Virus record (IMG/VR): IMGVR_UViG_3300034093_002374 | Coordinates: 3,814 to 67,813 of that record | Direction: 5' to 3' (one strand) | From: a virus | Length of the DNA stretch: 64,000 bases | Shown: piece after piece, positions 1-64,000 of the stretch | Layout: the number at the start of each line of letters is the position of its first letter | How positions within the stretch are numbered: the first letter of the stretch is position 1 | Position numbers and translations under genes: made by a program | Notes under the pieces: model-generated | What the model was told of the DNA's origin: nothing | Database searches by the model: none | Seen by the model: the letters and a program-made list of their open reading frames with translations, nothing else

Positions 1-75
1 GGTACAGACAAAGCGAACCCAGCACTCGCTAAGGCTCGTTACGAACTTCCCATGAACTACTTTGGAGTGACCTGA
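1..75 (+). CDS. 3' end of a probable tail terminator/completion protein (partial)
   Basis: Frame 1 is open (GTDKANPALAKARYELPMNYFGVT*); stop lies just before the tail tube gene; function from synteny only. Confidence 0.5.
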   Translation, partial: GTDKANPALAKARYELPMNYFGVT

Positions 76-77
76 AA

Positions 78-677
78 ATGGCACACATTTCGTCCATCGG
101 CGCGGCCATGTTCTCGGACCTGGCCATTGCCACCCCCTCGACCGAACTCAGCAATGCCACGCTGACTGCTCTTGACACCGCCGCTGAATTCCAGGCGCTG
201 TTTGCTACCGAAATCGCCAATGTCGGTGGTACCCGCGCCGCCGGTGCTTTCGTCCGCGTCAGCAACGTTCGTGAATTCCCGGCCATGGGCACCCCGCCCA
301 ACGTCGTCAACGTCCCCACCTACGGTAAGAAGACCTCCTCGCAGGTGCAAGGCCAGGCCGACGCTCCGTCGATGGAAATCACGCTCAACTACGTCCCCAC
401 CGAGTGGGCTGACGAAGCCGGTAACATCTGCGGCCTGATGGTCGGCGATGGCATCCAGCGCGTCTTCCGCTTTAGCCTCCTGAACGCTGAATCGACCGGC
501 TCCGGCGCGACTAAGTACGCGTCCACCGTCGGTGGTTTGGGTACCGTGCAAAACAGCCAGTACTACTGGGTTGGTAAGCTCGAAGCTCTGCAAGTGACGC
601 CGGGCCTGACAGACGCCACCACGGCGACTATCACTATCACCATGCAGTCGGAATTCTTCGGCGCATACACCATCTAA
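78..677 (+). CDS. Major tail tube protein
   Basis: 199 aa; VREFPAMGTPPNVVNVPTYG..SSQVQGQADAPSMEITLNYVP pattern of siphophage tail tubes; strong C-ending codon bias; upstream of chaperone and tape measure genes. Confidence 0.85.
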   Translation: MAHISSIGAAMFSDLAIATPSTELSNATLTALDTAAEFQALFATEIANVGGTRAAGAFVRVSNVREFPAMGTPPNVVNVPTYGKKTSSQVQGQADAPSMEITLNYVPTEWADEAGNICGLMVGDGIQRVFRFSLLNAESTGSGATKYASTVGGLGTVQNSQYYWVGKLEALQVTPGLTDATTATITITMQSEFFGAYTI

Positions 678-686
678 ATTGCGTTA

Positions 687-730
687 GGGAAGCTCTTAAA
701 GGTACGTCAGACCACTTTTGAGAGCTTCCC
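687..730 (+). terminator. Long hairpin after tail tube gene (terminator or processing site)
   Basis: GGGAAGCTCTTAAA...TTTGAGAGCTTCCC inverted repeat, no clear U-tract. Confidence 0.5.
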
Positions 731-754
731 GATCGTACTATCCTGGAAAGTATT

Positions 755-997
755 ATGGCAGACAGTATCGCCGCCACGAAACCTTTCGACAAGTCTTACG
801 TTTTGCGCGTTACTGTCAAGCACATGCGACGCGACCTAGATATCAGTATTCGTAAAACTTTCGAACGGCTTCCTGAGTTCGCTAATAACGAAGTTAAGTC
901 AAAAGAGATTTTTACAACGCTTATGGTCCTACAAGCCATGAGGAACCAGCTGGAAGATTTCCAGCAGATCAATCAAGAACATTTCTCCGGAGAATAG
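755..997 (+). CDS. Hypothetical protein in tail module
   Basis: 80-aa ORF with upstream GGA; fills the gap. Confidence 0.7.
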   Translation: MADSIAATKPFDKSYVLRVTVKHMRRDLDISIRKTFERLPEFANNEVKSKEIFTTLMVLQAMRNQLEDFQQINQEHFSGE

Positions 998-1000
998 AGA

Positions 1001-1384
1001 ATGGCACAACCGTCTACGGCCCCCGTTAGCATTTCAACGCTGCTTGGCAAGAAAGTCTCTAAGACTGTTCCTTTCCTGGGCGCTCACATTACTATTAATA
1101 AGCTGACTGTTGCGGAAGTTAAAGACATCCAAGACGCAGCGACTCTTGCAGATAAAGCCGTAAAAGCTGCAATTGCAAATCCTGAAGAAGACGCTGACGT
1201 TGATCAACTTGGTGTTTTGCGTGCTATTGTCCGGTCTTCCGTTGAAGGTGGTCAAGACCTGACAGACGAGAATTTTCAAGAGTGGCCTATCGAAGACATT
1301 TCGAAACTGGCCAAAGAAATCATGAAATACTCTGGTATTGGTGACGACGATACGGGAAAGTCGTCCTCACAGACGAAGAGCTAA
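1001..1384 (+). CDS. Tail assembly chaperone (gpG-like)
   Basis: 127 aa, between tail tube and TMP; in-frame G GGA AAG slippery heptamer at 1354-1360. Confidence 0.8.
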   Translation: MAQPSTAPVSISTLLGKKVSKTVPFLGAHITINKLTVAEVKDIQDAATLADKAVKAAIANPEEDADVDQLGVLRAIVRSSVEGGQDLTDENFQEWPIEDISKLAKEIMKYSGIGDDDTGKSSSQTKS

Positions 1385-1704
1385 GTCTTTACGAAGTAGC
1401 ATTTCAACTTAAAAAGACTGTTGGTGAGTTGCAATCTATAACTTACGAAGAGTTAAAAGGCTGGCATGCTTACTTTGAACGACGACCTCCTGAGTGGCGT
1501 GATGATGACAGGACCGCCAAGTTGTTACAAGCGCAAGGTGCTAAGTCTAAACCTTGGGAGTTGTTCCCTTCATTAAAGAACATTTATAATTCTCTAGGCA
1601 GCAGTGACGCTTCAAGCACTGCACCTAGAGGTTTGAAAGGTTCTTTCATGGGTCACCTTATGATGTCTTCGAAAGGCGGCGAGAAATTAGCCTTTGAGGA
1701 ATGA
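1001..1704 (+). CDS. Tail assembly chaperone G-T fusion via -1 frameshift
   Basis: -1 frame from 1354 is open (GKVVLTDEELSLYEVAFQLKKTVGELQSITYEELKGW...) and continuous with ORF 1429-1704. Confidence 0.8.
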
Positions 1705-1707
1705 CGC

Positions 1708-1992
1708 ATGGCAAAGTTCGATTTAAACAAAGCTCACGCCATTGCCGTTAAAAAAGCTATGGCACCGAAACTAAGCACGATGGTGGCAGCTCTTAAAGTT
1801 GCAACACCAATAGACACGGGCGAGGCTCGTGATGGTTGGCGGTATGAAGCCGGTAAGATAGTCAATGACGTAGATCACATTGTCGCACTGAATGAGGGTA
1901 GTTCTAAACAAGCACCCACGCATTTCATTGAGATGTCACTACTGTCGCACGAGGGCGTCCGCCCAAGTGGAATCATCGTGAGGTCTCAATGA
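1708..1992 (+). CDS. HK97 gp10-like tail completion/neck protein
   Basis: ATPIDTGEARDGW...NDVDHIVALNEGSSKQAP motif typical of this family. Confidence 0.6.
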   Translation: MAKFDLNKAHAIAVKKAMAPKLSTMVAALKVATPIDTGEARDGWRYEAGKIVNDVDHIVALNEGSSKQAPTHFIEMSLLSHEGVRPSGIIVRSQ

Positions 1993-1996
1993 CCTT

Positions 1997-2030
1997 GAAC
2001 CCCGCTGGACACTTCGTCTGGCGGGGTTTT
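1997..2030 (+). terminator. Rho-independent terminator-like hairpin
   Basis: GAACCCCGCTGGAC-ACTTC-GTCTGGCGGGGTTTT. Confidence 0.6.
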
Positions 2031-2050
2031 AAATTAACAAAGGAGAAGCT

Positions 2051-5000
2051 ATGTCTGGCGTTATTATTGATGTCGACACAAGGGCAGAAAGCTCTAAGAA
2101 AGACTTGGCGTCGCTTAACCGTAGTCTTGCATCGCTCATTACAGGTGCAGGGCGTGCTAAAGGTTCACTCAACGGTATTCGTGCAGATGGTCTAAGTAAC
2201 CTAAATAAAGACGTTGCTCGTTCAACTGCTGCCATGACTCGTCTAGGTACGAGCGGTCAAGCGTCAATGAACCAAATTGCACAAGGCGTCAGAAGCGTAA
2301 CGAATGACATAGGCTTGCTCAAAAGCGGTGTATTTGCCGCTGCTGCCGGTTTTGCAGCTTTGAAAGCTGTTGGCTCGCTCAACGCTATGTCTGATGACCT
2401 TACGAACGTTCAAAATAGACTACGGCTTGTTACAAACGGCACGTATGAACTTATGCAAGCTCAACGTGAGATGCTGCGTCTATCTAATGATACACGTAGT
2501 AGCGTTCAAGGTACAACGTCACTTTATGTAGCGTTTGCCAACGCTATGTCAAAAGCGGGTGTTTCTCAAGAACGCCTGGTTGCAGGGGTTCGTGTTATTC
2601 AGCAAGCAGCTGCTGTCAGTAACATGGGCGTAGAGTCTACCAACGCAGCTATTACTCAGTTGAATCAAGGCTTATCTTCGGGTACGCTTCGTGGTGAAGA
2701 ACTAAACTCTGTTCTTGAGCAAATGCCGTATCTCGGTCAGCAACTTGCTGTTCAACTTAAGATGACTACCGGAGAGATGCGCAACTTTGCGGCTGAAGGT
2801 AAGCTAACCACAGACATTGTGTTTAAAGCTTTGGAAGGCATGGCCGCGCGTACAGACGTTGCGTTTAGATCAACTAATGCTTCAGTAGCTCAAGGTCGTG
2901 CTGCTTTTAAACAAACGATTGCTTACAACATTGCTGATCTTAATGCTTACCTTGGTATTTCTGCCGCGTTTGCTAGAGGGTTGATGACAAACGCTGAGCG
3001 TTTTGAAGGTGCCAGCGATCGCATGATTCAAAAAGTTAGCCTTATCAGGTCTTCGCTGAAAGGATATCTTAACGAAATTGAACGCAGTAATGTGTTGACG
3101 TCAACCTTTAAAGCTGCGCTTCGGTTTGAGTTTTTGCCTTTTTCTGCAACAGAGCAGTTTAAACAACGCAAGTTGATTAAAGCACATGTCAAGACGCTAC
3201 AAACGCTCTTTAATAAGAACGAAACGGTTGAAGTCAACGCAAACCCAACCGGTCTTGCTAGAGTCTTCGGTGCACGTCGCACTGATCCTGCTGAAGAAGA
3301 CCCTGCAGAAAGCGCAAACAAACTTCGTAAACGTGTTCGTGACATCGTTGATTTGTCGGCTACGATGTATGAAGCGTTTGCTGTAAGCGTCAGAAACACT
3401 GCAAGACTACTACCTAGACTTTACTTGCCGCTTAACACGTATATTGACCAGCTGGAGCTTTTCTTTGTAAAGTCTCGAGTAGGTGTCAGCGCATGGGTCG
3501 CAAACACCATCCGCCCTGCATCGCGTGGGATTGAAGCATTCAATGAAGTGCTGTCAGTATTTGCAACAGGTGACATGCGCGTTGAGCGTGCCTGGGTAAA
3601 TCTGTTTAAGTCGGAAAATCTTGAAACCTTTACTGCTAACTTGGCTAAGCTAAATACAGCAAGGGAACAGTTAAAGCTTAACGATAAGGCGGCATTTGGT
3701 AGAATTGAGCTGTTCCGTTTTGATGTTGCAAACGACAGCATTGAGCGTGTTCTAATTCAGCTGGGCCTTATGGAGAACCGTTTCAGGCTTAAAATCCCTG
3801 TTGCTGAAATTACGAGCAAGTTGAAGACAGTTGGTTCTATTATCCAAAGAGTCTATGCTGACGTTTTGGCTCCGAAACTTGAACCAGCTTTTAGAAAACT
3901 GTCAATACAAATTAGGACTGCTGCTAACTCACTGGCATCAGGGCTTCGAAATACGTTTACTAGAAACGTAGGAGAGCGTCTTGGCCGTGTTGTTGGTGAG
4001 GGTTTTGAAGATGCGTTCCTGTATATCTTTGATTCTTGGGAGGGTTTCGAAAATGTCGATTTTAGTGAACAACTTGTAACCGCTGTTCAGAAAATAAGCG
4101 CGGCGTTGGCAGGGCCGCTTACTCGTCTTCGTGATTTTATCTCTGGATTCTTCAAAGGACTGTTTGACAACCAGAACGTCTTTGACGATGTGTTTGACGG
4201 GTTTAATTCTAATCCTCTGGAAAAGATGTTTAACTCGATATCGAAAACCGCAAATGACAAGCTAAACGCTGTTCAGGATCGTGTAAAGTCTTTTGGAACG
4301 TTTATCAAAGACGTTTTCTTTGATATCTGGGACAAAGTCGTTGGTCACTCCTACTGGCCTGACATGGTCGATGGTGTGGTTGACTACACCAGAAATCTCT
4401 CAAAGGCGCTGCCGTCGTTTGACAAGCTCGGCGATCAAGTTAAAGACGTGTTTAAGGGGTTGAAAAGCAGCGTTAGGAAAGGTCTTGACGAAGTAAGCGA
4501 CCTCCCGTCGCAGCTGTATTGGAACCTCTTTAAGAATCTCGCAAAGGCCGAGGGTAAGTATGACTTTAAGTTCAATCTGAACCCGTTTGAAAAGGCCTCT
4601 AGGGACTTCCTTCGGATGACGCTGTCCTTGATGGTGACGGCTGAGTATCAGCTGGCTCGTGTCGAAGAGCGCATCTACAAGTTTGGCAGCACTGTCAAGG
4701 ATGTTTTCTTTGATATCTGGGACAAGGTCGTTGGTCACTCCTACTGGCCTGACATGATCGATAGTGTAGTTGATTACACAGAGAACCTCTTTAAAGCCGA
4801 TACTAAAATTGAACGTTTTGGTGAGTCAATTAAACGTACGTTCTCAAAAGCCCTGTCGGAAGTTGCACAACTAGGCAGAGACTCAGGAGGCGTCTTTGGA
4901 AAGGTTGTTGAAACACTCTCTAACGTAAATTGGAATGAGGCGCTTAAGAAGTTGTCTGACAACGTAGGCGGCGCTGTGCTTGCCGGGATCTTCTTAGCCT

Positions 5001-8000
5001 TTGGTGCTCCGCAGATGAAGTTAGCAGCAGTTTCTTATTTGCTGTCTATCTTTAATGTTGCGCTAAACAACACGCTTGGTGTAATCGGTCCGGGACTTGC
5101 TTCAATAGCAGGTTCCATCGGTGGTGAGTTTGCAGGGCATCTTGTAGAAGGTTTTCTCCGTTCAGCCAACATTGTTGTAAACGCAATTCCTGCTTTTATT
5201 GAATCGTTCACTACGGCGCTCCTTGCGGGTGTGCCGATTATTGGTGACATTGTTAAGCTTGCATTTTCTTGGTTCCCACTCGTTTCTAACAACCTTGTGT
5301 TGATGGCAGCGGGTCTGGCTGGCTTGTCGGCATTTTTCTTTGCAGACACTCGTAAGAGTATTGTTACCGCGTTGTTTGGGACTCCTGCCAGGATCAGGAA
5401 AGACGGAACAGTTGTGACAGCTGCAGTCATGGGTCTTTTGCCTGTTATGCAGTCTATGCTTTTTGGGTGGGTACCTAAAGGGGCCGGTCAGTTTGTAAAT
5501 AACTTCTTTAGTGGTTTTAGAGATAAGAAGTTTGCAATAGCTGGCGCACTGGCATTGTCGTCAATGCTGCTTGAAAGCGTAACGATGGTAGAGGCGCTGC
5601 AAGTTGGTGTCCCACTTCTCGGTCTTGCGCTTCTCGGACCGGAAGGGGGGTTGCGTCTTGCTAAAGATTCTACTACTATCATTCTTTCAACAATCAAGGC
5701 AATGGGCAATCTTGCGGCGGGTGCAATTAAACAACATGCACCTACACGCGGTTTCCTTGCAGCTATTTTTGGTGCCGGCGCTGTCGGTCTTGAAGCTTTG
5801 AACGGTAACGATTTCGGTGATGAACAGAAAAAAGTCGTAACTACTGCATTCGGAACGTTGTTTAAAACGCTTTCTGAAATTCCTGGGAACCTGGCTAGGA
5901 ACGGTGATGCATACGGCCAGAACAAGATGGGCCTTCTTGCAGCAATGTTTACAGGACCTCTTGAGGCACCTGCTGCACCTATCGCCGATGTCAACGGTCT
6001 TATTTGGGATAGCGTAAAAGGCGATGAAAACGGTTTGCGTTATTTCACGGCTAAAGTTGCGCCGATTAGAGAGCAGTTTAGTGCAGCTGTAAACAGCGTT
6101 TTGGATTTTGCACCAGACAAGAGCGGAAGAACACTTAATAACACCTTTGGCGTTGTATTTAAATCACTGCTGGATCAGTTTAATGCGTTTAAGCTGCAAA
6201 TGGGTGAGGGCGGTGGCTGGGCTAAAATTGGTGCAGCTATTTCTAGCGTTTTTGAAATAACTGCGTTGAGTGTTCGTAGATCACTCGGACTCATGCGCGA
6301 CGGCCTCTTGGCGCTCTTCACACTCCTTCGTAACAAGTTTGTTTTGATTCTTCTCATCTCAGGCTTGTTTGCGGGTGCTGCAAAAGCGGCTACAGATGCA
6401 GGTGGTGCGATTAGTGAGCTCACTAGCAACTTTGCTGGTCTAGTCACAACGGTTCTTGGCGCTGTAGTGGCGTTGAAAACATTAGGTATTGTTTTCCGTA
6501 CGGTAAAGGCTTTTAATACAGGAAAAGCTGCATTTGAACTTGCTAATCCTCTTCAAGGAGGCGGTACAAAAGCCGGTCTCGCGGCTGCAAGTACTTATTT
6601 AGGTGACATTGGTTCAAGTATTGTCAATGGCGTGAGTGAGCTGATAAACAGTCCACGGACTGATCTAAAGAGTGCTCGTCGTAACGCTGTTGCCAATCGT
6701 GAGATGTTTGATGCCGGTACGTATGGGCCATTTCGTCCGGGACCGGTAATGTATGGACCTCAACGCCCACGAGTTGCTGAGCAATATGGTCCCAGAGCTA
6801 ATAATGCGCACATCTATGCAAATTTGTTGAGAGACAGCCTTGCGGATCTTTCAAGTGCACCCTCTATTCAAAAGCTAAATACATCGTTTAAGTTGCTTGG
6901 CAAAACGGGCACGTCTTCGTTCAAGAATGTAACTGGTGCAATGACCGGAACTCTTGAAGCTGCGGCTAAAGGACCTGGCATTCTTGGCACACTTGCCAAC
7001 GGTTTCTTTGTTCTTGGTAGTATTGGTGTTGCAAGCTTACGAGCAATGGCGGTCGCTGCATGGAGCTTTGTTGCGCCTCTTCTACCGCTTATTGGAGCGG
7101 TTTTAGCAATCGGCTCTGTTGTGGGTCTTCTTGGTGTCATGCTGTTCGGCAAGGGTAACACATTCTTTGATAAGCTTGCTTGGGCTTACGATAAGATTCG
7201 TGCTATGCTTGGTCTTACTCAAGTTACCGATCAAGGTCGTCGCTCTGCAATACAAGACGCCTTGAAACCGCGTGAAATAGATGGTGTAACTTACGACTTC
7301 AGCGCAACTATTGAACGTGTTGATTTCGAAGGCATGTCAAATGAAATGTTTGGCACAGTTAAGACACAAGCTGAAGAAACCGGCAAGGCCATCGATGAGC
7401 TTAGTGAAGCCTACCGTCGTCAAGGTTTTATTTCAGCAAAACAGCGGCAAGAGCTTGACGACATGTATCGTGAACAAGAGTCACTGCTTGGTCGCCAACA
7501 GCAGCGCCCTGTGCGTACTATAAGTGAAAGTCTTGATGATGCCAACGCAGAAATCAGTAGACTTGATAATAGTTTGCGTGCACGCATTAATAGACTTTTT
7601 GGTCAAAATCGCGATCAACAAACGTTTGTAACAACACCCACCCGTCGGCCAGAGACGCGATTGTCTGCAGCAATTCGAGCAAACCGTGAAGGCGGTGGAC
7701 CGATTGGTCGTTGGTGGACAAGTATGCCGGAGCGTGAGCGACGCGTGAGTTCAGCGATCGCGCAACAGAGGGCGTTAAATCAACAAAAGTTAGATCGTTT
7801 TACTGAGTATAATAGCGTTAGATACTTCGGCGCGACGCCTACAACGGCGCGTCAAAGCCGTGCGTCTAATGTTATTGCCGATAGTAAAGCAGCATTACAA
7901 CCGGTCGAATCTTTGATTTCGCAGGATGATACGGACAACTTCACTGCGTTGATTGCACAGTATCGCGATGCACAAACGCTAGCAAATACGTTTGAGACTA

Positions 8001-11000
8001 CTAAGTTCACCGGACGTTTTGATGGTGAAAGGGAAACGTATGAAGCTTACCAAGTACGGAAACTTGCAGCAATCCAAGAAGCTGATCTCTTGGAACGTCG
8101 CCTTATTATCGAGCGACAGCGCCTTCAAGAAAAAGGTATAAAGCAGCTTAAAATAACTACGTTCCAAGCCTTTTTGGCATCGTCTGTCACAAATATTAAA
8201 GATCAATTAGATATTGATTTCGGTGAGGGAGGTCGTGACTTTGTCGGCACTGGCGAGGAGCTTCGTGAGTTCAATAATGCGGCTAAACGCGTTGCTGATC
8301 TAAATGCTCAAATTGCTACGACGGCTAACTCATCTCAGCTGGCGATTTTGAACTCCAAGCGGTTGGCTGAGCAAGCACGTAGCCAAGCAGAGGCCGAACG
8401 CATCAAGGCTGAAGCGTTCTTTAGCACTAGCAATGAGTTCCTCTCAGGAGTTACTGGCGACTCTGCTCAAAGTATCGGGGCAATGTTTGCTGTCAACCCT
8501 GAAGACTTCAAAGCTTACAAGACTGTTGCCGATGACCTAGCCGATGTAAACACTCAGCTGGCTAACGTACCCACTAACGCCCCTGACGCGCAAGCTCAAA
8601 TCGCGCGGCTAACCGATGAGGCGCTCAATCTTAGTAATCAGTTGGCTCAGCTTGGTCCAAAAGCTTTTAGTATTGAAGCTATAAACGCTGAATTTCAGAA
8701 AGTAAATATTCCAGAAGTTACTCTTGATCAGTATTTGTATTTCTCACCCGAGCATATAAGAGGTCTTCAAGGCAGCTTTCAAGCGGTTGAGATTGCAACA
8801 AATGAAGTTCAAGCAGCACTTTCCAAGCTTGGTGATGACGACGTAAGTCTCCAACGTTATATAGAGTCTCTGCGTAAGCTTCGTCGTGAAATTCAAAACA
8901 CACAAGCTGTAGCAGCGGCTTTGACTGCGGCAGATGTACGCGAGCGTATTGCAGAACGCGGTAGTGGCGCAGCAAGTGCAAGAGCTGTTGGCGATCTTAC
9001 TGGCATCGTGACTACTGCAAGAGGTCTGCAAAATGCAGAGCGTGTTGTTGCACTCTCGCAAGAGCTTCTTGATATACGTGCCCGGTTGGAGCTATACGAT
9101 GTCAATGAAACAGCATCGGCTGATGTCGATCGTGAAATCACACGAGATAAGACTAAAGAAGAACAACTTGTCGCAAGACTCAACGCTCTCAATGCTCCAC
9201 TAGAGAGTGGAGGTGGAGGCACTCCGCGTCTTTTGTCTGACATTCTTGGTCGTTTAAGTGAAGTCGGTATTGCTGTAGACGCAGTAAACTTCACGAGACT
9301 TGCCGCTGACGCGCGTAGTTCTCTTTCTTCAATAGGTGTTAATCTAGATATTATTGCCAAAAGAATTGAAAAAGCAAAACCTGGAGATGACATTTCAGCG
9401 TTGCTCGCTCGTCGTGCTGAGCTGTTTAATGACGCTAGAGTTAAACTTCTAGATACGCTTTACAACACAGGTGCGGGTCTCTCAGCCGCATTCAGTCGTG
9501 TCGGTGTTGCTGACAACGCTGCTATTGCCAGGCTTGACCCGACTGACGCCGCCGGTTTGCTTGCGCTTGATCGCGAGAGTGAGAACCTCCGTCTTCAACG
9601 TGATCAAGTTAATACGCAAGAAGAATTCTTTGCCATCACCCGCAAGATGGCAGACCTTGATCGTGAACGTTTAGCTTACGCCGCCAGACTTGATAAAACA
9701 CTAGAGGAACAAGTTAGCACAATCAATGACGTCTTTAATGCGTCACTGGAAGCTGCTGATGTTCGCTTCTTTGGCGCTGATATGGTGTCACAACTAAGTG
9801 GTATTGCAGCAGGTCTTCAGATCGAACTTCAAAGAGCGGTCGATGGCTTAACATCGCGTCTTGGCGACTCCTTGGAAGAGGCTTTTAGTACGTTCACGGC
9901 AATTCAACGTCGCGGTCAACTAGTTGGTCTGTTCCGTGAGTTTGAAACTAGTCTTGCTGACGCGTTGGGTCGTGGTGCAAGAACCGGCTTCGAGCGTATG
10001 AGCAATCTCGTAGAGGGTATTACCCTTGACGATTACTTGCAAGTCGACCGTAGTACACGTCAAGCTTTGACGCAGGAAGACGTTGCTCTAGAGAGTCTTG
10101 GTAACGTTCTTGATAGTGGTGCTCTCAATGATGAAATGATTCGCTTTATCAATGAGAACTTCACCAATGGCAACATGAGCGCAGTTGATACGATGCGTGG
10201 TCTTGAAGCCATACCGGCGTTCAATGAAGATGTAATGTCGCTGTTTGTCACTCCTATGGAGGCATTGAACGACACTACTCGTCAGCTTGTTGAAGCAACA
10301 CTTGACAATGTTGCTGCCCTGCGCGGCCAAAGTGTTGAGAGGCTGGATACGCCTACGTCAGGCGATCGTGTAAACGAACTCGATACCGTTATTGTAAATG
10401 GCGTTCCTGTTCGTCGCCCGTCTTCAAACCCTGTACTGTCGCCTACCGTGACAGAGGTGCTTGATGAAGACGCTTATGGAAGAGTTGAACGTGGTGTACG
10501 TAGCAATGCTGCTGCGCGTATTGCAGGTGCTGCTGGTCCCAACCAACGAAGACTTGCCATTGCGCTTGCTCAGCTCAGCGGCGTACGTATTGAAGTAGAG
10601 ACTATCAATCTCGCTTCTCGCACGCAACTTGACCAGCTTAACCAGCTTGGCGGTGACTTTGCGCACTACACCGAACAAATGGCGTTGGCGCAAAAAGGCA
10701 TCACTACAGCGTTGACTATACCAGAACTTCAAACACGCATCAATGAAATCGGTCTTCGAATGCAAGACCTTGGTGATTACATTGAAGATGCCGCAAGGCG
10801 CATGGCTGAAGCTGGTCGAACGCTGTCAGATGACGTCAGATCTAATCTGGTTGACTCTGTCAAGGCGTTTGCTAAAGGTGATATGAGTCTAAACGATGTT
10901 GTTGGTTCTTTCCTTGACACGCTGACTGCCTCGATCGTAGACAGGTTTATTGAAGGTCTTATGGATCCACTTACAGGCGAAGGCGGTCTTCTTGATCAAC

Positions 11001-11824
11001 TTCTGCGTGGGCTTGGTGAATCAATCTTTGGTGCCGGTCAACTTACAGGTGGTAAGCGCGGTCATATGGAAGGTGCTACTTCAGGTTTGAGCAGTGCTCT
11101 TGGCAACGTAATGGGCAGCGGCGCTAAACCAGTAGCAGAACCTTTGGCTAATCTCGGCAACAAGTTTGTCGAAAGCACCTCGCAGCTCACTGGTGGTGTT
11201 AAAGTGCCGATGGAAACGCTTTCAGCTGGAATAGACTCTGAGATGCCGCTTCTTACTAAGGCTTTGACTGATATTAGTCCTAGCGGCGAAGGTGGTGGTC
11301 TTGCAGGGATGCTAGGCGGTCTGTTCGGTGGCGGAGGCGGTGGTAAAGGCGGTGGAGGTGGTCTGGGAAGTCTCTTCTCAGGCGGAGCCGGTATGTGGGG
11401 TGCCCTTGGTGGTATCTTCGGTTCACTTCTCGGAGGTATGTTTGCAGAGGGCGGTCTTATTGGCGGTCACGGCACAGGTACTTCTGACTCCATGATTATA
11501 GGCGCGTCAAAAGGCGAGTTTATGATCAACGCTGCAGCTACTCGTAAACACTATCCGCTTATTAAAGCAATTAACAACGGCAAGCTTTCTAAGATGATGC
11601 CGAAATTTGCTGAAGGCGGTCTTATAGCGCCGTCACTTATTGCAGCAATGCCTATGTCTACAATGGACGCCGCTGCTCGTGCAAACAGCCCAACTAAGGG
11701 CAATACGACAACTGTTAATCTCGGTATTACCGGCGACGTCAGTCGTCAAACAAAAGCGGAAATTTTCCGCATGCTGCCTGACATTACAAACGGTGTCAAC
11801 GCGGTCAACAGAGAGAGAGGCTAG
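2051..11824 (+). CDS. Tape measure protein
   Basis: 3257 aa; AAGGAG RBS; N-terminal tape-measure domain (QLNQGLSSGTLRGEELNSVLEQ), hydrophobic central segments, C-terminal FAEGG..GTGTSDS..SKGEFMIN motif. Confidence 0.93.
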   Translation: MSGVIIDVDTRAESSKKDLASLNRSLASLITGAGRAKGSLNGIRADGLSNLNKDVARSTAAMTRLGTSGQASMNQIAQGVRSVTNDIGLLKSGVFAAAAGFAALKAVGSLNAMSDDLTNVQNRLRLVTNGTYELMQAQREMLRLSNDTRSSVQGTTSLYVAFANAMSKAGVSQERLVAGVRVIQQAAAVSNMGVESTNAAITQLNQGLSSGTLRGEELNSVLEQMPYLGQQLAVQLKMTTGEMRNFAAEGKLTTDIVFKALEGMAARTDVAFRSTNASVAQGRAAFKQTIAYNIADLNAYLGISAAFARGLMTNAERFEGASDRMIQKVSLIRSSLKGYLNEIERSNVLTSTFKAALRFEFLPFSATEQFKQRKLIKAHVKTLQTLFNKNETVEVNANPTGLARVFGARRTDPAEEDPAESANKLRKRVRDIVDLSATMYEAFAVSVRNTARLLPRLYLPLNTYIDQLELFFVKSRVGVSAWVANTIRPASRGIEAFNEVLSVFATGDMRVERAWVNLFKSENLETFTANLAKLNTAREQLKLNDKAAFGRIELFRFDVANDSIERVLIQLGLMENRFRLKIPVAEITSKLKTVGSIIQRVYADVLAPKLEPAFRKLSIQIRTAANSLASGLRNTFTRNVGERLGRVVGEGFEDAFLYIFDSWEGFENVDFSEQLVTAVQKISAALAGPLTRLRDFISGFFKGLFDNQNVFDDVFDGFNSNPLEKMFNSISKTANDKLNAVQDRVKSFGTFIKDVFFDIWDKVVGHSYWPDMVDGVVDYTRNLSKALPSFDKLGDQVKDVFKGLKSSVRKGLDEVSDLPSQLYWNLFKNLAKAEGKYDFKFNLNPFEKASRDFLRMTLSLMVTAEYQLARVEERIYKFGSTVKDVFFDIWDKVVGHSYWPDMIDSVVDYTENLFKADTKIERFGESIKRTFSKALSEVAQLGRDSGGVFGKVVETLSNVNWNEALKKLSDNVGGAVLAGIFLAFGAPQMKLAAVSYLLSIFNVALNNTLGVIGPGLASIAGSIGGEFAGHLVEGFLRSANIVVNAIPAFIESFTTALLAGVPIIGDIVKLAFSWFPLVSNNLVLMAAGLAGLSAFFFADTRKSIVTALFGTPARIRKDGTVVTAAVMGLLPVMQSMLFGWVPKGAGQFVNNFFSGFRDKKFAIAGALALSSMLLESVTMVEALQVGVPLLGLALLGPEGGLRLAKDSTTIILSTIKAMGNLAAGAIKQHAPTRGFLAAIFGAGAVGLEALNGNDFGDEQKKVVTTAFGTLFKTLSEIPGNLARNGDAYGQNKMGLLAAMFTGPLEAPAAPIADVNGLIWDSVKGDENGLRYFTAKVAPIREQFSAAVNSVLDFAPDKSGRTLNNTFGVVFKSLLDQFNAFKLQMGEGGGWAKIGAAISSVFEITALSVRRSLGLMRDGLLALFTLLRNKFVLILLISGLFAGAAKAATDAGGAISELTSNFAGLVTTVLGAVVALKTLGIVFRTVKAFNTGKAAFELANPLQGGGTKAGLAAASTYLGDIGSSIVNGVSELINSPRTDLKSARRNAVANREMFDAGTYGPFRPGPVMYGPQRPRVAEQYGPRANNAHIYANLLRDSLADLSSAPSIQKLNTSFKLLGKTGTSSFKNVTGAMTGTLEAAAKGPGILGTLANGFFVLGSIGVASLRAMAVAAWSFVAPLLPLIGAVLAIGSVVGLLGVMLFGKGNTFFDKLAWAYDKIRAMLGLTQVTDQGRRSAIQDALKPREIDGVTYDFSATIERVDFEGMSNEMFGTVKTQAEETGKAIDELSEAYRRQGFISAKQRQELDDMYREQESLLGRQQQRPVRTISESLDDANAEISRLDNSLRARINRLFGQNRDQQTFVTTPTRRPETRLSAAIRANREGGGPIGRWWTSMPERERRVSSAIAQQRALNQQKLDRFTEYNSVRYFGATPTTARQSRASNVIADSKAALQPVESLISQDDTDNFTALIAQYRDAQTLANTFETTKFTGRFDGERETYEAYQVRKLAAIQEADLLERRLIIERQRLQEKGIKQLKITTFQAFLASSVTNIKDQLDIDFGEGGRDFVGTGEELREFNNAAKRVADLNAQIATTANSSQLAILNSKRLAEQARSQAEAERIKAEAFFSTSNEFLSGVTGDSAQSIGAMFAVNPEDFKAYKTVADDLADVNTQLANVPTNAPDAQAQIARLTDEALNLSNQLAQLGPKAFSIEAINAEFQKVNIPEVTLDQYLYFSPEHIRGLQGSFQAVEIATNEVQAALSKLGDDDVSLQRYIESLRKLRREIQNTQAVAAALTAADVRERIAERGSGAASARAVGDLTGIVTTARGLQNAERVVALSQELLDIRARLELYDVNETASADVDREITRDKTKEEQLVARLNALNAPLESGGGGTPRLLSDILGRLSEVGIAVDAVNFTRLAADARSSLSSIGVNLDIIAKRIEKAKPGDDISALLARRAELFNDARVKLLDTLYNTGAGLSAAFSRVGVADNAAIARLDPTDAAGLLALDRESENLRLQRDQVNTQEEFFAITRKMADLDRERLAYAARLDKTLEEQVSTINDVFNASLEAADVRFFGADMVSQLSGIAAGLQIELQRAVDGLTSRLGDSLEEAFSTFTAIQRRGQLVGLFREFETSLADALGRGARTGFERMSNLVEGITLDDYLQVDRSTRQALTQEDVALESLGNVLDSGALNDEMIRFINENFTNGNMSAVDTMRGLEAIPAFNEDVMSLFVTPMEALNDTTRQLVEATLDNVAALRGQSVERLDTPTSGDRVNELDTVIVNGVPVRRPSSNPVLSPTVTEVLDEDAYGRVERGVRSNAAARIAGAAGPNQRRLAIALAQLSGVRIEVETINLASRTQLDQLNQLGGDFAHYTEQMALAQKGITTALTIPELQTRINEIGLRMQDLGDYIEDAARRMAEAGRTLSDDVRSNLVDSVKAFAKGDMSLNDVVGSFLDTLTASIVDRFIEGLMDPLTGEGGLLDQLLRGLGESIFGAGQLTGGKRGHMEGATSGLSSALGNVMGSGAKPVAEPLANLGNKFVESTSQLTGGVKVPMETLSAGIDSEMPLLTKALTDISPSGEGGGLAGMLGGLFGGGGGGKGGGGGLGSLFSGGAGMWGALGGIFGSLLGGMFAEGGLIGGHGTGTSDSMIIGASKGEFMINAAATRKHYPLIKAINNGKLSKMMPKFAEGGLIAPSLIAAMPMSTMDAAARANSPTKGNTTTVNLGITGDVSRQTKAEIFRMLPDITNGVNAVNRERG
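4313..4779 (+). repeat. ~77-bp direct repeat inside TMP (4313-4389, 4703-4779)
   Basis: Both encode VFFDIWDKVVGHSYWPDMxDxVVDYT; offset 390 nt. Confidence 0.9.
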
Positions 11825-11828
11825 TTAA

Positions 11829-12419
11829 ATGACTTATGGTATCTATGAAGGCGAGACGCTGGTCGCGCGCTTTGTGGCTCCGGCCACGGTGCGTTCGAAC
11901 CGTCCGATTTTCGCCTCAGATACCCTCTCGTTGAAGAGGAAAGTAAGTGGACGAGGGGCTCAGCGTTGGGAGATTGAAGCCAATCTTGAGCCCCTTACCA
12001 CCGATGCGAACGCCTTGTTCGTTAACCTCGTCACGAAAGGGGAATCTGAAACGGTGACCGTTCGTGTCCCGCAAAACTATGGAGTAATCTTTAAGAGAAC
12101 TTCGACGAGTGTTCCGTCTGGAACAGGCGCTGCAGGTGCAACGACTGTAGTTGTTATCAATAACAGTGGGTTGATCCCGCTAGGTACGTTCATTCGATTT
12201 GCATCACACAGCAAAATTTACATGCTGACAGAAGACCTTCGCAACAATGGCGAGATGCACATTTTCCCGCCGCTCCGACAGAGTGTTAACGCAACATTCA
12301 CGCACCGTGATGACGTAATTATGCCTTGTAAGTATGACACTGATACAGTAAAAGGCATGGTCTACACGGACGGTATTATGATGGACGTCGGAACCGTCAA
12401 ACTTATAGAGGATCTTTAA
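11829..12419 (+). CDS. Distal tail protein (T5 pb9-like)
   Basis: 196 aa directly after TMP; AQRWEIE..L.P and GTFIRFASHSKIYM..IFPPLR patterns. Confidence 0.65.
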   Translation: MTYGIYEGETLVARFVAPATVRSNRPIFASDTLSLKRKVSGRGAQRWEIEANLEPLTTDANALFVNLVTKGESETVTVRVPQNYGVIFKRTSTSVPSGTGAAGATTVVVINNSGLIPLGTFIRFASHSKIYMLTEDLRNNGEMHIFPPLRQSVNATFTHRDDVIMPCKYDTDTVKGMVYTDGIMMDVGTVKLIEDL

Positions 12420-13010
12420 ATGCGACAACTCAGCGCAAATATAACTGCTCTATTAGAATCTGATGAAACTGTTGAAATGTTTCAAATGGTTCGCATCACG
12501 GACAGAGTAGGTGCTGTGATTTATGCTGACACTACACACTATGCACCGGTTACACTTAGTAACGGTTCTGTACACCCGGCAACGGGTAGTCTAGTCAGTG
12601 TTGATCCACCACAACAAAGCACGACAGTCGATCGAGAACAATATCAAATTACTATTGCCGACCCTGAGTTTATTCTAGGAGGCCTAGCTGAAGCAAACCT
12701 TGTCGGTAAGCGTTTGGAAAGTCGTGTTGGCTTTATTAATCCTGCAACCGGGACGCCCTTCACAAATGTCAACGACACATTTCTTACGTATAAAGGTGCA
12801 GTAAACAGCGGTGCTTACAAGGTCACTCTTGAAGAATTCGGTGAGGCACTTTTTCAAATCACCGGTGTAAGCCCAATTCTTAGTCTTGAAACGCGACGCG
12901 GTATTTATCTCAGCCGTGACGCAGTTAGACAACGCAATCCTGCAGATTCCTGCTGTGATAAAATATTTGAAGGGTCTGGCTCGGCGACTCTCAAGTGGGG
13001 GAAAGTCTGA
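12420..13010 (+). CDS. Minor tail/baseplate hub protein
   Basis: 196 aa between Dit and tail tip, ends in LKWGK as in many such proteins. Confidence 0.55.
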
Positions 13011-16000
13011 TGTTGCTTCTTGCAGTTGCTAGCTTTGTCATTTCGGCAGTCAGCGCGGCTTATCAAGTCATTCAAGCCAAAAAGATGCAAGAAGCTGCTG
13101 ATGCAGCCGCTGAAGCACGTCGTGGTTTTGAGATTGTCACTGAAGGTGAAGGCGGTGACCTTGCTCTAATTTACGGAAGAGCGCTCGTTGGTGGCAAGCG
13201 TACTTGGCATGCTACAAGCAGTGTCTTTAAACACGTAACATCTAACGCTGACAAAGTCCTTCAAACCGGCGCAACAAACGTTCCAGGAACAACGTTTGAG
13301 TACGATTACTGGACAAACTCGCCAAGTCCTTCACGACCCGCTACGACAGGTACAGGACTTCTAAGTGTACCCGGTTCAAGCAACGGTTATTTGAACAGTA
13401 ATCAAGAAGGTAAAGCAAACGAGTATCTTTACTTTCAGCAAGCATTGTGTGTAGGTCCTATTCACGCAATCCATGACGTTGTTGTTGACGGCTCTCGCTA
13501 TATTGACGATCCTGCACTAGGCACTTATGGCCGTAGTGAATCAGACAATACAACACGCGTTAAAGCCGCGATGCGGATCGACTGCCACTACGGTAACACT
13601 GCTGTAGCTGACGCTATCGCTACGGCTAACTTTGTTGAGCGCTCTACCGCTGTGTTTCAAGACATGGCTTGGGTCAGTACTGTTACGCGTATTGACAGAG
13701 ACGACCCTCAACATAACGCAACACCAAATCTTCAGTTTCTCATTGAAGGTCGCAAAGTACCTGACGTTGTGTCTGGTGCGTTTGTTGCTACCAGAACTTA
13801 CAGCAACAACGGCGCGCGTTGTCTTCTAGACTACCTGCTTGATGACGTTGTAGGCGCAGGTATTGCTCTTGATGAAATCGAGCTTTCGTCTTTTGAAAAC
13901 GGCAAAGCTGTATGCGCAACGATCGTTCAAAACGCTGTTACTGTGGGTGGTAAAATCTACCAGCCAACCGACTTGTCTAGAAACGTTACGCTTGTTGACT
14001 TGCCATTGTATGAATGTAATATCGTTCTTGACCCTCGAAAGCCTATTCGAGAAAACATTGAAGCGATCCTGGCAACGATGGGTGATGCACGCCTGGTTTG
14101 GTCTGCCGGTAAATACAGCTTAAATATACAGTATCCAGAAACTGCTGAAGACATCATTATTGCTGAAACAGTCACTGACGAAAACCTTGTTGACGGGCAG
14201 ACAATCGACATTACGTGGCCCACGGCTTCTGAGCGTTTGAATAACTGCACTGTTCGCTTTAAGAATGAATTCGAAGGCTTCAAAGACGATAGTGTCAGCT
14301 GGCCTCCTAAAGTGACGAGCAGCTATTGGAGAGGTGTTGGCGGTACGACGTATGGCCTTCCTACTGATTCCTGGGATGATGCGCGTGTTGGCGGTCGTCT
14401 TCTCAACTCGTACGGTGTTTGGAGTGGTGATGTAGACTCTATTTCACTTACGTATAAGTTTAGGGTACCTGCAGCGCAAGCTGGTACGTATAACGTAACG
14501 TTTACAGCTGATGATTACGGCTCTATTACAATTTTTGAGACGAATCGCCCTGACGGCGCTCCTGACGTGCAAGTCTTTAATAGAGGCGCTTCGGATTGGC
14601 GTTCTGTTGTTACCGCCTCTTGTGACCTTGGTGGTGCGGGTGGTGATAAAGTGTACCGTGCTGTTCTTGCAGCCACAAACACCGGTGGTAAACGAGGTCT
14701 TGCTGCCAAGATTGAAAACGCCAGCACTGTTCTTTGGACAACTCGCGACCCAACGTACTCTAGTTTTGTACAAGTGACTTACGACAGCGCGGTCTATGAT
14801 GCGATGTTCCTTGAAGACGGGAACCTCGACCTACCGAGTGAAATTTTTGCGGAAGGTATTACAGATCCTTATCACGCGCTAGCTAAAGCAGAAGAATTGG
14901 TGAGAACTTCTCGATCTGCTTTCACAATGAAGTTCAAGTATCAGACAACTGATGTTTTGTCTGAGCCAGGTGACTTTGTACGTTTTTCTAGTGAAACTCT
15001 TAAATTGGGTGTTGATACACCGCTTTACTTGCGAGTATCGAGTGTCAAGCTAGACGAAAAACGTGTCTGTGAGATGACTGCTAGTAGATTTGATGTCAGT
15101 CAACTTGCTTGGAACGTTAAAGATGATGTCAGCATCACTGTACCGTCACTGTACGAGACACGTCTTGTTGAACCATCAGACATTGAATACGCACCACCCG
15201 GTGATTCAGTGTCAGATTCTTCTGGTAGTCTTTCATGGGGTGCTGTGCCTGGGTCATCTGTCGCAGGTTATGTTATTTACATGCATAATCCTGGTGTTGA
15301 CGGTGTTGACGACGAAGGCCAGCTTGTTTTTAATGAGATAGGTCGCTCTATAGTACCTTTCTTCCCGCTACCGCCTATCAACGCAGCTTCAGCCGCTTTC
15401 GGTGTAAGGACACTCGGTATCGGTGGTCGTAAGTCTGTTATGACCGTTATTTCGAGAACGTTAGCCACAACGCTAGTTCATAACTGGCTTCGTGGCGTTT
15501 ATATCGGTCTTAGCGATTACGAGTTTGTTAGAGATAAAGACACGCTGCTAGTTGGACCGGCATCAATTATTGCAACTGCTGTTGCCGTTAATTTTGTGTC
15601 ACCGACTTATAAATGGTACGTCAATGACGTGCTTCAATCGGGCCAGACAGCGTCTACATTTACGCTTAATTCTTTTGACAATGTGCGCTCAAAAACTGTT
15701 AAAGTTGTTGTAGATGAAGGTGGTGAAGGTCGGATATATGAAGTAAGCTCTCTTATTACTTATCGTGAAGAAGCCGTTCCCGGTGTTCCTGGTCCGCCGG
15801 GTGCTGATGGTGTCACGTTGTATACATGGATTGCTTACGCCGACAACGAAACTGGAACAAGTAATTTTACTACAGGCACACCCGGTACACGCGCTTATAT
15901 TGGCATTGCTAATAACAAAACAACACCGACTGAAAGTACGACGGCTAGTGACTACACTTGGTCGTTGATAAGGGGTGCCGATGGTGTTCCTGGCACACCG

Positions 16001-17968
16001 GGTATTAATGGCGCGCCTACTTATACGTGGTTTGCTTACGCTGACAATGCTGATGGGACAATTAACTTCACCACAGGTGTACCTGCTAATAGATATTATA
16101 TTGGTATTGCGCCTAATCAATTGTCACCAACTGAAAGCACAGACCCGGCACAATATACGTGGTCATTAATGCGTGGAGCTAACGGAGCTGATGGTGTACC
16201 GGGTGCACCGGGCGTAGCAGGGGCAACTCTTTATACGTGGATTGCTTACGCTGACAATGTTGACGGCACAATTGGTTTTACTACAGGCACACCCGGTAGC
16301 AGAGCTTATATTGGCATTGCTAATAACAAAACAACACCGACTGAAGGCACAACAGCTAGCGATTATACTTGGTCGCTTATTAGAGGTGCTGACGGAGCGA
16401 CAGGCACTCAAGGTGTGCCCGGTACGCCTGGTGCTGACGGTGTAGCAACTTATACTTGGTTTGCTTACGCTAATAGTTCAGATGGCCTTACCGATTTTAC
16501 TACTGGTGCACCCGGTGATAGATACTACATTGGTATTGCACCTAATCAATTGTCACCAACCGAAAGCACAAACCCGGTTGCTTATAACTGGTCTTTGATT
16601 AGAGGTAGTGACGGTTCTCCTGGATCTCCCGGTGACCCTGGACCGCCCGGTACAGATGGCGATGATGGTGTAAGTCCGGTTGTTGCTTATTTAACAAACG
16701 AAGCCCATGTTGTTGCAGCAGACGCGTCTGGTACAGTTTTGTCTTTTACTGGCGCAAGCGGTAATATGTTAGTATATGAAGGTGTGACAAATGTAACCGC
16801 ATCTTCTACGTTTGCTATAGCATCATCTTTAAATGTTACTGCATCAATAAATTCTACAACTGGTGCTTATGCGGTTTCTGCGATGTCTGCAGACACTGGA
16901 ACAGTAACATTTCGTGCTTCTTACGCCGGTCAAATTCGTGATGTTGTTTTCTCTATTTCAAAATCAAGAGCAGGTGGTGTAGGCCCTACAGGCCCCACAG
17001 GACCAACAGGTCCTACAGGTCCAGCGGTTTATACATGGATTGCTTACGCTAACAGCGAAGACGGTGTTACTGATTTTACAACGGGAACACCGGGTAGTCG
17101 TTCTTATATTGGTATTGTTTCCGGACAAAGTGATCCAATCGAAGGTACAAATCCGGCAGCATACAACTGGTCTTTGATAGTTGGACCAACAGGACCAACG
17201 GGGCCAACAGGACCAATAGGACCGGTGGGTCCGGCAGGTAGTGACGCTGACGTTACTGAACTTGTTTCTGATCTTCTTGATGGTACAATTAAACCTCTTG
17301 AAATTCAAGATATGGGTTTGTTGGCTAAATCAAGCCTGACACCTGCACAAGTACAAGGACGTTTCTTAGGTTCTTTTGAAGGTGATACAGCAGCAAACAC
17401 TGCCGGTCTTCAAGACGGTGATATCTATTTTGATACAACGTATTTTCCTGCTGGACTACGAACTAAAGCTGGTGGTGTAATTACAGAGCTTAACACTTCT
17501 GGAACAAAATCTGTAAAAGTAACACAAGCTGACGTGATGTCTACAAGTAGCGCTGTCATAGCTCAGTTAACAATTGACGACATAGCGCCTGGAAGTACTG
17601 TCAAAATATGGGCGGTGCTTAACTTAGAAACAACGCCTTTGCCAACTACACAGGGTGCAGGAAGTCAATACCCATCAGGAATTTATACACTAAATATGGT
17701 ATCATTTGTTGTAAGTCGTGTTTTAGGTACAGGGACTTGGTCAGCATCACCCTTCTTTGGTGGAGGGACAGGAGCTACTCTTGATGAAATCACAGTAGAT
17801 ACTTATTCTGCTGCAGCATCTTCAACAAATGTTAGCGGAGAAGCAGTAGTGCCTGAAGGTGGTCTCAGAACTTTTAATATAGCAATGTATTTAGATAGTG
17901 GTGCTAGACCAATGATAAACTTTGGTGTATCGTTGTTTGTAAGAGTGCAGCGGACGATCGTCGAGTAA
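13010..17968 (+). CDS. Tail tip/central fibre host-specificity protein with collagen-like and YTWIAYA repeats
   Basis: [31 protein letters not shown] gpJ/pb3-like hub motifs; Gly-X-Y tracts; start at ATG 13010 (TGATG overlap) or GTG 12995. Confidence 0.85.
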
Positions 17969-18142
17969 GCACGCCTTCTCAAAAATCACGTCGTCTACTA
18001 GTGGTCAACCACGCCTCGCAAGCGAAACGGACGCCGGATACCCGCCATGATCGGCGAGGACGGCGTCCGTCAGCGGGCCGCGTTATCGCGCGTATTTAGG
18101 ACGAAATTCACACCAAGGTAGGTGCGCCGTTGAGGTTGAGCT

Positions 18143-18162
18143 GACCCCGTTAGATTAACCCT
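18143..18162 (+). promoter_or_regulatory. Motif A copy 1 (GACCCCGTTAGATTAACCCT)
   Basis: One of four intergenic near-identical 20-mers; upstream of holin. Confidence 0.65.
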
Positions 18163-18246
18163 TAGTCGCCCCTCCCTTTATTATCCCTTTCATAAACTGA
18201 TGAAGGGGTAGAGTTGTTTTCATAAATCAACATAAAGGAAAACCTC

Positions 18247-18777
18247 ATGTTGGAAGGTCTTGTAGCCTCCCTCGCGAGCAAGGGTCTCGGTCTACTCGCT
18301 GGCGCTGTTGCTAAGCGAGGGACAGACTTCATTAAAGAAAAGACAGGTATTGATTTGTCAGCAACAGCTGAAGTCACAGATGACGAAGCCTCAATGTTGC
18401 GTGAGTTTCAGGAAACTAACCAAGTCGAAATCTTGGCGTATCTTACAGCAAAAGATCAAACAAATCTTGAAAGAGAGCGACTGACGTTTACTGATACGTC
18501 GAACGCCAGAGCAATGCAGATCGCGGCGCTGGGTTCTACAAGCAGCTTCGGTAAGTTGTTCGTTTACATCATGGCTTCGTATCTGTTGGTTGTGTCAACG
18601 GTTTACGTTGGTTACATTACCTTCGGTACAATTCCGGAAGCTAACGTTCGGTTTGCTGACGTCATTCTTGGTTTCTTACTCGGTACTGTAATTTCTTCTG
18701 TCATTAACTTTTTCCTTGGCTCTTCGCGTTCAGCGCAGACCAAAGACGATACTATTGCGAGAGCTCTGCATGGATGA
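18247..18777 (+). CDS. Holin-like membrane protein
   Basis: AAGGA RBS; two C-terminal hydrophobic helices ending FFLGSSRS; overlaps endolysin. Confidence 0.7.
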   Translation: MLEGLVASLASKGLGLLAGAVAKRGTDFIKEKTGIDLSATAEVTDDEASMLREFQETNQVEILAYLTAKDQTNLERERLTFTDTSNARAMQIAALGSTSSFGKLFVYIMASYLLVVSTVYVGYITFGTIPEANVRFADVILGFLLGTVISSVINFFLGSSRSAQTKDDTIARALHG

Positions 18778-19423
18778 GTTTAACTACGACGAGAGCAACT
18801 TGTTTGTTGCTATTCGTGAGCTTCTCGGTCGCGGTTTGACGAGTGACGAAGTTCGCAAGGTGCAGTCGGCTCGTGTTCGTGACGCCGTTGCTCAAGTGAC
18901 AACCGCCGTCGTCTCAGGGCAAAACGGTGCAACGGTCGGTATGCAACCGTCACAACGAATTATTGACTTCCTTCACGAGTTTGAAACGCTTCAGTTGGTG
19001 CCTTATAAAGACCCCGGCTCAGCAAACGGTCTCCCCATCACGTGTGGTTGGGGTTCGACGACGCACCTGGACGGTCGCAAGATTCAACTCGGTGAAGCAC
19101 CCTGGACAAAAGAGTACGCGGACCAAGTTTTCAACAAGGATCTTCGTGCCTTTACTGCGGGTCTTAACCTTCTCATCGGTAAGTCAAAAACGTCCCAAGG
19201 ACAGTTCGACGCCATGTTTAGCTTCGCTTACAATTGTGGACTGGACATCGATGAGGACACGAAAGCAGAGGGTCTCGGTGACAGTACGTTGCTGAGAAAA
19301 CATCTGGCAGGTGACTACGCGGGCGCAGCCGCTCAATTCGCAAGCTGGAATAAAAACGACGGGAAGGTTCTTAACGGACTGACGCGTCGTCGCGCTAGAG
19401 AAGCTGAAATTTACGCTTCTTAA
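18770..19423 (+). CDS. Endolysin (GH24 lysozyme)
   Basis: HEFE..LVPYKD...ITCGWG catalytic region, QFDAMFSFAYNCG, STLLRK, GLTRRRARE. Confidence 0.9.
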   Translation: MDEFNYDESNLFVAIRELLGRGLTSDEVRKVQSARVRDAVAQVTTAVVSGQNGATVGMQPSQRIIDFLHEFETLQLVPYKDPGSANGLPITCGWGSTTHLDGRKIQLGEAPWTKEYADQVFNKDLRAFTAGLNLLIGKSKTSQGQFDAMFSFAYNCGLDIDEDTKAEGLGDSTLLRKHLAGDYAGAAAQFASWNKNDGKVLNGLTRRRAREAEIYAS

Positions 19424-19428
19424 ACCTA

Positions 19429-19458
19429 ACGGACCTGAGTATGTCGTAAAACTGCTCA
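19429..19458 (+). ncRNA. Mini H-type pseudoknot motif, copy 1
   Basis: GGAC-CTGAGTAT-GTC-GTAAAAC-TGCTCA; loop TGAGTA pairs with TGCTCA. Confidence 0.55.
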
Positions 19459-19466
19459 CTAAAATT

Positions 19467-19495
19467 TGCGCAAATACCGGTATCTTATATGAAAG
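19467..19495 (+). promoter_or_regulatory. Motif B copy 1 (candidate promoter)
   Basis: TGCGCAAATACCGGTATCTTATATGAAAG, 23/29 identical to 42251-42279. Confidence 0.6.
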
Positions 19496-19549
19496 ACCAC
19501 CTAGGTTTTTAATCTGTTAACCTCAAGTGAGAATCAAAGGAACTATCTC

Positions 19550-19927
19550 ATGAAAAATCAATTTTGCGTTTTTATACAGCGCTTACAGTTGTTTTCGCTT
19601 AAAGTCGAGCACACACTGACTCACGCGTCTGCAACGATCCAAGAGGTTTTTTCTTCTTGGGCCGAAGACAGACGTTACGCACTCGCAAAGATTCACTACA
19701 GCGAACGCACTGAGTCGATCAAAGATCGAGAGTTTTACTATGACCGTGTGTCACAAGCTATGCTGCAAGGTAGTCGCGATGCGCACCGTCGCTGTGAAGC
19801 TCTTGAGCGTATGATTGCTGTCGTGTCTTCACAAGTCATTGATGGTGTTCATACGTCGACATTTGAAGAAGATCTTCGTCGCTATTATGATGAGGCTCTT
19901 CCCGAACCGTCTTGCTACGAAAACTAA
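19550..19927 (+). CDS. Hypothetical early protein
   Basis: 125 aa, AAGGA RBS. Confidence 0.7.
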   Translation: MKNQFCVFIQRLQLFSLKVEHTLTHASATIQEVFSSWAEDRRYALAKIHYSERTESIKDREFYYDRVSQAMLQGSRDAHRRCEALERMIAVVSSQVIDGVHTSTFEEDLRRYYDEALPEPSCYEN

Positions 19928-19958
19928 CTTAACAACCCAACTTAAAGGAGACTTCCAA

Positions 19959-20162
19959 ATGGAAGAACTTGCTAACTTCTTCGTGCTCGCCCTCGTCTGG
20001 TTTGCCAAGGCGATTATCTTCGTGCTGTTTTACGTTATGTTTATCGGCGTGTTCCTCGGTCTGTTCAAACTGGCGCTGCGTATGGGTGCCGCTCTCGCAA
20101 GATACCTCGCACGTTCTCAAGAAGACGTGATTGAAGGCCAGTGGAAAGAAGTTAAATCATGA
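19959..20162 (+). CDS. Small membrane protein
   Basis: AAGGAG RBS; MEELANFFVLALVWFAKAIIFVLFYVMFIGVFLGLFK hydrophobic stretch. Confidence 0.75.
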   Translation: MEELANFFVLALVWFAKAIIFVLFYVMFIGVFLGLFKLALRMGAALARYLARSQEDVIEGQWKEVKS

Positions 20163-20302
20163 TGACAGTTTTTGTGATCTTTTTTACCCTGTCTGCAATC
20201 TCTTTTCTTTTGACGAGTATTGGTTTTCTTCTCGTCAGAACTGCAAGCGAGATTGCGCGCGAGGAGGACCCTCTTGCAAAAGTCAAACGAACAAAAAAGT
20301 AA
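20159..20302 (+). CDS. Small membrane protein (47 aa, not in ORF track)
   Basis: ATGA overlap; MMTVFVIFFTLSAISFLLTSIGFLLVR...KRTKK*. Confidence 0.6.
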   Translation: MMTVFVIFFTLSAISFLLTSIGFLLVRTASEIAREEDPLAKVKRTKK

Positions 20303-20525
20303 ACTTCGCGACAAAACACAGATTGAACTTCTGGCAATCGCTTTTGGCATAATGTTAGTGTTTACATCTGTAGTGTTTTTCTTGTTTGCGATGGTAAAAG
20401 CACCTGCAATAGGTGTTCTTAAAATCAGTGTTGCTGTTCTCGGTCACTTTACTTCAGTATTGTGGGCAGGAACGCTAGCACTGTGGCTTGCACTTAACGT
20501 CCGTAAGCCGGTAAAAACGTCTTAA
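20274..20525 (+). CDS. Small membrane protein
   Basis: GAGGAGG RBS before TTG 20274; two hydrophobic segments. Confidence 0.6.
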   Translation: MQKSNEQKSKLRDKTQIELLAIAFGIMLVFTSVVFFLFAMVKAPAIGVLKISVAVLGHFTSVLWAGTLALWLALNVRKPVKTS

Positions 20526-20548
20526 CAACTCAACACAAGGAAAGCCAA

Positions 20549-20818
20549 ATGGGCTACTATGTAAATCCTCCCGGTGGTCAATCTAAAGAAGAGTGGCTTG
20601 ACATCAATGGTACGCCGTGTGAGTACGTTCCCGATTATGATAACACGCGTATTAACATGGCTGTTTGTCTTGTTGACAACGGTGGTTTTACCGCAGCGGG
20701 CGTTGCTTATTCTTCAAACGAATTAGAATGCTTTGCTGTTGAAGACGGGCGTCAAAAACGTTGGTATATGGTGCCAAGCGATAAACTTGTCGCAATTGTC
20801 CCCGGTCTACCTTTTTAA
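20549..20818 (+). CDS. Hypothetical phage protein
   Basis: AAGGA RBS; VCLVDNGGFTAAGVAYS. Confidence 0.75.
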   Translation: MGYYVNPPGGQSKEEWLDINGTPCEYVPDYDNTRINMAVCLVDNGGFTAAGVAYSSNELECFAVEDGRQKRWYMVPSDKLVAIVPGLPF

Positions 20819-20825
20819 ATCCAAC

Positions 20826-20859
20826 AGGGACCTGAACATGTCCTTCCAAAAACTGTTCA
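20826..20859 (+). ncRNA. Mini H-type pseudoknot motif, copy 2
   Basis: AGGGAC-CTGAACAT-GTCCTT-CCAAAAAC-TGTTCA; covaries with copy 1. Confidence 0.55.
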
Positions 20860-20964
20860 CTTTTACTTTTTATTTTTTCTTTCTCGGTCCGACCACATTG
20901 ACTCTTTCCCCAAGTGGGAATTTTAGTCAATTGTTTGAAACACCAAAGAAAGGAAGCTAGGTAA

Positions 20965-21114
20965 ATGCGTCGTAAACGCAAACACGGCTTGCTGTTAGAG
21001 ATCCTTTTTAAGTTTGTGATCTTTTGCGTCATAGTCAGGTTTGCCGTCTACGTATTTGTATTCGTCGTAGCTTTCTATATACTAACAGCAATAGCAAGAA
21101 TCATCACTAGATAG
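20965..21114 (+). CDS. Small membrane protein (49 aa, not in ORF track)
   Basis: MRRKRKH followed by long hydrophobic tract. Confidence 0.5.
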   Translation: MRRKRKHGLLLEILFKFVIFCVIVRFAVYVFVFVVAFYILTAIARIITR

Positions 21115-21128
21115 CAGGGCAACCGCAA

Positions 21129-23384
21129 ATGCGAAATAAACTAAAAGATTTGCTAGCGCTGCGTCTAGCAGATGAAATTGCTCCGCAGAATCCACTAAAG
21201 TTCCTTAACAAGTTTTCAGTTGACGACTACCTTGATACAGTAATTTCTGTCGTGTATCTATATACAAGACCTCGGAAAGGTACAACGAAGACTGCTATTT
21301 ATTTTGCCGAGATAATTTCTGCACTCGGTCACCAAGTTCGAAACAAGCTTAAACAAAAGAAAGACTCTGCACTCGCCGCAAAAACGGGTGCTTTTATTTT
21401 GTACTCAATCGAGCAACTTGGCTTAGTAGAGGTACTTTTAGGACAAGGTTCAAAAGGTCATGCAAGCTATATTGTCAACATAACAAATGATGATGAGATA
21501 TGTGAGCTATGGGCAAAAGTTGATCCTAACAAAGTGGAAAAGCTTCCGTCCATAGTTCCCTATGCGCCTTGGACGAGTGCAAAGCACCCTACCGGTGTAA
21601 ATCTTGTGAAGACCGGTAATAAAGAAGTGCTTGAAAAACTTACGCCAGAAACACACCCTATTGTCTTTGCGTGCATCAATCGTGCGCAAGAGCAAGGCTG
21701 GCAAGTTAATGAAGATGTTTATCGTGTAAGCCTCTGGGCGCTACGCAATCGCACAGAAGCTTTTGCCGACGTTTGGGAACAGTCAAATCCTGAAGCACGC
21801 GCCACTAAACTGCGTGAAGTAAAGACCATCGGTGATGTCGCCAAACGGTTCCTTAACAAGACGTTTTACCATTTATACTACTATGATTTCCGTGGTAGAA
21901 AGTACCCAACAACAGCTTTCTTACATGAACAAGGTTCAGACCTTGCTCGTGGATTGTTGCTGCGTTCTGATAAAAAAGCAATCGGTAAAACGGGTTTCTT
22001 TTGGTTAATGGTGTCAATCGCTTCTAATTGGGGTGGTGATTCAGGACGGGAAGACGGTCTTAAAACAGATAAGTTACCGCTAGCTGAACGCTTCGCATGG
22101 GCTATGGATAACGAGGAAATCTTTCTTGGTTATGCTTCTAGTCCACGTCTTCACCAAGGTTGGATGCAAGCAGATAAAACTTGGCAATTCCTTGCTGCTT
22201 GTATTGAGTTGATGAAACTCAGAACGTGGCAATACGAACAAGGTGTTGCTACGGGGAACGTTTCATTTGAAAACTACGATTATGAATCTCACTTAGAGGT
22301 CTATATCGATGGTTCTAACAACGGTTCACAACACCTTGCTGCACTCACAAAAGACGAGGTTACAGCGCCTCACGTCAACCTAGTGCCACAAGCGTTGCCC
22401 GGCGATTTGTATAAATATGTCGGTGACCACGTTTGGACGCGTCTAGAGAAGCAAGTTGCTACGCTCGATCCTGAAACTCTGGAAGACTGTGAATGCTACA
22501 TTGACACCTTGATTGACATGAAGCGTCAAATCATGGAGTCACCTCCAAAGAGCGAGTTGAGAACACAACTAGTAGAGCGAATCCAAGCTTACAAAGAAGA
22601 CAACAATCTTCTAGGTATTCTTGCAAGCCCCGTCTATTGGCTGCGCGTAAAAGATCCTAAGCATCGTCGAAAGATCGTTAAAAGAAATGTTATGACGCTT
22701 CCTTACGGCGGCACTGCTTACGGTCTCGGTCAACAACAAATAGATGACGCTAAAAAGCATGGCATCACGCAATTACTTTATTTGGAACACAAGTGGGGTT
22801 CCTTTTTAGGTCGTGAGATTTTTGAAGATTGCAAGGTTTCTTTACAACGACCGATGCAACTTCTTGAAGTGTTTGAGAGGGCGGGTCGTGCAGCCGAAGC
22901 TCGCGGAGAGTTTCTTTCTTGGACTGTTCCAGTGACAGGCTTTCCTGTTGTTCAAAACTACACACAAGGTAATGTTAAGAAAATCTGGGTGCAATACGGA
23001 CCTCCAAAAGGAGAACGTCGTAGCACAGGTTATTACGAGAACACTTTGCAAATAGCAATTTCGTTCATAGAAGACGTAACACCTTCCAGAGGTAAACAAG
23101 CATCAGGTGCAAGCCCTAATGCCATTCACAGTCTTGACGCTGCTCACCTTGCTTTGACAGTGTATCGTTGTGAATTTTCAGTAACAACGATTCATGACTC
23201 TTTCGGTTGTTTGCTTGCAGACATGCCGGCCCTGTTCAGCTGTATACGTTCGACATTTGTTGAACTCTATGCAGCTGACCCGTTGACATCTCTTATGAGA
23301 GACATCGATGGCGATCTAACTCACGTTCAAATTGGGACGCTTAATATTGACCTAATACGTGATTCTGAGTATAGCTTTGTTTAA
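21129..23384 (+). CDS. Single-subunit (T7-type) DNA-directed RNA polymerase
   Basis: DFRGRKY, motif A DGSNNGSQH, motif B RKIVKRNVMTLPYG, PNAIHSLDAAH, motif C IHDSFG. Confidence 0.95.
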   Translation: MRNKLKDLLALRLADEIAPQNPLKFLNKFSVDDYLDTVISVVYLYTRPRKGTTKTAIYFAEIISALGHQVRNKLKQKKDSALAAKTGAFILYSIEQLGLVEVLLGQGSKGHASYIVNITNDDEICELWAKVDPNKVEKLPSIVPYAPWTSAKHPTGVNLVKTGNKEVLEKLTPETHPIVFACINRAQEQGWQVNEDVYRVSLWALRNRTEAFADVWEQSNPEARATKLREVKTIGDVAKRFLNKTFYHLYYYDFRGRKYPTTAFLHEQGSDLARGLLLRSDKKAIGKTGFFWLMVSIASNWGGDSGREDGLKTDKLPLAERFAWAMDNEEIFLGYASSPRLHQGWMQADKTWQFLAACIELMKLRTWQYEQGVATGNVSFENYDYESHLEVYIDGSNNGSQHLAALTKDEVTAPHVNLVPQALPGDLYKYVGDHVWTRLEKQVATLDPETLEDCECYIDTLIDMKRQIMESPPKSELRTQLVERIQAYKEDNNLLGILASPVYWLRVKDPKHRRKIVKRNVMTLPYGGTAYGLGQQQIDDAKKHGITQLLYLEHKWGSFLGREIFEDCKVSLQRPMQLLEVFERAGRAAEARGEFLSWTVPVTGFPVVQNYTQGNVKKIWVQYGPPKGERRSTGYYENTLQIAISFIEDVTPSRGKQASGASPNAIHSLDAAHLALTVYRCEFSVTTIHDSFGCLLADMPALFSCIRSTFVELYAADPLTSLMRDIDGDLTHVQIGTLNIDLIRDSEYSFV

Positions 23385-23396
23385 GGAGTACTGCAA

Positions 23397-23840
23397 GTGA
23401 AGGTATATCGAACAATGCAAGAAATGGGCGAAGATCAAACGCTCCCAATTTTTGCACCTGAAGTGCTTGCGTTCCAAGAGGCAATGAGCAAGCAGTCTAA
23501 CCTGAGTGGTTTCTTTGAAGCCGATTTTGGCGGAGACGTCTTTCTTGTCGAAACTTTAGAAGACCTGGATCAAATAGACACGCTCGAAGATGATCCTGCA
23601 AATAAAGCGCGTAGACTAAACATTAGAGAAACTGCCTCTACGTTTGACCAAGCTGCATACCTACCTGGTCGTACTTGGGCAATTATTTGGATGGCGACAA
23701 ACAACAACGGTGGTAATGCGTATTTCATTCCTAAGTGTGTTGTAGAGCAGTGCCCCAACATTGAAATCAGCATGAAGTTATCGTCAGTAGACGGACGCGT
23801 TGAAGAAATGAATAAGGATAACCGTTATGAAGATCACTAA
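23397..23840 (+). CDS. Hypothetical protein
   Basis: AAGGAG RBS, GTG start, 147 aa. Confidence 0.75.
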   Translation: MKVYRTMQEMGEDQTLPIFAPEVLAFQEAMSKQSNLSGFFEADFGGDVFLVETLEDLDQIDTLEDDPANKARRLNIRETASTFDQAAYLPGRTWAIIWMATNNNGGNAYFIPKCVVEQCPNIEISMKLSSVDGRVEEMNKDNRYEDH

Positions 23841-24027
23841 GATCTCTATGATTAGCGGTAAAGAAAACACGCTCGACTTGAATATAACAGAAGAGCAACT
23901 AACACGTTATAACGCTGGTGACGGTCTCATTCAGAACATTTTTCCTGATCTTACTCCAGGTGAAAGAGAGTTTCTGATGACGGGCATCACTGAGGAAGAG
24001 TGGGATAAACACCTTAGGCCGGGATAA
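23827..24027 (+). CDS. Small phage protein
   Basis: AAGGA RBS; LIQNIFPDLTPGEREFLMTGITEEEWD pattern recalled from other phages. Confidence 0.75.
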   Translation: MKITKISMISGKENTLDLNITEEQLTRYNAGDGLIQNIFPDLTPGEREFLMTGITEEEWDKHLRPG

Positions 24028-24047
24028 GTCCACGGCAACGCAACGGC

Positions 24048-24067
24048 GAACCCGTTAACTTAACCCT
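24048..24067 (+). promoter_or_regulatory. Motif A copy 2 (GAACCCGTTAACTTAACCCT)
   Basis: Intergenic, upstream of SSB/replication operon. Confidence 0.65.
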
Positions 24068-24109
24068 CTCCCCACAACTACAACATTTAATCCAAAAGGC
24101 ACTATCCAA

Positions 24110-24763
24110 ATGGCGATTATCAAGAACGCTGAAATCTGGTACTTGAAGTGTGACGAAAAGCGTCCGAACGCAAAGTACAATAAAAAGAACCCGACTTGGG
24201 AAGTTGAGATTCGGACTAACGTCCTTGAAGAAAAGAAGGCTTGGGAGGCTCTTGGCCTTGAGCCCAAAGCAGTCACCGACGAAGAGACCGGTGCGCGGCT
24301 TTACTGGCGTGTCAAGCTGCGGCGTAAGTCGATCAAAGTTGACACCAAGACTAACCCGCCAACTGAAACGCCGAATCCGGCACCAGAAGTCAAGAACGGC
24401 GCTCTGCAACCGATTGACCCTAACACGGTCGGTAATGGTTCTATCGCGAACATTCGTATCTTCCAATATGACTTTACTGATGACGATGGTCAAAAGAAAC
24501 AAGTCAGTGTACTCATGGAAGTTCAAGTCATCAAGCACAAGGTCTACAAGCCCAAGAAGCGCGAAGATGAGTTCACGCCGACTGACACTGAAACCATTCA
24601 ACCCGCCAAAATGGATGACGACGACAATCCTGAAGGCGACTCGGCTCCTGATCACGAAGATGACGGCTACATTGCGCCGCCTGTAAAAAAGCCGCTGGCT
24701 GACGACGACATTCCGTCGTTTACCCCACCGTCAAGTCCTGCTGCGCCTAAAGAAGGCTTTTAA
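24110..24763 (+). CDS. Probable single-stranded DNA-binding protein (T7 gp2.5-like)
   Basis: VGNGSIANIR motif, acidic disordered tail ending in Phe, high-expression codon bias, upstream of DNA polymerase. Confidence 0.65.
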   Translation: MAIIKNAEIWYLKCDEKRPNAKYNKKNPTWEVEIRTNVLEEKKAWEALGLEPKAVTDEETGARLYWRVKLRRKSIKVDTKTNPPTETPNPAPEVKNGALQPIDPNTVGNGSIANIRIFQYDFTDDDGQKKQVSVLMEVQVIKHKVYKPKKREDEFTPTDTETIQPAKMDDDDNPEGDSAPDHEDDGYIAPPVKKPLADDDIPSFTPPSSPAAPKEGF

Positions 24764-24774
24764 CTAAAACTACA

Positions 24775-24802
24775 AGAGGGTCGTCTTAACGGACGGCCCT
24801 CT
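24775..24802 (+). terminator. Hairpin after SSB
   Basis: AGAGGGTCGTC-TTAACG-GACGGCCCTCT. Confidence 0.55.
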
Positions 24803-24827
24803 ATTAGCTTACGAGAGGGAAACATCA

Positions 24828-25208
24828 ATGCGATTTACTTATGAACTAAAGAACAAAGACGGCAGTCGTAAAGATATTCATACGCGGCTACGCTATGAAG
24901 ACTTTGCTGCGCACATTCGCACCGGCGGCTGGATAGACGTAACAGATCAAGAACGCGTGGCTAAAATGGGACAAAACTACGATTACATTGATTACTCTTT
25001 CCACACGGTTATGCAATTAAACTTCTTTGTAGAAAATAATCGGAATGAAGCAAACGTTTGGGCAAAAAACGAGCCTAAACCAGTAGAGCTTCCGATAGTC
25101 GTAAAAGAGGAAATTGCGTGGCTGCATGAATTGCTAGATGTACTTGTTCGCTGTCCTCGTCCGTCTTTGTTGAGCACAGTAAGCAATATTCTGTCAGGTC
25201 GTAGCTAA
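24828..25208 (+). CDS. Hypothetical protein
   Basis: GAGGG RBS; coupled to polymerase by TAATG. Confidence 0.7.
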   Translation: MRFTYELKNKDGSRKDIHTRLRYEDFAAHIRTGGWIDVTDQERVAKMGQNYDYIDYSFHTVMQLNFFVENNRNEANVWAKNEPKPVELPIVVKEEIAWLHELLDVLVRCPRPSLLSTVSNILSGRS

Positions 25209-27262
25209 TGTGGAAACGCATCTACTTCGACATTGAAGGTGACGCGCTGCTTCGTCACGTAAGTCGTATGTGGTTGCTGTTTGCAATTGATCTTGATACT
25301 GGAGAAAAGCGTTATTTTCTAGAAGGCGACCACGGTTGGCGCGCGCTGTTTGATAACGCCGATCTTGTTGTTGGTCATAACATCACAGGTTACGATCTAA
25401 AGGTGCTTAAAAAACTCTTTGGATATGTCCTAAAACCACATACAAAGAAAATTGACACTGCGCTTCTTTCTCGTGTTCTTAACTGGAAACGCTTCGGTAA
25501 CGATGTTCGCCACAGCCTTGAAGCGTGGGGTCTTGCTCTTGGTTATCCTAAGATTGAGTTTGACGACTTCTCTAAGTTTAGTCCTGAAATGCTCACTTAT
25601 TGTGAGCGTGACTGCGACCTTGGCGTCATGGTATTTAACGTTGTTATGGGTGAGTATGTCGCAACGCGTGAACGGAGCCCGGTAATTGCGGAATACCTTC
25701 GCGCTGAACACGCTGTTGCTGATTGGTCTGCTGAAGCCGAGCTGCAAGGCTGGCCTTTTGACCTTGAAGCAGCAATTGAGCTAGAAGAAATTCTTCAAAA
25801 AGAACTTGACAGAGCGCATGAGCTGCTGTCCCACAAGCTTGGAATGAAAGCCGTGATTGTTGATCGTGTACCTCACGAAGGTATCGGTGAGCCAATGTCG
25901 ATGCTCTATACTAAGCAAGGCATCTATCACGCAGCTAAAGCTTCGTGGTTTGGTATTGAGCCTATTGAAGCTTGGATGGAAGTCGAAGAACGCCCGTATC
26001 AACGTGAGTTTGTCGGTCCTTACTGCCGTGTCAAGTTTGAGGACCTCAGTCTTGACTCAAGCGACGATGTCAAAGTCTTTCTTTACAGACAAGGCTGGGA
26101 GCCTGATGAGTTCAACTACAAGAAAGATCCTGTAACAAAGCGTAGAACGAAAGAAATTTCTTCAGCCAAGATTACAGAAAGTTCTCTTGAATTTCTTGGT
26201 GGTGATGGTGTTCTTTATCGTGAGTTTGTTGTAGCTAAGTCAAGACACTCTAATCTTAAAACATGGATTGAAGAGTGCGACGCAGACGGTAATCTTCACG
26301 GTAGTTGTATGACGGTTGGAACACCTTCAATGCGTTCTACTCACAAGGTTATCGTGAACATTCCTTCCAGCGATTCCGCTTGGGGTCGCCAAATGCGCTC
26401 ACTGTTTAAGTGCAAGCCTGGTTGGAAGCTCATCGGTTGTGACTCTGCATCTAACCAAGCACGTGGTCTTGCTCATAACCTCGGTGACCCTGTCTTTACA
26501 GACAACTTGATCAACGGTGATATTCACAAATACAATGCTGTACTGCTTGACGGCGTTCTTGCAAATATGCGTTTTAACTGGACAGACTTTGTAGTCCGTA
26601 CAGACAAGGCTCGTATTCCTGAAACGCTTGAACGCTGGCTACAACAACGTGGCTTTACCAAAAAAGAGTATCTTGAAAACCGACTACGGTCTAATCGTAA
26701 AGGGGCGCGTAAATGGGCTGAGAAGTTCATATTCGCGGTTAAGAGAGCCGCCGCTAAGCGCATTCTCTACGCCTTTCTTTTCGGTGCTGGCGGTGCTAAA
26801 CTTTGGCTTTATATCACAGGCGCATCCGACGTTACACAAGGTAACAAACTAAAGAACGGTTTCACCAAAGCAGTTCCAGGCTTTAAAGACTTAATTGACA
26901 AGCTGGAACGTATTTATAATAGTACTAAAAAGTACGGTGACGGCTACATTCCTGGAATCGGTGGGAACCGTATTTATGTAGATAGCAATCACAAGTTGCT
27001 AGTTTATCATCTTCAAGCAACGGAAAAAGCAACGTGTGGAGCGGCTTTGATGCTCACAATGGAGAGACTTGAAGCTGCAGGTATTCCTTACGTTCCTTGT
27101 ATTATGATGCACGATGAGATTGATTTCATGGTACCTGAAGAGCACGCTGAGACAGCTCGCTTGATTGGTAAACAAGCATTCATGGATGGTCCGAAGTTGT
27201 TTGGAATCACTATCATGGACGGTAGCGGCAAGGTCGGAGATAATTGGTTTGACGTCCATTGA
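25208..27262 (+). CDS. Family A DNA polymerase with 3'-5' exonuclease
   Basis: Exo I FDIEG, Exo II GHNITGYD, Exo III YCERD; motif A GCDSASNQAR, motif B RAAAKRILYAFLFG, motif C MHDEI. Confidence 0.95.
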   Translation: MWKRIYFDIEGDALLRHVSRMWLLFAIDLDTGEKRYFLEGDHGWRALFDNADLVVGHNITGYDLKVLKKLFGYVLKPHTKKIDTALLSRVLNWKRFGNDVRHSLEAWGLALGYPKIEFDDFSKFSPEMLTYCERDCDLGVMVFNVVMGEYVATRERSPVIAEYLRAEHAVADWSAEAELQGWPFDLEAAIELEEILQKELDRAHELLSHKLGMKAVIVDRVPHEGIGEPMSMLYTKQGIYHAAKASWFGIEPIEAWMEVEERPYQREFVGPYCRVKFEDLSLDSSDDVKVFLYRQGWEPDEFNYKKDPVTKRRTKEISSAKITESSLEFLGGDGVLYREFVVAKSRHSNLKTWIEECDADGNLHGSCMTVGTPSMRSTHKVIVNIPSSDSAWGRQMRSLFKCKPGWKLIGCDSASNQARGLAHNLGDPVFTDNLINGDIHKYNAVLLDGVLANMRFNWTDFVVRTDKARIPETLERWLQQRGFTKKEYLENRLRSNRKGARKWAEKFIFAVKRAAAKRILYAFLFGAGGAKLWLYITGASDVTQGNKLKNGFTKAVPGFKDLIDKLERIYNSTKKYGDGYIPGIGGNRIYVDSNHKLLVYHLQATEKATCGAALMLTMERLEAAGIPYVPCIMMHDEIDFMVPEEHAETARLIGKQAFMDGPKLFGITIMDGSGKVGDNWFDVH

Positions 27263-27701
27263 TTGGAATAAGTATTTTGATTACGTAGAAGGCTTTCTCG
27301 TTTGGAAGGTATCGCGTGGACGTGTCAAAGCAGGTCAGATTGCTGGAAATGTGAATGGTGCCGGTTACTGGCAAGTTATGCTTGATGGTCGTAATCACAT
27401 GGTTGCTAGAATCGTTTGGGAGTTACACAATGGCGCAATAGCAGCAGACTGTGAGATTGACCATTTCGATCGCGATCGACAAAACAATCTGATAGAGAAC
27501 CTTCGCGAAAAGACACCATCGCGTAATTGCCATAATCGAGAGAATCCAGCGAACAAACACGGGTTTCCTGGAGTTCAGAAGGTAGGCACACGCTTTTCTG
27601 CGTCTATTCAGGATAACGTTGGACGTCGATATCTCGGTCGTTTTGATACTGCCGAAGCAGCCTCTGCAGTGTACCAAGCAGAAAAAGCTAAATACAGCTA
27701 A
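27249..27701 (+). CDS. HNH endonuclease (homing-type, AP2-like C-terminus)
   Basis: EIDHFDRDRQNNLIENLR, RYLGRFDTAEAASAVY; GGAGA RBS before TTG 27249. Confidence 0.85.
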   Translation: MTSIDWNKYFDYVEGFLVWKVSRGRVKAGQIAGNVNGAGYWQVMLDGRNHMVARIVWELHNGAIAADCEIDHFDRDRQNNLIENLREKTPSRNCHNRENPANKHGFPGVQKVGTRFSASIQDNVGRRYLGRFDTAEAASAVYQAEKAKYS

Positions 27702-27713
27702 GAGGAGAACATA

Positions 27714-28040
27714 ATGAAAAAACCAGTACCGTGGGCGCTAAAGAAAGCGCGAGACCTTGCCTGTGAAAAAGCAGACACAACCACTATGGAGCGTCACATT
27801 GTTAATGGCGACTTTGACAACACACCCATGATGATGGCACTTACTTCGTTGGTTGAAAGTCATTTTCCAGACCCGTATCTTATAGCAGCACGACAGCTTG
27901 CTGTTGACGTCTACAAAGAAGCAGGATCACCTTGTTTAGGCGCGCTTGCTAGCGACTACCTCAACGGCAGCAAAGACACCTCCCTGGAAGTTCGTGTTGC
28001 TTACCGTGCTTTGCTTCACTTGGAGAATCCACCATCATGA
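27714..28040 (+). CDS. Hypothetical protein
   Basis: GAGGAG RBS, 108 aa. Confidence 0.75.
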   Translation: MKKPVPWALKKARDLACEKADTTTMERHIVNGDFDNTPMMMALTSLVESHFPDPYLIAARQLAVDVYKEAGSPCLGALASDYLNGSKDTSLEVRVAYRALLHLENPPS

Positions 28041-28339
28041 TGACACGAGAACAATACCTCTTTCAGTGTCTCGCAGAAGAGCTTATTGAAGTCGCCAAGG
28101 AGTGTCTCAAAGCATCTCGCTTTGGGCCTCTCTGTGACTGGTATGAAGGTCAAACAAATCTACAACGGGCCAACGTCGAATGGTCGCAAGTCAGCGCGAT
28201 TATGGACATCATTGAGTGTGAGTTCGGACACAAATTCATTACTGATCAAACAGAAGTAGAAAAGAAACTAAATACCTTTGAAATGTTCTATGATCATTCG
28301 GTTCGCCTAGGGATGGTAAAGGGGGCGCAAAGATGCTAG
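28037..28339 (+). CDS. MazG-like nucleotide pyrophosphohydrolase (putative)
   Basis: LAEELIEVAKECLKASRFG helix with EExxE. Confidence 0.5.
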   Translation: MMTREQYLFQCLAEELIEVAKECLKASRFGPLCDWYEGQTNLQRANVEWSQVSAIMDIIECEFGHKFITDQTEVEKKLNTFEMFYDHSVRLGMVKGAQRC

Positions 28340-29187
28340 CAATCATTGACGGTGACGTTCTCGCTTACCAAGCTTGTCGTTCCCGTTACGTCAAAAACGA
28401 TCTTGGCAATGGCTCTCAACTTGTCCCTCTTGACGAAAACGGTCAGCGCATTTATGAAGAGTTTACAAAAGAGCAAGATACGCAGTACATGAAAGAATGT
28501 TGGCGTAACTTTCAAAAAGAACTTGAAAGGTTGCTTGAAACAGTCTTTGCTGACGATTTCGTTATGGCAGTTAAAGGAGAAGGTTGCTTTCGAAAGCTAA
28601 TCTTTCCTGAGTACAAGATGAACCGCCATAAAGAAAACGCGCCGGAACGATATCTCACTAACTTTGTTCCGGCACTTCGTGAATTGGCTGTAATGAACGA
28701 GCTCGCCATACCGTCACACTTCTGTGAGGCTGATGACCTTATCCGTATCTGGGCAGAAGAAGCGCGTCGTGCAGGTCAAGACTATGTTATTTGCTCTATT
28801 GATAAAGATCTTCAATGCATTCCTGGTTTGCACTATGTTATGCATTACATAGACGAAAAACGAGGTCCGTTAACTGTCACTGAAGACGACGCAAAGCGCT
28901 TCTATTACAAACAACTTATAATGGGCGACTCGACTGACAACATCGCCGGTGTTCCCGGTATCGGTAAAGTCAAGGCCGGTAAAATGATCGAGAAGTGTGT
29001 CACTGAGGCTGACATGCAAGAGGCTGTTGTGAACGCTTACTTGACAGCTTACCCACCAGACGTTCACGGTGACCGTGCATGGTACGAGCAATTTATCCTA
29101 AATGGTAAGTTAATTCACATTCAAACACACTGGAACGACTACTTTGAGTGTGATAAGTGGCCTATCATAAAGGAGCTTAGAGGCTAA
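28333..29187 (+). CDS. 5'-3' exonuclease (T7 gp6/FEN family)
   Basis: IIDGD, FRK..PEYKMNR, EADD, SIDKDL, MGDSTDNIAGVPGIG. Confidence 0.92.
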   Translation: MLAIIDGDVLAYQACRSRYVKNDLGNGSQLVPLDENGQRIYEEFTKEQDTQYMKECWRNFQKELERLLETVFADDFVMAVKGEGCFRKLIFPEYKMNRHKENAPERYLTNFVPALRELAVMNELAIPSHFCEADDLIRIWAEEARRAGQDYVICSIDKDLQCIPGLHYVMHYIDEKRGPLTVTEDDAKRFYYKQLIMGDSTDNIAGVPGIGKVKAGKMIEKCVTEADMQEAVVNAYLTAYPPDVHGDRAWYEQFILNGKLIHIQTHWNDYFECDKWPIIKELRG

Positions 29188-29188
29188 T

Positions 29189-29677
29189 ATGAAACCTTTC
29201 ACCGGCATCGTGCCTCCTGCACCTGAAATCGTCGTACCTCGTTTCGACAACGGTCGCTGGCACTTTGAAGAACAAATGGGCGGTAAAGAGTTTGTTGGCT
29301 TCGTTTATGTAATCTACGATAATGTGCTCAATCGTGCGTATCTGGGTAAGAAGTTATACCGCGGTCATGGTCAAGTTAATAAAGGCCTAGAAAGTGACTG
29401 GCGGCGTTACAAGTCATCATCTACGCTGCTTAAAGACATGTGGAAAGAACGTCCCATGTCAGAGTTTGAATTTGTTTGTATTGAGCAATACCGTACAAAA
29501 GGTGCATTGTCTTATTCTGAATCGTGGTCGCTAGCGTTTGTTGAAGCACCTACGACTAAATACTTTTATAACACACGCTTAGAAGGTGTGTCTTGGAAAG
29601 TTTCAGAGGCAATCACAATTCGTCACAAGCAGCACTTAATTAATCTTCTGGAGAGAATGAATGAGAATCGTATTTAA
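29189..29677 (+). CDS. GIY-YIG-like endonuclease
   Basis: GFVYVI...RAYLGKK...ESDWRRYKSSS...FYN. Confidence 0.65.
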   Translation: MKPFTGIVPPAPEIVVPRFDNGRWHFEEQMGGKEFVGFVYVIYDNVLNRAYLGKKLYRGHGQVNKGLESDWRRYKSSSTLLKDMWKERPMSEFEFVCIEQYRTKGALSYSESWSLAFVEAPTTKYFYNTRLEGVSWKVSEAITIRHKQHLINLLERMNENRI

Positions 29678-29822
29678 CGCCTTGTTTGGATTGACTGCAC
29701 TTGTTGCTCCACAAATAGGTCTTTACTTTCTGTATGTGCAAGAAGGCTGGCAAAGTCCTCTTTTCTGGACTGCTGTGTCTGTTGACGCACTTTACATTTT
29801 GTATACATTTCGTGAGGACTGA
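29661..29822 (+). CDS. Small membrane protein (53 aa, not in ORF track)
   Basis: GGAGAG RBS, hydrophobic, TGATG coupling to primase. Confidence 0.55.
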   Translation: MRIVFNALFGLTALVAPQIGLYFLYVQEGWQSPLFWTAVSVDALYILYTFRED

Positions 29823-31768
29823 TGGGAAAAATCGTTGAAAATGATCAACCTTGCTTAGATCAGGTTGGCTGTTGTTCAAGCGACGGTGTTCAAGTCTATG
29901 AAGATGGTGCTGGTTTTTGCTTTTCTTGTAAAAAGCGGTGGGGTGACTATGTCTTAAAAGCTAACGGTGTTGAGCTGCCTCGTAAAACTAATAAATCAAC
30001 TTTTAGAGAAAGCAGCCAGAGGGTGACTGACACACTAGCAGAAGTATTAGAATACCCTATCCGGCCACTTAAAGATCGTAACATCCCTCGCGAAATTTGC
30101 GATTTCTTCGGGGTCCGTGTTTCATTTAACGAAGAGCAAAAACTTACACACCACTACTACCCTTATGAAGGTGATGCTAACTTTAAAATTCGACGCATCA
30201 CAGACAAAAAGTTTTTCTGGGCAGTGCCGGGTAAGGTTTCAAAAGACCTTTTCGGACGTGATAAGTTTAACAGCGGTGGCAAGCGTGTAATCGTTGTCGA
30301 AGGTGAAATTGACGTTCTCAGTGTAGCCGTGGCTCTCAAAGAACGCTACGGCAAAATCTATCCTGTTGTCGGTCTTTCGTCTGGTGTTATGACAGACTCG
30401 CTCTTGCTGCATCGCGATTGGTTGCGTAGTTTTGACGAAGTCGTTCTGTTCATGGACCAAGATAAAGTCGGTGAAGAGGCTCTTTCAAAAGCACTCAAAA
30501 TTGTGGGTACGGACAAGGCCAGAATCGTTAAAACGTCGCAATACAAAGACGCTAACGAAGTCCTCAGTGACGCCACTGCTGGTGGCTCAAAAATCTTGAT
30601 GCAGCTTATCTTTGATGCTGCACCGTATGTGCCATCTGGTATCATCGCTAAAGATGAAATCAGAAAACGAATGATTGACAGGCAAAATCGTGTTGCCATC
30701 CCGTATCCCCCGTGTGTTCGCGGCCTAAATGTCAAACTCGGTGGCATGCGCGGCGGAGAGATTACGCTATTTATCTCGGGCACAGGCTCGGGTAAGACGA
30801 CGTTGATGAAAGAAGATGTTCTTTGGCTGCTTGACTTCCAACCTAAACTGGAGCTGTTGATCGCTGAACGTAACTTACAGCTTGAAGAAGGGCAGGAGCC
30901 GCTCAAGCCGTTTAACATCAAAGTCGGCGCAGTAATGCTTGAAGAACCGCCTGAAGAAACGGCGGAAAAACTCGTTACGATGCACCTTAGACGTAATCCT
31001 GAAGAAGAGTTTGTTTCCCAAAAGCTTATCTTAGATACTTTCGATGAAATCTTTGATGACGAGAAAATCATGCTGTTGGATCACCAAGGTTCGATGGGTG
31101 ATGGCTCGATTATCGAAAAGCTCGAATACATGATTCTCAGTGGGTGTACGCACCTCTTTGTGGATCACATCACCATTCTTGTTTCTGAAGGCGCTGAAGG
31201 GCTTACGGGCAACGAAGCCATTGATAAAGTAATGAACGATCTGCTTCGGTTGGTCACACGTTACCCGCACGTTTGGATTGGTCTTGTGTCGCATCTTCGA
31301 AAAGCTGCAAGCGGTAAGCCTTTTGAAGCAGGTCACATGCCTACAATTGACGACATTAAAGGCTCAGGCTCTATCAAGCAGATTTCGTTTGATATTGTTG
31401 CTTTTTGTCGTGACATGACAGCAGCAACAGAAGATGAACAAAATCATATCATGATGTCTGTGCTAAAATGCCGTCGTACAGGCCGCACAGGTGAGACTCC
31501 TGGTGCGCGTTACCACCGACCAACTGGACGTCTTCAGTACGTCTCAGACGAAAGCTTTAGTACAGAAGCAACCGAAACCATTGTTGATATTACGCCAAGA
31601 TCAGATGACATCGTTATACAAGCCGTAGATGTCTCTATACCTAAGCAACTAAAGAATGCGGTAGTTGCACCAGACTTTAAAGCACCCTCTGTACCTCCTG
31701 CAGCGAGTACGCTACGTGTACCGCTCAAGGTACCTCCCGCACCGCCTCCAAGCGTAAAAGGTTTCTAG
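29822..31768 (+). CDS. DNA primase-helicase (T7 gp4-like)
   Basis: N-terminal Cys Zn finger, TOPRIM VEGEID/DQD, Walker A SGTGSGKTT, FVDHIT, VSHLRK, KGSGSIKQ. Confidence 0.95.
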   Translation: MGKIVENDQPCLDQVGCCSSDGVQVYEDGAGFCFSCKKRWGDYVLKANGVELPRKTNKSTFRESSQRVTDTLAEVLEYPIRPLKDRNIPREICDFFGVRVSFNEEQKLTHHYYPYEGDANFKIRRITDKKFFWAVPGKVSKDLFGRDKFNSGGKRVIVVEGEIDVLSVAVALKERYGKIYPVVGLSSGVMTDSLLLHRDWLRSFDEVVLFMDQDKVGEEALSKALKIVGTDKARIVKTSQYKDANEVLSDATAGGSKILMQLIFDAAPYVPSGIIAKDEIRKRMIDRQNRVAIPYPPCVRGLNVKLGGMRGGEITLFISGTGSGKTTLMKEDVLWLLDFQPKLELLIAERNLQLEEGQEPLKPFNIKVGAVMLEEPPEETAEKLVTMHLRRNPEEEFVSQKLILDTFDEIFDDEKIMLLDHQGSMGDGSIIEKLEYMILSGCTHLFVDHITILVSEGAEGLTGNEAIDKVMNDLLRLVTRYPHVWIGLVSHLRKAASGKPFEAGHMPTIDDIKGSGSIKQISFDIVAFCRDMTAATEDEQNHIMMSVLKCRRTGRTGETPGARYHRPTGRLQYVSDESFSTEATETIVDITPRSDDIVIQAVDVSIPKQLKNAVVAPDFKAPSVPPAASTLRVPLKVPPAPPPSVKGF

Positions 31769-31771
31769 TTA

Positions 31772-33550
31772 ATGATAAGAAAAGCAGCAGTAAAAATTGA
31801 CCCGTCACGTGACGAGCTTTTTGACGAACTCGGTCTACGTCGTCTACGTGACTCTTACATGATGCCGGGTGAAAAATCTCCGCAAGAACGCTTCTCCTAC
31901 GTTGCTCGTGCGTTTGCGTCTAATGAAGACCACGCACAACGCTTGTATGATTATATGAGTAAACACTGGCTTAGTGCTTCAACGCCGGTCCTTTCTTATG
32001 GTAGATCAAAACGCGGTCTTCCTATTTCTTGTTATCTTGTTTACATTCCGGATACAAGAGAAGGCCTTGTTCAATCACAATCAGAAACTAACTGGCTTTC
32101 AATGCTCGGCGGCGGTGTTGGTCTAGGCTTTGGTCTTCGTTCAGAAGACCACACGTCTGTGGGTCTTATGCCACATGTCAAGACTTACGAGTCTAACTCA
32201 ATGGCGTATCGCCAAGGTTCAACACGTCGCGGTACGTTTGCCGGGTATGTTGACATTAGTCATCCTAACGTTGTTCAGTTTATGGACATGCGTAAACCAA
32301 CAGGTGACCCTAATCAGCGTGTTCAAGAAATGTTTAACGCTGTCAATATTCCGGATACTTTCATGCAGCTGATTATGGGCAGTATGGAAGACGCAAACTT
32401 TGACGATTCTTGGCCGTTGATTGACCCTCACACTAAGAAAGTCAAAGAAGTAGTCTCTGCCAAGCGTCTTTGGGAAAATCTTATTGAGACGCGAATGCGT
32501 ACGGGTACGCCGTATTTGCATTTTATTGATGCTTCAAACAGAGCACTTCCTGACTATCAAAAAGCGCTCGGTCTCTCAATCAAGCAGTCAAACATTTGTA
32601 CTGAAATCACGCTTGCGACTGACGCAGAGCGTACGGCCGTTTGCTGTCTTGCTTCAGGAAATCTTGAGTATTGGGAAGAATGGAAAGACAGCTATCAGTT
32701 CTACCGTGATTGCGCGGAAATGTTAGACAACGTCTTAACGAGCTTTATTAAGAAAGCTCCAAAACACGTTGCTAGAGCCGTGTTCAGCGCGTCTCAAGAG
32801 CGTGCCATCGGTTTCGGTGCTCTTGGTTTCCATGCGTTGCTTCAGAAAAAGAATGTTCCTTTCGAGTCAGCCGTTGCTGTTTCGATCAATAAGAAGATCT
32901 TTGAGCGCTATAAAACCTACATGGATCAGGCGTCCTTTGAGCTCGCTAAAGAACGTGGGCCGTGTCCTGATGCCGCTTCTGCAGGTGTGATAGAGCGTTT
33001 CTCTCACAAACTTGCAATTGCACCTAACGCGTCTACATCGATTATTATGCAAAATACATCGGCTTCGATTGAGCCGTTTCGTGCAAACGGTTATAAACAA
33101 GACACTTTGTCAGGTTCGTTTGTTAACAAAAATAGGTTCCTTGATGCAATCCTTAAGAAACGATTGGATAATGTGTCTTACGAGAGGGCTTGGAGCGTCA
33201 TCATTGCTTCAGGTGGTTCTTGTCAGAGCCTCGAATGTCTCACCGACTACGAAAAGGCAGTATATAAAACCTTTTCTGAAGTAGACCAAATGTGGGTTAT
33301 ACAACATGCAGCCGATCGTCAAGTATTTATTGACCAAGCTCAGTCGCTTAATCTGGCGTTCCGTGCCGATGCGCCGATTCAATATCTGCACGCAGTGCAC
33401 TTTGACGCCTGGCTCAAAGGTCTTAAAACTCTCTACTACTGCCGTTCTGACAAGCTTTACTACGGTGAATCAGAAAACAACCAACGGTCAGATATGCAGT
33501 ATAACATTTCGACTACCCTTGGTGAACCCTCCTGTCTGGCTTGTGAGTAA
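31772..33550 (+). CDS. nrdA: Ribonucleotide reductase class Ia alpha subunit
   Basis: PISCY, QSNICTEI, AIAPNASTS, DQAQSLN, KTLYYCR, C-terminal CLACE. Confidence 0.95.
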   Translation: MIRKAAVKIDPSRDELFDELGLRRLRDSYMMPGEKSPQERFSYVARAFASNEDHAQRLYDYMSKHWLSASTPVLSYGRSKRGLPISCYLVYIPDTREGLVQSQSETNWLSMLGGGVGLGFGLRSEDHTSVGLMPHVKTYESNSMAYRQGSTRRGTFAGYVDISHPNVVQFMDMRKPTGDPNQRVQEMFNAVNIPDTFMQLIMGSMEDANFDDSWPLIDPHTKKVKEVVSAKRLWENLIETRMRTGTPYLHFIDASNRALPDYQKALGLSIKQSNICTEITLATDAERTAVCCLASGNLEYWEEWKDSYQFYRDCAEMLDNVLTSFIKKAPKHVARAVFSASQERAIGFGALGFHALLQKKNVPFESAVAVSINKKIFERYKTYMDQASFELAKERGPCPDAASAGVIERFSHKLAIAPNASTSIIMQNTSASIEPFRANGYKQDTLSGSFVNKNRFLDAILKKRLDNVSYERAWSVIIASGGSCQSLECLTDYEKAVYKTFSEVDQMWVIQHAADRQVFIDQAQSLNLAFRADAPIQYLHAVHFDAWLKGLKTLYYCRSDKLYYGESENNQRSDMQYNISTTLGEPSCLACE

Positions 33551-33553
33551 ATT

Positions 33554-34585
33554 ATGAATAAACGTGTTAGTAAAACAATGTCTCGAGTCTTTCAAACTAG
33601 AGACACATTTAAGCCGTTCATCTACCCTTGGGCTTATCAATCGTGGCTAAAGCACGAACAAGTTCACTGGCTGGCGCGCGAAGTGCCGCTGCATGAAGAC
33701 GTTCGTGACTGGAATAACAAGCTGACACTTGAAGACCAAGCTTTCTTGCGTGATGTGTTCTTGTTTTTCACGCAGTCAGATGTTGATGTTCTTGGTGGCT
33801 ACATTAACGACTACTTTCCTTACTTTAAGCAACCTGAATTGCGCATGATGCTGGCAGGCTTCGCCAGTCGTGAGTGTGTTCACATTGACGCGTATTCATA
33901 CTTGATTGAGACACTCGGTATGGAAGACAGCTTCTATAAAGAGTTCTTGAATGTTCCTGCTATGCGTCAAAAGCACGAGTTTTTCGAGAACGTAGTTAGC
34001 AGCTGTCGTAAAGGTAAAACACGAGAACAACTTCTTACAACTATCACCGGTATTAGCGCCGGCACTGAAGGGCTGTTTTTGTTTTCGTCTTTCGTCATGC
34101 TTCTGAACTACCCGAAGAACAACCTAATGAAGGGTATGGGTCAGATCGTTTCGTGGTCCGTTCTTGACGAGCAAATGCATGTTGCCGGTCTAACAAAGAT
34201 TGCCAACACTATTGTCGAAGAGAACCGTGGGTGGAAAAGTAGAGAATCTGACGCCGAAATCAGAGCCACAATTGAGCTCATGGTCGAGTTTGAGTTTGAC
34301 TTCATTGACACAGTCTATAAGAAAAAGCTTGAAATGCGTGGTCTTCTTAAAGAAGACCTTAAACAATACATTAGGTGGACTGCTGATAAACGACTTCGTG
34401 ACCTCGGTGTGACACCTCTCTATGGTGTTACTGAAGATCCTCTTCCGTGGGTTGCTGAAATGATTGGCTCTCAAAGCCACGCCAATTTCTTTGAAGCTCG
34501 TGAAACAAGTTACGCCAAAGCATCTCTCACAGGCTCGTGGGGTGATGTTTGGGGTGCTTTTAAACGAGCATTACCGAAAGGATAA
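33554..34585 (+). CDS. nrdB: Ribonucleotide reductase class Ia beta subunit
   Basis: FFTQSD, ECVHIDAY (radical Tyr), EGLFLFSSF, DEQMH, NFFE. Confidence 0.95.
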   Translation: MNKRVSKTMSRVFQTRDTFKPFIYPWAYQSWLKHEQVHWLAREVPLHEDVRDWNNKLTLEDQAFLRDVFLFFTQSDVDVLGGYINDYFPYFKQPELRMMLAGFASRECVHIDAYSYLIETLGMEDSFYKEFLNVPAMRQKHEFFENVVSSCRKGKTREQLLTTITGISAGTEGLFLFSSFVMLLNYPKNNLMKGMGQIVSWSVLDEQMHVAGLTKIANTIVEENRGWKSRESDAEIRATIELMVEFEFDFIDTVYKKKLEMRGLLKEDLKQYIRWTADKRLRDLGVTPLYGVTEDPLPWVAEMIGSQSHANFFEARETSYAKASLTGSWGDVWGAFKRALPKG

Positions 34586-34587
34586 CT

Positions 34588-35040
34588 ATGACTGCTGACC
34601 GCAAGAAGGCATACTTCATGCGCGTTGCGGAGGAGACCGCTCTGCTTTCACATGCTGTAAAGCTGAAGGTTGGGGCGGTCGCCGTCCGAGATAACCGTAT
34701 TATTTGTACTGGCTATAACGGTACCGGTCCTGGTGAAGATAACTGTTGTGAGCATCGTGTTTGGGTGCCGTACGTTTTATCCGCTGGTGGACAGTATGTA
34801 CTTAAAACTAAAGACAACGTCACTCACGCCGAAAAGAACCTCATTGACTTCGCCGCTAGAAAAGGTATTGCTCTTGAAGGTGCCGAGCTTTTCGTAACTC
34901 ACTCACCCTGTATGGCATGTGCGAGGTCAATTGCCAATGTCGGTTTTACTCACGTCTATTACAAAACTAAGTTCTCTCATCTTGAAGGGCTGGAGTACCT
35001 CGAAGAAGCTAGAGGCGTCACAGTCATCGCGCTTGCTTGA
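34588..35040 (+). CDS. dCMP deaminase
   Basis: KVGAV, TGYNG, HAEKN, THSPCMAC zinc motifs. Confidence 0.92.
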   Translation: MTADRKKAYFMRVAEETALLSHAVKLKVGAVAVRDNRIICTGYNGTGPGEDNCCEHRVWVPYVLSAGGQYVLKTKDNVTHAEKNLIDFAARKGIALEGAELFVTHSPCMACARSIANVGFTHVYYKTKFSHLEGLEYLEEARGVTVIALA

Positions 35041-35311
35041 AGATCTTCAGGCGAAGGCTGCAACTCTTGTTAGGACATCAGCAGTTCACGTTGCCTTGTA
35101 TGATGGCAGGTTTGCAACCGTTCGAGCAATGACAATTAAAGATTTGCTACTCGTTGAAGGCGTAAACAAGCCTATTGACAGAACAGTTAAATTGCTGTCT
35201 TTACTGACACTTATTGAAAATAAACCAATTACAGTTTCGCAGTTACTAGACCTTCATCATACAGACCTCAACACCCTTGCGGTTGCAGCGTCTAAAGCCA
35301 CAAAGATGTGA
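35033..35311 (+). CDS. Hypothetical protein
   Basis: Fills gap; start uncertain (TTG 35033). Confidence 0.55.
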   Translation: MLEDLQAKAATLVRTSAVHVALYDGRFATVRAMTIKDLLLVEGVNKPIDRTVKLLSLLTLIENKPITVSQLLDLHHTDLNTLAVAASKATKM

Positions 35312-35314
35312 TTT

Positions 35315-35581
35315 ATGAATCAAGCTAAACACCATTACTATGCGTCATCGTTAAATTGTTTTACGACAAGTGTTGATCTGGAAGACATCGTCGCGAGAAT
35401 GAAAGTAGAAGCTTGTGACTTCACCGTGTGGTGGGTGCCGCTATCGCTGTTCTCTAACTACGAAATTGTCGACTACGCCCCGCAAGTTGAAGGCGCTCAT
35501 ACGTTGAATGAATGGCGTGTAATTCATGAAGCCGGTGTGAATCGTGTTATTGAAAAGCTGTGGTCAAATGCACCTATCTGA
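35315..35581 (+). CDS. Hypothetical protein, paralogue of next gene
   Basis: Shares VP...YEIVDYAPQVEG with next ORF. Confidence 0.7.
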   Translation: MNQAKHHYYASSLNCFTTSVDLEDIVARMKVEACDFTVWWVPLSLFSNYEIVDYAPQVEGAHTLNEWRVIHEAGVNRVIEKLWSNAPI

Positions 35582-35876
35582 GTTACCTGAAGACTGGCAC
35601 TTTTTTAGTACGTCTGTGGCATACTGGCGTAGTGGTGTTGATCTAGAAGAGCAAATCCGATTCCATAAAAAACAAGGTTATACGTTCCTTATTTATCTTG
35701 TGCCATGCGCCATAGACACGCCTTATGAGGTGCTTGAGTACGCACCGCAAGTTGATGGTTCTTTTATCATTGTTAAGTACGTTGTTGAAGAAGGGCTACT
35801 TAAAGCCGGTGTAAGAAAGCGAACTTGGACGATAACAACACATCGAAATAAACAACTAAGAGGTGATGAACTATGA
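35568..35876 (+). CDS. Hypothetical protein, paralogue of previous gene
   Basis: VP...YEVLEYAPQVDG. Confidence 0.7.
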   Translation: MHLSELPEDWHFFSTSVAYWRSGVDLEEQIRFHKKQGYTFLIYLVPCAIDTPYEVLEYAPQVDGSFIIVKYVVEEGLLKAGVRKRTWTITTHRNKQLRGDEL

Positions 35877-36406
35877 GCGAGAAACTGTTACCTTGTCCGT
35901 TTTGTGGGGGCGAGGCCCGCACCTTTGAATACGACGGGGCCAATCAGGCGACCTGCGGAGGAAAACATATCGACTGCGCGGGAACCGACGTTGTGGCCCC
36001 TGTCGCTATGTGGAACCGCCGCACCCCTGCACCAGAGGGGGAGGCTTGCCCGCATGACGCTTACGAAACCGACGCGGCAGGTCAGCCTGTTCGTTGCGTG
36101 GATTGCGGAATGGCTATCGCGTCCGCAGCAGCTCCTGTCGTTCCTGTAGGGGTGAGAGAGCGGGTCTTGGACGAGCTTGACGGGGCGTGGCTTCATGGTC
36201 AGCGGCGGACTCCGTGGAGACGCGATGAATCCGCCGACGCCATTATGGCCGCTTGCCAACCTGCCGTTTCGGTAGAGATGAAAGAGCAGATTGCGTCGAT
36301 TATCGAGCGCGCTATGCGTGATGTAGGTCTTCGTCATAAAGTAATCGAACTGGCGAGCAAGGACATCCTCGCAGCCCTTTGCCCTACCGATACAAGGAGT
36401 GAGTGA
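35873..36406 (+). CDS. Lar-like (restriction alleviation) Zn-finger modular protein
   Basis: LLPCPFCGGEA...C...C...WNRR N-terminal domain; GAGGTG RBS. Confidence 0.65.
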   Translation: MSEKLLPCPFCGGEARTFEYDGANQATCGGKHIDCAGTDVVAPVAMWNRRTPAPEGEACPHDAYETDAAGQPVRCVDCGMAIASAAAPVVPVGVRERVLDELDGAWLHGQRRTPWRRDESADAIMAACQPAVSVEMKEQIASIIERAMRDVGLRHKVIELASKDILAALCPTDTRSE

Positions 36407-36723
36407 TGACTATAGAACCGGATAACCTGTTGGCTGTCGAGGGCGCAGAACAAGCGCGTATCTCGCCAGCAATGGGTGTCGCAATGATTGCTCTAAACAT
36501 GGCGCTAAAATACCACGACATTAACACTATTCAAGACGGAACCCTTTACCAGCAGTACAAAATGGAAGGAAAAAACATGGATACGCTGCATCTCGACCAT
36601 GTTTTTGAAACGGCCCGCAGCATTGAAGACCATCTACTGAAGTCTAATGACAGAATCACTCAACTGATGGTAGATGGTGTCATTGATGCGTTAGAAGGCC
36701 TTGTCGCAGAGGAAGCAGCATGA
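36403..36723 (+). CDS. Hypothetical protein
   Basis: AAGGAG RBS, overlapping stop/start. Confidence 0.7.
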   Translation: MMTIEPDNLLAVEGAEQARISPAMGVAMIALNMALKYHDINTIQDGTLYQQYKMEGKNMDTLHLDHVFETARSIEDHLLKSNDRITQLMVDGVIDALEGLVAEEAA

Positions 36724-37292
36724 CCCCCGACGAACTCCCCGCTGATATGGAGAGGGAGGCTTGCCCGACCTGCAACGGCGTTCGCCCAGAGTTTTGCTCC
36801 AACGCTTTCCATCTCGCATCCCCTGTCGTTCCCGCACCAGAGGGGGAGGCTTGGACTGCTCGGCACATCGTTTTTGACGGTCCGCCAGATCACAACGGTC
36901 CTCGGTTTATCGAGGTCGAAACACCGGAGGGCAAGAGCGTCAACGCCGGGGAATGGCGGCAGCGCCCCGACAATCTGTGGGAGTTGGTGATTGCATCCCC
37001 TGTCGTTCCGGTAGGGGTGAGCGTTGACGCGTTGGCGCAAGAAATCCGCCGTGTCGATGGGCGCCATACCCTCGGAGCCGGTGCGCTGGCAGAGGCGTTG
37101 TTGCCGTTCCTCACAGCCCTTCGCCAGCCTGTCGTTCCGGTAGGGGTGAGCGAGGAACAGCGCCAGCGCGTCGCGGAGATCGTTGAGGCGGCTATCGAGC
37201 GTCATGCGCCCGCGAACAGCATCCGGCACACGCTGGACGACGTTGACGCCATCATCGCAGCCCTTCGCCCTACCGATACAGGGAGGGAGTGA
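36720..37292 (+). CDS. Modular hypothetical protein
   Basis: GAGGA RBS; built of PVVPxG / EGEA / AALRPTDT segments. Confidence 0.7.
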   Translation: MTPDELPADMEREACPTCNGVRPEFCSNAFHLASPVVPAPEGEAWTARHIVFDGPPDHNGPRFIEVETPEGKSVNAGEWRQRPDNLWELVIASPVVPVGVSVDALAQEIRRVDGRHTLGAGALAEALLPFLTALRQPVVPVGVSEEQRQRVAEIVEAAIERHAPANSIRHTLDDVDAIIAALRPTDTGRE

Positions 37293-37528
37293 TGGCCGTT
37301 TTTCTGACCGCCGCGTGGGTTTTGTTCGTTCTGGCCGCTTGGCCGCGCCTGACATGGGATGACATGGAGGAGCGCCACAAGCCGCTGACCGGCTTCATTT
37401 CCGCCGTCCTCATGCCGAGCATTCTGGTTGTCGGCCCGATAATGGTGGTCGCTATCCTTCTGGCCGTTGCAGTCACTGAAGAAGGCCCGCGCCGCGTCCG
37501 CAAATGGTGGAGCGCATCATGGTCATGA
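37289..37528 (+). CDS. Small membrane protein
   Basis: GGAGG RBS; two hydrophobic segments. Confidence 0.65.
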   Translation: MMAVFLTAAWVLFVLAAWPRLTWDDMEERHKPLTGFISAVLMPSILVVGPIMVVAILLAVAVTEEGPRRVRKWWSASWS

Positions 37529-37776
37529 CCACCCCTGACATAGCCGGTCTGTGCGAGAGGCTGAAAACGCTCTGGCTTGAACTGAACGACGCCCACGCCA
37601 AACCGCCAGCAACCGCGCGAATAATGAACGCGCTTCACCAGAGCGGCGTCGCCCTTGAACGCCAAGCCGCTGAGATAGAGAAACTGCGGACTACACTAGG
37701 TTATTACAGCTACGCTGATGATGGAGGCAAACGTGCTATTGCCGCCCTTAAAGGAGACACACATGACCACCCCTGA
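37525..37776 (+). CDS. Hypothetical protein (MTTPDIAGLCERL family, copy 1)
   Basis: N-terminus identical to next gene. Confidence 0.7.
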   Translation: MTTPDIAGLCERLKTLWLELNDAHAKPPATARIMNALHQSGVALERQAAEIEKLRTTLGYYSYADDGGKRAIAALKGDTHDHP

Positions 37777-38233
37777 CATAGCGGGTCTGTGCGAGAGGCT
37801 GCGGGAAACCCGTTCAGTTTGGTCTGAAGCGAAAGAAGCCTCAATCAAACGGCGTCGTAACCCCGACGGCCCCGAAGCAGCCGACACCCTTGAACGCCAA
37901 GCCGCTGAACTTGTGGAGGCCCGAACGCTCGACAAGGGTTTCAGCGAGTGGATGATCGAACGCGACTTGCTCGCGCGTGGTGAAGAAGTTGAATGGGGCG
38001 ATATTGTCACCGCCCTGACTGAACATGAAATCGAGCTTACGGGGGACGACCGGCTCGTTAAGCGCCAAGCCGCTGAGATAGAGAGACTACGGAGCGATGT
38101 AGATTTTGCCGTATCGTGTCTTTGTTCTTTGCGGAAGAACTATGCCGACGGCCTTGGTATATGGGATGACGTTGACAAAGCAATTAGCGCCCGAGCCGCC
38201 CTTACAGAAAGAAATAAATCTGATGTCGTTTAG
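37763..38233 (+). CDS. Hypothetical protein (MTTPDIAGLCERL family, copy 2)
   Basis: AAGGAG RBS before ATG 37763. Confidence 0.7.
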   Translation: MTTPDIAGLCERLRETRSVWSEAKEASIKRRRNPDGPEAADTLERQAAELVEARTLDKGFSEWMIERDLLARGEEVEWGDIVTALTEHEIELTGDDRLVKRQAAEIERLRSDVDFAVSCLCSLRKNYADGLGIWDDVDKAISARAALTERNKSDVV

Positions 38234-39140
38234 ACCAATTCTTTGTCCAATAGACGACCCTCAAAAGAATCCTAGGTTCTTTGACTTCTTTCAATACCCC
38301 ATGTGGGTGTCGCCGAAAGTTGATGGGATTCGTGGCGTCACACCGCGTATGTACGGCATGGTCTCGCGGTCAGGTATCCAACTACCGTCGTCTCAAGTCC
38401 AGCAAAAGTTTGGCCGCTTCCAAGGGCTTGACGGCGAGTTAACTGCAGGTGTTCCTTACAACACACCTGGTGTCTATAACATAACACAAAGCCATGTTAT
38501 GTCTGAAGACAAACCCGCTGAGTTGCTTCAGTACTACGTTTTTGACTGTATCCTAGAAGCGCATATTGGCCGTCCTTACTACGAGCGACAAGAAGCTCTT
38601 AAAGAACTCGTAACACATTACGCCAACCCAGATATTAAAATTCTGGAGCAAGTTGAAGTAGAGTCGCTCGAAGAACTACTAGCATACGAACAAAAGCAAC
38701 TCGCTGACGGCTTTGAAGGTATCATTGCTCGTAGTCCCGTAGGTCCCTACAAGAACGGTCGCGCCACAATGCGTGAGTGTAATATCTACAAGGTTAAGCG
38801 TTTCCAGGACCTTGAAGGTGTCGTCGTAGGTTTCTACGAAAAGATGACTAATACAAACGAAAAAGAGGAAAGCGAACTTGGTTACTCCAAGCGATCTACC
38901 GCCCAAGAAGGCATGGTTCCGGCGGGCACTCTTGGCGGGTTCCTCGTTGACTTCCAAGACGGCAACGATGTGGAACGAGTTGGGTGCGGTGCATTCACCC
39001 ACCCTCAGCGACAACACATCTGGGATTCCAGAAATAGTTATCTCGGACAACTCCTTAAGGTACGCCGCTTTGCGCACGGCGCTAAAGACCGATCGCGCCA
39101 AGCACGCGCTATCGGTTTTAGGTCTAGAATGGATCTTTAA
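38223..39140 (+). CDS. ATP-dependent DNA ligase
   Basis: SPKVDGIR adenylation motif, LDGEL, YVFD, GFEGII, YKVKRF. Confidence 0.92.
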   Translation: MSFRPILCPIDDPQKNPRFFDFFQYPMWVSPKVDGIRGVTPRMYGMVSRSGIQLPSSQVQQKFGRFQGLDGELTAGVPYNTPGVYNITQSHVMSEDKPAELLQYYVFDCILEAHIGRPYYERQEALKELVTHYANPDIKILEQVEVESLEELLAYEQKQLADGFEGIIARSPVGPYKNGRATMRECNIYKVKRFQDLEGVVVGFYEKMTNTNEKEESELGYSKRSTAQEGMVPAGTLGGFLVDFQDGNDVERVGCGAFTHPQRQHIWDSRNSYLGQLLKVRRFAHGAKDRSRQARAIGFRSRMDL

Positions 39141-39268
39141 CGTCCCTTGGTGGGATGTTGATTGGGAAGACATCAATCGACTCGTCGAGTACTACTACGA
39201 GGACGTCGTCATCGAAAAGATCGAAAGAGTCAAATGATATACCTGACAAAGATTGAAAGAAAAGCCTG

Positions 39269-39499
39269 ATGACAATGAATATAGAAGGTCAAATTGTTGC
39301 GTCAGCCGCTGTTGAAGTAATCAAATTGATTGATGAACACGTTAAAGAGGGTGGGCCGTTTGATAATGAACTACTTCTTAGCGTGTCAGCGGCTCTCGGT
39401 GAGTGTCATCGCATTGAAATCATTCAGGACAGCGATTTAACCGCGTTTGTGGCCGAAAATGAAAACGCCACAATTGAGGCTGAAAATGGGTGTGAATAA
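39269..39499 (+). CDS. Hypothetical protein
   Basis: 76-aa acidic ORF in operon context. Confidence 0.55.
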   Translation: MTMNIEGQIVASAAVEVIKLIDEHVKEGGPFDNELLLSVSAALGECHRIEIIQDSDLTAFVAENENATIEAENGCE

Positions 39500-39827
39500 A
39501 CGACATCGTAATGGCAACACCATGCGCGATGCAGATCGCAAACGAGCCTTCGGTCTTCAACCTAAAGACAGGTGGCCAGCCGCAGGGCTTCCTTTGCGTA
39601 TTATAGAAACAGGTTGGGGGCCGGTCATTCACGAAGTTCGTTCAATAGGCGACCCTCTTCATCAAACTAAGCGTAAAGGACGACGAGCAGTTGCGCACTG
39701 TCCAAAGTGTGCCACTTGGGTCTGTGCCGGTCATCTAGGTCAACATATAGCAAAACATTATAAAGAAGATCCAAATGGGAATGAAATCAACAACCGTCAA
39801 AAAAGTACTTCGGAAGAAACTCACTGA
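39486..39827 (+). CDS. Hypothetical Zn-finger protein
   Basis: CPKC...GHLGQH. Confidence 0.55.
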   Translation: MGVNKRHRNGNTMRDADRKRAFGLQPKDRWPAAGLPLRIIETGWGPVIHEVRSIGDPLHQTKRKGRRAVAHCPKCATWVCAGHLGQHIAKHYKEDPNGNEINNRQKSTSEETH

Positions 39828-40791
39828 CTGGCAGACGTCCATTACAGACGAGGCGCTTCGCTGCCTTGTGCGTCAAGACACAATTGTATCGGGTGGCTGT
39901 ATTGCCTCTATGCTAATGGGTGATACTGTTAACGACTTTGACATTTACTTCAGAACGCGTGAAACAGCACGTGCCGTCGCTGAGTACTATGTTAAAAACT
40001 TTAATAACACTAAGGGTCTACTTAAACACAAAGCTGCTCACCACATAAATCCTGAATTGCGCGACGAGCGCATCACTAACCTTCGGGGTGAAGAAGAAGA
40101 TCGCATCATCATTTTTATGAAATCTTCAGGTGTTGCTGGAGAAGATCAGACTGAGTATACATACTTTGAGACGCATGCTTCGGAAGAAGCTGAAGACAAC
40201 TTTATGGCGAGTCTCGGCCAGAATGAGTATGGTTACGACAGTCTTGTTGCTGATTCTTTGGGTGTTGCTGAAGAACTGCGTTCTGAAGTTCGTGGCGACC
40301 AAGGCGTTAAGGTAAAGAAAGCAGCGTATCGTCCTGTCTTCCTTACTGACAACGCAATTACTCTTTCTGATCAGGTGCAACTGATAATTCGTTTTTACGG
40401 CACGCCCTCAGAGATTCACGACAACTACGACTATGCGCACGCAATGTGCCACTATGATTGGTGTAATGACTCACTCGTTACGCCGCAAGAAGCTCTTCTT
40501 TCTATGATGTCTAAGGCGCTCATTTACCGTGGTTCTCTTTACCCACTGTGTTCGATGATGCGCCTTCGAAAGTTTTTAGGGCGAGGGTGGCGTATCTCTG
40601 CTGGTCAAATTATTAAGATTGCGCACCAAGTTCGTTCAATCGATTTTAACAATCCAAAAGTGCTTCGTGAGCAACTAATGGGTGTTGACGCCGCCTATAT
40701 GGGCGAGTTGATCAGCGCTATCGAAACGGCTCCCGGCAAGATTGATGAAACGTATCTTGCTAAACTTATCGATGAGGTGTTTGATGCGTGA
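39775..40791 (+). CDS. Nucleotidyltransferase-fold protein
   Basis: IVSGGCIASM...NDFDIYF (GG..S..DxD Pol-beta superfamily signature), YDYAH, RLRKFLGRGW. Confidence 0.65.
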   Translation: MGMKSTTVKKVLRKKLTDWQTSITDEALRCLVRQDTIVSGGCIASMLMGDTVNDFDIYFRTRETARAVAEYYVKNFNNTKGLLKHKAAHHINPELRDERITNLRGEEEDRIIIFMKSSGVAGEDQTEYTYFETHASEEAEDNFMASLGQNEYGYDSLVADSLGVAEELRSEVRGDQGVKVKKAAYRPVFLTDNAITLSDQVQLIIRFYGTPSEIHDNYDYAHAMCHYDWCNDSLVTPQEALLSMMSKALIYRGSLYPLCSMMRLRKFLGRGWRISAGQIIKIAHQVRSIDFNNPKVLREQLMGVDAAYMGELISAIETAPGKIDETYLAKLIDEVFDA

Positions 40792-40957
40792 AGTTGACTT
40801 TCTTGTCATTCACAGGTGGATTCAAGCTGAAGCAAAAGTAATTATGGCAAAGCGGACTTATACAAACGCTCGTGCTATCGGTGAAGCTGAAGCAAAAGCT
40901 GATGTACTTCGTGAAGAAGCTCGTCATATTCTGGTGACAGGTGATGCCGAGAGGTAG
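40784..40957 (+). CDS. Hypothetical protein
   Basis: GAGGTG RBS before ATG 40784. Confidence 0.55.
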   Translation: MREVDFLVIHRWIQAEAKVIMAKRTYTNARAIGEAEAKADVLREEARHILVTGDAER

Positions 40958-41285
40958 AATTCCTATACGTCCTAAACCGGGTTACTACTACGTTACTGAC
41001 AACGGTATTGTCATGTACGTTATCAAGGTAACAGAAGATAAAATCTTTCCTCTAATTGTACGTGACCCGGACGGCGGTATGCATCGGTATACCGCCAAAG
41101 GGCGCTACTTTCACGGTTTAGGAAACCACCCTTTGCATTTCAATCGTGAGGTGCGCGATCAAGGAAACCCGTATGAACCAGAAGAACTCAACACCGATAA
41201 GCCCGGACCAAAAGAACGTAACCGAAGAAATATCGGCTGGGTCGCTAAAATCCGAGCAATCAAGCCGCCAAAACGAGCACTTTAA
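40944..41285 (+). CDS. Hypothetical protein
   Basis: Overlapping operon ORF. Confidence 0.6.
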   Translation: MPRGRIPIRPKPGYYYVTDNGIVMYVIKVTEDKIFPLIVRDPDGGMHRYTAKGRYFHGLGNHPLHFNREVRDQGNPYEPEELNTDKPGPKERNRRNIGWVAKIRAIKPPKRAL

Positions 41286-41298
41286 AGAAGCCGGTGTT

Positions 41299-41592
41299 TT
41301 GAAACTTAGCGAGGAAACTATCACAATCTCGCTAGAAGCTGATAAAGTCTGGAAAGCACCTTTACGGCTAAACAACACGCAGTTCATGGAACGTCTCATG
41401 AACTTTTCGCCGTTTGGTGCGTTGGTTCAACCGTTTGTCATTACCGGTCTAAGTACTTATTGTGATTCTATTCTTGCAACACCTTGTCCAACTGAACCTG
41501 GCACCGGCTTGGTTAACGAAATTGCATGGTGGCGTATTGCTGCAGATGTTAAACGTCAGCTTGACGAACAGTATGGACCTGAACCAACGTGA
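41299..41592 (+). CDS. Hypothetical protein
   Basis: Start uncertain; coupled to GNAT gene. Confidence 0.55.
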   Translation: MKLSEETITISLEADKVWKAPLRLNNTQFMERLMNFSPFGALVQPFVITGLSTYCDSILATPCPTEPGTGLVNEIAWWRIAADVKRQLDEQYGPEPT

Positions 41593-42044
41593 TTCGTCCG
41601 GCCAGGCTTGAAGACATACCGGCGTTGATACCGATGGGGTTAGCTTTCCACTCGGCATCCGGTTATGGCTCTTTCATTTCAATAGACGCCATAAGTCTAG
41701 CAAAATCCCTTCGGCGTATGATACGCGCCGAAGGGAACGCTCGTCTAATTGTTTATGAACGCGCCGGTGTCGTCATGGCAGCTGCCGGTGTTATCACTAT
41801 GCCCAGCTTTTTTAATGCTGACGTTATTGTTGGCAGCGAACAGTTTATTTTTGTGTCGCCTGATTTTAGAGGTGCGTCACACGGTTCTAAATTGATCGAG
41901 GCTTTAGAAAAAGTCGCTAAAGAGTTAGGTTGTCAAACCCTTTCTTTGGCTTGTCTAGAAACCCTTTCCCCAGAGTTGTTGCATAACGTATACCTATCGC
42001 ATGGTTATACGTTGATGGAACACATGTACATCAAACGGCTTTAA
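41589..42044 (+). CDS. GNAT-family N-acetyltransferase
   Basis: IRPARLEDIPAL, IFVSPDFRGASHGSKLI acetyl-CoA motif, YLSHGY. Confidence 0.85.
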   Translation: MIRPARLEDIPALIPMGLAFHSASGYGSFISIDAISLAKSLRRMIRAEGNARLIVYERAGVVMAAAGVITMPSFFNADVIVGSEQFIFVSPDFRGASHGSKLIEALEKVAKELGCQTLSLACLETLSPELLHNVYLSHGYTLMEHMYIKRL

Positions 42045-42212
42045 AACGAGACGTAAACTTTCTACCCCGCAAAAAACGCGCGTGGGCAGGCGTTTCTACC
42101 GCCGATGATGCACCCCTGGCCGACGCGAACTCGCTTGCGTCGCCCCCGGCCTCCCCGAAACGTCGGGGTCTGTCGGTCCACCCGGTCTGCGTGGCATCCA
42201 GCCGCTGCTCTT

Positions 42213-42232
42213 GACCCCGTTGACTTAACCCT
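42213..42232 (+). promoter_or_regulatory. Motif A copy 3 (GACCCCGTTGACTTAACCCT)
   Basis: Intergenic, upstream of 42316 gene. Confidence 0.65.
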
Positions 42233-42250
42233 ATATCTTGAAACCATTTC

Positions 42251-42279
42251 TGCGCAGATTAGGGTAACTTATATGATAG
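42251..42279 (+). promoter_or_regulatory. Motif B copy 2 (candidate promoter)
   Basis: TGCGCAGATTAGGGTAACTTATATGATAG. Confidence 0.6.
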
Positions 42280-42315
42280 GAATCAATACCTATCATCAAC
42301 CTTAAGGATGACACC

Positions 42316-43050
42316 ATGTCGCAACAACTGAAGCAAGTTTTCCAAGCCGCCGATGGCACGACTTTCGACACGCGTGCTGATGCTCTGGATTACATGCGTC
42401 GGCCGCTGATCGCAGCTGCCTTCAATAAGCTGACCGCTGACAATGCGGACCTGACGAACTGGCTCATTGCTGAGCAAGACGAAATTGAGAACGCCTTCGA
42501 CACGGGTACGATTCGTCGTATCACCAAGACCGAGAAGAAGCATCTGGCTTCCGCGCTCGATCGTGTTGTTGAGCTTGCCAAGGACGACCGCAAGCTGGCC
42601 TTCCTGGCTGAGCATGCCGAAGGTCTCAAGACGACCTTCCGTTACCCGCCTGTCACGCGTATGTCGGACGACGAGAAAGCCGTTGCCGCTAAAAACACGC
42701 TTATGGCTCGCACCAACAACAACGCTCAACTGACTGACTGGATTCTGGGTAACAAGGACGCTATCCTTGCTGCCTACCAAGCCGGTGTTGAGAAGCGTGA
42801 AGTCTCGCCGAAAGCCACCGAGGCTCTGCTTGCGTACCGCATCAAGACTGCGGAAGAAAAGCTGGTCGCTTTGCGCGCCAATGCTGAAAGCAAGCCGGAA
42901 GACATCGCTGAGCTGGAAGGCAAACTTGCCGCTATGAAGTCGGGCGTTGCCCCGACGATGGCCGCACCTTCGGCTGCTCCCGCCGTGGAAGCTGAAGAAG
43001 TCGTTGAAGAGGTGGTTGAAGAAACCGCCGAAGAAACTGTCAACGAGTAA
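42316..43050 (+). CDS. Probably highly expressed hypothetical protein with internal duplication
   Basis: AAGGA RBS; codon bias like tail tube/SSB; repeat NADLTNWLIAEQDEIENAFDTG / NAQLTDWILGNKDAILAAYQAG; acidic tail. Confidence 0.85.
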   Translation: MSQQLKQVFQAADGTTFDTRADALDYMRRPLIAAAFNKLTADNADLTNWLIAEQDEIENAFDTGTIRRITKTEKKHLASALDRVVELAKDDRKLAFLAEHAEGLKTTFRYPPVTRMSDDEKAVAAKNTLMARTNNNAQLTDWILGNKDAILAAYQAGVEKREVSPKATEALLAYRIKTAEEKLVALRANAESKPEDIAELEGKLAAMKSGVAPTMAAPSAAPAVEAEEVVEEVVEETAEETVNE

Positions 43051-43063
43051 TCAACAAAATTTC

Positions 43064-43352
43064 GACCCAAGTGGGTCCCTCTAGTCAGAGGCTAACTGAC
43101 AGTGTTAACGTCGATGGAGACACGCCTAAGCCGCGTGTCGTCAGAACTATTTGCAGGGCGTATCTTGTGTACGCTGCATGTCTAGCCTGACTCTTAAACG
43201 AAGTGCGCTTCAATTGGAAGCACTCGTCCAGCGCGTTTAACGCACTCCTCTTGAAGGGAGCTTCACCCTACTTTGTCAAGAAAGTAATGTGGCTCTGGGA
43301 CTTGACGCCTATGCTGTCGAAAGCATGAGGCTCCCTTCAAGCGGACTGCGTT
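43064..43352 (+). ncRNA. Candidate structured non-coding RNA
   Basis: No ORF; at least 9 stems including a perfect 12-bp helix and a 6-bp loop pseudoknot. Confidence 0.6.
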
Positions 43353-43353
43353 C

Positions 43354-43388
43354 AGCCCATTGTCCAAAGTGACGGTGGGCTTTTATTT
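43354..43388 (+). terminator. Rho-independent terminator
   Basis: AGCCCATTGTC-CAAAGT-GACGGTGGGCT followed by TTTATTT. Confidence 0.75.
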
Positions 43389-43429
43389 AGTCCGAAACCT
43401 AACAACCTAACCGCAAGGAGCGACCGTCT

Positions 43430-44852
43430 ATGAGTGATGACCAACAACGAGATGTAGCACCACCGCAACGTGGTCCGCACAAGCCTAAGCAACAAAAGCC
43501 ACGTGTTTACAGAGTTGTTTCAGTGACGCGGTTCGGACGAACTTCTCACATCGATTACCATGACGCTGAGACAGCTTTCATGACGTATGAGAACAAAAGA
43601 AACCTCATCAACTTCATGTTTGTCGCGCTCTTTCGTGACGGCCATCTGCTGCTAAACGATATTAAAGAGTACGTTGAAACAGAAGAGGAAGCTTGAAAGG
43701 CTGTTAGTTAACAATGGCAAAAATCAGTGAAATCGTAGCGGCACTGCTGCTAGTCAAAGAAGAAGAAGGCAATCTAGAAGTTGTTGTTGTTAAAGAAAAA
43801 GAATTTCGAGCACCGACACTTGAAAGCGCTTTTGTAGAGCTTTGTGATATAAGAGGCAAAACTACAGCACGTGTAGTCATTATAAAGGAGCTTTAGTGAC
43901 TAAACAAGTTCCAATTAAGCCTATTCGTCGTTTAATGCCTGTAACACCGTCATCGGCGTTACTTCGCAGTCAATTTATATACGACATTGTTCACTCTAAA
44001 CGTAAACTTGCTGTAGACCTTGATACAGGCGTTTTAACGATCTTGTCAGGACGTCACCTTCTCGGACCTGAACCAAAGTACGTGTTTCGTTCAGGTGGTG
44101 CAATTATTAGTGTGCCGCTGTCACGTGATTGGGGTGAGGCAAAAGAGCAACTTTTAGAACTTTCAATTGACGTACCTCGTGGATCATTTTGTCATGGTTC
44201 ACGCTGTGTGTCATTTTTAGGTTCCTGGAGAAATTTCAGAGATACCGTAAGTTTTATTTATAATAAAACAAGAAAAGCGAGCAATTAAAATTATACCCAC
44301 TCGGATGAGTGAGGCTTTGAGAGGAGTCTTAAAATGCCTTTTAACAATACAAGCTAAAGAGGTCAACCTTGGAGCTACGAGAAGAAATTGAGCAATCTGC
44401 TGACGCCCTTGAAAAACTCTTTTACAAGGCTGCAGATGCACGCGACAAAGCCAAAGGCCCTGAAAAGACACGGCTACGTCGTATTACGAAAAGAATCGAT
44501 GCGGCACTTTCTTTGATGGAGCACGCTGAAGATGAATCTGAAAGAAACACCAATGTTGCAAGTGCAAGAAATACTGGCGCAACTACCTGAGTCAACAAAA
44601 GAATATGTAGCTACACTTCTTGTTTGTCCTAGTCATCGTTTAGACAAAAACGCAAAACTGGCGCATAATGTTATTGTTGGTTACGCCAACTGTACGCCGT
44701 CTGATGCAAAAGAAGTTTGTGATATACTTATTCGACTTGGTAGAGAGTGCAATAAATGGGAGCTTCGTGAAAAGTGGGAAGCTGCTTTTCATGACATTAA
44801 TACAAAACCACTTGGAACAAGATCGCATGCAACGGGTCATCGTCTTATCTAG
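43430..44852 (+). other. Run of small hypothetical CDS (43430-43696, 43714-43896, 43896-44288, 44369-44590, ~44553-44852)
   Basis: Tightly packed + strand ORFs, several with RBS; no recognisable motifs. Confidence 0.6.
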
Positions 44853-45072
44853 CAACAGCTGTGTTTGGTGTGAAAAGATTAAAGAATTTCTTACACAACA
44901 TGACATTGAGTACCTTGAACTGAACATTGACAATAATGAAACAGCTGCTGAGATTGCTACGTCTCAACAATTTATAAAGATGCCTCAAGTCCTCGCGGAT
45001 GGATGCTTTATAGGTGGCCATGATGCCACAATTGCTTACTTTAACAAACAACAGGAAAAACACAATGGATAA
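44827..45072 (+). CDS. Glutaredoxin/NrdH-like redoxin
   Basis: SCVWCEKIKEFL..., MPQV...FIGG. Confidence 0.85.
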   Translation: MQRVIVLSSNSCVWCEKIKEFLTQHDIEYLELNIDNNETAAEIATSQQFIKMPQVLADGCFIGGHDATIAYFNKQQEKHNG

Positions 45073-45379
45073 CATCACGCCCTTCCAACGCTATTTGCAC
45101 GATCACACTGAGCTTCGTGCCGAAAACGCGTTGAAAGTTTATCGCCTTTATGACAATCATGTCATGTCGGAAGACGACGCCAAAGTAGCGATGGTTGCTG
45201 AAGTTCAAGAGTTCATCAAATTGGTGAGCCCTGCGCATCCTAATCTCGCGCTCTTTAGAGAGATTGTACGTTTCAACACTGAAAGCGTTGCGGCCCCGGT
45301 GGCCGCTGTTGCTGTCGTCGAAGACGTAGTGGCTGCTCCCGAGGTTGTAGAAAAAAATTCCGTCTCGGAAGAAAGCTAA
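45065..45379 (+). CDS. Hypothetical protein
   Basis: AGGA RBS before ATG 45065. Confidence 0.7.
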   Translation: MDNITPFQRYLHDHTELRAENALKVYRLYDNHVMSEDDAKVAMVAEVQEFIKLVSPAHPNLALFREIVRFNTESVAAPVAAVAVVEDVVAAPEVVEKNSVSEES

Positions 45380-45400
45380 AACTTAAGTAGTTAACTAACG

Positions 45401-45429
45401 AAAGGGCGGTCCTTGTGGCCGCCCTTTTT
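45401..45429 (+). terminator. Rho-independent terminator
   Basis: AAAGGGCGGTC-CTTGT-GGCCGCCCTTTTT. Confidence 0.75.
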
Positions 45430-45443
45430 AAGGAGATACTAAC

Positions 45444-46514
45444 GTGACCAGGATTGGTTCAAGGACGCTCGTGGTGGATGCCCCGGCGCTGCTGAATGTT
45501 GCGGCTGCTTTCATAAGAGAGACGCCCTCAGAAGTTAACGAAAATGCGCAGCTTACAGGTCGCTATCAGTTTTTCTCTGATGGTCGAGACCCTGACGCGT
45601 GCGACATCACCATCCCTTTCCACGTACCGGGTGCTGTGAAGTACAAACGAGGTCGTCTGACTTGCTTCGTTGGTAGCGGCGGTACGAACATTGCGATCAA
45701 AGCTGCTCTTATACGTGCTTTGATACTGAACTCTGAATCGATTCAACTTGACGGTAAAACTGTCATGGTTAAAGACATTCAAACACTGAATGTTGAGTTC
45801 AATATAAAGTGGGCCAAGGCCCGTTGGGCGTCCAAGGCGCTACCTTACAACGGTCGTTGTCGGATAATGGAAGACACAAACAGTCTTTACATCTTGATGT
45901 TCTTCTTAACTAAAGCAAGAGCCTCAAGAACATTCGCTATTGCAAAACGATGGGACGAAAAGTTTCATAACGACTCTTTGCGTTGGTCCCACTTGTGCTC
46001 CAAAATCAGTATGCGCGAGGTGATACGTTAATGTCAATCAGATTACCCAGCCGCAACGAAGTCGCACCTTTCATTCACTGGCTTCGTGCCAGGAAGTACG
46101 TCGTAGACACTAAAGAAAATGCCTGGGATGTTGGTTCCGTTATTGTAAACGGTGAAAAGCTTTTCATGTTCTGCGATAAGAAAAAGCGATTCGGAAAGGT
46201 GCTACTACCGGTGGCTCTTCAAAAGCTGTTTGATAAATACCTTTTTGAAAAAGAATTTCAACAACAGAGGATCGGAAGACACAAAGATGACGCCTGAACA
46301 ACGACGTATTGATGACTTGCTTGAGGCGAACAACCGTTATCTTGAACGAGCGAGGTCGGCTGAACACTTGCTTCTTACCGCAATGTCGACGTTCAGAAAG
46401 TATGAGAGGCATCATTTGGCGAAGAACACGCCAGAGTCGTTCATGAAAGCGAAAGACAACGCTGACTTCGCCGATCTTATTGAGAAGCGACTCAGAGAGA
46501 CCAACTCACTTTAA
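45444..46514 (+). other. Three hypothetical CDS (45444-46031, 46031-46297, 46287-46514)
   Basis: RBS-preceded or coupled ORFs. Confidence 0.65.
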
Positions 46515-46560
46515 CCCAACACACGGACCTGAATAGGTTTGTAATTTCAAGGATCTGAAT

Positions 46561-47370
46561 ATGACTCTTCGTTTAAAGATGGCGGTCTATCTTGGCCACA
46601 AACCAAAGAACGCTCCACAGAAACTGTCACTGAATTTTATTTTACTTGGACAGGTTGAAGATGACTTCCGTAAACACTTTGGTTTCGAACCTGGTGACGC
46701 AATGCGATTTCGTTTGGAGATGGATAAAAGCCAAGGAGACCGCGCTATCGGTCGGCTAGTGGCTGACCCACTACAAGGGACTGTCCTCACGAAAAACGGC
46801 CCGAATTGGTTCATGGGCTTTAACAGCTTTTCAGTTGAAGATGTCGGTGAACGGTGTGGCATGACAGAAGTACGAGACCTCAACTTTGGTGAAGATGATA
46901 TTGTCTTTGCGCTTCCATCAAACAGCGACCGTAACACAGGCAAAGTGGGTATGGGGGAAGGTTGCTCAAGAGATAGACCTTCAGGACATGTGCCTATTCA
47001 CGGCACTGCTCAGAGAGCACCTGTAGTCGAAAAGCCAGTAAAAAGAAAACCAGAGGGTGCTTACAGGGACTGCCCTGACTGCAAAGCAGTGGATGGGGTT
47101 CAATCCTATTCGGATGGTGCTGCCTTTTGTTTTATTTGTAAAAAAGCAGTCCTTGGCTCTATTCCAAAGGAGCCAAGGAAAGAAGTGTTTGTCCCCACAC
47201 CTGATGCGATCGCAACTGCAATGCGTGATCATATCAAGAAAGCTATTCACTCCACCAACAGGGCTTATGAACATGCTATAAAGCTTGGTCTCAAGCTGGA
47301 ATTCAACATTGTCATTGACGCTGAAGGTCTTACTAAGTTGAAAGTGCGTATTGAAGAAGAGTTCTCTTAA
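46561..47370 (+). CDS. Hypothetical protein with primase-type Zn finger
   Basis: AAGGA RBS; CPDCKAVDGVQSYSDGAAFCFICKK. Confidence 0.75.
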   Translation: MTLRLKMAVYLGHKPKNAPQKLSLNFILLGQVEDDFRKHFGFEPGDAMRFRLEMDKSQGDRAIGRLVADPLQGTVLTKNGPNWFMGFNSFSVEDVGERCGMTEVRDLNFGEDDIVFALPSNSDRNTGKVGMGEGCSRDRPSGHVPIHGTAQRAPVVEKPVKRKPEGAYRDCPDCKAVDGVQSYSDGAAFCFICKKAVLGSIPKEPRKEVFVPTPDAIATAMRDHIKKAIHSTNRAYEHAIKLGLKLEFNIVIDAEGLTKLKVRIEEEFS

Positions 47371-47451
47371 ACTCTTAAAACAGGCTCACCACAGTTGTTA
47401 AAGAAGGAGGGTCCGGACGGGCTCTCCCTTCAACCGTCAAGGAGATTGACA

Positions 47452-48461
47452 ATGAGAAAAGAAATGACGATCGTCGCCGCAACTCACGGTGGCTTTCTTG
47501 TATACGACCTCACAACAGGCTCTAAAGACGTTCAACCACTCTTTGCCGGTGACCTAGATGCTTGTACAGGTTTCATGACGCAAGCTTTCTCAGACGGTCA
47601 AGTCACACAAGAGGTGACTCGTTGGCGTGTTGCTTACGACGCGCTTCTGAAAGCTCAAACGATGGGTTCACATGACACTCCGACGTTTCTTGACTGGTTG
47701 GCCGACAGGCTTGTTGATATCTATGACGAAAGTCCACAGCTTGACTATGTTCTAAGTCTTCGTGAACGTGCCAACCAAGGGCGTTATGCTTTGCTTCTTC
47801 ATGAACAAGGGCAACTACTTAAATGAGAGACAGTCAACCGGCAGCTGTTATCAGTCGTTATAAAGCAGCTTACAAACATGCAAACGGGCGTGAGCCTGTA
47901 GTCACATTTCTCCGTGGCTACTACACAATAATGGGCAGTCGCTACCGTTTAACTGAAGTGCTAAAGATGACAACGACCTTGCTCGGACGCCAAAGCTATC
48001 TTGACCGCCACTACCTTTAACTCGGAGAAACCTAAGTGCTCACACGCCAAAATCTAATCAACTACTACCGCTCTCGTTATGACTTTCATGCTACGCGTGC
48101 TGAGGATGAAACGCTTCCGGAAAGAAGCAGGGTGTACTCAAAGAAGAAAGCTTCCAACTATCGCAATGAAATGAATCGTTGGAAGTTCCTCCCCGATGAT
48201 GTCTTTGACGCAATTCAAGACGGCATCGATGTGGAGGAGCCCGCCGAAACACCGCTGTGGCATATCATTGTGTATGCCACCGAGGATGATACAACTGTTG
48301 TCGTAGAGTATGAAGATATTCCAGACAACGATCTTCCTGCTATCTTGGGTAACATTCGTGAGAAGATGCGTGTGAATCATGTCGGAGACGAACCTGATGA
48401 ACTTTACACGCCCGAGAATGAAATCAGCATCACTCCTGTCTTTGAAGAGGATGATTTTTAG
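47452..48461 (+). other. Three hypothetical CDS (47452-47826, 47823-48020, 48036-48461)
   Basis: GGAG RBS or coupled starts. Confidence 0.65.
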
Positions 48462-48468
48462 GTGACCG

Positions 48469-49203
48469 ATGAAACCTCTCACGCCTGTCCCGCCCGGTTT
48501 ATTCCCACCGTCCAAGTCTACGACCGTTCCCTCTATAGCGACGGCACCCCAAGGCCCTGGTGGTCCACTCTCACCGAGCGTTCCATCACCACCTTTAACG
48601 ACGATGACTGTCCCAGCGGTCTCGGCAACGCCGCCAGTTCCTGGGATGCCGAAAGAGCAGGTCCCGTCGCTCTCACCGGTGACACCCTCACCTTTGAAGA
48701 AGTTATCGGTACCGTCACTGTCACCACCACTCTCCGTCCCCGCGCCGGTAATAGAGAAACTCAGCACGCCATCTCCCCTTGGTTTTTCTGTGCCGCCGTT
48801 GAAAGCACCGTCAACAGAGGTTAAAGTACAGGTTGTTACGCTTACCTTAGACGACTTAGTAACTAAAGACTCTAAGAAACCTATACCTGTCATACGTGGA
48901 CCACTTCCGACATTCATGGAAGTTTACATGTCTGAAATGGAGACAGGTTCAGTTGACTTCTCCCCTCGGTCTGGTTTTATTCGAACTCAACGTTGGGCAA
49001 GAATGATTTCAGAGCAACTCGTCGAACGACTCAGTAAAGAGCCTGGTGTCACTGTCACTCATCAGCAGTGTGGTGATTTAGCCGCCGCTAGAGTTCATTT
49101 AGAAAAAGCTCTCAATCATCTTGATCAAACAGGGTGGTGTATGGAGTGCGTGGCTAAAAAATCCGTCGACGGCATTCACGGTGATGCTACAATTTTGCCT
49201 TAA
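48469..49203 (+). CDS. Hypothetical protein with Pro/Ser-rich N-terminal half
   Basis: AGGTG RBS; ~120 aa low-complexity tract then a short globular part. Confidence 0.65.
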   Translation: MKPLTPVPPGLFPPSKSTTVPSIATAPQGPGGPLSPSVPSPPLTTMTVPAVSATPPVPGMPKEQVPSLSPVTPSPLKKLSVPSLSPPLSVPAPVIEKLSTPSPLGFSVPPLKAPSTEVKVQVVTLTLDDLVTKDSKKPIPVIRGPLPTFMEVYMSEMETGSVDFSPRSGFIRTQRWARMISEQLVERLSKEPGVTVTHQQCGDLAAARVHLEKALNHLDQTGWCMECVAKKSVDGIHGDATILP

Positions 49204-49217
49204 CTAGACGAGAAACA

Positions 49218-49894
49218 ATGTCTAACATAGCTAAGCTTGAGCGCTTTTCCAGATTTGCAGTAACTCAAGGTTATTGTACCACGCTTTATCGATCAGGCCA
49301 GCCTCTAGGTGTTTATATTGATAATGCTTGGTGTTATATTAAGTTAACTGATGGGATAATTACAACAATTCCACAGCCTCTTAAAAAATTGTTTAAAGCG
49401 TTTGAAGATCATCGACCTATAGCGTCTTACGTTGAACGACCCAAAGGTCAACGGCGTCGTTTGAAAATAAAGCACCCAGACGTAGTATAAATCAACATAA
49501 ATTATTTCAAAAGAGATAACTGATGCAAGTAGAAACAACACAAGTTCAATCAATACAGCTTACTCTTCTTAAACTCAATGTAAGAGAGCGATCTTGGCTT
49601 ATTGGTCTTTCGCACGATTGGCTGACCACGCCACGACATTTAGTGACGTCCTATAGTTGCGACCTTAAAGATGCTCAAGCAGCTTTTAAAAAGTTTCGTG
49701 AGCTTGGTTTAGTGACTTACGAAACACGACACGATGAAAACGGTCGCTTAAAAGGACGAGCGTATGCTCTCAGCCTTTTCGGCCTAAACGTAAAAGACGC
49801 TCTGATTAAGTTGACTGTTAATACAAAACTTGCAAACACTAAAACCAAAATGCCTTTTTGGAAGTCGTGGACTCTTAAGCTTTTTAGGAAGTAA
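49218..49894 (+). other. Two hypothetical CDS (49218-49490, 49523-49894; second possibly winged-helix)
   Basis: ORF track; AAFKKFRELGLVTY..GRAYALS resembles a wHTH wing. Confidence 0.55.
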
Positions 49895-50122
49895 CGCAAC
49901 TTTTGTCTAACCTTCCGCCCAAGTCTCCTCTCATCACACACGGTGAGAGGTTTCTTGGTCTGAAGAGGGACAGACTTGCTTCACTGGCACTCTCTCTAAC
50001 TCACCGTTGCCAGTATGCTAACCCAAAAGGAGGCTGTTATGTAAAACGCTTGGGCTCTCGACCACAGCTTAAAACTGTCGATGACCTGTGATGTCATATT
50101 AAACTCACCCTCCCTAATAAAC

Positions 50123-50196
50123 TTTCTCCTCAACTTTACTTGTCCTTCGTGGATAGGTGAAGTTGAGGAGAGTTCTTTCTTTATTTTTTTATTTTT
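50123..50196 (+). terminator. Very long hairpin terminator
   Basis: 22-bp stem TTCTCCTCAACTTTACTTGTCC / GGATAGGTGAAGTTGAGGAGAG (all non-WC pairs are G-U) then a long T tract. Confidence 0.8.
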
Positions 50197-50224
50197 ACTG
50201 GCTAACTCAACTTAGCCTTGACCA

Positions 50225-50244
50225 GACCCCGTTAACTTAACCCA
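50225..50244 (+). promoter_or_regulatory. Motif A copy 4 (GACCCCGTTAACTTAACCCA)
   Basis: Just after the strong terminator, at the start of the packaging/late region. Confidence 0.65.
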
Positions 50245-50548
50245 AGGAGGTCTCCCGAGAGACTCCCCCTCGCCAGAGGGCGACGAGGAATCACTCTTCG
50301 ACTCCAGGGGTTTTTGTTGTAACAAAACCCCTCTCCCAGAGACGTGGGCGTCCCCAAGATATATTTATAAAGATTTTGGTGACGTTTAGTTATTAAACAC
50401 TTCTTTAAAGAGCGGGATGAGGCTTGGTGATGACAGTGATCGGTGATGCATTTCTTGACTTTTCGATGCCGGTCATGTGGTGTTATTTGTCAACCCGCCG
50501 TCATCAACTTTCTGTACAGGCAAATACAATAAAGCTATCTATACATAA

Positions 50549-50890
50549 ATGATAGGAACAACAATGGAAAAGATTATTCTGGTGATCGCTATTATTGCGA
50601 TCGTTTGCGGTGTTGCTTGGATTGCTTTGGCTTTCCTTGAGCCACTTATTGATCGTGTTGGCAATAAAGTCAAAGATGTGGTGCTAAAAGAATATGTCCC
50701 ACCAGCGCCGTTGGCTTCGTTGAATACTATTCAACATATTCCGATAGCTGTGCCAACCGACTCAGGCCGCTCACTGCAATTTCTACGTGCCGGTGTTATT
50801 AAGAGTGTTGACCGCCGTGGTCGTACAATCTATCGCCGTAACGGTCGTATTATTTCTCGTAAAGAGGCAGTGCAACTGGAAGTTAAATGA
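50549..50890 (+). CDS. Membrane-anchored hypothetical protein
   Basis: N-terminal TM helix; start may be ATG 50564. Confidence 0.65.
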   Translation: MIGTTMEKIILVIAIIAIVCGVAWIALAFLEPLIDRVGNKVKDVVLKEYVPPAPLASLNTIQHIPIAVPTDSGRSLQFLRAGVIKSVDRRGRTIYRRNGRIISRKEAVQLEVK

Positions 50891-50981
50891 AAAAACCCTT
50901 CAACTCACCGTGGTTTATCACTACGGTAACATGTTCAAGTGTTGTGTTTATTGTCTTTTCCTCGCTATTGGTGTTCAGCTA

Positions 50982-51191
50982 ATGTCGCGCGGTTTTAAGA
51001 CTTTTACAACCACCCGTGATGTCGTCATTCCTGCAGGGACTCTTATTCAGGCACCTCCAAGTAAATCCAGTCGTTGGGGTCGTGATTGGGAGGGTGTTGT
51101 TGAGCTTGACCGCGATCACACCGGCTGGTTTAGCCTCGATTTAAATGACGCTATTGACACCGGACTAGTTCAAGAAGTATCTAGCAAATAA
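50982..51191 (+). CDS. Hypothetical protein
   Basis: Likely start ATG 50982 within the track ORF. Confidence 0.5.
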   Translation: MSRGFKTFTTTRDVVIPAGTLIQAPPSKSSRWGRDWEGVVELDRDHTGWFSLDLNDAIDTGLVQEVSSK

Positions 51192-51207
51192 CTCATTTAA
51201 CGCGCTA

Positions 51208-52470
51208 ATGCGTGTCCCTGATAACCAACCAGTGGACAATAAAATGGTGCAAATGAGTGACCCGCCAGAGTGGGCGACAGCTACTCAATTACGTTACGTA
51301 GAAGTTTATGAAAGACTTGGTTCTTACTCAAGAGCGGCGGAAGCAGTAGGTGTTTCAAGACAGTCTTTTACAAAGACAATTGAAGCATACTATGAAAAAG
51401 CAGCAAGACATGGTTTAGCGCCCGGTCATTTTAATAATGGTGTCCCTCCGGGTTACCTTATGGGTAAGGTCACCATTCAACGACGACAAGAAGACGGTAC
51501 GTTTACTTGGGAGAGAGTTTCTCCTTATACGGAAACCGTGCAAAGCATGATTCGTGATGGTGTTGAATCCTTTATGGAAACACCTATTATCGTTCCGGCA
51601 TTTGAGTGTCCGGCTTATGACACTGACGTAATCCCTTGGATACAAATCGGTGACGCACATATCGGCATGCTTGCTCATGAAGCAGAAGCAGGTGCTGCAT
51701 TTAATGTCGAGATTGCTCAAAGAGAGCTATGTGCCGCTTTTAAGCTTATCATAGACCAGATACAGCCTTGCGAACGTATTGTCGTCAACGACCTCGGTGA
51801 CAGAGACCATGTAGAGAACACCGAAAAAGTAACAGCTAACTCACGACACCCGTTGGACGCTGAAAGACCGCGTCTGATGATACGTACTTCAAGCAAAGTG
51901 ATGCGGTTTGTGATCGATCTTGCGCTTACAAAAGCGAAGTATGTTGATGTCATTATCAACCAAGGTAATCACAGCCGCTTCGGTGACTTCTTTATGAATG
52001 AACTGCTTGAAGTGGCTTACGCTAACAGTGGTGGTCGTGTCAACGTTATCGATAATGAGAACGTCTTTATCGGTTACAGAATGGGTAAAACTTTTGTAAT
52101 GACGCATCACAGTGACAAATGTCCTGTCGAGCGTCTACCCGGTGTGCTGATAAGCGATTTTAAACAAGATTTCAGTGAGACTGACTTTCATTATATTGAC
52201 ATCGGTCACATTCATCACAAAATGACTTCAAAAGAACGCGACGGAATTGTTGTAGAGTCTTGGAATACGCTAGCTAGAGGCGACAAATGGCATAAAGATA
52301 GTGGCTATCGTGCTCGTCAAAGTATGTCTCTAGTGTTTCGTAGTAAGACTTATGGAGAAGTCGGCAGACGTCTCGTACCTATCCAAATGGTGTACGACGC
52401 AATTAAACGTGGACATAACGCGGTTGGTCTTACGTTCATGCCAAGTATACGAAGAGCTTTCACAGTTTAA
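51208..52470 (+). CDS. Calcineurin-like metallophosphoesterase with N-terminal HTH
   Basis: IGDAHIG, DLGD, QGNH, THH, IGHIHH; GSYSRAAEAVGVSRQS helix-turn-helix. Confidence 0.8.
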   Translation: MRVPDNQPVDNKMVQMSDPPEWATATQLRYVEVYERLGSYSRAAEAVGVSRQSFTKTIEAYYEKAARHGLAPGHFNNGVPPGYLMGKVTIQRRQEDGTFTWERVSPYTETVQSMIRDGVESFMETPIIVPAFECPAYDTDVIPWIQIGDAHIGMLAHEAEAGAAFNVEIAQRELCAAFKLIIDQIQPCERIVVNDLGDRDHVENTEKVTANSRHPLDAERPRLMIRTSSKVMRFVIDLALTKAKYVDVIINQGNHSRFGDFFMNELLEVAYANSGGRVNVIDNENVFIGYRMGKTFVMTHHSDKCPVERLPGVLISDFKQDFSETDFHYIDIGHIHHKMTSKERDGIVVESWNTLARGDKWHKDSGYRARQSMSLVFRSKTYGEVGRRLVPIQMVYDAIKRGHNAVGLTFMPSIRRAFTV

Positions 52471-52479
52471 GGTAAACAT

Positions 52480-52851
52480 ATGACAGACGCCTCTCAGGGC
52501 GATGCGCCCAAGGGCCGTCCGTCCAAAGAACATAAAAGTTTGGCTCGCTTAAATGAGCTTAAGTTCGACCCTATGCAACGTGTGGTTGATAACTACCGTA
52601 GGCTAGAAGGTGAACTCGCCTGGTGGGAAGGCATCAGAGACGGTTCTATTGTCTCACTACTAGCATCGGGTAAAGAGCGTTCTTACAGCTTCGACGCTCA
52701 CATGCGGATTTATGAGCAGCTCAACACTGTCGCAGATCGTCTTATGCGATACGGCTACGGTCGTGTGCCCGAGACACAAATCACTGAGAATAGGGGTCGC
52801 GTACCCTTCGTAATCAATCTATCAGGCAATTCTGAGAAAAACGAGGGTTAA
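52480..52851 (+). CDS. Putative terminase small subunit
   Basis: KGRPSK...LNELKFDP...LMRYGY helical protein upstream of TerL; mainly synteny. Confidence 0.45.
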   Translation: MTDASQGDAPKGRPSKEHKSLARLNELKFDPMQRVVDNYRRLEGELAWWEGIRDGSIVSLLASGKERSYSFDAHMRIYEQLNTVADRLMRYGYGRVPETQITENRGRVPFVINLSGNSEKNEG

Positions 52852-52855
52852 ATAA

Positions 52856-53451
52856 ATGTCTACTATTCTACATACAGGTTTGCGAAGCTTGCTAGAAACG
52901 GTTTATGGCGTCGCTCGTAGTGAACGTCGTATTGTTATCGTTATTGAAGACGGTAAGGCTCTAGAAGTGCGTACCGAGCATGAGCCATCAACACGTGTCA
53001 TACCTTCTTACAGCGAGTTTGTAGAACATTTTGTTGAGAAACGCTTTGAGCCGGTTACACCAAGTCCTTTTAAAAGTCCTACGGCTGCTGACGTACCGCC
53101 TTTCTTTCAAGCACCTACGTCAGGTGAAGGCGGGGCCACGATTTCAGAGGTCGTTCAACAACTCTTGGACGCTAATCCAGGAGCGACGCTTTCGACTATG
53201 CCAGACACAGCAATAACAATCAGTCTCAAGGAGGATCCACCATGGTCGGTTTAGCGATCCTCTCTGCGCTGCCTTGTAAGGCCTGTAACAAACGTCCTGT
53301 GTGGCATACTCAAATGCGTAACACGTTGAGGTGTCCTCCCGGTCAAGTGTTTCTGTCGGACAGCGAAGAAATCTTTTGTGACTCTTTTCTGACAAGATCG
53401 ACGCAAGACGTAGCGGTCCAGGACTGGAATGAACGGCAAAGACATGGCTGA
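52856..53451 (+). other. Two hypothetical CDS (52856-53254; 53242-53451 Cys-containing)
   Basis: Coupled ORFs with RBS. Confidence 0.55.
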
Positions 53452-54838
53452 AGTCAACCTACATGAAGGTCAAACAGCCGTTTTTAAAGACATCTTTCTA
53501 AACTTTGACGACACGCTCGGAGAAGACGGTCTTCCGCTTCTTCTTACAATGGTGTACGTTGTAGCCTGCTGCTCACGTGGTTGGGGGAAGTCTTTTGAGA
53601 TGACCGTTTGTGCAATGACCGCTGTGGTTGAGTTGATGGAACTTGATGACGACGTTCCTAACAAGAACGTTTGGATTATTGCGCCTACGTATGACCAAGT
53701 TACCGAAATTTACTGGCCTATCCTAATCATGTTAGGTGCCACCGAGTACGCTGAGAAATCGTCTAAATCAGATGGTTACTTAGAGTTTCCCGGCAACGTT
53801 CGTCTAGAACTCATCTCGTATGAGTCTGTTGAACGAATGCGTGGTAAAGGCGCTTATTTTGTGGGTTGGGACGAGGTCTCTTCTTGCCACAAAGGAATGC
53901 CCGCTAAAGAAGCCTGGGAAGGCATTATTCAACCGTGTATCGTGACGCGTTGGTCTCCTAAAGCCGCAAGAATGCACGGCTCTAAACGAGCCGGAAGGCT
54001 TTTTGCAATCAGTACTCCTAAAGGGTACAACTTCTTTTATGATATGTACAACTACGCTGAGACAGATCCTGAATGGAAAAGTCATCATTTTGATTTTACT
54101 CAGAGTCCTTATCTTGACGAAGAACAAATCGAGAAGCTACGCTCTAAGATGGACCCCATCAGGTTTGCACAAGAATACCTGGCAACCTTTAAAGATTCTG
54201 GTAACAACGTCTTTTACATGCTCGACAGAAAAGTCCATGCACGAAGAGACCTTGCACCATTCAGACCTCCGGCAGACGATTCTAGCCGTGATGGTGAAGA
54301 TGTTCATGTGTGTATCGACTTTAACGTCGGTATCATGGCTGCATCGTGTTTTGCCTTAAGAGGCAGTCAAATGCAGTTCTTGCATGAATTCAAAGGGCAC
54401 CCTGACACAGACGCGCTCGGTAAACGTCTTCAAGAAAAATTTCGAGGACATAAAATTATTGCGTACCCTGACCCTTCAGGTAAGGCAAGAAAATCATCCG
54501 CAGCAGTAGGTGTCACTGACTTCTCTATTTTGCAATCTTACGGCATTGAAATACGAGCACGCTCAAAAGCGCCTCCTATTGTTGATTCTGTGAACGCTGT
54601 TAATAGACTTCTCATGAATGCCAACGGTGTAGTGTCTATCTTAATTGATCCCGTAGCATGTCCTGGAACACTCGACTCTCTTGAAAGAACTTCATGGGTT
54701 GACCGTAATCCAGATTTGGCAACGATTGATAAAACAGCCGGAGTTGAACACTTCTCTGACGGTGTCCGTTACGCCGCTGAATACTTGTTCCCTGTTACCG
54801 GTGGTACTAAGAAAACTTCAATGGGTCGTTCGTTCTGA
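53444..54838 (+). CDS. Terminase large subunit
   Basis: CSRGWGKS Walker A, IAPTYDQ, GWDE Walker B, ISTPKG, CIDFN, YPDPSG, HFSDGVRY nuclease motifs. Confidence 0.93.
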   Translation: MAEVNLHEGQTAVFKDIFLNFDDTLGEDGLPLLLTMVYVVACCSRGWGKSFEMTVCAMTAVVELMELDDDVPNKNVWIIAPTYDQVTEIYWPILIMLGATEYAEKSSKSDGYLEFPGNVRLELISYESVERMRGKGAYFVGWDEVSSCHKGMPAKEAWEGIIQPCIVTRWSPKAARMHGSKRAGRLFAISTPKGYNFFYDMYNYAETDPEWKSHHFDFTQSPYLDEEQIEKLRSKMDPIRFAQEYLATFKDSGNNVFYMLDRKVHARRDLAPFRPPADDSSRDGEDVHVCIDFNVGIMAASCFALRGSQMQFLHEFKGHPDTDALGKRLQEKFRGHKIIAYPDPSGKARKSSAAVGVTDFSILQSYGIEIRARSKAPPIVDSVNAVNRLLMNANGVVSILIDPVACPGTLDSLERTSWVDRNPDLATIDKTAGVEHFSDGVRYAAEYLFPVTGGTKKTSMGRSF

Positions 54839-54861
54839 CCAAAGTACAGTAAGGAAATTCC

Positions 54862-55395
54862 ATGATCAGAACGCTCACATACGAGCAGAAAGACGCGTTG
54901 CTCACTACGTTGTGGGATCGCTCGCTTGTCGGTGTGGCGTTGGTCACTAAAGAGGGGCGTTTTGAGTTTGCCAACCAGGCTTTCTGTAGACTCCTTGAGT
55001 ACTCAGAAACAGAGCTTCGCAATCGTCATTTTCAAGAACTAACTCACCCAGACGACGTACATGCAGACGTTTCAATGTCCCGTGACATCACGCTTCGTGA
55101 AGCTGATGAATACACGATGCGTAAACGTTACATTACGAAGACTGGTAAAGTCGTTTGGATGATTTTACATGTGCAGGGACTTATCGTTAACGATGAGCTT
55201 CATTATTTCGTGTCTCAAATTTCAGAAATAATTCCTGTACTAAACACAGAAAGAGTTGCGCCTAAACGAACTTCAATATCAACTAGCGCTTTTCGATTTG
55301 TCAAGGATAACCTTGCTTGGATTGTTTTGGCGCTTAGTGGTTTTGCTTACATTGTTGCTGAAATCCTAAAATCCCTCGATGAAGGATCGAAATGA
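54862..55395 (+). CDS. PAS/PAC-domain protein with C-terminal TM helix
   Basis: GRFEFANQAFCRLLEYSETEL...FQELTHPDD...KRYITKTGKVVW PAS signature; LAWIVLALSGFAYIVAEIL. Confidence 0.85.
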   Translation: MIRTLTYEQKDALLTTLWDRSLVGVALVTKEGRFEFANQAFCRLLEYSETELRNRHFQELTHPDDVHADVSMSRDITLREADEYTMRKRYITKTGKVVWMILHVQGLIVNDELHYFVSQISEIIPVLNTERVAPKRTSISTSAFRFVKDNLAWIVLALSGFAYIVAEILKSLDEGSK

Positions 55396-55531
55396 GTAAA
55401 AGCGTTCTATTGAACACTGTTGCTAAGGCCCCTCTTTGGGCCGCGTTAATGTGGAAATGTCGCTAAGGGCAGTCCACGGAGACGTAAGTCCCGACAACCT
55501 ACCTCACATCATTTATTTATAGAGAATTTTT

Positions 55532-55888
55532 ATGTCTGATAACCAATTTCAGCCGCGTGTCGCCAACATTGCTTATCAAAGCGTTTTTGGTTCTAGTGTA
55601 GTGTTTGCAGTCGTGACGATGCAAAACGGTTTCATTGTCACCGGTCAAGCGCCTTGTGTTCGCCTTGAGCACTTCGATCAACAAGCCGCTATGGAAGCTG
55701 CGCTTCAAGACGCCATGTCAAAAGTTTTCATGCTTGAATCGTATTTCCTTGCTGAAGTCGCTATGCAGGAATTCCAACGCGCTCAACTTGAAGCTGATCG
55801 TGTTCAAGAAGAACGTGCTGAAGAAATAACGCTTGAAGCAGCACGTACTCGTCAGGCCGATTCATCGCACCTTGTTGAAGCGCAGTGA
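55532..55888 (+). CDS. N4 gp49/Sf6 gp66-family protein
   Basis: VTMQNGFIVTGQAPCV..EHFD...A..DA.SKVF.LE.Y pattern recalled for this family. Confidence 0.7.
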   Translation: MSDNQFQPRVANIAYQSVFGSSVVFAVVTMQNGFIVTGQAPCVRLEHFDQQAAMEAALQDAMSKVFMLESYFLAEVAMQEFQRAQLEADRVQEERAEEITLEAARTRQADSSHLVEAQ

Positions 55889-56076
55889 CTACCTGGGTAG
55901 ACCGCCTCAAAGACGAACGCCGCGACCTTGTTCTTAGAATCGAAGCCCTCGCGCGTTATAAACTGTCAGACGAGTTTAGGACACTGCCCAAACAAACACA
56001 GCAGTTGATGATGGATCAACATCGTCACATGAATGCTTACGCAGACTGTCTTTACAACCGTCTAAAATTAACCTGA
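55885..56076 (+). CDS. Small helical-hairpin protein (crAss001_48-like)
   Basis: RLKDERRDL..RIEAL...F..L....Q.LM..Q...MNAY..CL..R. Confidence 0.6.
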   Translation: MTTWVDRLKDERRDLVLRIEALARYKLSDEFRTLPKQTQQLMMDQHRHMNAYADCLYNRLKLT

Positions 56077-56089
56077 TCAAGGAGTACGA

Positions 56090-56680
56090 ATGGCCAGGGA
56101 GAAACTGACAGAGGTCTCAACAGACCTCATAACCGATGCTGGTACGGTGCTCTGGTCTTTCATCAAAGGCGAGCAACTAGAATACCCCATCACTCTAGAT
56201 TTTCTTGAAGGTGCCGCAACAACAGGTTACGTTTTTGAAGCCGTTGTTGTCGAAGCGTTGAATGTTCTTGACCAACAAGAGCGTCCTACTACGATTAAGC
56301 CTGCCGGTGTTCAAACAGTACTCGTAGTCCGAAGACCTGATTTTGTCGGTGCTTGGAACGCTCTCACTCAATACAACTATGAAGAAGTTGTGTCTTATGG
56401 CGGTCTTTATTATCGCCTCTTGAGTGGCGTTGCTTACACAAGCGCAACGACGCCTGACTTAGACGCTACGTGGGAAGTAACCACGTTGTCACGGATTTAT
56501 GTTCAGTTCCCTAGTACGTTGGGTGCAACTTATGCTGTACAGCCGACGGTTCTGGGTTCTATTTATGGCTTCTTTGAACTGCGCGTTACTGAGCCAAATA
56601 ACAGTGTCTTTGTAAAGACCTGGAAACCGGTTCGTGGCATGGTAGAACTTCTTTTCAGCCCCACTGACATTGTTGCTTAG
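56090..56680 (+). CDS. Virion structural protein with CBM5/12-like insert
   Basis: AAGGAG RBS; GAWNALTQYNYEEVVSYGGLYY...TPDLDATW. Confidence 0.55.
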   Translation: MAREKLTEVSTDLITDAGTVLWSFIKGEQLEYPITLDFLEGAATTGYVFEAVVVEALNVLDQQERPTTIKPAGVQTVLVVRRPDFVGAWNALTQYNYEEVVSYGGLYYRLLSGVAYTSATTPDLDATWEVTTLSRIYVQFPSTLGATYAVQPTVLGSIYGFFELRVTEPNNSVFVKTWKPVRGMVELLFSPTDIVA

Positions 56681-56682
56681 CG

Positions 56683-57348
56683 ATGGTGATAAAGCGGGTT
56701 GACCTTTATACAAATACGCCAATTATTGCTGCTAAAGCACCGGTAATTCAAGCACGGTTGACTGAGACAAAAGATTTACAAATCCATCTTTCTATTGATT
56801 TAGCAAAGATGCGAACTGGTCTGTATCAGAAGTTTTATGAGTCGGCGCTGTTTGCTGAACTTGTAAATAAAGCGACTTCTATTAGCAAAATTGAAACTTT
56901 CGCTTCAACTGACCTTTTAACAATAGCATTCGGCAAAGTTGGTCAAGAAACAGTCGCTCTAGCTGAGAACATTGTAAAAGACTTCTCTCGTGTCAACTCG
57001 GAAACGTTTGCTGCTGCTGAACAGTTTAGCTTAGCCATTGCAAAAGAACTTTTAGACGCAGCTACCTCAGTAGACTTAATAACAATACATACAAATAAGC
57101 TTGTTCTAGATGTGCTCACTCCCACGGATGATTGGGCCGGAATTGCTAACATAGACGACGACCAGTATATTGATTTCGGCAAAAATTCTGTCGAGTATCT
57201 GACCATTCAAGAAAGCTTGATAAGAGACTCTGCCAAGGTAGCGGTAAATACAGTTTTGACTGTCGAATCGCGAATTGCCTGGATGCAAGACTACTGGGCC
57301 TTCGACTATAACGCGACTGACTATGTTGGTCTTTCCGCAACAATCTAG
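56683..57348 (+). CDS. Putative structural protein
   Basis: 221 aa, weak ~17-aa periodicity; synteny with fibre. Confidence 0.5.
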   Translation: MVIKRVDLYTNTPIIAAKAPVIQARLTETKDLQIHLSIDLAKMRTGLYQKFYESALFAELVNKATSISKIETFASTDLLTIAFGKVGQETVALAENIVKDFSRVNSETFAAAEQFSLAIAKELLDAATSVDLITIHTNKLVLDVLTPTDDWAGIANIDDDQYIDFGKNSVEYLTIQESLIRDSAKVAVNTVLTVESRIAWMQDYWAFDYNATDYVGLSATI

Positions 57349-57360
57349 AAAGGCATTTCG

Positions 57361-57810
57361 ATGCAAGACTGCTTGAAAGCAAAAGGCGAACTAACGATTC
57401 GTCTTACACGAGAAGACGGTTCTGTTGAAGAGACAAAGGTTAAAAACCTTATTGTTAATCTCGGCCTAGCGTATATCGTCTCCAGGATGAAAGACGCTGC
57501 CGCAACTGCTATGTCACACATGGCAATCGGCACGGGTACTACCGCTGCGTCTGGTGCTCAAACGGCTCTCGTTACTGAAGCCGCTCGGGTCGGTTTGACG
57601 TCGACCACTCTTGTTACTACCGTTGTAGCTAACGACGCTATTCAGTACGTCGCTACGTTTGGAGCAGGTGTCGGTACGGCTGCTATTACTGAAGCCGCGC
57701 TGCTTAACGCTAGCTCCGGTGGTACGATGTTGTGTCGTACGGCTTTCTCGGCGATTAATAAGGGTTCTCTTGATTCCCTTACGATCACCTGGAAAATTAC
57801 GGCTCAGTAA
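57361..57810 (+). CDS. Putative fibre-attachment/structural protein
   Basis: NLIVNLG...MAIGTGTTA....TAL..E...ITEAAL pattern of fibre N-terminal domains. Confidence 0.6.
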   Translation: MQDCLKAKGELTIRLTREDGSVEETKVKNLIVNLGLAYIVSRMKDAAATAMSHMAIGTGTTAASGAQTALVTEAARVGLTSTTLVTTVVANDAIQYVATFGAGVGTAAITEAALLNASSGGTMLCRTAFSAINKGSLDSLTITWKITAQ

Positions 57811-57822
57811 GGAGAGTTCTCG

Positions 57823-60800
57823 ATGACGGCAGCAATCATTACGCGCGCCACGGCGGGAACGGGTGCCACCGTCAAAGGAGCACCTCTCACAAACGCTGAG
57901 GTTGACACGAACTTTATCAACATCAACGCCGAAGTTGATCTTAAAGCTGACTATGCAAGTCCCAAACTTGGGGCGGGTTCGTTAGCGTCGCTGACTACTG
58001 GTACTAATAATACAGCGCTTGGTGTCAACTCTCTTACGCTAAACACGTCGGGTAGTACCAACACAGGCGTAGGCCGTAATACGCTAAACGCAAACACAAC
58101 AGGTACTGATAACACCGCCTCAGGTGCTTTTGCGCTTTTGTCCAACACGACAGGCTCGTATAACACAGCAGACGGTGGTTATGCGCTGCAAAACAACACG
58201 GTTGGCAGTAACAATACCGCAGTCGGTCACAGTGCTCTTGTGTCTGCTACCACAGCCAACAACAACACTGCTGTCGGCGCTTACGCACTGGACGCTAACA
58301 CGACGGGCACCTACAATACCGCTATGGGCGTGAACGCCCTCGGGGCGACTACGACAGGCAACTACAACGTCGTAATCGGGGGAGCCGCCGGAACGAACAA
58401 TACGACCGGATCACTAAACACAGTAGTCGGGTACACCGCTCTGGCGTCAAATACGACGGGCTCACAGAACTCCGCCTTCGGCGCGCAGTCGATGCACAAC
58501 AACACCGAAGGCTACTTTAACGCCGCCTATGGCGCTAACACGCTGTACGCAAACACGACAGGTATCCAGAACACTGCTATTGGGTGGGGTGCGCTAAACC
58601 TAGCTACTACCGCTTCTAACAACGTTGCTGTTGGCGCTTTTGCACTGGATGCCAACATTACAGGCGCGGGTAACGTTGCGGTTGGCTACAACTCGCTCGG
58701 GGCCAACACAACCGCCAGCAACAACAGCGCATTCGGTGTTAACGCACTGCAAAGCACTACTACAGGTGTCGATAACGTCGCGGTAGGGGCCAGTGCTTTG
58801 GCAACAAATACGACGGCTTCTAACAATACAGCTGTGGGTGTAAACGCCTTGTTTGCTAATACCACAGGCGCTAACAATGTGGCTATTGGCCTAAACAGTC
58901 TTGATGCTAACACGACGGGTGCCGAGAACGTCGCGCTAGGGGCGAGCGCGCTTGGGGCTAACACCACGGGCGCGAATAATGTTGCCGTAGGCAATAGCGC
59001 ACTCAGCGCGAACACTACTATTTCAAACCTCACGGCTGTCGGTGTTACGGCGCTACGTGATAACACAACCGGCACTAACAACACCGGACTTGGTCGCGCG
59101 GCACTTCAAGTCAATACGACAGGCAGTGAAAACACTGCCGTCGGTACCTACGCGCTACAAAACAATACTACGGGTGGTAGTAACACAGGCACTGGCTATC
59201 AGGTATTGTTCAGGAACACGACAGGAACTCGCAACTCGGCGTTCGGCCTTAACAGTGCTTTTGATAACACGACCGGTACTGACCTTGCAGGCTTCGGCTA
59301 CGCCGCGCTCGGTGCCAACACGACCGGTACCCTCAACAGTGGTTTCGGCTCTTACGCACTTTATTACAACACCACGGGTGCCGGAAATACTGCCGTAGGT
59401 TACTCTGCACTGTTTTTGAACACGACCGGTACCGTTAATACGGCTGTCGGTCGTAGTGCTATGCAAGCTAACACAACAGGTGAGTACAACGCGGCACTCG
59501 GTTATGTCGCGCTCGCCGGAAACACAATCGGTATCTACAACACCGCAATCGGTGCGTTGGCTCTTTACTCGGCCACAACCGGTAGCTTCAATACCGCGCT
59601 CGGTGGAAACACGTTGAGGTTTGCTTCAACGTCAAGCAACAATATTGCGGTCGGCTACAACGCCCTTTATACAAACACTACAGGGGCACAGAATATCGCC
59701 GTCGGTGTTGGAGCGTTGAACTCTAACACGACTGCGGACTACAACATTGCAATCGGCTACTTAGCGCTCACGGGCAACACAACCGGCAGCCAAAACCTTG
59801 CTGTAGGTACAAGTGCGTTGTTTTCTAATACAACCGGAACGCAAAACTCTGCTTTCGGTTTTCAATCGCTTTATTACAACACAACTGGATATAACAACGT
59901 TACTCAAGGTTATAATACGTTGTTTGCCAATGTTAGTGGCGCTAATAATACGGCAATTGGACACAGCGCGCTCGCGGCAAACACTGCCTCTAATAACACG
60001 GCTGTTGGTGCAAACGCTCTAGACGCTAACACCACGGGTACTTACAATACCGCTGTTGGTTCAGGAGCGTTAGGAGCTAATACAACGGGCGCTGATAACG
60101 CTGCGTTTGGCGGGTTAGCACTAGTTACTAACACGACCGGTATTAACAACATTGCTATCGGCACTGTGGCTTTGCATTCCAATACCACAGGTAGCTACAA
60201 CATAGCTAACGGCGTTAACGCGCTACTTAACAATAGTACTGGAACTGGCAACATTGGTGTCGGTCAAGACGCCCTTAGAGCCAACACCACGGCCTCCAAC
60301 AACATCGCAATTGGCGCGTACGCGCTGGACGCTAACACGACGGGCGCTAGCAATGCGGCGGTGGGCTATAGTTCGCTTAGCGCTAATACAACTGGCGTAG
60401 GAAACGTAGCTGTCGGTGTGTATACACTGTATGCAAATACAATCGGACAAAACAATGTCGCTATTGGTCCAAGTGCACTAGAAACAAACACTACAGGCAG
60501 TCAAAATACAGCCGTAGGAATGCAAGCACTTTTGTATGCTACGACTGGCAATTATAACGTCGCTGTCGGTGCAGCGTCTTTGGATGCTTGCACTACAGGC
60601 TCCGACAACACTGCTGTAGGATCTAGTGCCCTTAGTTCTGTAACTACGGCGTCAAACAACACCGCTGTTGGTAGAGCGGCTCTAAGAGACACTTCAACCG
60701 GGCAAAATAACGTAGCCCTTGGCTATCAAGCGCTAGCAAGCAACACGACAGGTGTTGAAAACGTAGCAGTTGGTGTTAACTCGCTAGTAGCCAATACTAC

Positions 60801-63309
60801 TGGTTATTATAATACCGCTATTGGTACTTATGCACTAACTTCTAACACAACTGGCTTTACTAACGTAGCAGTTGGCATGAGCGCTTTGACGGCTAATACA
60901 ACAGGCGCATATAACGTATGCCTTGGTCTTTCAACGTTCTTTAGCAACACCACCGGTAATAACAACATCGGCGTAGGTTATACCGCTGGCTATTATAATA
61001 CGACTGGTGTTGAAAACATTGCAATCGGCGGTTCGTCGCTACAAGTAAACACTACTGGTAATTCTAACTGCGCCATTGGGCAACAAGCCTTGTTGTATAA
61101 CTCCACGGGGAGCAATAACGTAGGCATTGGTTCAGGTGCACTTCGAGCTAACACCGTTACCGATAACACGGCTGTGGGTGTAAATGCAGGTTATAACACT
61201 TCTACCGGTGAACGTAACGTGTTTCTTGGACGCGCGGCGGCACAAACTAACACAACTGGTAGTTATAACATTGCTGTTGGTTACACGGCTTTGAATTCAA
61301 ACACTACAGGTGGCAATATTGTCGCCGTTGGTTACAATGCGTTGTCGGCCAACACAACAGCTTCACACAACACGGCAGTCGGTGCTTACTCGCTTCAAAC
61401 TACTACAACGGGTAATGCTAACGCAGCCGTTGGCTACAATTCTATGGGTTTGAATACAACCGGAGCAGAAAATTCTGCATTTGGTTATTCAGCCATGGCG
61501 TCTAATACAACCGGCTCTTATAACACTGCAGTCGGCATTGTAGCGTTGAATGCTAACACTACAGGCCACAATAACGTCGCCGTCGGTCGTAGTGCGTTGC
61601 CTGCCAACACAACTGGTGCTTATAATACGGCACTCGGTGCTCAGAGTCTTTATAGTAATACAACGGCGAGTCTTAACGTTTCTATTGGTTACGGCACGCT
61701 GTATGCTAACACAACAGGCGCATATAATACGGCTGTTGGTACGTACGCTTTGGACGCAAATACGACGGGCCAAGATAACGTTGCGGTTGGTTACAACTCG
61801 CTAGGGGCGAACACAACGGCAAACAACAATATTGCTATCGGCTCTAACATAATGTCGTCTAATACGACCGGTGCGCAAAACTTTGCCGCTGGTACGTATG
61901 CAATGGCTTCTAACACGACCGGTTCGGAAAACGTTGCCATTGGCTTCCAAGCGTTGCTGAGCAACACAACCGCAAGTTACAGCGTCGCAATCGGCCGTAA
62001 TGCTTTGCTGAATTCTACTGTTAATGCCAACGTTGCAATTGGTTGTTTCTCACTCGCCGCGAACACGACAGGTACATATAACGTAGCTGTCGGGACGTAC
62101 GCGTTAGAAGATAACACAACCGGTTACTCTAACGTCTCTGTCGGTTACAACTCAATGGCTGCAAATACGGTAGGCAGCGAAAATGTGGCCGTTGGTTTCT
62201 TTGCGCTTACTAGCAACACAACTGGCAGCTACAACACTGCTATGGGTATTGCGGCGCTATACTCCACTACGACTGGCAGCTACAACACTGCAGTTGGTGC
62301 CGGTAGTTCAGAGAAAGTAACTACAGGTGCTAATAATACAAGCATCGGCTATCGTGCACTTTACAACAACACAAGCGCCTCCAGTAACGTAGCAGTCGGT
62401 TCAAATGCGCTAATTAACAACACAACCGGCTCACAGAACACAGCTGTAGGTACGGCGTCATTGGCAACCGCCACGACGGCTGATCTTAACACAGCTATCG
62501 GCGTGGCTACTTTGGCCGCATCAACGACCGGCACTCAGAACACCGCCGTTGGCGCGGAAGCCCTGGACGCTAACACAACCGGCAGTTATAATATTGCTGT
62601 TGGTTATGGGGCGGGCGGTGCCAACACAACCGGTAGCTATAATACTGTTGTTGGTCGTTCGGCATTCTTAACAAACACCTCAGGTAGTAGCAACACTGCG
62701 CTTGGCTACGCAGCACTGTATGCTTCAACAACGGGTGACAGCAACACGGCTGTCGGTAACAGCGCTCTAAGTGGCAACACAACTGGTACTCAAAACGTAG
62801 CGATGGGTCTAGGCGCACTAGAAAACAACACAACCGCGAACTACAACACCGCTGTCGGTGTGCAGTCGCAGCAGGTAAACACAACCGGCACGCAGAACAC
62901 CTCGATCGGCCACCGCGCTTTGTATCAGAATACAACCGGCTCACAGAATGCCGCGTTTGGCTTGAGCGCGATGGAAAGTAACACTACTGGCCAAGACAAC
63001 GTCGCCCTTGGTCGTTACTCTCTCCATACTAACACCACCGGCAACGTAAATATCGCCATCGGTCACTACGTCGTCTGTGACAGCAGTACCGGCAGCAACC
63101 AAATCAACATCGGCAACGTTTACCGCCATAATCGTCTGGTTCATACACCTGTCACGCTTGCCACTCTCAACGCTTTTGTCGGCCTAGCGACGGGCACCCG
63201 AGCAATGTGCTCGGATTCAAATCATAGGAATTTCGATCAAACTGTCTCCGGTGGCGGTAGTAATACTGTGCCTGTGTGGTACAACGGTTCTAACTGGGTC
63301 GTTGGTTAA
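57823..63309 (+). CDS. Long beta-helical fibre/adhesin (~120 x 14-aa repeats)
   Basis: NTTGxxNxAxGxxAL repeats, YadA-head-like; KGAPLTNAEVDTNF N-terminal motif. Confidence 0.88.
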   Translation: MTAAIITRATAGTGATVKGAPLTNAEVDTNFININAEVDLKADYASPKLGAGSLASLTTGTNNTALGVNSLTLNTSGSTNTGVGRNTLNANTTGTDNTASGAFALLSNTTGSYNTADGGYALQNNTVGSNNTAVGHSALVSATTANNNTAVGAYALDANTTGTYNTAMGVNALGATTTGNYNVVIGGAAGTNNTTGSLNTVVGYTALASNTTGSQNSAFGAQSMHNNTEGYFNAAYGANTLYANTTGIQNTAIGWGALNLATTASNNVAVGAFALDANITGAGNVAVGYNSLGANTTASNNSAFGVNALQSTTTGVDNVAVGASALATNTTASNNTAVGVNALFANTTGANNVAIGLNSLDANTTGAENVALGASALGANTTGANNVAVGNSALSANTTISNLTAVGVTALRDNTTGTNNTGLGRAALQVNTTGSENTAVGTYALQNNTTGGSNTGTGYQVLFRNTTGTRNSAFGLNSAFDNTTGTDLAGFGYAALGANTTGTLNSGFGSYALYYNTTGAGNTAVGYSALFLNTTGTVNTAVGRSAMQANTTGEYNAALGYVALAGNTIGIYNTAIGALALYSATTGSFNTALGGNTLRFASTSSNNIAVGYNALYTNTTGAQNIAVGVGALNSNTTADYNIAIGYLALTGNTTGSQNLAVGTSALFSNTTGTQNSAFGFQSLYYNTTGYNNVTQGYNTLFANVSGANNTAIGHSALAANTASNNTAVGANALDANTTGTYNTAVGSGALGANTTGADNAAFGGLALVTNTTGINNIAIGTVALHSNTTGSYNIANGVNALLNNSTGTGNIGVGQDALRANTTASNNIAIGAYALDANTTGASNAAVGYSSLSANTTGVGNVAVGVYTLYANTIGQNNVAIGPSALETNTTGSQNTAVGMQALLYATTGNYNVAVGAASLDACTTGSDNTAVGSSALSSVTTASNNTAVGRAALRDTSTGQNNVALGYQALASNTTGVENVAVGVNSLVANTTGYYNTAIGTYALTSNTTGFTNVAVGMSALTANTTGAYNVCLGLSTFFSNTTGNNNIGVGYTAGYYNTTGVENIAIGGSSLQVNTTGNSNCAIGQQALLYNSTGSNNVGIGSGALRANTVTDNTAVGVNAGYNTSTGERNVFLGRAAAQTNTTGSYNIAVGYTALNSNTTGGNIVAVGYNALSANTTASHNTAVGAYSLQTTTTGNANAAVGYNSMGLNTTGAENSAFGYSAMASNTTGSYNTAVGIVALNANTTGHNNVAVGRSALPANTTGAYNTALGAQSLYSNTTASLNVSIGYGTLYANTTGAYNTAVGTYALDANTTGQDNVAVGYNSLGANTTANNNIAIGSNIMSSNTTGAQNFAAGTYAMASNTTGSENVAIGFQALLSNTTASYSVAIGRNALLNSTVNANVAIGCFSLAANTTGTYNVAVGTYALEDNTTGYSNVSVGYNSMAANTVGSENVAVGFFALTSNTTGSYNTAMGIAALYSTTTGSYNTAVGAGSSEKVTTGANNTSIGYRALYNNTSASSNVAVGSNALINNTTGSQNTAVGTASLATATTADLNTAIGVATLAASTTGTQNTAVGAEALDANTTGSYNIAVGYGAGGANTTGSYNTVVGRSAFLTNTSGSSNTALGYAALYASTTGDSNTAVGNSALSGNTTGTQNVAMGLGALENNTTANYNTAVGVQSQQVNTTGTQNTSIGHRALYQNTTGSQNAAFGLSAMESNTTGQDNVALGRYSLHTNTTGNVNIAIGHYVVCDSSTGSNQINIGNVYRHNRLVHTPVTLATLNAFVGLATGTRAMCSDSNHRNFDQTVSGGGSNTVPVWYNGSNWVVG

Positions 63310-63332
63310 TAACATAACTTAAAGGAAATACA

Positions 63333-63560
63333 ATGCCTGATATCTTTCAAGAAGCTCCGACGGCTGAAGAAGTCAACCGTCACTATGCCGCCTGCCTCGA
63401 CAGCGTTGCCGCGATTGTCGCTGCTCAAACGCGCGTTCCGCCGGATAACGGTGCCGTGCAACGCAATGCCGATCATCTTAAACTTATGATCGCAAAAGAC
63501 TTCTGGGGTCCGGAACACAACATGGCTCCGCTGCAAGCCGCCGTTGATTCTGCAGCCTAA
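63333..63560 (+). CDS. Small protein, possible fibre chaperone
   Basis: AAGGA RBS, directly after fibre. Confidence 0.6.
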   Translation: MPDIFQEAPTAEEVNRHYAACLDSVAAIVAAQTRVPPDNGAVQRNADHLKLMIAKDFWGPEHNMAPLQAAVDSAA

Positions 63561-63566
63561 GCGTTA

Positions 63567-63601
63567 AGTGGAGAGCGTTTCTTTTGAAGCGCTCTCCATT
63601 T
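63567..63601 (+). terminator. Terminator-like hairpin
   Basis: TGGAGAGCGTTTC-TTTT-GAAGCGCTCTCCA then pyrimidine tract. Confidence 0.65.
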
Positions 63602-63629
63602 CTCTCTCTAATCGTCTATAGGAGTTTTT

Positions 63630-63917
63630 ATGGACAATCTTTTTCCGCCAAATCTTCAGACATCTGCCGTTGAAATGCCTGTAGTCGAGGCTGTCGTTGA
63701 ACCTGTTGCTATTGTTGTTCCTGAAGAAACTTCACCGCCGATGCGTGCGGAAAGCAACGGTAACTATAAATACGGTTTTGAGGATTGTACGCCTTGTCAT
63801 TGGGATATTAAACCACTTGAAGGCGGTCAACCTGACGAAGTTGAGGCTTACAACAGTCGTTCTCACGAACGCTTTGTCGGTTCAATGGTTGACTTCAACG
63901 CTGCGCTGAGGGCCTAA
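63630..63917 (+). CDS. Hypothetical protein
   Basis: AGGAG RBS, 95 aa. Confidence 0.7.
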   Translation: MDNLFPPNLQTSAVEMPVVEAVVEPVAIVVPEETSPPMRAESNGNYKYGFEDCTPCHWDIKPLEGGQPDEVEAYNSRSHERFVGSMVDFNAALRA

Positions 63918-63920
63918 GTT

Positions 63921-64000
63921 ATGGGTCCCGCCGTAAACGCTGCAGCGGCCGGAGTCAAAACGGTCGCCGATCCAAATGCTGCATATGAAAGTTTGGCCCC
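63921..64000 (+). CDS. 5' end of a gene, possibly portal (partial)
   Basis: GAGG RBS; MGPAVNAAAAGVKTVADPNAAYESLA open to window end; identity is inference from synteny. Confidence 0.4.
   Translation, partial: MGPAVNAAAAGVKTVADPNAAYESLA

Follow-up and report, generated by a model that had tools for sequence, protein, structure and literature searches.

The available text of PMC4496689 describes how, in coliphage N4, a virion RNA polymerase transcribes the early genes and a second phage polymerase transcribes the middle genes. Two RNA polymerase genes of T7 type are also present in the phage considered here, an uncultured freshwater siphophage from lake water that encodes a tape-measure protein. 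The product of one of them, a 751-aa polymerase, matched phrog_414 with an E value of 1.3e-113. The other was found as an ORF cut at the genome start, which matched positions 700-785 of phrog_414 (E 3.5e-7) and whose counterpart in relatives forms the final part of a 1543-1778-aa frame. In the related genome G001 this large frame scored 50.6 bits with Phage_Mu_F (cut-off 29.6) and 48.5 bits with RNA_pol (cut-off 22). The large polymerase, of about 1550 aa, carries the polymerase domain at its C-terminus and the Mu F domain near its N-terminus, and its gene is located in the head module. Judged from its genes, the clade seems to be one of siphoviruses that, in the manner of N4, inject their own RNA polymerase, here fused to a Mu F head domain. 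Neither a Mu F-polymerase fusion nor this clade is described in the literature consulted, including passages of PMC5512222 and PMC8323127.

The nearest cultured phages are the Naomiviridae roseophages DSS3_VP1 and DSS3_PM1, which resemble the present phage and for which a siphovirus morphotype and genomes of 70-75 kb are given in the available text of PMC8323127; the term RNA polymerase has no occurrence in the main text of that paper. The roseophage counterpart of the 751-aa polymerase is 34% identical, and their large head protein, annotated as 'minor head protein-like', is 45% identical over the polymerase end and is encoded directly 5' of a hypothetical gene and the main coat gene. A profile search of DSS3_VP1 and DSS3_PM1 detected no homologue of the 244-aa protein described below, and motif A was not found between the roseophage large protein gene and the next gene.

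The locus analyzed in this work lies within a window of 64,000 nucleotides, this being the whole stretch of phage DNA under analysis, to which all positions refer unless indicated. The reading that we favor, with a probability of about 0.5, is that the locus produces a dual-promoter, stabilized monocistronic mRNA for an abundant phage protein, which would work as a DNA-associated accessory protein in an N4-like two-polymerase programme.

Layout of the transcription unit

Positions 42214-43389 make up one monocistronic unit, in which motif A, motif B, a leader hairpin, one gene, a non-coding stretch of about 300 nt and a terminator follow each other (Table 1). The spacer that precedes the unit has a GC content of 0.53-0.55, compared with about 0.45 in the flanks, and contains only short frames without family matches.

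Table 1. Features of the unit and of the spacer that precedes it (window positions).
Feature	Positions	Strand	Description
GC-rich non-coding spacer	42045..42213	+	Separates the GNAT acetyltransferase gene (41589-42044) from the promoter motifs
Motif A, ACCCCGTTGACTTAACCC	42214..42231	+	Putative promoter, middle/late class
Motif B with upstream GCG box, TGCGCAGATTAGGGTAACTTATATG	42251..42275	+	Putative promoter, early class
Leader hairpin	42273..42296	+	8-bp stem ATGATAGG/CCTATCAT, 8-nt loop; begins within the 3' end of motif B
Shine-Dalgarno-like AAGGA	42304..42308	+	7 nt 5' of the ATG, read from the sequence
244-aa protein gene	42316..43050	+	Beta-hairpin, three helix-triplet repeats, C-terminal helical hairpin, disordered acidic tail
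Two small 5-bp hairpins	43064..43091	+	Immediately 3' of the stop codon; 43051-43100: -13.5 kcal/mol, z -2.1
Long-stem element	43239..43352	+	27-nt arms, 89% complementary, 60 nt apart; three small stem-loops inside
Intrinsic terminator	43354..43389	+	11-bp stem with 6 G-C pairs, 6-nt loop, then TTTTATTT

The leader hairpin, the gene and the terminator proposed in an earlier note on this DNA were all recovered. The hairpin was obtained both by repeat search, with arms at 42273-42283 and 42286-42296, and by folding, which pairs 42273-42280 with 42289-42296 (8 bp); the ORF at 42316-43050 does encode 244 aa; and the terminator stem (43354-43381, z -3.7) stands directly before a T run, as in intrinsic (rho-independent) terminators. 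A putative ribosome-binding sequence, AAGGA or AGGA, was found at the equivalent place in most related loci. The note had also presented this locus as the only place where motifs A and B are stacked, and indeed they lie less than 50 nt apart solely at 42214/42263. Its description of a dedicated, highly expressed module agrees with the presence of conserved promoter motifs and a terminator belonging to the unit, together with a codon usage like that of the capsid and tail genes.

Promoter-like motifs

Motif A (ACCCCGTTRACTTAACCC) was found four times in the window, always on the + strand (18144, 24049, 42214 and 50226), against an expected number of 0.02. All five complete relatives carry it in 3-7 copies per genome, on the coding strand only, and in 22 of 25 unique related loci it is located at most 300 nt upstream of the gene for the 244-aa homologue. 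In the phage's own genome it adjoins the 3' end of the large polymerase gene, before the scaffold and major capsid genes, and the distance to the end of the large polymerase ORF is 11-13 nt in four of the five complete relatives (169 and 283 nt in G005). The copy at 24049 precedes the gene of a 217-aa SSB-like protein (start 24110), and the one at 18144 precedes genes at the lysis region. Its length of about 18 nt, its orientation on a single strand, the low number of copies, the position upstream of genes and the presence of a polymerase gene are the properties of a T7-type promoter. Conservation of motif A extends only as far as AACCC(T), without a conserved initiation box. A sigma-70-like arrangement (TTGACC-17-TATCTT, 42211-42239) that overlaps motif A in this copy only was taken as a chance match; four such matches were found in the region and 1.8 were expected.

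The core of motif B (GGTAWCTTATATG) was present in two + strand copies at window positions 19479 and 42263 (genome 23292 and 46076), with one additional match, with one mismatch, on the - strand; relatives have 1-4 copies. Fourteen sites gave an extended consensus from the GCG box through TATATG, and reading of these sites revealed no sigma-70-type spacing. Of the 14 sites, 11 are followed by a hairpin at or below -5 kcal/mol whose stem sequence differs between sites, and a ribosome-binding site comes next. In the five genomes searched for both elements (its own and four relatives) motif B is always found about 0.9-2.5 kb upstream of the gene for the 751-aa polymerase, and it stands upstream of the 244-aa homologue in just 5 of the 25 unique related loci. 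The short tail of motif B (TATATGATAGGAA) had two matches, a number not above chance that was equalled by 16 of 100 shuffles, and the longer string around motif B is unique within the window. Neither motif string was found in any relevant paper.

Motif A is probably a promoter of the middle/late class and motif B one of the early class, and the pairing of each polymerase with its motif is suggested by position only. Both motifs are kept in relatives with only 40-55% protein identity. As an alternative, both motifs could be operator, replication or packaging signals, and the GC-rich unit a foreign cassette of recent acquisition. In relatives, motif A has a nearly palindromic core (GTTAA-N-TTAAC), as would be expected for the site of a dimeric binding protein, and the GC content of the whole unit (0.55) is above that of its flanks. 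However, both motifs are strand-specific, being found on the coding strand only, and their reversed control patterns gave no match, and they occupy intergenic gaps right before genes, including the scaffold/capsid and SSB-like genes, with the hairpin and ribosome-binding site after motif B. The high GC content is explained by the third-position codon bias, which is common to the capsid and tail genes, and the synteny of the gene and its neighbors across the clade argues against a recent import. This alternative is considered very unlikely.

Codon usage and RNA-library contigs

The earlier note had attributed a high-expression codon bias to the 244-aa gene, and the quantitative analysis bears this out (Nc 35.8, GC3 0.62). 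Among the listed ORFs of at least 120 aa only the major tail gene was more biased (Nc 34.8); a 117-aa ORF at 55532-55888 reached an Nc of 33.9. With the scaffold, capsid and tail genes as reference, the CAI of 0.766 placed the gene third among 62 ORFs, with just the major tail and capsid genes ahead of it. Of 13 loci compared in relatives, the homologue had the lowest Nc of its locus in just four and ranked second lowest in another four.

The coding sequence was covered by RNA-library contigs from two studies, although contigs can neither rank genes nor show transcript starts or levels; in one of these studies it was the sole part covered of 3.5 kb. These contigs end at 43110 (X11) and 43187 (X20), short of the long-stem element, with no end in common, and have no bearing on the 3' end of the transcript. 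In X20 motif A remains uncovered, between a contig that ends at 42217 and one that starts at 42245, which would fit a start just after motif A, but contig ends and uncovered parts are not evidence of it. Codon usage and the architecture of the unit suggest that the gene is very strongly expressed.

The 244-aa protein

The gene encodes a three-repeat helical protein of an uncharacterized phage family. Its N-terminal and C-terminal halves were similar to each other (E 2.8e-11), as the earlier note had observed in proposing a two-fold internal repeat; the repeat itself was corroborated, but alignment and structure model showed three units instead of two. Unit 1 aligned with unit 3 at E 1.4e-13, unit 1 with unit 2 at E 6e-5 and unit 2 with unit 3 at E 2.3e-3, the model consisted of three helix triplets, and an invariant arginine closes each repeat (R68, R115 and R161). 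A total of 67 homologues were identified, and a profile search of 1.84 billion proteins yielded 175 clusters at 50% identity. The closest homologues are 68-86% identical (86%, 82% and 68%), and the length of the family proteins ranges from 183 to 250 aa. The gene order ligase, 338-aa protein, 148-aa protein and 244-aa gene is kept across the clade.

Searches with the protein or the family gave no family match in Pfam and NCBIfam, two matches only in PHROGs (E 0.007) and no result in a sequence-profile search of the PDB. Concerning the fold, the ESM Atlas provided no usable match (best TM 0.31), and nothing above background was obtained with Foldseek against the PDB (best E 0.58 and 1.2), with the BFVD fold search (best E 0.16) or with VIA-align, in which the best Z of 6.2 corresponded only to the C-terminal helical hairpin and the core reached 4.8. 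Structure prediction and Foldseek, proposed as a check in the earlier note, gave three helix triplets and no fold match above background, and no enzyme, DNA-binding or RNA-binding fold was detected in the Foldseek and VIA-align searches. The identity of the protein as a scaffold was rejected, as a scaffold gene (phrog_206) is already located before the capsid gene; identity as an SSB was also rejected, given the separate 217-aa acidic-tailed protein encoded after another copy of motif A, which in our reading is SSB-like and has no family match.

The N-terminal unit of the 244-aa protein showed a weak likeness to YebG (Pfam PF07130; E. coli b1848, DNA damage-inducible), in an alignment that spans almost the whole YebG domain and comprises the beta-hairpin, a helix and a helix pair with a conserved L..W motif. 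Comparison by hhalign of the N-terminal half with a shallow YebG alignment (12 enterobacterial sequences, 76-92% identical) gave a P value of 4.4e-4 with a probability of just 33% over 64 columns. The score of 25.8 exceeded all 150 column-shuffled controls (mean 10.8, sd 2.1, maximum 18.7); the C-terminal half gave a P value of 0.08. One metagenome source labels a homologue as 'dsDNA-binding SOS-regulon protein', which is the COG label of YebG. HMMER searches against PF07130 (gathering score 27.5 bits) returned no row for four family members and no match in the phage's own genome, both at E values up to 10, and PF07130 was absent from the 25 families, out of 62, that were listed for 35 members. 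Nor was YebG recognized among the 175 profile matches, which come from a library that carries no names but all of which had the length and pattern of the family. The solved YebG-like chain 3erm_A, identified by sequence, was absent from the best 50 matches listed by Foldseek and VIA-align for the core model. YebG consists of one unit of 96 aa and is SOS-induced, whereas the family protein has three units followed by a helical hairpin and a tail (183-250 aa), is phage-encoded and would be constitutively strong in expression. In the available text of the literature YebG is listed merely as a member of the SOS regulon.

The most likely guess, and the weakest step of the proposal, is that the 244-aa protein, made in abundance, associates with DNA and has an accessory role in the DNA metabolism or transcription of the phage. 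The conserved core is near-neutral to acidic, with a pI mostly of 5-6.5, and not basic, which is unusual in a general DNA binder. A different possibility, that we regard as doubtful, is a host-takeover or anti-defense factor, such as an inhibitor or decoy of a host protein, made from the same cassette. Such a role would be consistent with expression from the early-class motif B, with the acidic or neutral core and the strongly acidic tail (net -8 to -13) of the four closest members, with the lack of a detected enzyme or DNA-binding fold and with the location of the gene among small genes that have no assigned function. On the other hand, upstream of the homologues motif B is found far less often than motif A, most family members lack the acidic tail, the position of the gene beside the ligase and replication genes is constant, and its codon usage indicates the amounts of a structural protein, above the usual need for an inhibitor.

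The RNA behind the gene

The region 43051-43395 had a predicted fold of -133.7 kcal/mol (z -5.4), and its minus strand also folds (z -5.6). The best fold window here ranked 4th among 1061 sliding windows of the same genome (-2.7 SD), and two of the three better-ranked windows begin in long coding ORFs (2461, in 2051-11824, and 11821, at the junction with 11829-12419). The main source of the signal, together with the terminator, was the segment 43236-43355 (-55.1 kcal/mol, z -6.9, equalled by none of 200 shuffles). The structured RNA claimed in the earlier note was accordingly confirmed as a fold but confined to these two parts, the fold of 43100-43240 not being significant (z -1.6). The predicted long stem has 6+3+17 pairs with single-base interruptions, forming a nearly continuous duplex of about 25 bp. 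By prediction it has the duplex length of RNase III sites of the T7 R or lambda sib type (20 bp or more), making the element a candidate site for a double-strand RNase (RNase III type) or a stabilizer.

Several other identities of the 3' region were considered and rejected: a degenerate tRNA, on the tRNA/tmRNA and Rfam results given below; a hidden small gene, because there is no ATG-started ORF of at least 20 aa and just GTG/TTG frames; a mobile inverted-repeat element, because it is single copy in the genome; and an iteron-type origin, because no direct-repeat array exists in the region. No tRNA or tmRNA was found in the window. Rfam 15 covariance models produced no match at the gathering score in the whole window, and at E values up to 10 only terminator-like matches of 15-16 bits, with thresholds of 49.5-50.

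The ribonucleoprotein proposed in the earlier note would consist of the abundant protein bound to the RNA encoded behind its gene, with the complex serving host takeover or counter-defense. When co-occurrence of protein and RNA across relatives was examined, as the note had suggested, a similar RNA was found in none of 30 loci and none of 5 complete genomes, all of them lying outside the closest relatives (68-86% protein identity). In the 30 related loci nhmmer gave no match and blastn only chance matches (at most 22 nt, E 0.7 or worse), and the best match in the five complete genomes was 16-26 nt long (E 0.02). Close relatives were not found in metagenomes by scans with the protein and with an alignment of the four closest proteins, a viral-contig scan with the four-protein alignment retrieved only two distant loci, both already known, and a DNA pattern search for the exact stem had no match. 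Moreover, the gap after the homologue is at most 133 nt, with room for a terminator only, in 21 of the 26 loci that reach the next ORF (10 of these loci being near-identical to one another). This distribution corresponds to what the earlier note had named as refuting its proposal on the side of co-occurrence, namely homologues that mostly have no structured RNA behind them.

Co-transcription of protein and RNA, given by construction, and the helical repeats of the protein, each closed by an invariant basic residue, would suit the ribonucleoprotein. The same applies to a 452-nt RNA-library contig of a divergent relative with 23 differences, of which 18 fall in the 315 nt of coding sequence, 4 have no listed place and only 1 affects the initial 137 nt of the 3' UTR, a sign of constraint there that also fits the favored reading. 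A DNA variant contig, X9 (43233-43481), had 14 differences and 4 gaps. In the ribonucleoprotein's favor, too, four of the five relatives with long gaps have strongly folding, non-homologous 3' regions (L002, z -4.7; L003, z -7.0; L006, z -3.3; L029, z -8.4), the fifth, L005, having no strong fold (z -0.2). However, the fold of L003 is to a large extent explained by a tRNA-Met gene in its gap, the core of the protein lacks a basic character, and neither an RNA-binding fold nor an Rfam family was found. The claim of a protein-RNA module is not supported by the distribution of the RNA, the short gaps or the protein core, and we find the ribonucleoprotein highly improbable.

It is unlikely, too, that the 3' region is a regulatory RNA in itself, either a small RNA processed from the 3' UTR or an autoregulatory operator, with the protein as repressor of its own mRNA. 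Shuffled versions of the 120-nt element fold much less well, its duplex is long and nearly continuous, and substitutions are few in the early 3' UTR, but there is no internal copy of motif A or B and the element is not kept beyond the closest lineage. As a distinctly speculative extension, the protein could be a new kind of abundant phage nucleic-acid-associated protein that the two-polymerase programme requires in stoichiometric amounts (for instance as genome coat or cofactor) and that controls itself through the long stem of its 3' UTR, with protein and RNA co-evolving in each lineage. Such co-evolution lineage by lineage would produce strongly folding yet non-homologous RNAs at the same place in several relatives.

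The family cannot depend on the 3' element, given that relatives do not conserve it. From its distribution, the folded RNA looks like a lineage-specific message tail and not like a conserved partner of the protein.

Proposed mechanism and significance

In the reading that we favor, motif B would be an early promoter read by the capsid-delivered polymerase and motif A a middle/late promoter read by the 751-aa polymerase, so that the gene would be transcribed throughout infection. Transcripts from motif B would open with the 5' stem-loop, and all transcripts would carry a 3' UTR with the long-stem element of about 25 bp and end at the intrinsic terminator. Both the 5' and 3' structures would act in cis, as RNase protection and/or as a processing site, and in this way the protein would reach levels like those of structural proteins.

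The unit can be regarded as a clean natural phage cassette for maximum expression, with two promoter classes, a 5' stem-loop, capsid-grade codons, a structured 3' UTR and a terminator, serving a family of 175 clusters that has no Pfam family, recognizable fold or cultured host system. Phage proteins made in capsid-like amounts outside the virion module are usually central ones, such as SSBs, nucleoid proteins, shells or decoys, and for this reason the family deserves a biochemical look. The genomic context weighs as much as the unit itself: motifs A and B provide a testable promoter map for this clade of lake phages and, if confirmed, compact orthogonal promoter/polymerase pairs.

Comparison with known systems

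The present phage resembles N4, as far as sequence can tell, in having a pair of T7-type polymerases, of which one bears a head-packaging domain and has its gene in the head module, and two unrelated conserved promoter-like motifs, one of which is ahead of the second polymerase gene. Unlike N4, it is a siphophage with a tape-measure protein, and its putatively packaged polymerase has about 1550 aa with a Mu F domain, instead of being a protein of about 3500 aa. The promoters of N4 are sequence-specific hairpins, whereas the hairpins that follow motif B vary in sequence and loop size.

Compared with a late cassette of the T7/T3 type, the unit differs in its two stacked promoter classes, in the lack of a conserved initiation box in motif A and in a 3' UTR of about 300 nt. 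It shares with such cassettes a phage-specific promoter motif of about 18-25 nt, a stem-loop at the putative 5' end, capsid-level codon usage, a strong hairpin terminator and a duplex of about 25 bp that fits RNase III, and in relatives motif A has a 3' half (AATTAACCC) that may resemble the upstream part of the T3 promoter.

The expressed unit and its genomic setting

The virus record is 67.8 kb long and 86% complete according to CheckV, and bases 3814-67813 correspond to the window. The public runs containing this phage are lake-water and freshwater metagenomes. By PHROG scans the phage is a siphophage, and every gene of the window is located on the + strand. Two repeat-rich genes were also observed: the gene of a 1828-aa virion or tail-spike-like protein (57823-63309) is made up of dozens of diverged 51-nt (17-aa) repeats, and 9-nt collagen-like repeats of the Gly-Pro-Thr type (16972-17244) are found within the gene of a 1657-aa tail protein (12995-17968).

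All the elements listed in the earlier note were found at 42214-43389 (two motifs, leader hairpin, gene with codon bias, internal repeat, 3' fold and terminator), and its reading of a self-contained, highly expressed unit stands. With the scaffold, capsid and tail genes as reference set, the codon adaptation index (CAI) of the target gene ranks third of 62 ORFs, behind the genes of the major tail and major capsid proteins (Nc 35.8, GC3 0.62). The gene is covered by RNA-library contigs from two studies, which indicate presence in the libraries and not level, ends or strand. Of the 3.5 kb compared, the contigs of sequencing run X11 cover 42434-43110 alone, and those of run X20, from a divergent relative, cover 42245-43187 and parts of neighbouring genes.

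Features of the window, of the preceding 3.8 kb and of related viral loci (L-numbers).
Feature	Coordinates	Strand	Details
Cut end of second polymerase-like gene, then scaffold, major capsid, adaptor and tail-terminator genes	3.8 kb before window		in this order
Tape-measure protein	2051-11824	+	PHROG scan
Distal tail protein and tail proteins	in window	+	PHROG scan
Endolysin	18716-19423	+	PHROG scan
T7-type RNA polymerase, 751 aa	21129-23384	+	phrog_414, E 1.3e-113
217-aa protein	24110-24763	+	
DNA polymerase, primase/helicase, ribonucleotide reductase, ligase	in window	+	PHROG scan
dCMP-deaminase-family gene	34588-35040	+	PHROG scan
338-aa protein	39775-40791	+	phrog_4400
GNAT acetyltransferase	41589-42044	+	PHROG scan
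Leader hairpin	42273-42280 with 42289-42296		8-bp stem
Target gene	42316-43050	+	244 aa
Terminase	53429-54838	+	PHROG scan
tRNA genes of relatives (Met, Leu, Thr, Lys)	L003:3796-3872, L002:5277-5360, L007:5272-5432, L027:6187-6263		

The 244-aa protein family

The internal repeat of the protein is real (E 2.8e-11) but three-fold, and not two-fold as first described. The repeat units match each other with E values of 1.4e-13, 6e-5 and 2.3e-3, and each closes with an invariant arginine. In two AlphaFold models (pLDDT 81.8 and 80.4), a beta-hairpin is followed by three helix triplets (one long helix and two short ones in each), a helical hairpin at the C-terminus and a disordered tail. The core conserved in the family is near-neutral to acidic, and a strongly acidic tail is present in the four closest members only.

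A large protein collection contains 67 homologues, and an exhaustive profile search of the family gave 175 clusters at 50% identity. Nearly all homologues are metagenomic, gp9 of EBPR siphovirus 1 (39% identity) being the only one in a GenBank phage record. Thirty related viral loci (39-53% protein identity) were used for comparison. The downstream synteny of the gene is not conserved; upstream, the order ligase, 338-aa protein, 148-aa protein and target is kept across the clade. The 338-aa protein, with its fixed place two genes 5' of the target, shows no Pfam match and carries near its N-terminus a GG...D.D motif that may be of the kind seen in Pol-beta-type nucleotidyltransferases (CCA-adding enzymes, for example).

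The 244-aa protein belongs to no Pfam or NCBIfam family and to no useful PHROG, a profile search of the PDB gave no relative and fold searches gave nothing above the helical background. One source labels a homologue 'dsDNA-binding SOS-regulon protein', under which name YebG stands in COG. A weak likeness to E. coli YebG was seen for the N-terminal unit, which aligns across the whole domain; with a small YebG alignment P was 4.4e-4, and the score was above 150 of 150 column-shuffled controls. HMMER gave no YebG link with four family members and the own genome. An abundant DNA-associated accessory role is ranked first among the candidate functions and a host-directed inhibitor or decoy second, followed by a ribonucleoprotein and autoregulation.

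The region behind the gene

The ribonucleoprotein idea came from the earlier note, which had paired the protein with a structured RNA behind its gene. The 3' region does fold well (z -5.4), but the opposite strand folds equally well and the region ranks fourth (-2.7 SD) among 1061 windows of the own genome. The signal comes from a 120-nt long-stem element at 43236-43355 (z -6.9) and from the terminator, of canonical form (z -3.7), with an ordinary fold at 43100-43240 (z -1.6). The region contains no ORF of at least 20 aa with an ATG start and matches no Rfam family, tRNA or tmRNA. A similar fold rank was observed elsewhere, in the longest non-coding interval within the window (49895-50786; sliding window 50101 ranks 3 of 1061), which includes a T-rich terminator-like region, several G+C-rich hairpins, a motif A copy at 50226 and a second motif-B-tail match, TAAATGATAGGAA, at 50546.

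The expected co-occurrence of protein and RNA was not found, with no sequence similar to this RNA in the 30 related loci or in the five complete relatives. The next ORF begins within 133 nt of the homologue in 21 of 26 loci, 10 of them near-identical to each other. In four of the five longer gaps, all non-homologous to the window's RNA, the fold is strong (L002, z -4.7; L003, z -7.0; L006, z -3.3; L029, z -8.4); in L005 it is not (z -0.2). The L003 gap contains a tRNA-Met gene 244 nt past the homologue stop codon and three more loci carry tRNA genes 1.7-2.6 kb 3' of it; the window has no tRNA gene. From these non-homologous gaps, the tRNA genes and the unconserved downstream synteny, the place behind the target gene appears to be a variable slot, with the window's RNA as a lineage-specific occupant.

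A protein-RNA partnership, not supported by co-occurrence, is a minority possibility. The 3' region is read as an untranslated part of the mRNA (3' UTR), with two small hairpins, a ~25-bp duplex and the terminator; the predicted duplex would be a fitting substrate for a double-strand RNase or would stop exonucleases. A 452-nt RNA-library contig from a divergent relative shows 23 differences, of which 18 fall in 315 nt of coding sequence and a single one in the initial 137 nt of the 3' UTR (positions of the other four not being listed), which argues that this RNA is not junk.

Conserved motifs A and B

Of greatest interest is the genomic context, which explains motifs A and B. Motif A (ACCCCGTTRACTTAACCC), a putative middle/late promoter, occurs four times in the window, always on the + strand, versus 0.02 copies expected, and a fifth copy in the own genome lies immediately 5' of the scaffold gene. 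Window copies also stand before the gene of the acidic-tailed 217-aa protein and the lysis region. Motif B, a putative early promoter with the core GGTAWCTTATATG, has + strand copies at 19479 and 42263, and both motifs are side by side at 42214/42263 only, as previously noted.

Among 25 unique upstream regions of related loci, motif A was found at most 300 nt upstream of the homologue start in 22, motif B in five and both together in three. Each of the five complete relatives (among them G001 and G005) contains 3-7 copies of motif A, on the coding strand only, and the reversed control pattern gave no matches in them. A copy is located 11-13 nt past the large polymerase ORF in four of these genomes, and 169 and 283 nt past it in G005, which, given the gene order of the own genome, places motif A upstream of the scaffold and capsid genes.

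The extended form of motif B (~25 nt) consists of a GCG box, an A-run and GGTATCTTATATG, and in our reading of 14 sites it shows no sigma-70-like spacing. At 11 of the 14 sites a hairpin at least as stable as -5 kcal/mol follows immediately 3', with varying stem sequences, so that selection acts on pairing rather than on sequence. Motif B and the 751-aa polymerase gene were both searched for in five genomes, and in all five motif B copies lie ~0.9-2.5 kb 5' of that gene and on its strand, an arrangement suggesting that motif B marks an early transcription unit producing this second polymerase. Motifs A and B are regulatory signals that are conserved in relatives.

In the window, the motif B copy at 19479-19491 is 1.65 kb upstream of the 751-aa polymerase gene, with a like arrangement in G001-G003 and G005. 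A third conserved motif of 24 nt, CCTGAGTATGTCnnAAAACTGCTC, has its single copy in the own genome at 19434-19457, ~20 nt before motif B; G001 has 2-3 tandem copies directly after its homologue of the 244-aa gene (C1:54951-55009), and a similar string comes after the homologue in L024. The 217-aa protein, encoded directly behind a motif A copy and fourth in CAI rank, has an Asp-rich acidic C-terminal part with a terminal Phe and matches no family model; it is read as a putative single-strand DNA-binding protein of the T7 gp2.5 type.

Two polymerases and a proposed transcription programme

The cut ORF at the start of the own genome (L038:2-619) is similar to the C-terminal portion of the T7-type polymerase family (E 3.5e-7), and the full frame ending in its counterpart has 1543-1778 aa in all five complete relatives. 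In the G001 frame (L052:239-4876), two domains score above the Pfam cut-offs, RNA_pol and the head-morphogenesis domain Phage_Mu_F. This large protein of ~1550 aa has a C-terminal T7-type polymerase domain, and its gene immediately precedes those of the scaffold and major capsid proteins. It is also present in EBPR siphovirus 1 (gp49) and in DSS3_VP1, a phage of the Naomiviridae, and is probably a siphophage polymerase delivered by the capsid.

Mu F-domain proteins are packaged and injected, and by analogy the large protein may be so too. Once injected, it would read motif B early and switch on the small polymerase, which would subsequently read motif A; the target gene, which carries the two motifs, would be expressed all through infection.

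Among cultured phages, two roseophages of the Naomiviridae, DSS3_VP1 and DSS3_PM1, are nearest. Their small polymerase is 34% identical to the 751-aa enzyme and their large protein, annotated only as 'minor head protein-like', is 45% identical to the one described here over the polymerase end; they have neither the 244-aa family nor motif A at the matching place. According to PMC12697855, their DNA contains deoxyuridine in place of thymidine, with a dCMP-deaminase-type enzyme serving as dCTP deaminase, and the lake phage also has a gene of the dCMP-deaminase family.

Follow-up and report, generated by a model that had tools for sequence, protein, structure and literature searches.

Structured 3′ tail of a putative promoter-to-terminator cassette in an uncultured freshwater phage

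A 379 nt gap between genes (43051–43429) in the genome of an uncultured freshwater phage is best read, from its sequence and that of its relatives, as the 3′ untranslated tail of a promoter-to-terminator cassette, in which transcription predicted to start at a promoter-like motif would cross a single gene. The exceptional folding of the gap is confined to its last ~150 bases, which hold a predicted three-way junction, here called domain 3, and an intrinsic terminator, and the stability of the first 188 nt is marginal when compared with shuffled sequence. The chances are about even that the gap acts in cis as a 3′-end module, through protection of the mRNA, RNase III-type processing or help with termination. 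The element lies outside the known RNA families, most resembles a known kind of thing at an unusual size, and looks like an RNA-stability or processing element and not a new complex RNA machine.

The window, meaning the whole 64000 nt stretch of DNA that was analysed, makes up most of a 67.8 kb IMG/VR virus record, and it was found in many sequencing runs, whose labels read lake or fresh water. The long ORFs are all on the + strand, and PHROG matches include a T7-type single-subunit RNA polymerase, a DNA polymerase, a primase-helicase, a ribonucleotide reductase and a terminase. The RNA polymerase shares 34% identity with those of the nearest cultured relatives, roseophages DSS3_VP1 and DSS3_PM1, and a blastn search of 42000–44000 against GenBank phages, using settings for distant matches, returned no match. 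An ORF of 1828 aa (57823–63309) was found to consist of dozens of diverged 51 nt repeats (families D1-D7). Contigs assembled from the reads of four runs were short, with a depth of 2–5, and at least 99% identical to the window, the sole difference inside the element being C to T at 43078 in X13. A metatranscriptome contig of 294 nt (42817–43110, zero mismatches) bridges the stop codon and extends 60 nt from the gene into the tail, though DNA carry-over is possible and the contig says nothing on the ends or level of transcripts.

ORFs of 60 aa or more are absent from the gap, which ranks second in size of the 22 such gaps in the window. An initial annotation, made from the sequence alone, had described it as an ORF-free and stably folded tract encoding a novel RNA of ~320 nt with several domains, a pseudoknot and its own terminator. 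The absence of ORFs and the stable folding were both borne out, and each of the helix-forming words that it listed was found where it had been placed. Rfam 15 gave no match over the window at the gathering threshold, and a search of 42900–43550 up to E 10 gave four matches of 15–20 bits, against thresholds of 42–75. ARAGORN and the Rfam tRNA model found no tRNA or tmRNA gene in the window, in agreement with the annotation's view that the gap is neither, and its novelty is not removed by a family match. Readings of the gap as tRNA-like or as a ribozyme, riboswitch, packaging RNA (pRNA) or ROOL/GOLLD RNA were set aside, as neither ARAGORN nor Rfam gave a match, and nothing was found in favour of the ribozyme, decoy or switch roles that had been proposed.

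The cassette is predicted to begin at a 19 nt motif upstream of the 244-aa gene (Table 1). Four copies with up to 2 mismatches are present in the window, all on the + strand, where 0.01 would be expected, and five copies with up to 3 mismatches, all forward, in the 67.8 kb record (window positions 18143, 24048, 42213 and 50225; record position G000:C1:623), each ahead of a block of genes. The motif occurs exactly in at least 10 other IMG/VR contigs and presumably resembles the T3 promoter. As it is repeated, confined to one strand and suitably positioned, it is likely to be a promoter of the phage's own polymerase, for which it is the candidate. No copy was found between the stop codon and the next gene. 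The motif and ~50 nt of leader also precede the homologous gene in relatives L131, L135 and L133, and a scan of the viral collection with the 5′ leader pattern returned only L131 and the G001 record. The gene product has 67 homologues in metagenomes, and scans of viral and metagenome collections gave 113 loci with a relative, but no match was found in Pfam, PHROG, PDB (by sequence or fold), BFVD or Atlas. The ORF at 18716–19423 was considered as a possible paralogue and rejected by comparison. On alignment, the predicted ends of the cassette are conserved in L131 and L135, and the motif and leader also in L133.

At the other end of the cassette, the terminator has a homologue in L131 (83.8% identity over 37 nt by blastn) and in L135, and a scan of the viral collection with the pattern of its arms returned only L131. 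Its specificity for the + strand comes from two U-G pairs. It is indeed an intrinsic terminator, but as it is kept in relatives that lack domains 1 and 3, it is part of the gene cassette and not the RNA's own, as the initial annotation had it. The genes downstream of the terminator are not homologous with those in L131 or L135, and since the ends are shared, the conserved unit would be promoter, leader, gene and terminator. The distance from stop codon to terminator end is 338 nt in the window and ~812 nt in L131, where it includes two small ORFs, and was estimated by eye at ~170 nt in L135, ~140 nt in L133 and ~50 nt in L134. As the tract in L131 is parted from the gene by these two ORFs, it appears to go with the end of the transcription unit and not with the gene. 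The closer relatives (L131, L133–L135) came from a scan of the viral collection with the 19 nt motif, and protein searches gave up to 57% identity; the closest protein homologues (P0002, P0003 and P0004; 86, 82 and 68% identity) were absent from the returns of the viral and metagenome scans and lie outside all locus comparisons.

Other short repeated signals were observed in the genome. The leader motif of 21 nt found ahead of the next ORF (family D19), which ends in a ribosome-binding site, precedes five genes (18219, 19929, 20522, 43399 and 63306) and may be a translation enhancer. Throughout the phage group, a separate 26 nt motif, motif A, is conserved as a covarying hairpin stem with a constant 11 nt loop, and matches no Rfam family. 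It is present in the window at 19432–19462 and 20829–20863, with a looser copy near 50083–50112, and in relatives at L009:3110, L010:3122, L015:3192/3252/3423, L057:3176, L064:3129, L131 (two copies) and L135:2182, usually 8–124 nt past a stop codon and often right before a T-rich run or terminator. Motif A may signal a sequence-specific pause or termination, mark a site of RNA processing or act as a second class of promoter. The 5′ end of the element (43064 onward) was tried as a degenerate motif A hairpin and rejected, its arms not being complementary.

Table 1. Features of the predicted cassette and of the folded tract that follows the gene (window coordinates; z and shuffle counts from the folding analysis)
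Feature	Coordinates	Strand	Remarks
19-nt phage-promoter-like motif	42213–42231	+	start codon of the 244-aa gene ~85 nt downstream
5′ leader ending in a ribosome-binding site	42232–42315	+	~50 nt after the motif align with L131 and L135
244-aa gene, all-helical product with acidic tail	42316–43050	+	ORF; model pLDDT 76
All upstream of domain 3 (188 nt)	43051–43238	+	z -1.79; 9/200 shuffles as good
5-bp hairpin right behind the stop codon	43064–43077	+	z -2.37; 7/200 shuffles as good
Domain 1	43083–43192	+	z -1.40; 17/200 shuffles as good
5-bp hairpin with 7-nt loop, favoured partner choice for CTGAC 43096	43084–43100	+	mean pair probability 0.97
Alternative large domain	43104–43240	+	z -1.78; 11/200 shuffles as good
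7-bp hairpin with 7-nt loop	43119–43139	+	pair probability 0.998
Bulged 9-bp hairpin	43152–43178	+	pair probability: inner 4 bp 0.98, outer 5 bp 0.65
Domain 2	43193–43240	+	z -0.37; 63/200 shuffles as good
Domain-2 hairpin	43203–43223	+	apical part nearly identical in L131; basal 4 bp covary
Short tract, 9/10 letters shared with L131	43226–43235	+	in both phages predicted to pair at long range, as the 3′ strand of the helix
Domain 3, three-way junction, 114 nt	43239–43352	+	-54.6 kcal/mol; minimum-energy fold 14% of ensemble; z -7.60; 0/200 shuffles as good
Terminator piece	43353–43395	+	z -3.90; 0/200 shuffles as good
Intrinsic terminator, 11-bp stem (6 G-C), 6-nt loop, T-rich run	43354–43388	+	stem-loop 43354–43381, then T-rich tail
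Leader and ribosome-binding-site motif before the next ORF (43430–43696)	43399–43419	+	repeat family D19, 5 copies

The + strand of 43051–43400 was predicted to fold at -134.6 kcal/mol, compared with -102.7 +/- 5.7 kcal/mol for 100 shuffled sequences, none of which was as stable (z -5.56). When 300 nt windows were taken every 100 nt over the 64 kb and corrected for GC content, the one starting at 43101 ranked first (-3.6 sd). The stability expected from the initial annotation is thus present in the gap as a whole, but the excess is local to domain 3 and the terminator (Table 1). The - strand was equally stable (z -6.87). The + strand is nevertheless favoured because of the T-run, the larger number of G-U pairs in its minimum-energy fold (8 of 113 pairs, against 3 of 110 on the - strand) and the location of all genes on that strand. 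A further structured tract, with a long hairpin terminator just before a copy of the promoter-like motif, was seen at 49895–50195, which also ranks high among the outliers in folding (-2.5 and -2.9 sd).

The architecture drawn in the initial annotation was compared with the energy model over 43083–43352. Its pairs alone gave -71.7 kcal/mol and the best fold containing all of them -95.9 kcal/mol, which is 9.6 kcal/mol worse than the unconstrained minimum of -105.5 kcal/mol. The helices proposed to close domains 1 and 2 have pair probabilities no higher than 0.02 (0.014 and 0.018 for the closing helix of domain 1; 0.004 for the outer helix of domain 2) and were not supported. The inner hairpins fared better, with those at 43119–43139, 43159–43173 (pair probability 0.98), 43269–43286 and 43311–43326 all well supported. 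Both of the GTCAG words suggested as partners for CTGAC 43096 are present, but one dominates, and the helix with GTCAG 43140 has a pair probability of 0.00. As the 188 nt at the 5′ end barely beat shuffled sequence and the domain-closing helices are improbable, the proposal of a single RNA of ~320 nt with several domains is not supported.

L131 is the sole relative that shares sequence with the interior of the gap, in the hairpin at 43203–43223 and the ten letters behind it (78.8% identity over 33 nt by blastn). The four basal pairs of this hairpin all remain paired in L131 although both partners have been replaced in three of them and a single partner in the fourth, which provides direct, though two-sequence, evidence of a real single-strand hairpin. 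Comparison of the two sequences thus shows pairing kept at the RNA level in this one small hairpin, and its pattern returned L131 and 15 further matches from the viral collection, the latter being confined to the pattern and taken as chance. The covariation expected for the tract was therefore seen in this hairpin, but domain 3 has no counterpart in the relatives compared. It is missing at the homologous place in L131 and L135, and in L131 an unrelated hairpin of 20 bp (z -4.78) stands there directly before the terminator. Searches of the loci of 115 relatives with blastn and nhmmer found no counterpart of either domain 1 or domain 3 (best E 1.5), and there was none in the closer loci added later. 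A covariance model built on the single sequence of domain 3 found only itself in the window and in 98 of the 116 loci L004–L119, 18 duplicate-looking loci being left out, and a scan of a genome collection for homologues of the element gave one distant locus only.

Domain 3 is predicted to be closed by a stem of ~24 bp (6+3+15, with two 1 nt bulges), inside which the junction carries hairpins at 43269–43286 and 43311–43326 and the tract 43301–43306. The perfect 12-bp helix recognised in the initial annotation was supported with a pair probability of 0.999, and the two hairpins had probabilities of 0.98 and 0.90, respectively. The complementarity reported between the loop of hairpin 43269–43286 and the tract at 43301–43306 is also present. 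A putative H-type pseudoknot between 43275–80 and 43301–06 is possible, in which the pairing would engage all six bases of the loop and leave zero linker. Hairpins recognised by RNase III-type enzymes are nearly continuous helices of about two turns, 20 bp or more, and the predicted helix of domain 3 is of such a length (6+3+15 bp, interrupted by the two 1 nt bulges).

The gaps behind the homologous gene in distant relatives were also found to be structured. Of 45 distinct gaps of at least 120 nt behind this gene, some of them holding a tRNA, 26 had z below -4. The same loci supplied 45 control gaps, of which 7 did so, and the medians were -4.27 and -1.89 (Mann-Whitney p 1.4e-6, relatedness ignored). 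At the end of many of the gaps behind the gene, a terminator is immediately preceded by a 19-bp hairpin whose loop is rich in pyrimidines. In this hairpin module, 17 of 27 pairs have changed on both sides among 8 sequences; when the alignment was extended to 29 distinct sequences, its rows being fitted to covariance model R2, 90.3% of cells pair (61.3% when shuffled and 40–52% with slid partners) and 26 of 27 pairs have changes on both sides. The two-hairpin module of the distant relatives looks like an undescribed phage RNA motif. It was found by R2 in 19 of 98 loci at E < 0.01 (L064:3269–3361, L010:3267–3357, L057:3262–3346, L009:3171–3248, L058:2881–2961 and 14 more), with 8 of the 19 being training rows. 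The hairpin is closed by A-run and U-run ends, and the pyrimidine-rich loop is anti-Shine-Dalgarno-like.

Domain 3 and the terminator were tested as a member of this module. R2 gave 17.3 bits on 43239–43388 (E 0.64 over the window with filters off, and E 0.025 when the search was limited to 2.5 kb), and 19.2 and 15.9 bits on the other two terminator regions of the window, the latter being the tract at 49895–50195. The match is too unspecific to establish membership, and as the score is level with those of other terminators, only a likeness of layout is claimed. The window and the distant relatives have in common the slot, the gene family and a hairpin of ~19–24 bp against a terminator on the + strand, but share no sequence similarity, and the hairpin in the window carries a 58 nt junction where the others have the pyrimidine-rich loop. 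Comparison of the predicted folds shows that what recurs from phage to phage is a hairpin of two helical turns immediately ahead of the terminator (~24 bp in the window, 20 bp in L131 and 19 bp in the distant relatives), the one in the window being the largest and the most elaborate. In many relatives (L010, L021, L049, L084 and others), a scattered tRNA island with types Thr, Ser, Met, Leu, Arg, Gln and Asn was observed in the 2.5 kb that follow the homologous gene, in or after the equivalent gap; the window is without any tRNA.

If the gap is a 3′ untranslated tail, transcripts would start at the motif at 42213, cross the gene and the tail, and mostly stop at 43388, and the promoter-less genes downstream would be fed by read-through. 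The tail would then be a string of local hairpins, of which the key one would be the ~24-bp stem of domain 3 against the terminator. This stem would be long enough to serve as a site for an RNase III-type enzyme, specific for double strands, or to block exonucleases arriving from the 3′ end. It may set and shield the 3′ end of an abundant mRNA, part it from the read-through RNA, or aid termination.

Some features fit less easily with a tail acting in cis. The - strand folds as well as the + strand, a stabiliser would not need anything as elaborate as the junction with its loop-complementary tract, and the conserved apical sequence of 43203–43223 suggests a specific partner. A trans-acting RNA, either domain 3 with the terminator (~150 nt) or the whole tail, could be released from the 3′ end of the mRNA and act on host or phage targets or bind a protein, as do RNAs from 3′ untranslated regions. 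The stability and definition of domain 3 (z -7.6; 14% of the ensemble in one fold), the conserved top and covarying base of hairpin 43203–43223, the covarying hairpin with a conserved pyrimidine-rich loop in the slot of distant relatives, and the lack of a match to known families would all suit such an RNA. It is however unlikely, as domain 3 is not conserved in the relatives compared, no promoter of its own was found, and no antisense match of 12 nt or longer to the phage's own transcripts was seen, the five of 11 nt being about the number estimated by chance (~5). It is distinctly unlikely that the slot holds an undescribed class of phage 3′-end RNAs, represented here by the 114 nt three-way junction, into which the long hairpin of the distant relatives would have grown in this phage, released with the terminator and acting in trans; the loop complementary to the junction strand could in that case form a pseudoknot or pair between molecules, and action in trans would be, for example, the binding of a host factor or self-association. 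The order of structured tract, terminator, ribosome-binding site and gene, with no promoter-like motif between terminator and gene and two possible partners for CTGAC 43096, would also fit a cis-regulatory leader or attenuator, in which the folded tract sets read-through into the genes from 43430 by a switch or antitermination. This was considered very unlikely, given that one CTGAC partner dominates (0.97 vs 0.00), no convincing alternative pairing with the terminator arms was seen, no riboswitch or leader family matched, and the terminator is conserved with L131 and L135 where the genes downstream of it are not.

Domain 3 might instead have no function as RNA and be a 114-bp palindromic insertion before the terminator, such as a miniature inverted-repeat-like unit or a protein-binding palindrome. 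Its arms form a 27 nt inverted repeat that is 89% matched, its helices are nearly all Watson-Crick, both strands fold alike, and it is absent from the homologous place in L131 and L135. However, there is one copy in the record, the paired 12-mers of its stem had no match in a pattern scan of the viral collection, and inspection by eye showed no target-site duplication beside it. That L131 has a different hairpin at the same place speaks against a chance insertion and for a slot whose structure is kept, leaving a DNA-level element with only a slim chance. That the tract has no function beyond the terminator, the remainder being neutral spacer that folds by chance, would account for the near-shuffled stability of the first 188 nt (z -1.79, 9/200) and the poor conservation of the interior. 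It is highly doubtful in view of the z of -7.6 for domain 3, the first rank of the stretch in the window, the covariation in hairpin 43203–43223, and the 3′ flanks of the gene family, which are more structured than control gaps.

The preferred reading, a 3′ tail acting in cis, has parallels in known systems. In T7-type phages, a late cassette consists of a promoter, an abundant gene and a stem-loop terminator, and T7 has RNase III hairpins between cistrons. The window phage is likewise a phage with a single-subunit RNA polymerase and a repeated promoter-like motif, one gene lies between that motif and a strong stem-loop terminator so that genes downstream would need read-through, and a helix of 20 bp or more lies between cistrons. 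It differs in the far longer tail (338 nt), in the three-way junction carried by the long helix, which is a candidate cleavage site only, and in a polymerase 34% identical to that of its nearest cultured relatives, DSS3_VP1 and DSS3_PM1. Bacterial 3′ untranslated regions give rise to small RNAs, which, like the last ~150 nt here, comprise the last hairpin and the mRNA terminator and have no promoter of their own, but in the window the terminator hairpin is not preceded by a U-rich tract, and no seed or target was identified. The packaging RNA of phi29 is ~115 nt long, with a helix that closes its 5′ and 3′ ends, a three-way junction and a loop complementary to an unpaired tract; domain 3 resembles it in shape only. 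It has no Rfam match, and the window phage has an ordinary large terminase. ROOL and GOLLD are reported to be large phage-associated RNAs near tRNA genes (bioRxiv 10.1101/2024.12.08.627333; PMC5737381). The element is similarly phage-borne and ornate and occupies a slot that holds tRNA genes in relatives, but is two to three times shorter, has no Rfam match even at E 10 and is not conserved.

If the preferred reading is true, this uncultured freshwater phage, which has a T7-type polymerase, uses a structured 3′ end to shape how one strongly expressed gene is expressed. The value of the finding would lie mostly in the map that it provides of the promoter-like motif, leader and terminator of a cassette common to a wide group of uncultured phages, in which the stretch before the terminator would be a fast-evolving slot for long hairpins. 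Should domain 3 or the hairpin of the relatives be a processed trans-acting RNA, it would represent a new family of phage non-coding RNAs.

Follow-up and report, generated by a model that had tools for sequence, protein, structure and literature searches.

Only a handful of phage-encoded sensing systems are known, among them arbitrium and VqmA-Phage; almost all belong to temperate phages and have transcription factors as outputs. VqmA-Phage of vibriophage VP882 is a phage-encoded quorum-sensing receptor in which a PAS domain is joined to a DNA-binding domain (PMC8284805). It acts as a soluble, HTH-bearing transcription factor in a temperate, plasmid-like phage. The protein described here, PAS-TM, is likewise phage encoded and built on a PAS sensor domain, but no HTH family matched it, and it has a C-terminal hydrophobic membrane anchor instead.

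Several cellular systems resemble parts of this protein. The S-box (PAS_3/TIGR00229) modules of bacterial multi-PAS kinases and GGDEF/EAL proteins have the same fold as the phage protein and nearly all of its consensus in common with it (N..C, Y..EL, ITHPDD, Y.M.KRY, and K.G...W). Unlike those multi-PAS proteins, PAS-TM has one PAS domain and no kinase, GGDEF, or EAL output, and it has lost the D-I-x-x-R-K residues, with a flexible linker and a membrane helix in their place. In signal-transducing PAS modules, the C-terminal coupling motif is known as the "DIT" motif. The N-terminal part of Aer (PAS, F1 linker, and membrane anchor) shows the same order of parts as PAS-TM. Aer binds FAD and continues with HAMP and MCP signaling domains, whereas PAS-TM gave no HAMP or MCPsignal match and has just 7 residues after the hydrophobic helix. 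Short stand-alone PAS/LOV proteins (Pseudomonas short LOV and the 125- to 138-aa PAS S-box proteins of Deinococcus) are also single, effector-less PAS domains; they are soluble, however, and lack a C-terminal membrane helix.

Among viruses, PAS proteins of similar size have been deposited from uncultured Caudovirales (BFVD/UniProt A0A6J5KZZ3, 169 aa; A0A6J5NY05, 205 aa; and A0A6J5QVN9, 195 aa). They matched our model structurally (E values of 3.8e-7 to 1.9e-4) and carry the automatic label "PAS domain," with no experimental annotation in the BFVD/UniProt match table. Their identity to PAS-TM was 10 to 16% in the structural alignments, the comparison covering the structural match only. A full-text literature search, covering journals outside the subscription titles, returned no paper on a phage protein combining PAS and a membrane anchor.

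Results

PAS-TM is encoded directly downstream of the large terminase gene

The analysis concerned a window of 64,000 nucleotides from a lake-water phage (positions 3,814 to 67,813 of the 67,813-base virus record IMGVR_UViG_3300034093_002374). A first-pass annotation, made from the sequence alone, had placed a stand-alone PAS sensor directly after the terminase, and this was confirmed: the ATG of the PAS-TM gene follows the TGA of the large terminase subunit (TerL) gene after a gap of 23 nt (Table 1). The gene, whose coordinates include the stop codon, is present in a single copy in the record. On its other side in the window stand fiber-like genes. TerL was 52.1% identical to TerL of Bacteriophage DSS3_PM1, a phage in which PhoH occupies the slot after TerL.

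No sigma-70-like promoter or terminator-like site was found on the plus strand in the gap between TerL and PAS-TM, and cotranscription of the gene with those for the terminase and the structural proteins is most probable. The RNA-library run X24 yielded one 230-base contig, which covered positions 54394 to 54622 only, inside TerL. An Rfam search of positions 54500 to 56200 returned a single chance-level match (E value of 0.86). The phage encodes an RNA polymerase, a DNA polymerase, and a ribonucleotide reductase of its own. A PHROGs scan of the 73 window ORFs matched no integrase or repressor, and the carrier looks like a virulent phage.

Table 1. Features of the PAS-TM locus, in coordinates of the window
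Feature	Coordinates	Strand	Basis
Large terminase subunit, directly upstream	53429..54838	+	phrog_2, 8.3e-34; PF03237, 27.6 bits
AAGGAA ribosome-binding site, 5 nt 5' of the PAS-TM ATG	54851..54856	+	Read in the sequence
PAS-TM gene, 177 aa	54862..55395	+	ORF list; Pfam PAS models; TIGR00229; 7/7 variants synonymous
N-terminal cap helix, residues 7-19, with family-specific W18	54880..54918	+	DSSP on the AlphaFold2 model
PAS core, residues ~21-122, five strands and four short helices	54922..55227	+	AlphaFold2, block pLDDT ~98; Foldseek
Flexible Pro-containing linker, residues 123-138	55228..55275	+	Without secondary structure; block pLDDT down to 66
Juxtamembrane helix, residues 139-149 (FRFVKDNL region)	55276..55308	+	AlphaFold2 helix 139-149
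C-terminal transmembrane anchor (predicted), residues ~151-170, then 7-residue tail	55312..55371	+	Hydrophobicity; AlphaFold2
24-aa ORF, unsupported as a gene	55392..55466	+	Present in ORF list; no counterpart in 18 other loci
GC hairpin GGCCC-6 nt-GGGCC, within the 136-nt gap before the next gene	55427..55442	+	Possible RNA stem, without a T-run

The protein consists of one PAS domain, a flexible linker, and a predicted membrane helix

Five Pfam PAS models scored above their gathering thresholds: PAS_3 (36.2 bits against 25.6), PAS_9 (36.1 against 27), PAS (28.9 against 22.6), PAS_4 (27.9 against 23.1), and PAS_8 (26.3 against 21.8). The sensory_box model TIGR00229 reached 63.2 bits (threshold of 22.9; E value of 2.5e-17). 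The best curated match was to the PAS region (profile positions 311 to 424 of 1111) of the diguanylate cyclase model NF007298, with an E value of 1.3e-26 and a score of 92.8 bits, far under the whole-protein cut-off of 1135 bits. This model is the PRK09776 diguanylate cyclase, of the Escherichia coli YegE/DgcE type. The AlphaFold2 model of the protein had a mean pLDDT of 93.9 and showed the five-stranded antiparallel sheet with short flanking helices that characterizes the PAS superfamily (strands 24-28, 33-37, 83-91, 97-109, and 112-122; helices 39-45, 49-53, 57-60, and 63-77). Against solved PAS domains, Foldseek gave a probability of 1.00 and target TM-scores of 0.82 to 0.90 (3olo, 8px4, 3lyx, and 4pky), and the ESM Atlas returned generic PAS clusters only. 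The PAS fold proposed from the sequence was therefore borne out by profiles as well as by predicted structure.

Only PAS models matched the protein. No output family (kinase, GGDEF, EAL, HTH, or other) was matched in Pfam or NCBIfam, and the NCBIfam kinase and cyclase equivalogs matched over the PAS part only, far under their cut-offs. Since the ORF ends at residue 177, there is no room for an output domain, in agreement with the earlier reading that no kinase or GGDEF domain follows.

The best PDB sequence matches were LOV2 domains (2.2e-6). LOV domains bind flavin through the motif GXNCRFLQ, which holds the adduct-forming cysteine. A LOV photoreceptor was considered and rejected: in the HMMER alignment to phototropin-2 LOV2 (a mutant chain with A at the cysteine), the family consensus has F57 in the cysteine column, its motif reads R-R-F-Q-D-I-T-H-P, and the flavin/FMN motif is absent. 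The PAS structure of Aer (8dik) was among the Foldseek matches (E value of 5.7e-7; target TM-score of 0.68). The PDB sequence search gave 36 matches at E ≤1e-3, and Aer was not one of them.

Following the PAS core, residues 123 to 138 are unstructured in the AlphaFold2 model, and the family lacks the D-I-T/x-x-R-K coupling motif leading into a continuous helix. The linker varied in both length and sequence among family members in our alignment (A2), in which the consensus IK-x-NW directly precedes the hydrophobic stretch. Among 19-residue segments, the most hydrophobic one begins at residue 151 (Kyte-Doolittle mean of 2.12) and ends 8 residues before the C terminus, and AlphaFold2 modeled this part as a helix (residues 151 to 175). 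A single C-terminal transmembrane helix as the only fusion partner of the PAS domain, as first annotated, was thus upheld, with membrane insertion and topology predicted from hydrophobicity and charge alone. No part of the family protein is less conserved than this helix.

The first-pass annotation had also described a coupled 24-aa ORF with a GAAGGA ribosome-binding site. The sequence elements exist, in that the ATG of this ORF overlaps the PAS-TM stop codon (ATGA) and GAAGGA lies 5 nt upstream, but its status as a gene found no support. The GAAGGA is part of the last codons of the PAS-TM gene itself; a comparable short ORF 3' of the PAS gene was found in none of the 18 other family loci; the size of the ORF is not beyond chance, because the surrounding 7 kb contain 105 ORFs of at least 20 aa; and the sole variant seen in it among the metagenome contigs was nonsynonymous (A13V). 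The hairpin listed in Table 1 lies in a region (55385 to 55535) with a predicted fold of -40.1 kcal/mol (z = -2.30), and 4 of 200 shuffled sequences folded as well. One variant, C55429T, would leave a G-U pair in the stem, and no Rfam family matched the region above chance.

PAS-TM proteins form a widespread family in uncultured tailed phages

A single-sequence search gave 16 matches among 73 candidates, 11 of them full-length relatives with 42 to 100% identity, the closest being 90% (P0002) and 79% (P0003) identical at the protein level. With a profile, 881 proteins of 93 to 349 aa were matched at E ≤1e-10 among 7350 candidates. Among the 120 matches listed (the best of the 881), 104 were of at most 235 aa, and 64 of these 104 had a hydrophobic 19-mer (Kyte-Doolittle mean of at least 1.6) at the same C-terminal place. 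A length-agnostic profile search matched 75,028 proteins at E ≤1e-3, a number that gives no family size because multi-PAS cellular proteins swamp the matches listed: among the 150 listed, 3 were stand-alone family members, and nearly all others were several hundred to >2,000 residues long with at least two matched stretches.

Full-length relatives had 165 to 205 aa and kept the architecture down to approximately 30% identity. In alignment A2, the family is defined by the N-cap helix; one PAS domain with W18, E46-Y47, ITHPDD, and M-x-KRYITKTG-x-x-VW; a variable Pro-rich linker; the IK-x-NW helix; the C-terminal hydrophobic helix; and its occurrence on phage contigs. The window protein, the first row of the alignment, has all of these features. 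Across 58 members, N38, P63, D65, Y90, and K93 of the PAS core were invariant, and the polar core residues N38, H62, D65, K88, R89, Y90, K93, and Q119 were invariant or nearly so. The carriers are uncultured IMG/VR phage contigs with GC contents of 0.27 to 0.63 and include siphovirus-like, sheath-bearing, and jumbo-sized genomes: one with a sheath and tube (L001), three with a J-like tail protein (L005, L021, and L024), one with a T4-like baseplate region (L032), and two large contigs of 189 and 255 kb (L029 and L034).

Nearly all conserved positions of the family are common to the cellular multi-PAS subfamily (G24, N38, C42, Y47, E51, L52, T61, H62, P63, D65, K88, R89, Y90, K93, G95, and W99), and cellular PAS domains scored 110 to 135 bits against the HMM of the family PAS core. 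The two sets differ at a few places. W18 has a frequency of 0.97 in the family, where the cellular consensus is F at 0.86; E46 replaces a G that is part of a "GY" motif and has a frequency of 0.99 in the cellular set; and T92 and T94 are also family specific. At the C-terminal end, the cellular consensus of D (0.88), I (0.89), R (0.72), and K (0.77) gives way to E (0.52), L (0.33), V (0.31), and E (0.17). Outside the family, the nearest named relatives were the Deinococcus stand-alone PAS proteins (36 to 37% identity). In a quick-search tree of 120 columns, all 58 family rows fell on one side of a single branch (SH-aLRT of 88) from 70 cellular PAS domains, which were selected by similarity as the best matches to the family profile. 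The tree is compatible with a single origin of the family.

Among deposited phage genomes, neither megablast with positions 53429 to 56100 nor tblastn with four members (the window protein, P0242, P0204, and P0201) against 50,697 genomes gave any match, so no cultured carrier came to light in this set, and a single-protein scan of viral contigs found no close relative. A metagenome scan gave 7 loci, three of which (L011 to L013) encode cellular multidomain PAS proteins and were set aside. A genome scan gave 63 loci, with the closest match on a MAG contig of Brevundimonas, an alphaproteobacterium; of the 19 in which the ORF at the match was inspected, most encode long cellular sensor proteins. 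Six short forms from that scan carry or may carry the anchor (L035, L036, L038, L040, L050, and L053), and a hydrophobic C-terminal segment was present in L035, L038, L050, and L053 only.

The gene is under purifying selection and varies in position among phages

In contigs from four lake or freshwater runs, all 7 variants inside the PAS-TM gene were synonymous. In the flanking genes, 8 of 10 variants were synonymous in TerL (over the part that was covered), as were 5 of 7 in the gene of the N4 gp49 family and 6 of 8 in that of the crAss001_48 family. These calls come from contigs with a depth of <5, with one contig per difference and no one run spanning the whole PAS-TM gene. The PAS-TM gene is under purifying selection.

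Neighborhoods were compared across 20 distinct loci, namely, the window and 19 others, with L053 as the only one from the genome scan. In 13 of the 20, the family gene lies among late structural, packaging, or lysis genes. Tail proteins adjoin it in four loci (L005, L021, L023, and L024), it lies between the tail tube gene and a 785-aa ORF in L001, and in L032 it stands beside baseplate wedge genes. PhoH is a neighbor in two loci (L053 and L030), and ThyX, a cytidyltransferase, and a sugar epimerase also occur next to the family gene. Lysis genes adjoin it in two. The family gene of L015 overlaps the start of an Amidase_2 endolysin gene, with small one- or two-TM ORFs on the flanks; in L053, the family gene comes after a lysozyme-like gene, an ORF of 92 aa with two TM segments, and a match to an Rz-like spanin (phrog_739, 3.7e-5). 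A downstream ORF of at least 57 aa starts at -8 to +12 nt in 14 of the 18 other loci, and it is a different gene each time. With neighbors that vary by locus, the gene behaves in the manner of a movable, "moron"-type accessory gene, and the family is a widespread one, carried as an accessory gene by many unrelated tailed phages.

Discussion

The explanation that we tentatively prefer, with a probability of about 0.35, is that PAS-TM, tethered to the membrane, serves as a binding module and interferes with the PAS signaling of the host. As a tail-anchored inner-membrane protein, it would expose its N-terminal PAS domain with the N-cap to the cytoplasm, held by a flexible Pro-rich linker on a single C-terminal membrane helix and with no enzymatic or DNA-binding output. 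Because there is neither an output nor a rigid coupling to the membrane helix, we infer that it acts by binding rather than by signal transduction. The tether would bring a generic S-box PAS module to a high local concentration near the multi-PAS sensor kinases and c-di-GMP enzymes in the host membrane, where nonproductive PAS-PAS contacts, or capture of the ligand of the host sensors, could blunt or redirect host signaling late in infection. A dominant-negative decoy of a host PAS kinase or cyclase had been suggested in the first-pass annotation. The host-module consensus, the match to NF007298, and the loss of D-I-x-x-R-K together with a floppy linker fit this suggestion as far as the build of the protein goes; its functional half stays a proposal.

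Several observations pull against interference with host signaling. The same PAS features are kept across hosts with GC contents of 27 to 63%, which points to a ligand that is universal or a target that is very conserved and not to mimicry of the kinase of one host. The residues in common with cellular PAS domains may be fold determining only, and W18, E46, T92, and T94 could just as well reflect a new specificity unrelated to host PAS proteins. In addition, a late membrane function, such as control of lysis, fits the placement among late structural genes (13 of 20 loci) at least as well as signaling interference does.

Such control of lysis, also raised in the first-pass annotation, is a possible though doubtful alternative. 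The protein would act like an antiholin or holin modulator, its membrane helix pairing with the phage holin and its PAS domain reading energy, redox, or a metabolite so that hole formation comes sooner or later. Late expression is probable from the short distance to TerL with no promoter- or terminator-like site between; a single predicted membrane helix with small-residue spacing would suit such a partner; and the two loci with lysis neighbors (L015 and L053) lend the idea some context, as does the frequency of late genes around the family gene. Those two are, however, the only such loci among the 20, and the endolysin of the window itself (18716 to 19423), with ORFs for small membrane proteins around it (18247 to 20525), lies 36 kb away. 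No holin, antiholin, or spanin family matched PAS-TM in Pfam, PHROGs, or NCBIfam, and the helix that would pair with the holin is where conservation is lowest. In the model, the linker is flexible, so a PAS signal would hardly be passed mechanically to the helix. Of the original suggestion, the context thus gives slight support in two loci, and a function in lysis remains conjecture. We consider unlikely the broader proposition that, in many tailed-phage lineages, a tail-anchored PAS domain reads the energy, redox, or metabolite state of the cell and passes it through the membrane helix to the lysis machinery or another membrane process.

If the PAS pocket rather than PAS-PAS contact is the business end, the protein could instead be a small-molecule sensor or sink or have another membrane-linked role (binding of a metabolite or second messenger, superinfection exclusion, or counter-defense), which we judge rather improbable. 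The near-invariance of polar core residues among 58 members from very different hosts points this way, as do the cofactor- or ligand-binding PAS structures (FAD, heme, and FMN; AHR and HIF-2) among the structural matches and the moron-like variable placement, which is typical of host-directed accessory genes. Yet conservation of these residues extends to cellular PAS modules, which to our knowledge have no known cofactor, F57 stands at the LOV cysteine position with the FMN motif absent, and no PADLOC defense-system model matched PAS-TM. A role in virion assembly or in association with the tail, with the protein kept at the membrane while particles form, appears very unlikely: the tail, tail-tube, and baseplate neighbors in six loci and the TerL and fiber-like genes in the window would agree with it, but the place of the family gene is not fixed with respect to any single structural gene, PhoH, ThyX, cytidyltransferase, and sugar epimerase genes adjoin the family gene as well, and we know of no assembly protein with a cytoplasmic PAS domain on a membrane anchor. 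Least credible is the idea that a fragment of a host multi-PAS sensor gene was captured recently and has no function of its own. The high scores of cellular domains against the core HMM and the conserved residues in common would be expected of such a fragment, whereas the exclusively synonymous variation, an architecture kept across 30 to 90% identity and across phages of such different GC content, a branch apart from the nearest cellular domains, the family-specific substitutions, and the conserved, added anchor all speak against it. This reading, a nonconserved host fragment free of purifying selection, is close to refuted.

A classical sensor domain is found here under purifying selection in an apparently virulent phage, with a membrane anchor as its sole output, and this design is seen again in numerous uncultured phages whose hosts differ greatly. 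Should its function prove trivial, the family would still help to annotate a "hypothetical protein" that is common in freshwater and other viromes. Should the state-sensing reading prove true, PAS-TM would represent a new class of phage sensor, with which virulent phages time the end of infection by host physiology. The short protein, the confident model, the deep family alignment, and the family-specific residues as obvious mutational targets make the system tractable, and any of the roles considered, whether poisoning of host PAS signaling, metabolite sensing, or lysis timing, would offer a new handle on how phages read or rewire the physiology of their hosts.

A membrane-anchored PAS protein that lacks an output domain

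The PAS-TM gene begins 23 nt past the terminase stop, with AAGGAA 5 nt upstream, and encodes a protein of 177 aa. Five Pfam PAS models scored above their gathering thresholds for this protein, and TIGR00229 ("sensory box") matched it with 63.2 bits (E 2.5e-17). The AlphaFold2 model, built on the 58-sequence family alignment, reached a mean pLDDT of 93.9 and a pTM of 0.70, and Foldseek aligned it to solved PAS domains with a probability of 1.00 and target TM-scores up to 0.88-0.90. The best hydrophobic 19-mer starts at residue 151 (Kyte-Doolittle [KD] mean, 2.12), with only seven residues beyond the hydrophobic stretch, and no output domain was found in the protein by Pfam and NCBIfam profile searches. 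Profiles, structure prediction and hydrophobicity thus bear out the anatomy read by the first-pass annotation, i.e., a PAS fold, one C-terminal membrane helix and no output. Basic character is stronger in FRFVKDN, the N-side flank of the hydrophobic stretch, than in KSLDEGSK, the C-side tail, so the positive-inside rule would place the PAS domain on the cytoplasmic side of a probably tail-anchored protein.

Features of the window and of the PAS-TM protein, and neighbors of the family gene (L handles, other loci or contigs carrying it)
Feature	Location	Strand	Basis or remark
Tape-measure protein, 3257 aa	window 2051-11824	+	PHROG tape-measure families
DNA polymerase gene	window 25208-27262		
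HNH endonuclease ORF	window 27165-27701	+	phrog_99, 1.2e-46
TerL	window 53429-54838		
PAS-TM gene	window 54862-55395	+	
24-aa ORF (orf24)	window 55392-55466	+	
GC hairpin	window 55427-55442		inside 136-nt gap after PAS-TM gene
N4 gp49/Sf6 gp66-family protein	within window 55532-56076	+	PF13876, 7.2e-10
crAss001_48-family protein	within window 55532-56076	+	PF21825, 1.4e-15
Gp80-like gene	window 57361-57810		
Repeat protein, 1828 aa	window 57823-63309	+	phrog_23837, E 0; phrog_4636, 3e-252
N-cap helix	residues 7-19		AlphaFold2 model
Canonical PAS core	residues 24-122		AlphaFold2 model
Unstructured stretch	residues 123-138		AlphaFold2 model; block pLDDT down to 66
Helices	residues 139-149 and 151-175		AlphaFold2 model
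Neighbor: TerL	window; L003, L025		adjacent in window; three to four genes off in the others
Neighbor: tail tube	L001		
Neighbor: J-like tail protein	L005, L021, L024		
Neighbor: other tail protein	L023, L028		
Neighbor: baseplate wedge genes	L032		
Neighbor: head protein or head protease	L015, L026		
Neighbor: Amidase_2 endolysin	L015		start overlapped by family gene
Neighbor: PhoH	L030, L053		
Neighbor: ThyX	L029		
Neighbor: cytidyltransferase	L010		
Neighbor: sugar epimerase	L033		

The family is large and conserved in its PAS core

With the PAS-TM protein as the single query, 16 of 73 candidates came out as matches. Of these, 11 were full-length relatives (170-199 aa, 42-100% identity), all with the PAS domain, linker and C-terminal hydrophobic helix, and these were followed by stand-alone Deinococcus PAS proteins (36-37% identity). 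Searched with a profile of the 11 relatives, a set of 7350 candidates yielded 881 proteins (93-349 aa) at E<=1e-10. Among the 120 listed of these 881, 104 are <=235 aa; in 64 of the 104 the C-terminal hydrophobic 19-mer reaches KD>=1.6, and in many others the one at the same position is slightly under this value. N38, P63, D65, Y90 and K93 are invariant in the 58-member alignment and a further 17 positions are >=90% conserved, while the linker and membrane helix are variable, save for an "IK-x-NW" lead-in. Family members are named automatically ("PAS domain S-box-containing protein") or not at all in their sources. No match was obtained by tblastn with four family members against 50,697 deposited phage genomes, and BFVD contributes a handful of small "PAS domain" proteins, from uncultured Caudovirales, that match the PAS-TM model structurally only. 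In one sub-branch (relatives P0242, P0255, P0259 and P0260), found on jumbo-sized contigs (e.g., L029, 189 kb), a second hydrophobic segment stands behind the first (…GVALTVGVFGGFLN…), and these proteins may span the membrane twice.

Metagenome contigs of four runs, three of DNA and one of an RNA library, were compared with positions 54300-56100, giving 34 variant places. All seven variants in the PAS-TM gene were synonymous, as were 8 of 10 in the covered part of TerL, 5 of 7 in the N4 gp49-family gene and 6 of 8 in the crAss001_48-family gene. About one quarter of random substitutions are estimated to be synonymous. Each variant comes from a single low-depth contig, with the whole PAS-TM gene in no one run; given the share expected by chance, the variants indicate purifying selection on the gene and argue against a recent, non-conserved host fragment.

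The PAS core has lost a cellular coupling motif

A length-agnostic profile search reached 75,028 proteins (E<=1e-3); those listed were mainly long multi-PAS proteins, whose best domains scored 110-135 bits against the HMM of the family PAS core. A quick IQ-TREE analysis took in 58 family cores and the 70 cellular domains that scored best; one branch (SH-aLRT, 88) set the whole family apart from the cellular domains, and none of 500 label shuffles gave as few label changes. This is compatible with a single origin followed by spread among phages, of which a quick search on few columns, with rows picked by similarity, is no proof. Compared column by column with 200 cellular domains, the family has nearly all conserved residues in common with them. 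Family-specific substitutions are W18 for F, E46 for G (0.99 conserved in the cellular set), T92 for H and T94 for D, and the cellular C-terminal D-I-x-x-R-K consensus, which we take to be the "DIT" motif coupling PAS cores to helical output linkers, is lost. The best curated match of PAS-TM was the PAS region of the diguanylate cyclase model NF007298 (E 1.3e-26, domain level only). Its best PDB sequence matches were LOV domains; identity as a LOV photoreceptor was rejected because F57 occupies the adduct cysteine position.

The family gene sits in many different contexts

We compared 20 distinct loci: besides the window, 18 are on phage contigs and one is in a phage-like stretch of a Brevundimonas MAG contig. 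GC of the contigs runs from 0.27 to 0.63. A structural, packaging or lysis gene lies within three genes (five in L003) in 13 of the 20, lysis genes adjoin the family gene in two, and PhoH does so in two; in DSS3_PM1, PhoH occupies the slot after TerL. At 14 of the 18 other loci an ORF of >=57 aa starts from -8 to +12 nt of the PAS gene end, a different gene each time. As neighbors and downstream gene differ from locus to locus, PAS-TM behaves as an autonomous accessory gene inserted in operons, mostly late ones, unlike part of one fixed module.

Among relatives in the genome collection the closest, with 50% identity and the same sequence as P0009, is on the 208-kb Brevundimonas sp. MAG contig (L053:4565-7151), in the order tailspike-like, lysozyme-like, two-TM ORF, Rz-like spanin match, PAS-TM and PhoH, with RNR, dNMP kinase and ThyX on the opposite strand; this hints at alphaproteobacterial hosts for that branch. 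Two low-GC phage contigs, L003:1033-3322 (0.29) and L007:1208-3529 (0.27), have a conserved block in common. In it, PAS-TM comes after a two-TM protein of 92-93 aa and an ORF of 65-70 aa, and before an ORF of 183 aa and a pair of ORFs (each about 110-130 aa) with a hydrophobic segment at the N terminus; TerL and portal lie downstream of the block. The small membrane proteins of this block had no family match and could be lysis genes.

The coupled gene that had been proposed behind PAS-TM is unsupported. The frame of orf24 is present; its start overlaps the PAS-TM stop (ATGA), and GAAGGA lies 5 nt before it. But ORFs of its size are abundant (105 of >=20 aa in the surrounding 7 kb), its GAAGGA is coding sequence of PAS-TM, the 18 other loci have no comparable short ORF behind the family gene, and its sole observed variant is non-synonymous. 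Folding of the gap region is somewhat favored over that of its shuffles (z = -2.3; 4/200 equal), and the region matched no Rfam family. The N4 gp49-family and crAss001_48-family genes directly 3' overlap each other and are widespread in phages; in one lake variant the GTG start of the latter is ATG.

The phage genome

The window covers bases 3814-67813 of a linear 67,813-base IMG/VR virus record with an estimated completeness of 86%. Its genes include those for the tape-measure and distal tail proteins and an endolysin; for an RNA polymerase of the single-subunit type, a DNA polymerase and a primase-helicase; and for ribonucleotide reductase, dCMP deaminase and DNA ligase. Fibre-like genes follow that of the large terminase. 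Among 73 window ORFs compared with PHROGs, none matched an integrase or repressor family, and no thymidylate synthase match came up among the window ORFs scanned. Roseophage DSS3_PM1 (Naomviridae) has the nearest named relative of TerL, at 52.1% identity, and EBPR siphovirus 1 has one at 51.7%. Naomviridae DNA carries dU in place of dT, a point noted for window 34588-35040 together with TerL. Lake-water and freshwater metagenome runs contain nearly identical DNA (24 rows, 23 studies; two of them are flagged as possible sources of the assembly).

The tape-measure ORF is exceptionally long and would imply a very long tail; its PHROG tape-measure matches fall mainly within the first ~340 residues. 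The HNH ORF overlaps the 3' end of the DNA polymerase gene and may be a homing endonuclease at that locus. The 1828-aa protein consists almost wholly of short N-T-T-G/N-N-T-A-type repeats, with virion-structural and tailspike PHROGs matching in 15-20 stretches, and three small fibre-like genes, one of them Gp80-like, lie upstream.

Possible functions of PAS-TM

PAS-TM is a conserved, selected, membrane-anchored and output-less PAS protein of phages. Given a flexible linker and the loss of the coupling motif, the membrane helix would serve as a tether that passes on no signal, and the PAS domain would act by binding something. The domain appears to be a near-consensus copy of modules in membrane-bound multi-PAS kinases and c-di-GMP enzymes, and tethering to the same membrane would favor non-productive PAS-PAS contacts or ligand capture. 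On these grounds we prefer, tentatively (probability about 0.35), the reading that PAS-TM interferes with host signaling, close to the decoy that the first-pass annotation had offered as one of two functions.

Its other suggestion, a sensor that tunes lysis timing, fits the probable late expression and the two lysis-cassette contexts, but 18 of the 20 contexts are of other kinds and the endolysin of the window phage is 36 kb away, which leaves it doubtful. Slightly less probable still is a ligand sensor or sink with another membrane role, for which the invariance of polar residues across very different hosts would speak. A role in assembly is unlikely, and a dead host fragment is the least credible of all.

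PAS domains as such are textbook material. Phage PAS proteins are already known, e.g., VqmA-Phage (PMC8284805), and full-text literature searches, judged by abstracts, returned no phage-specific family of one PAS domain plus a membrane anchor.
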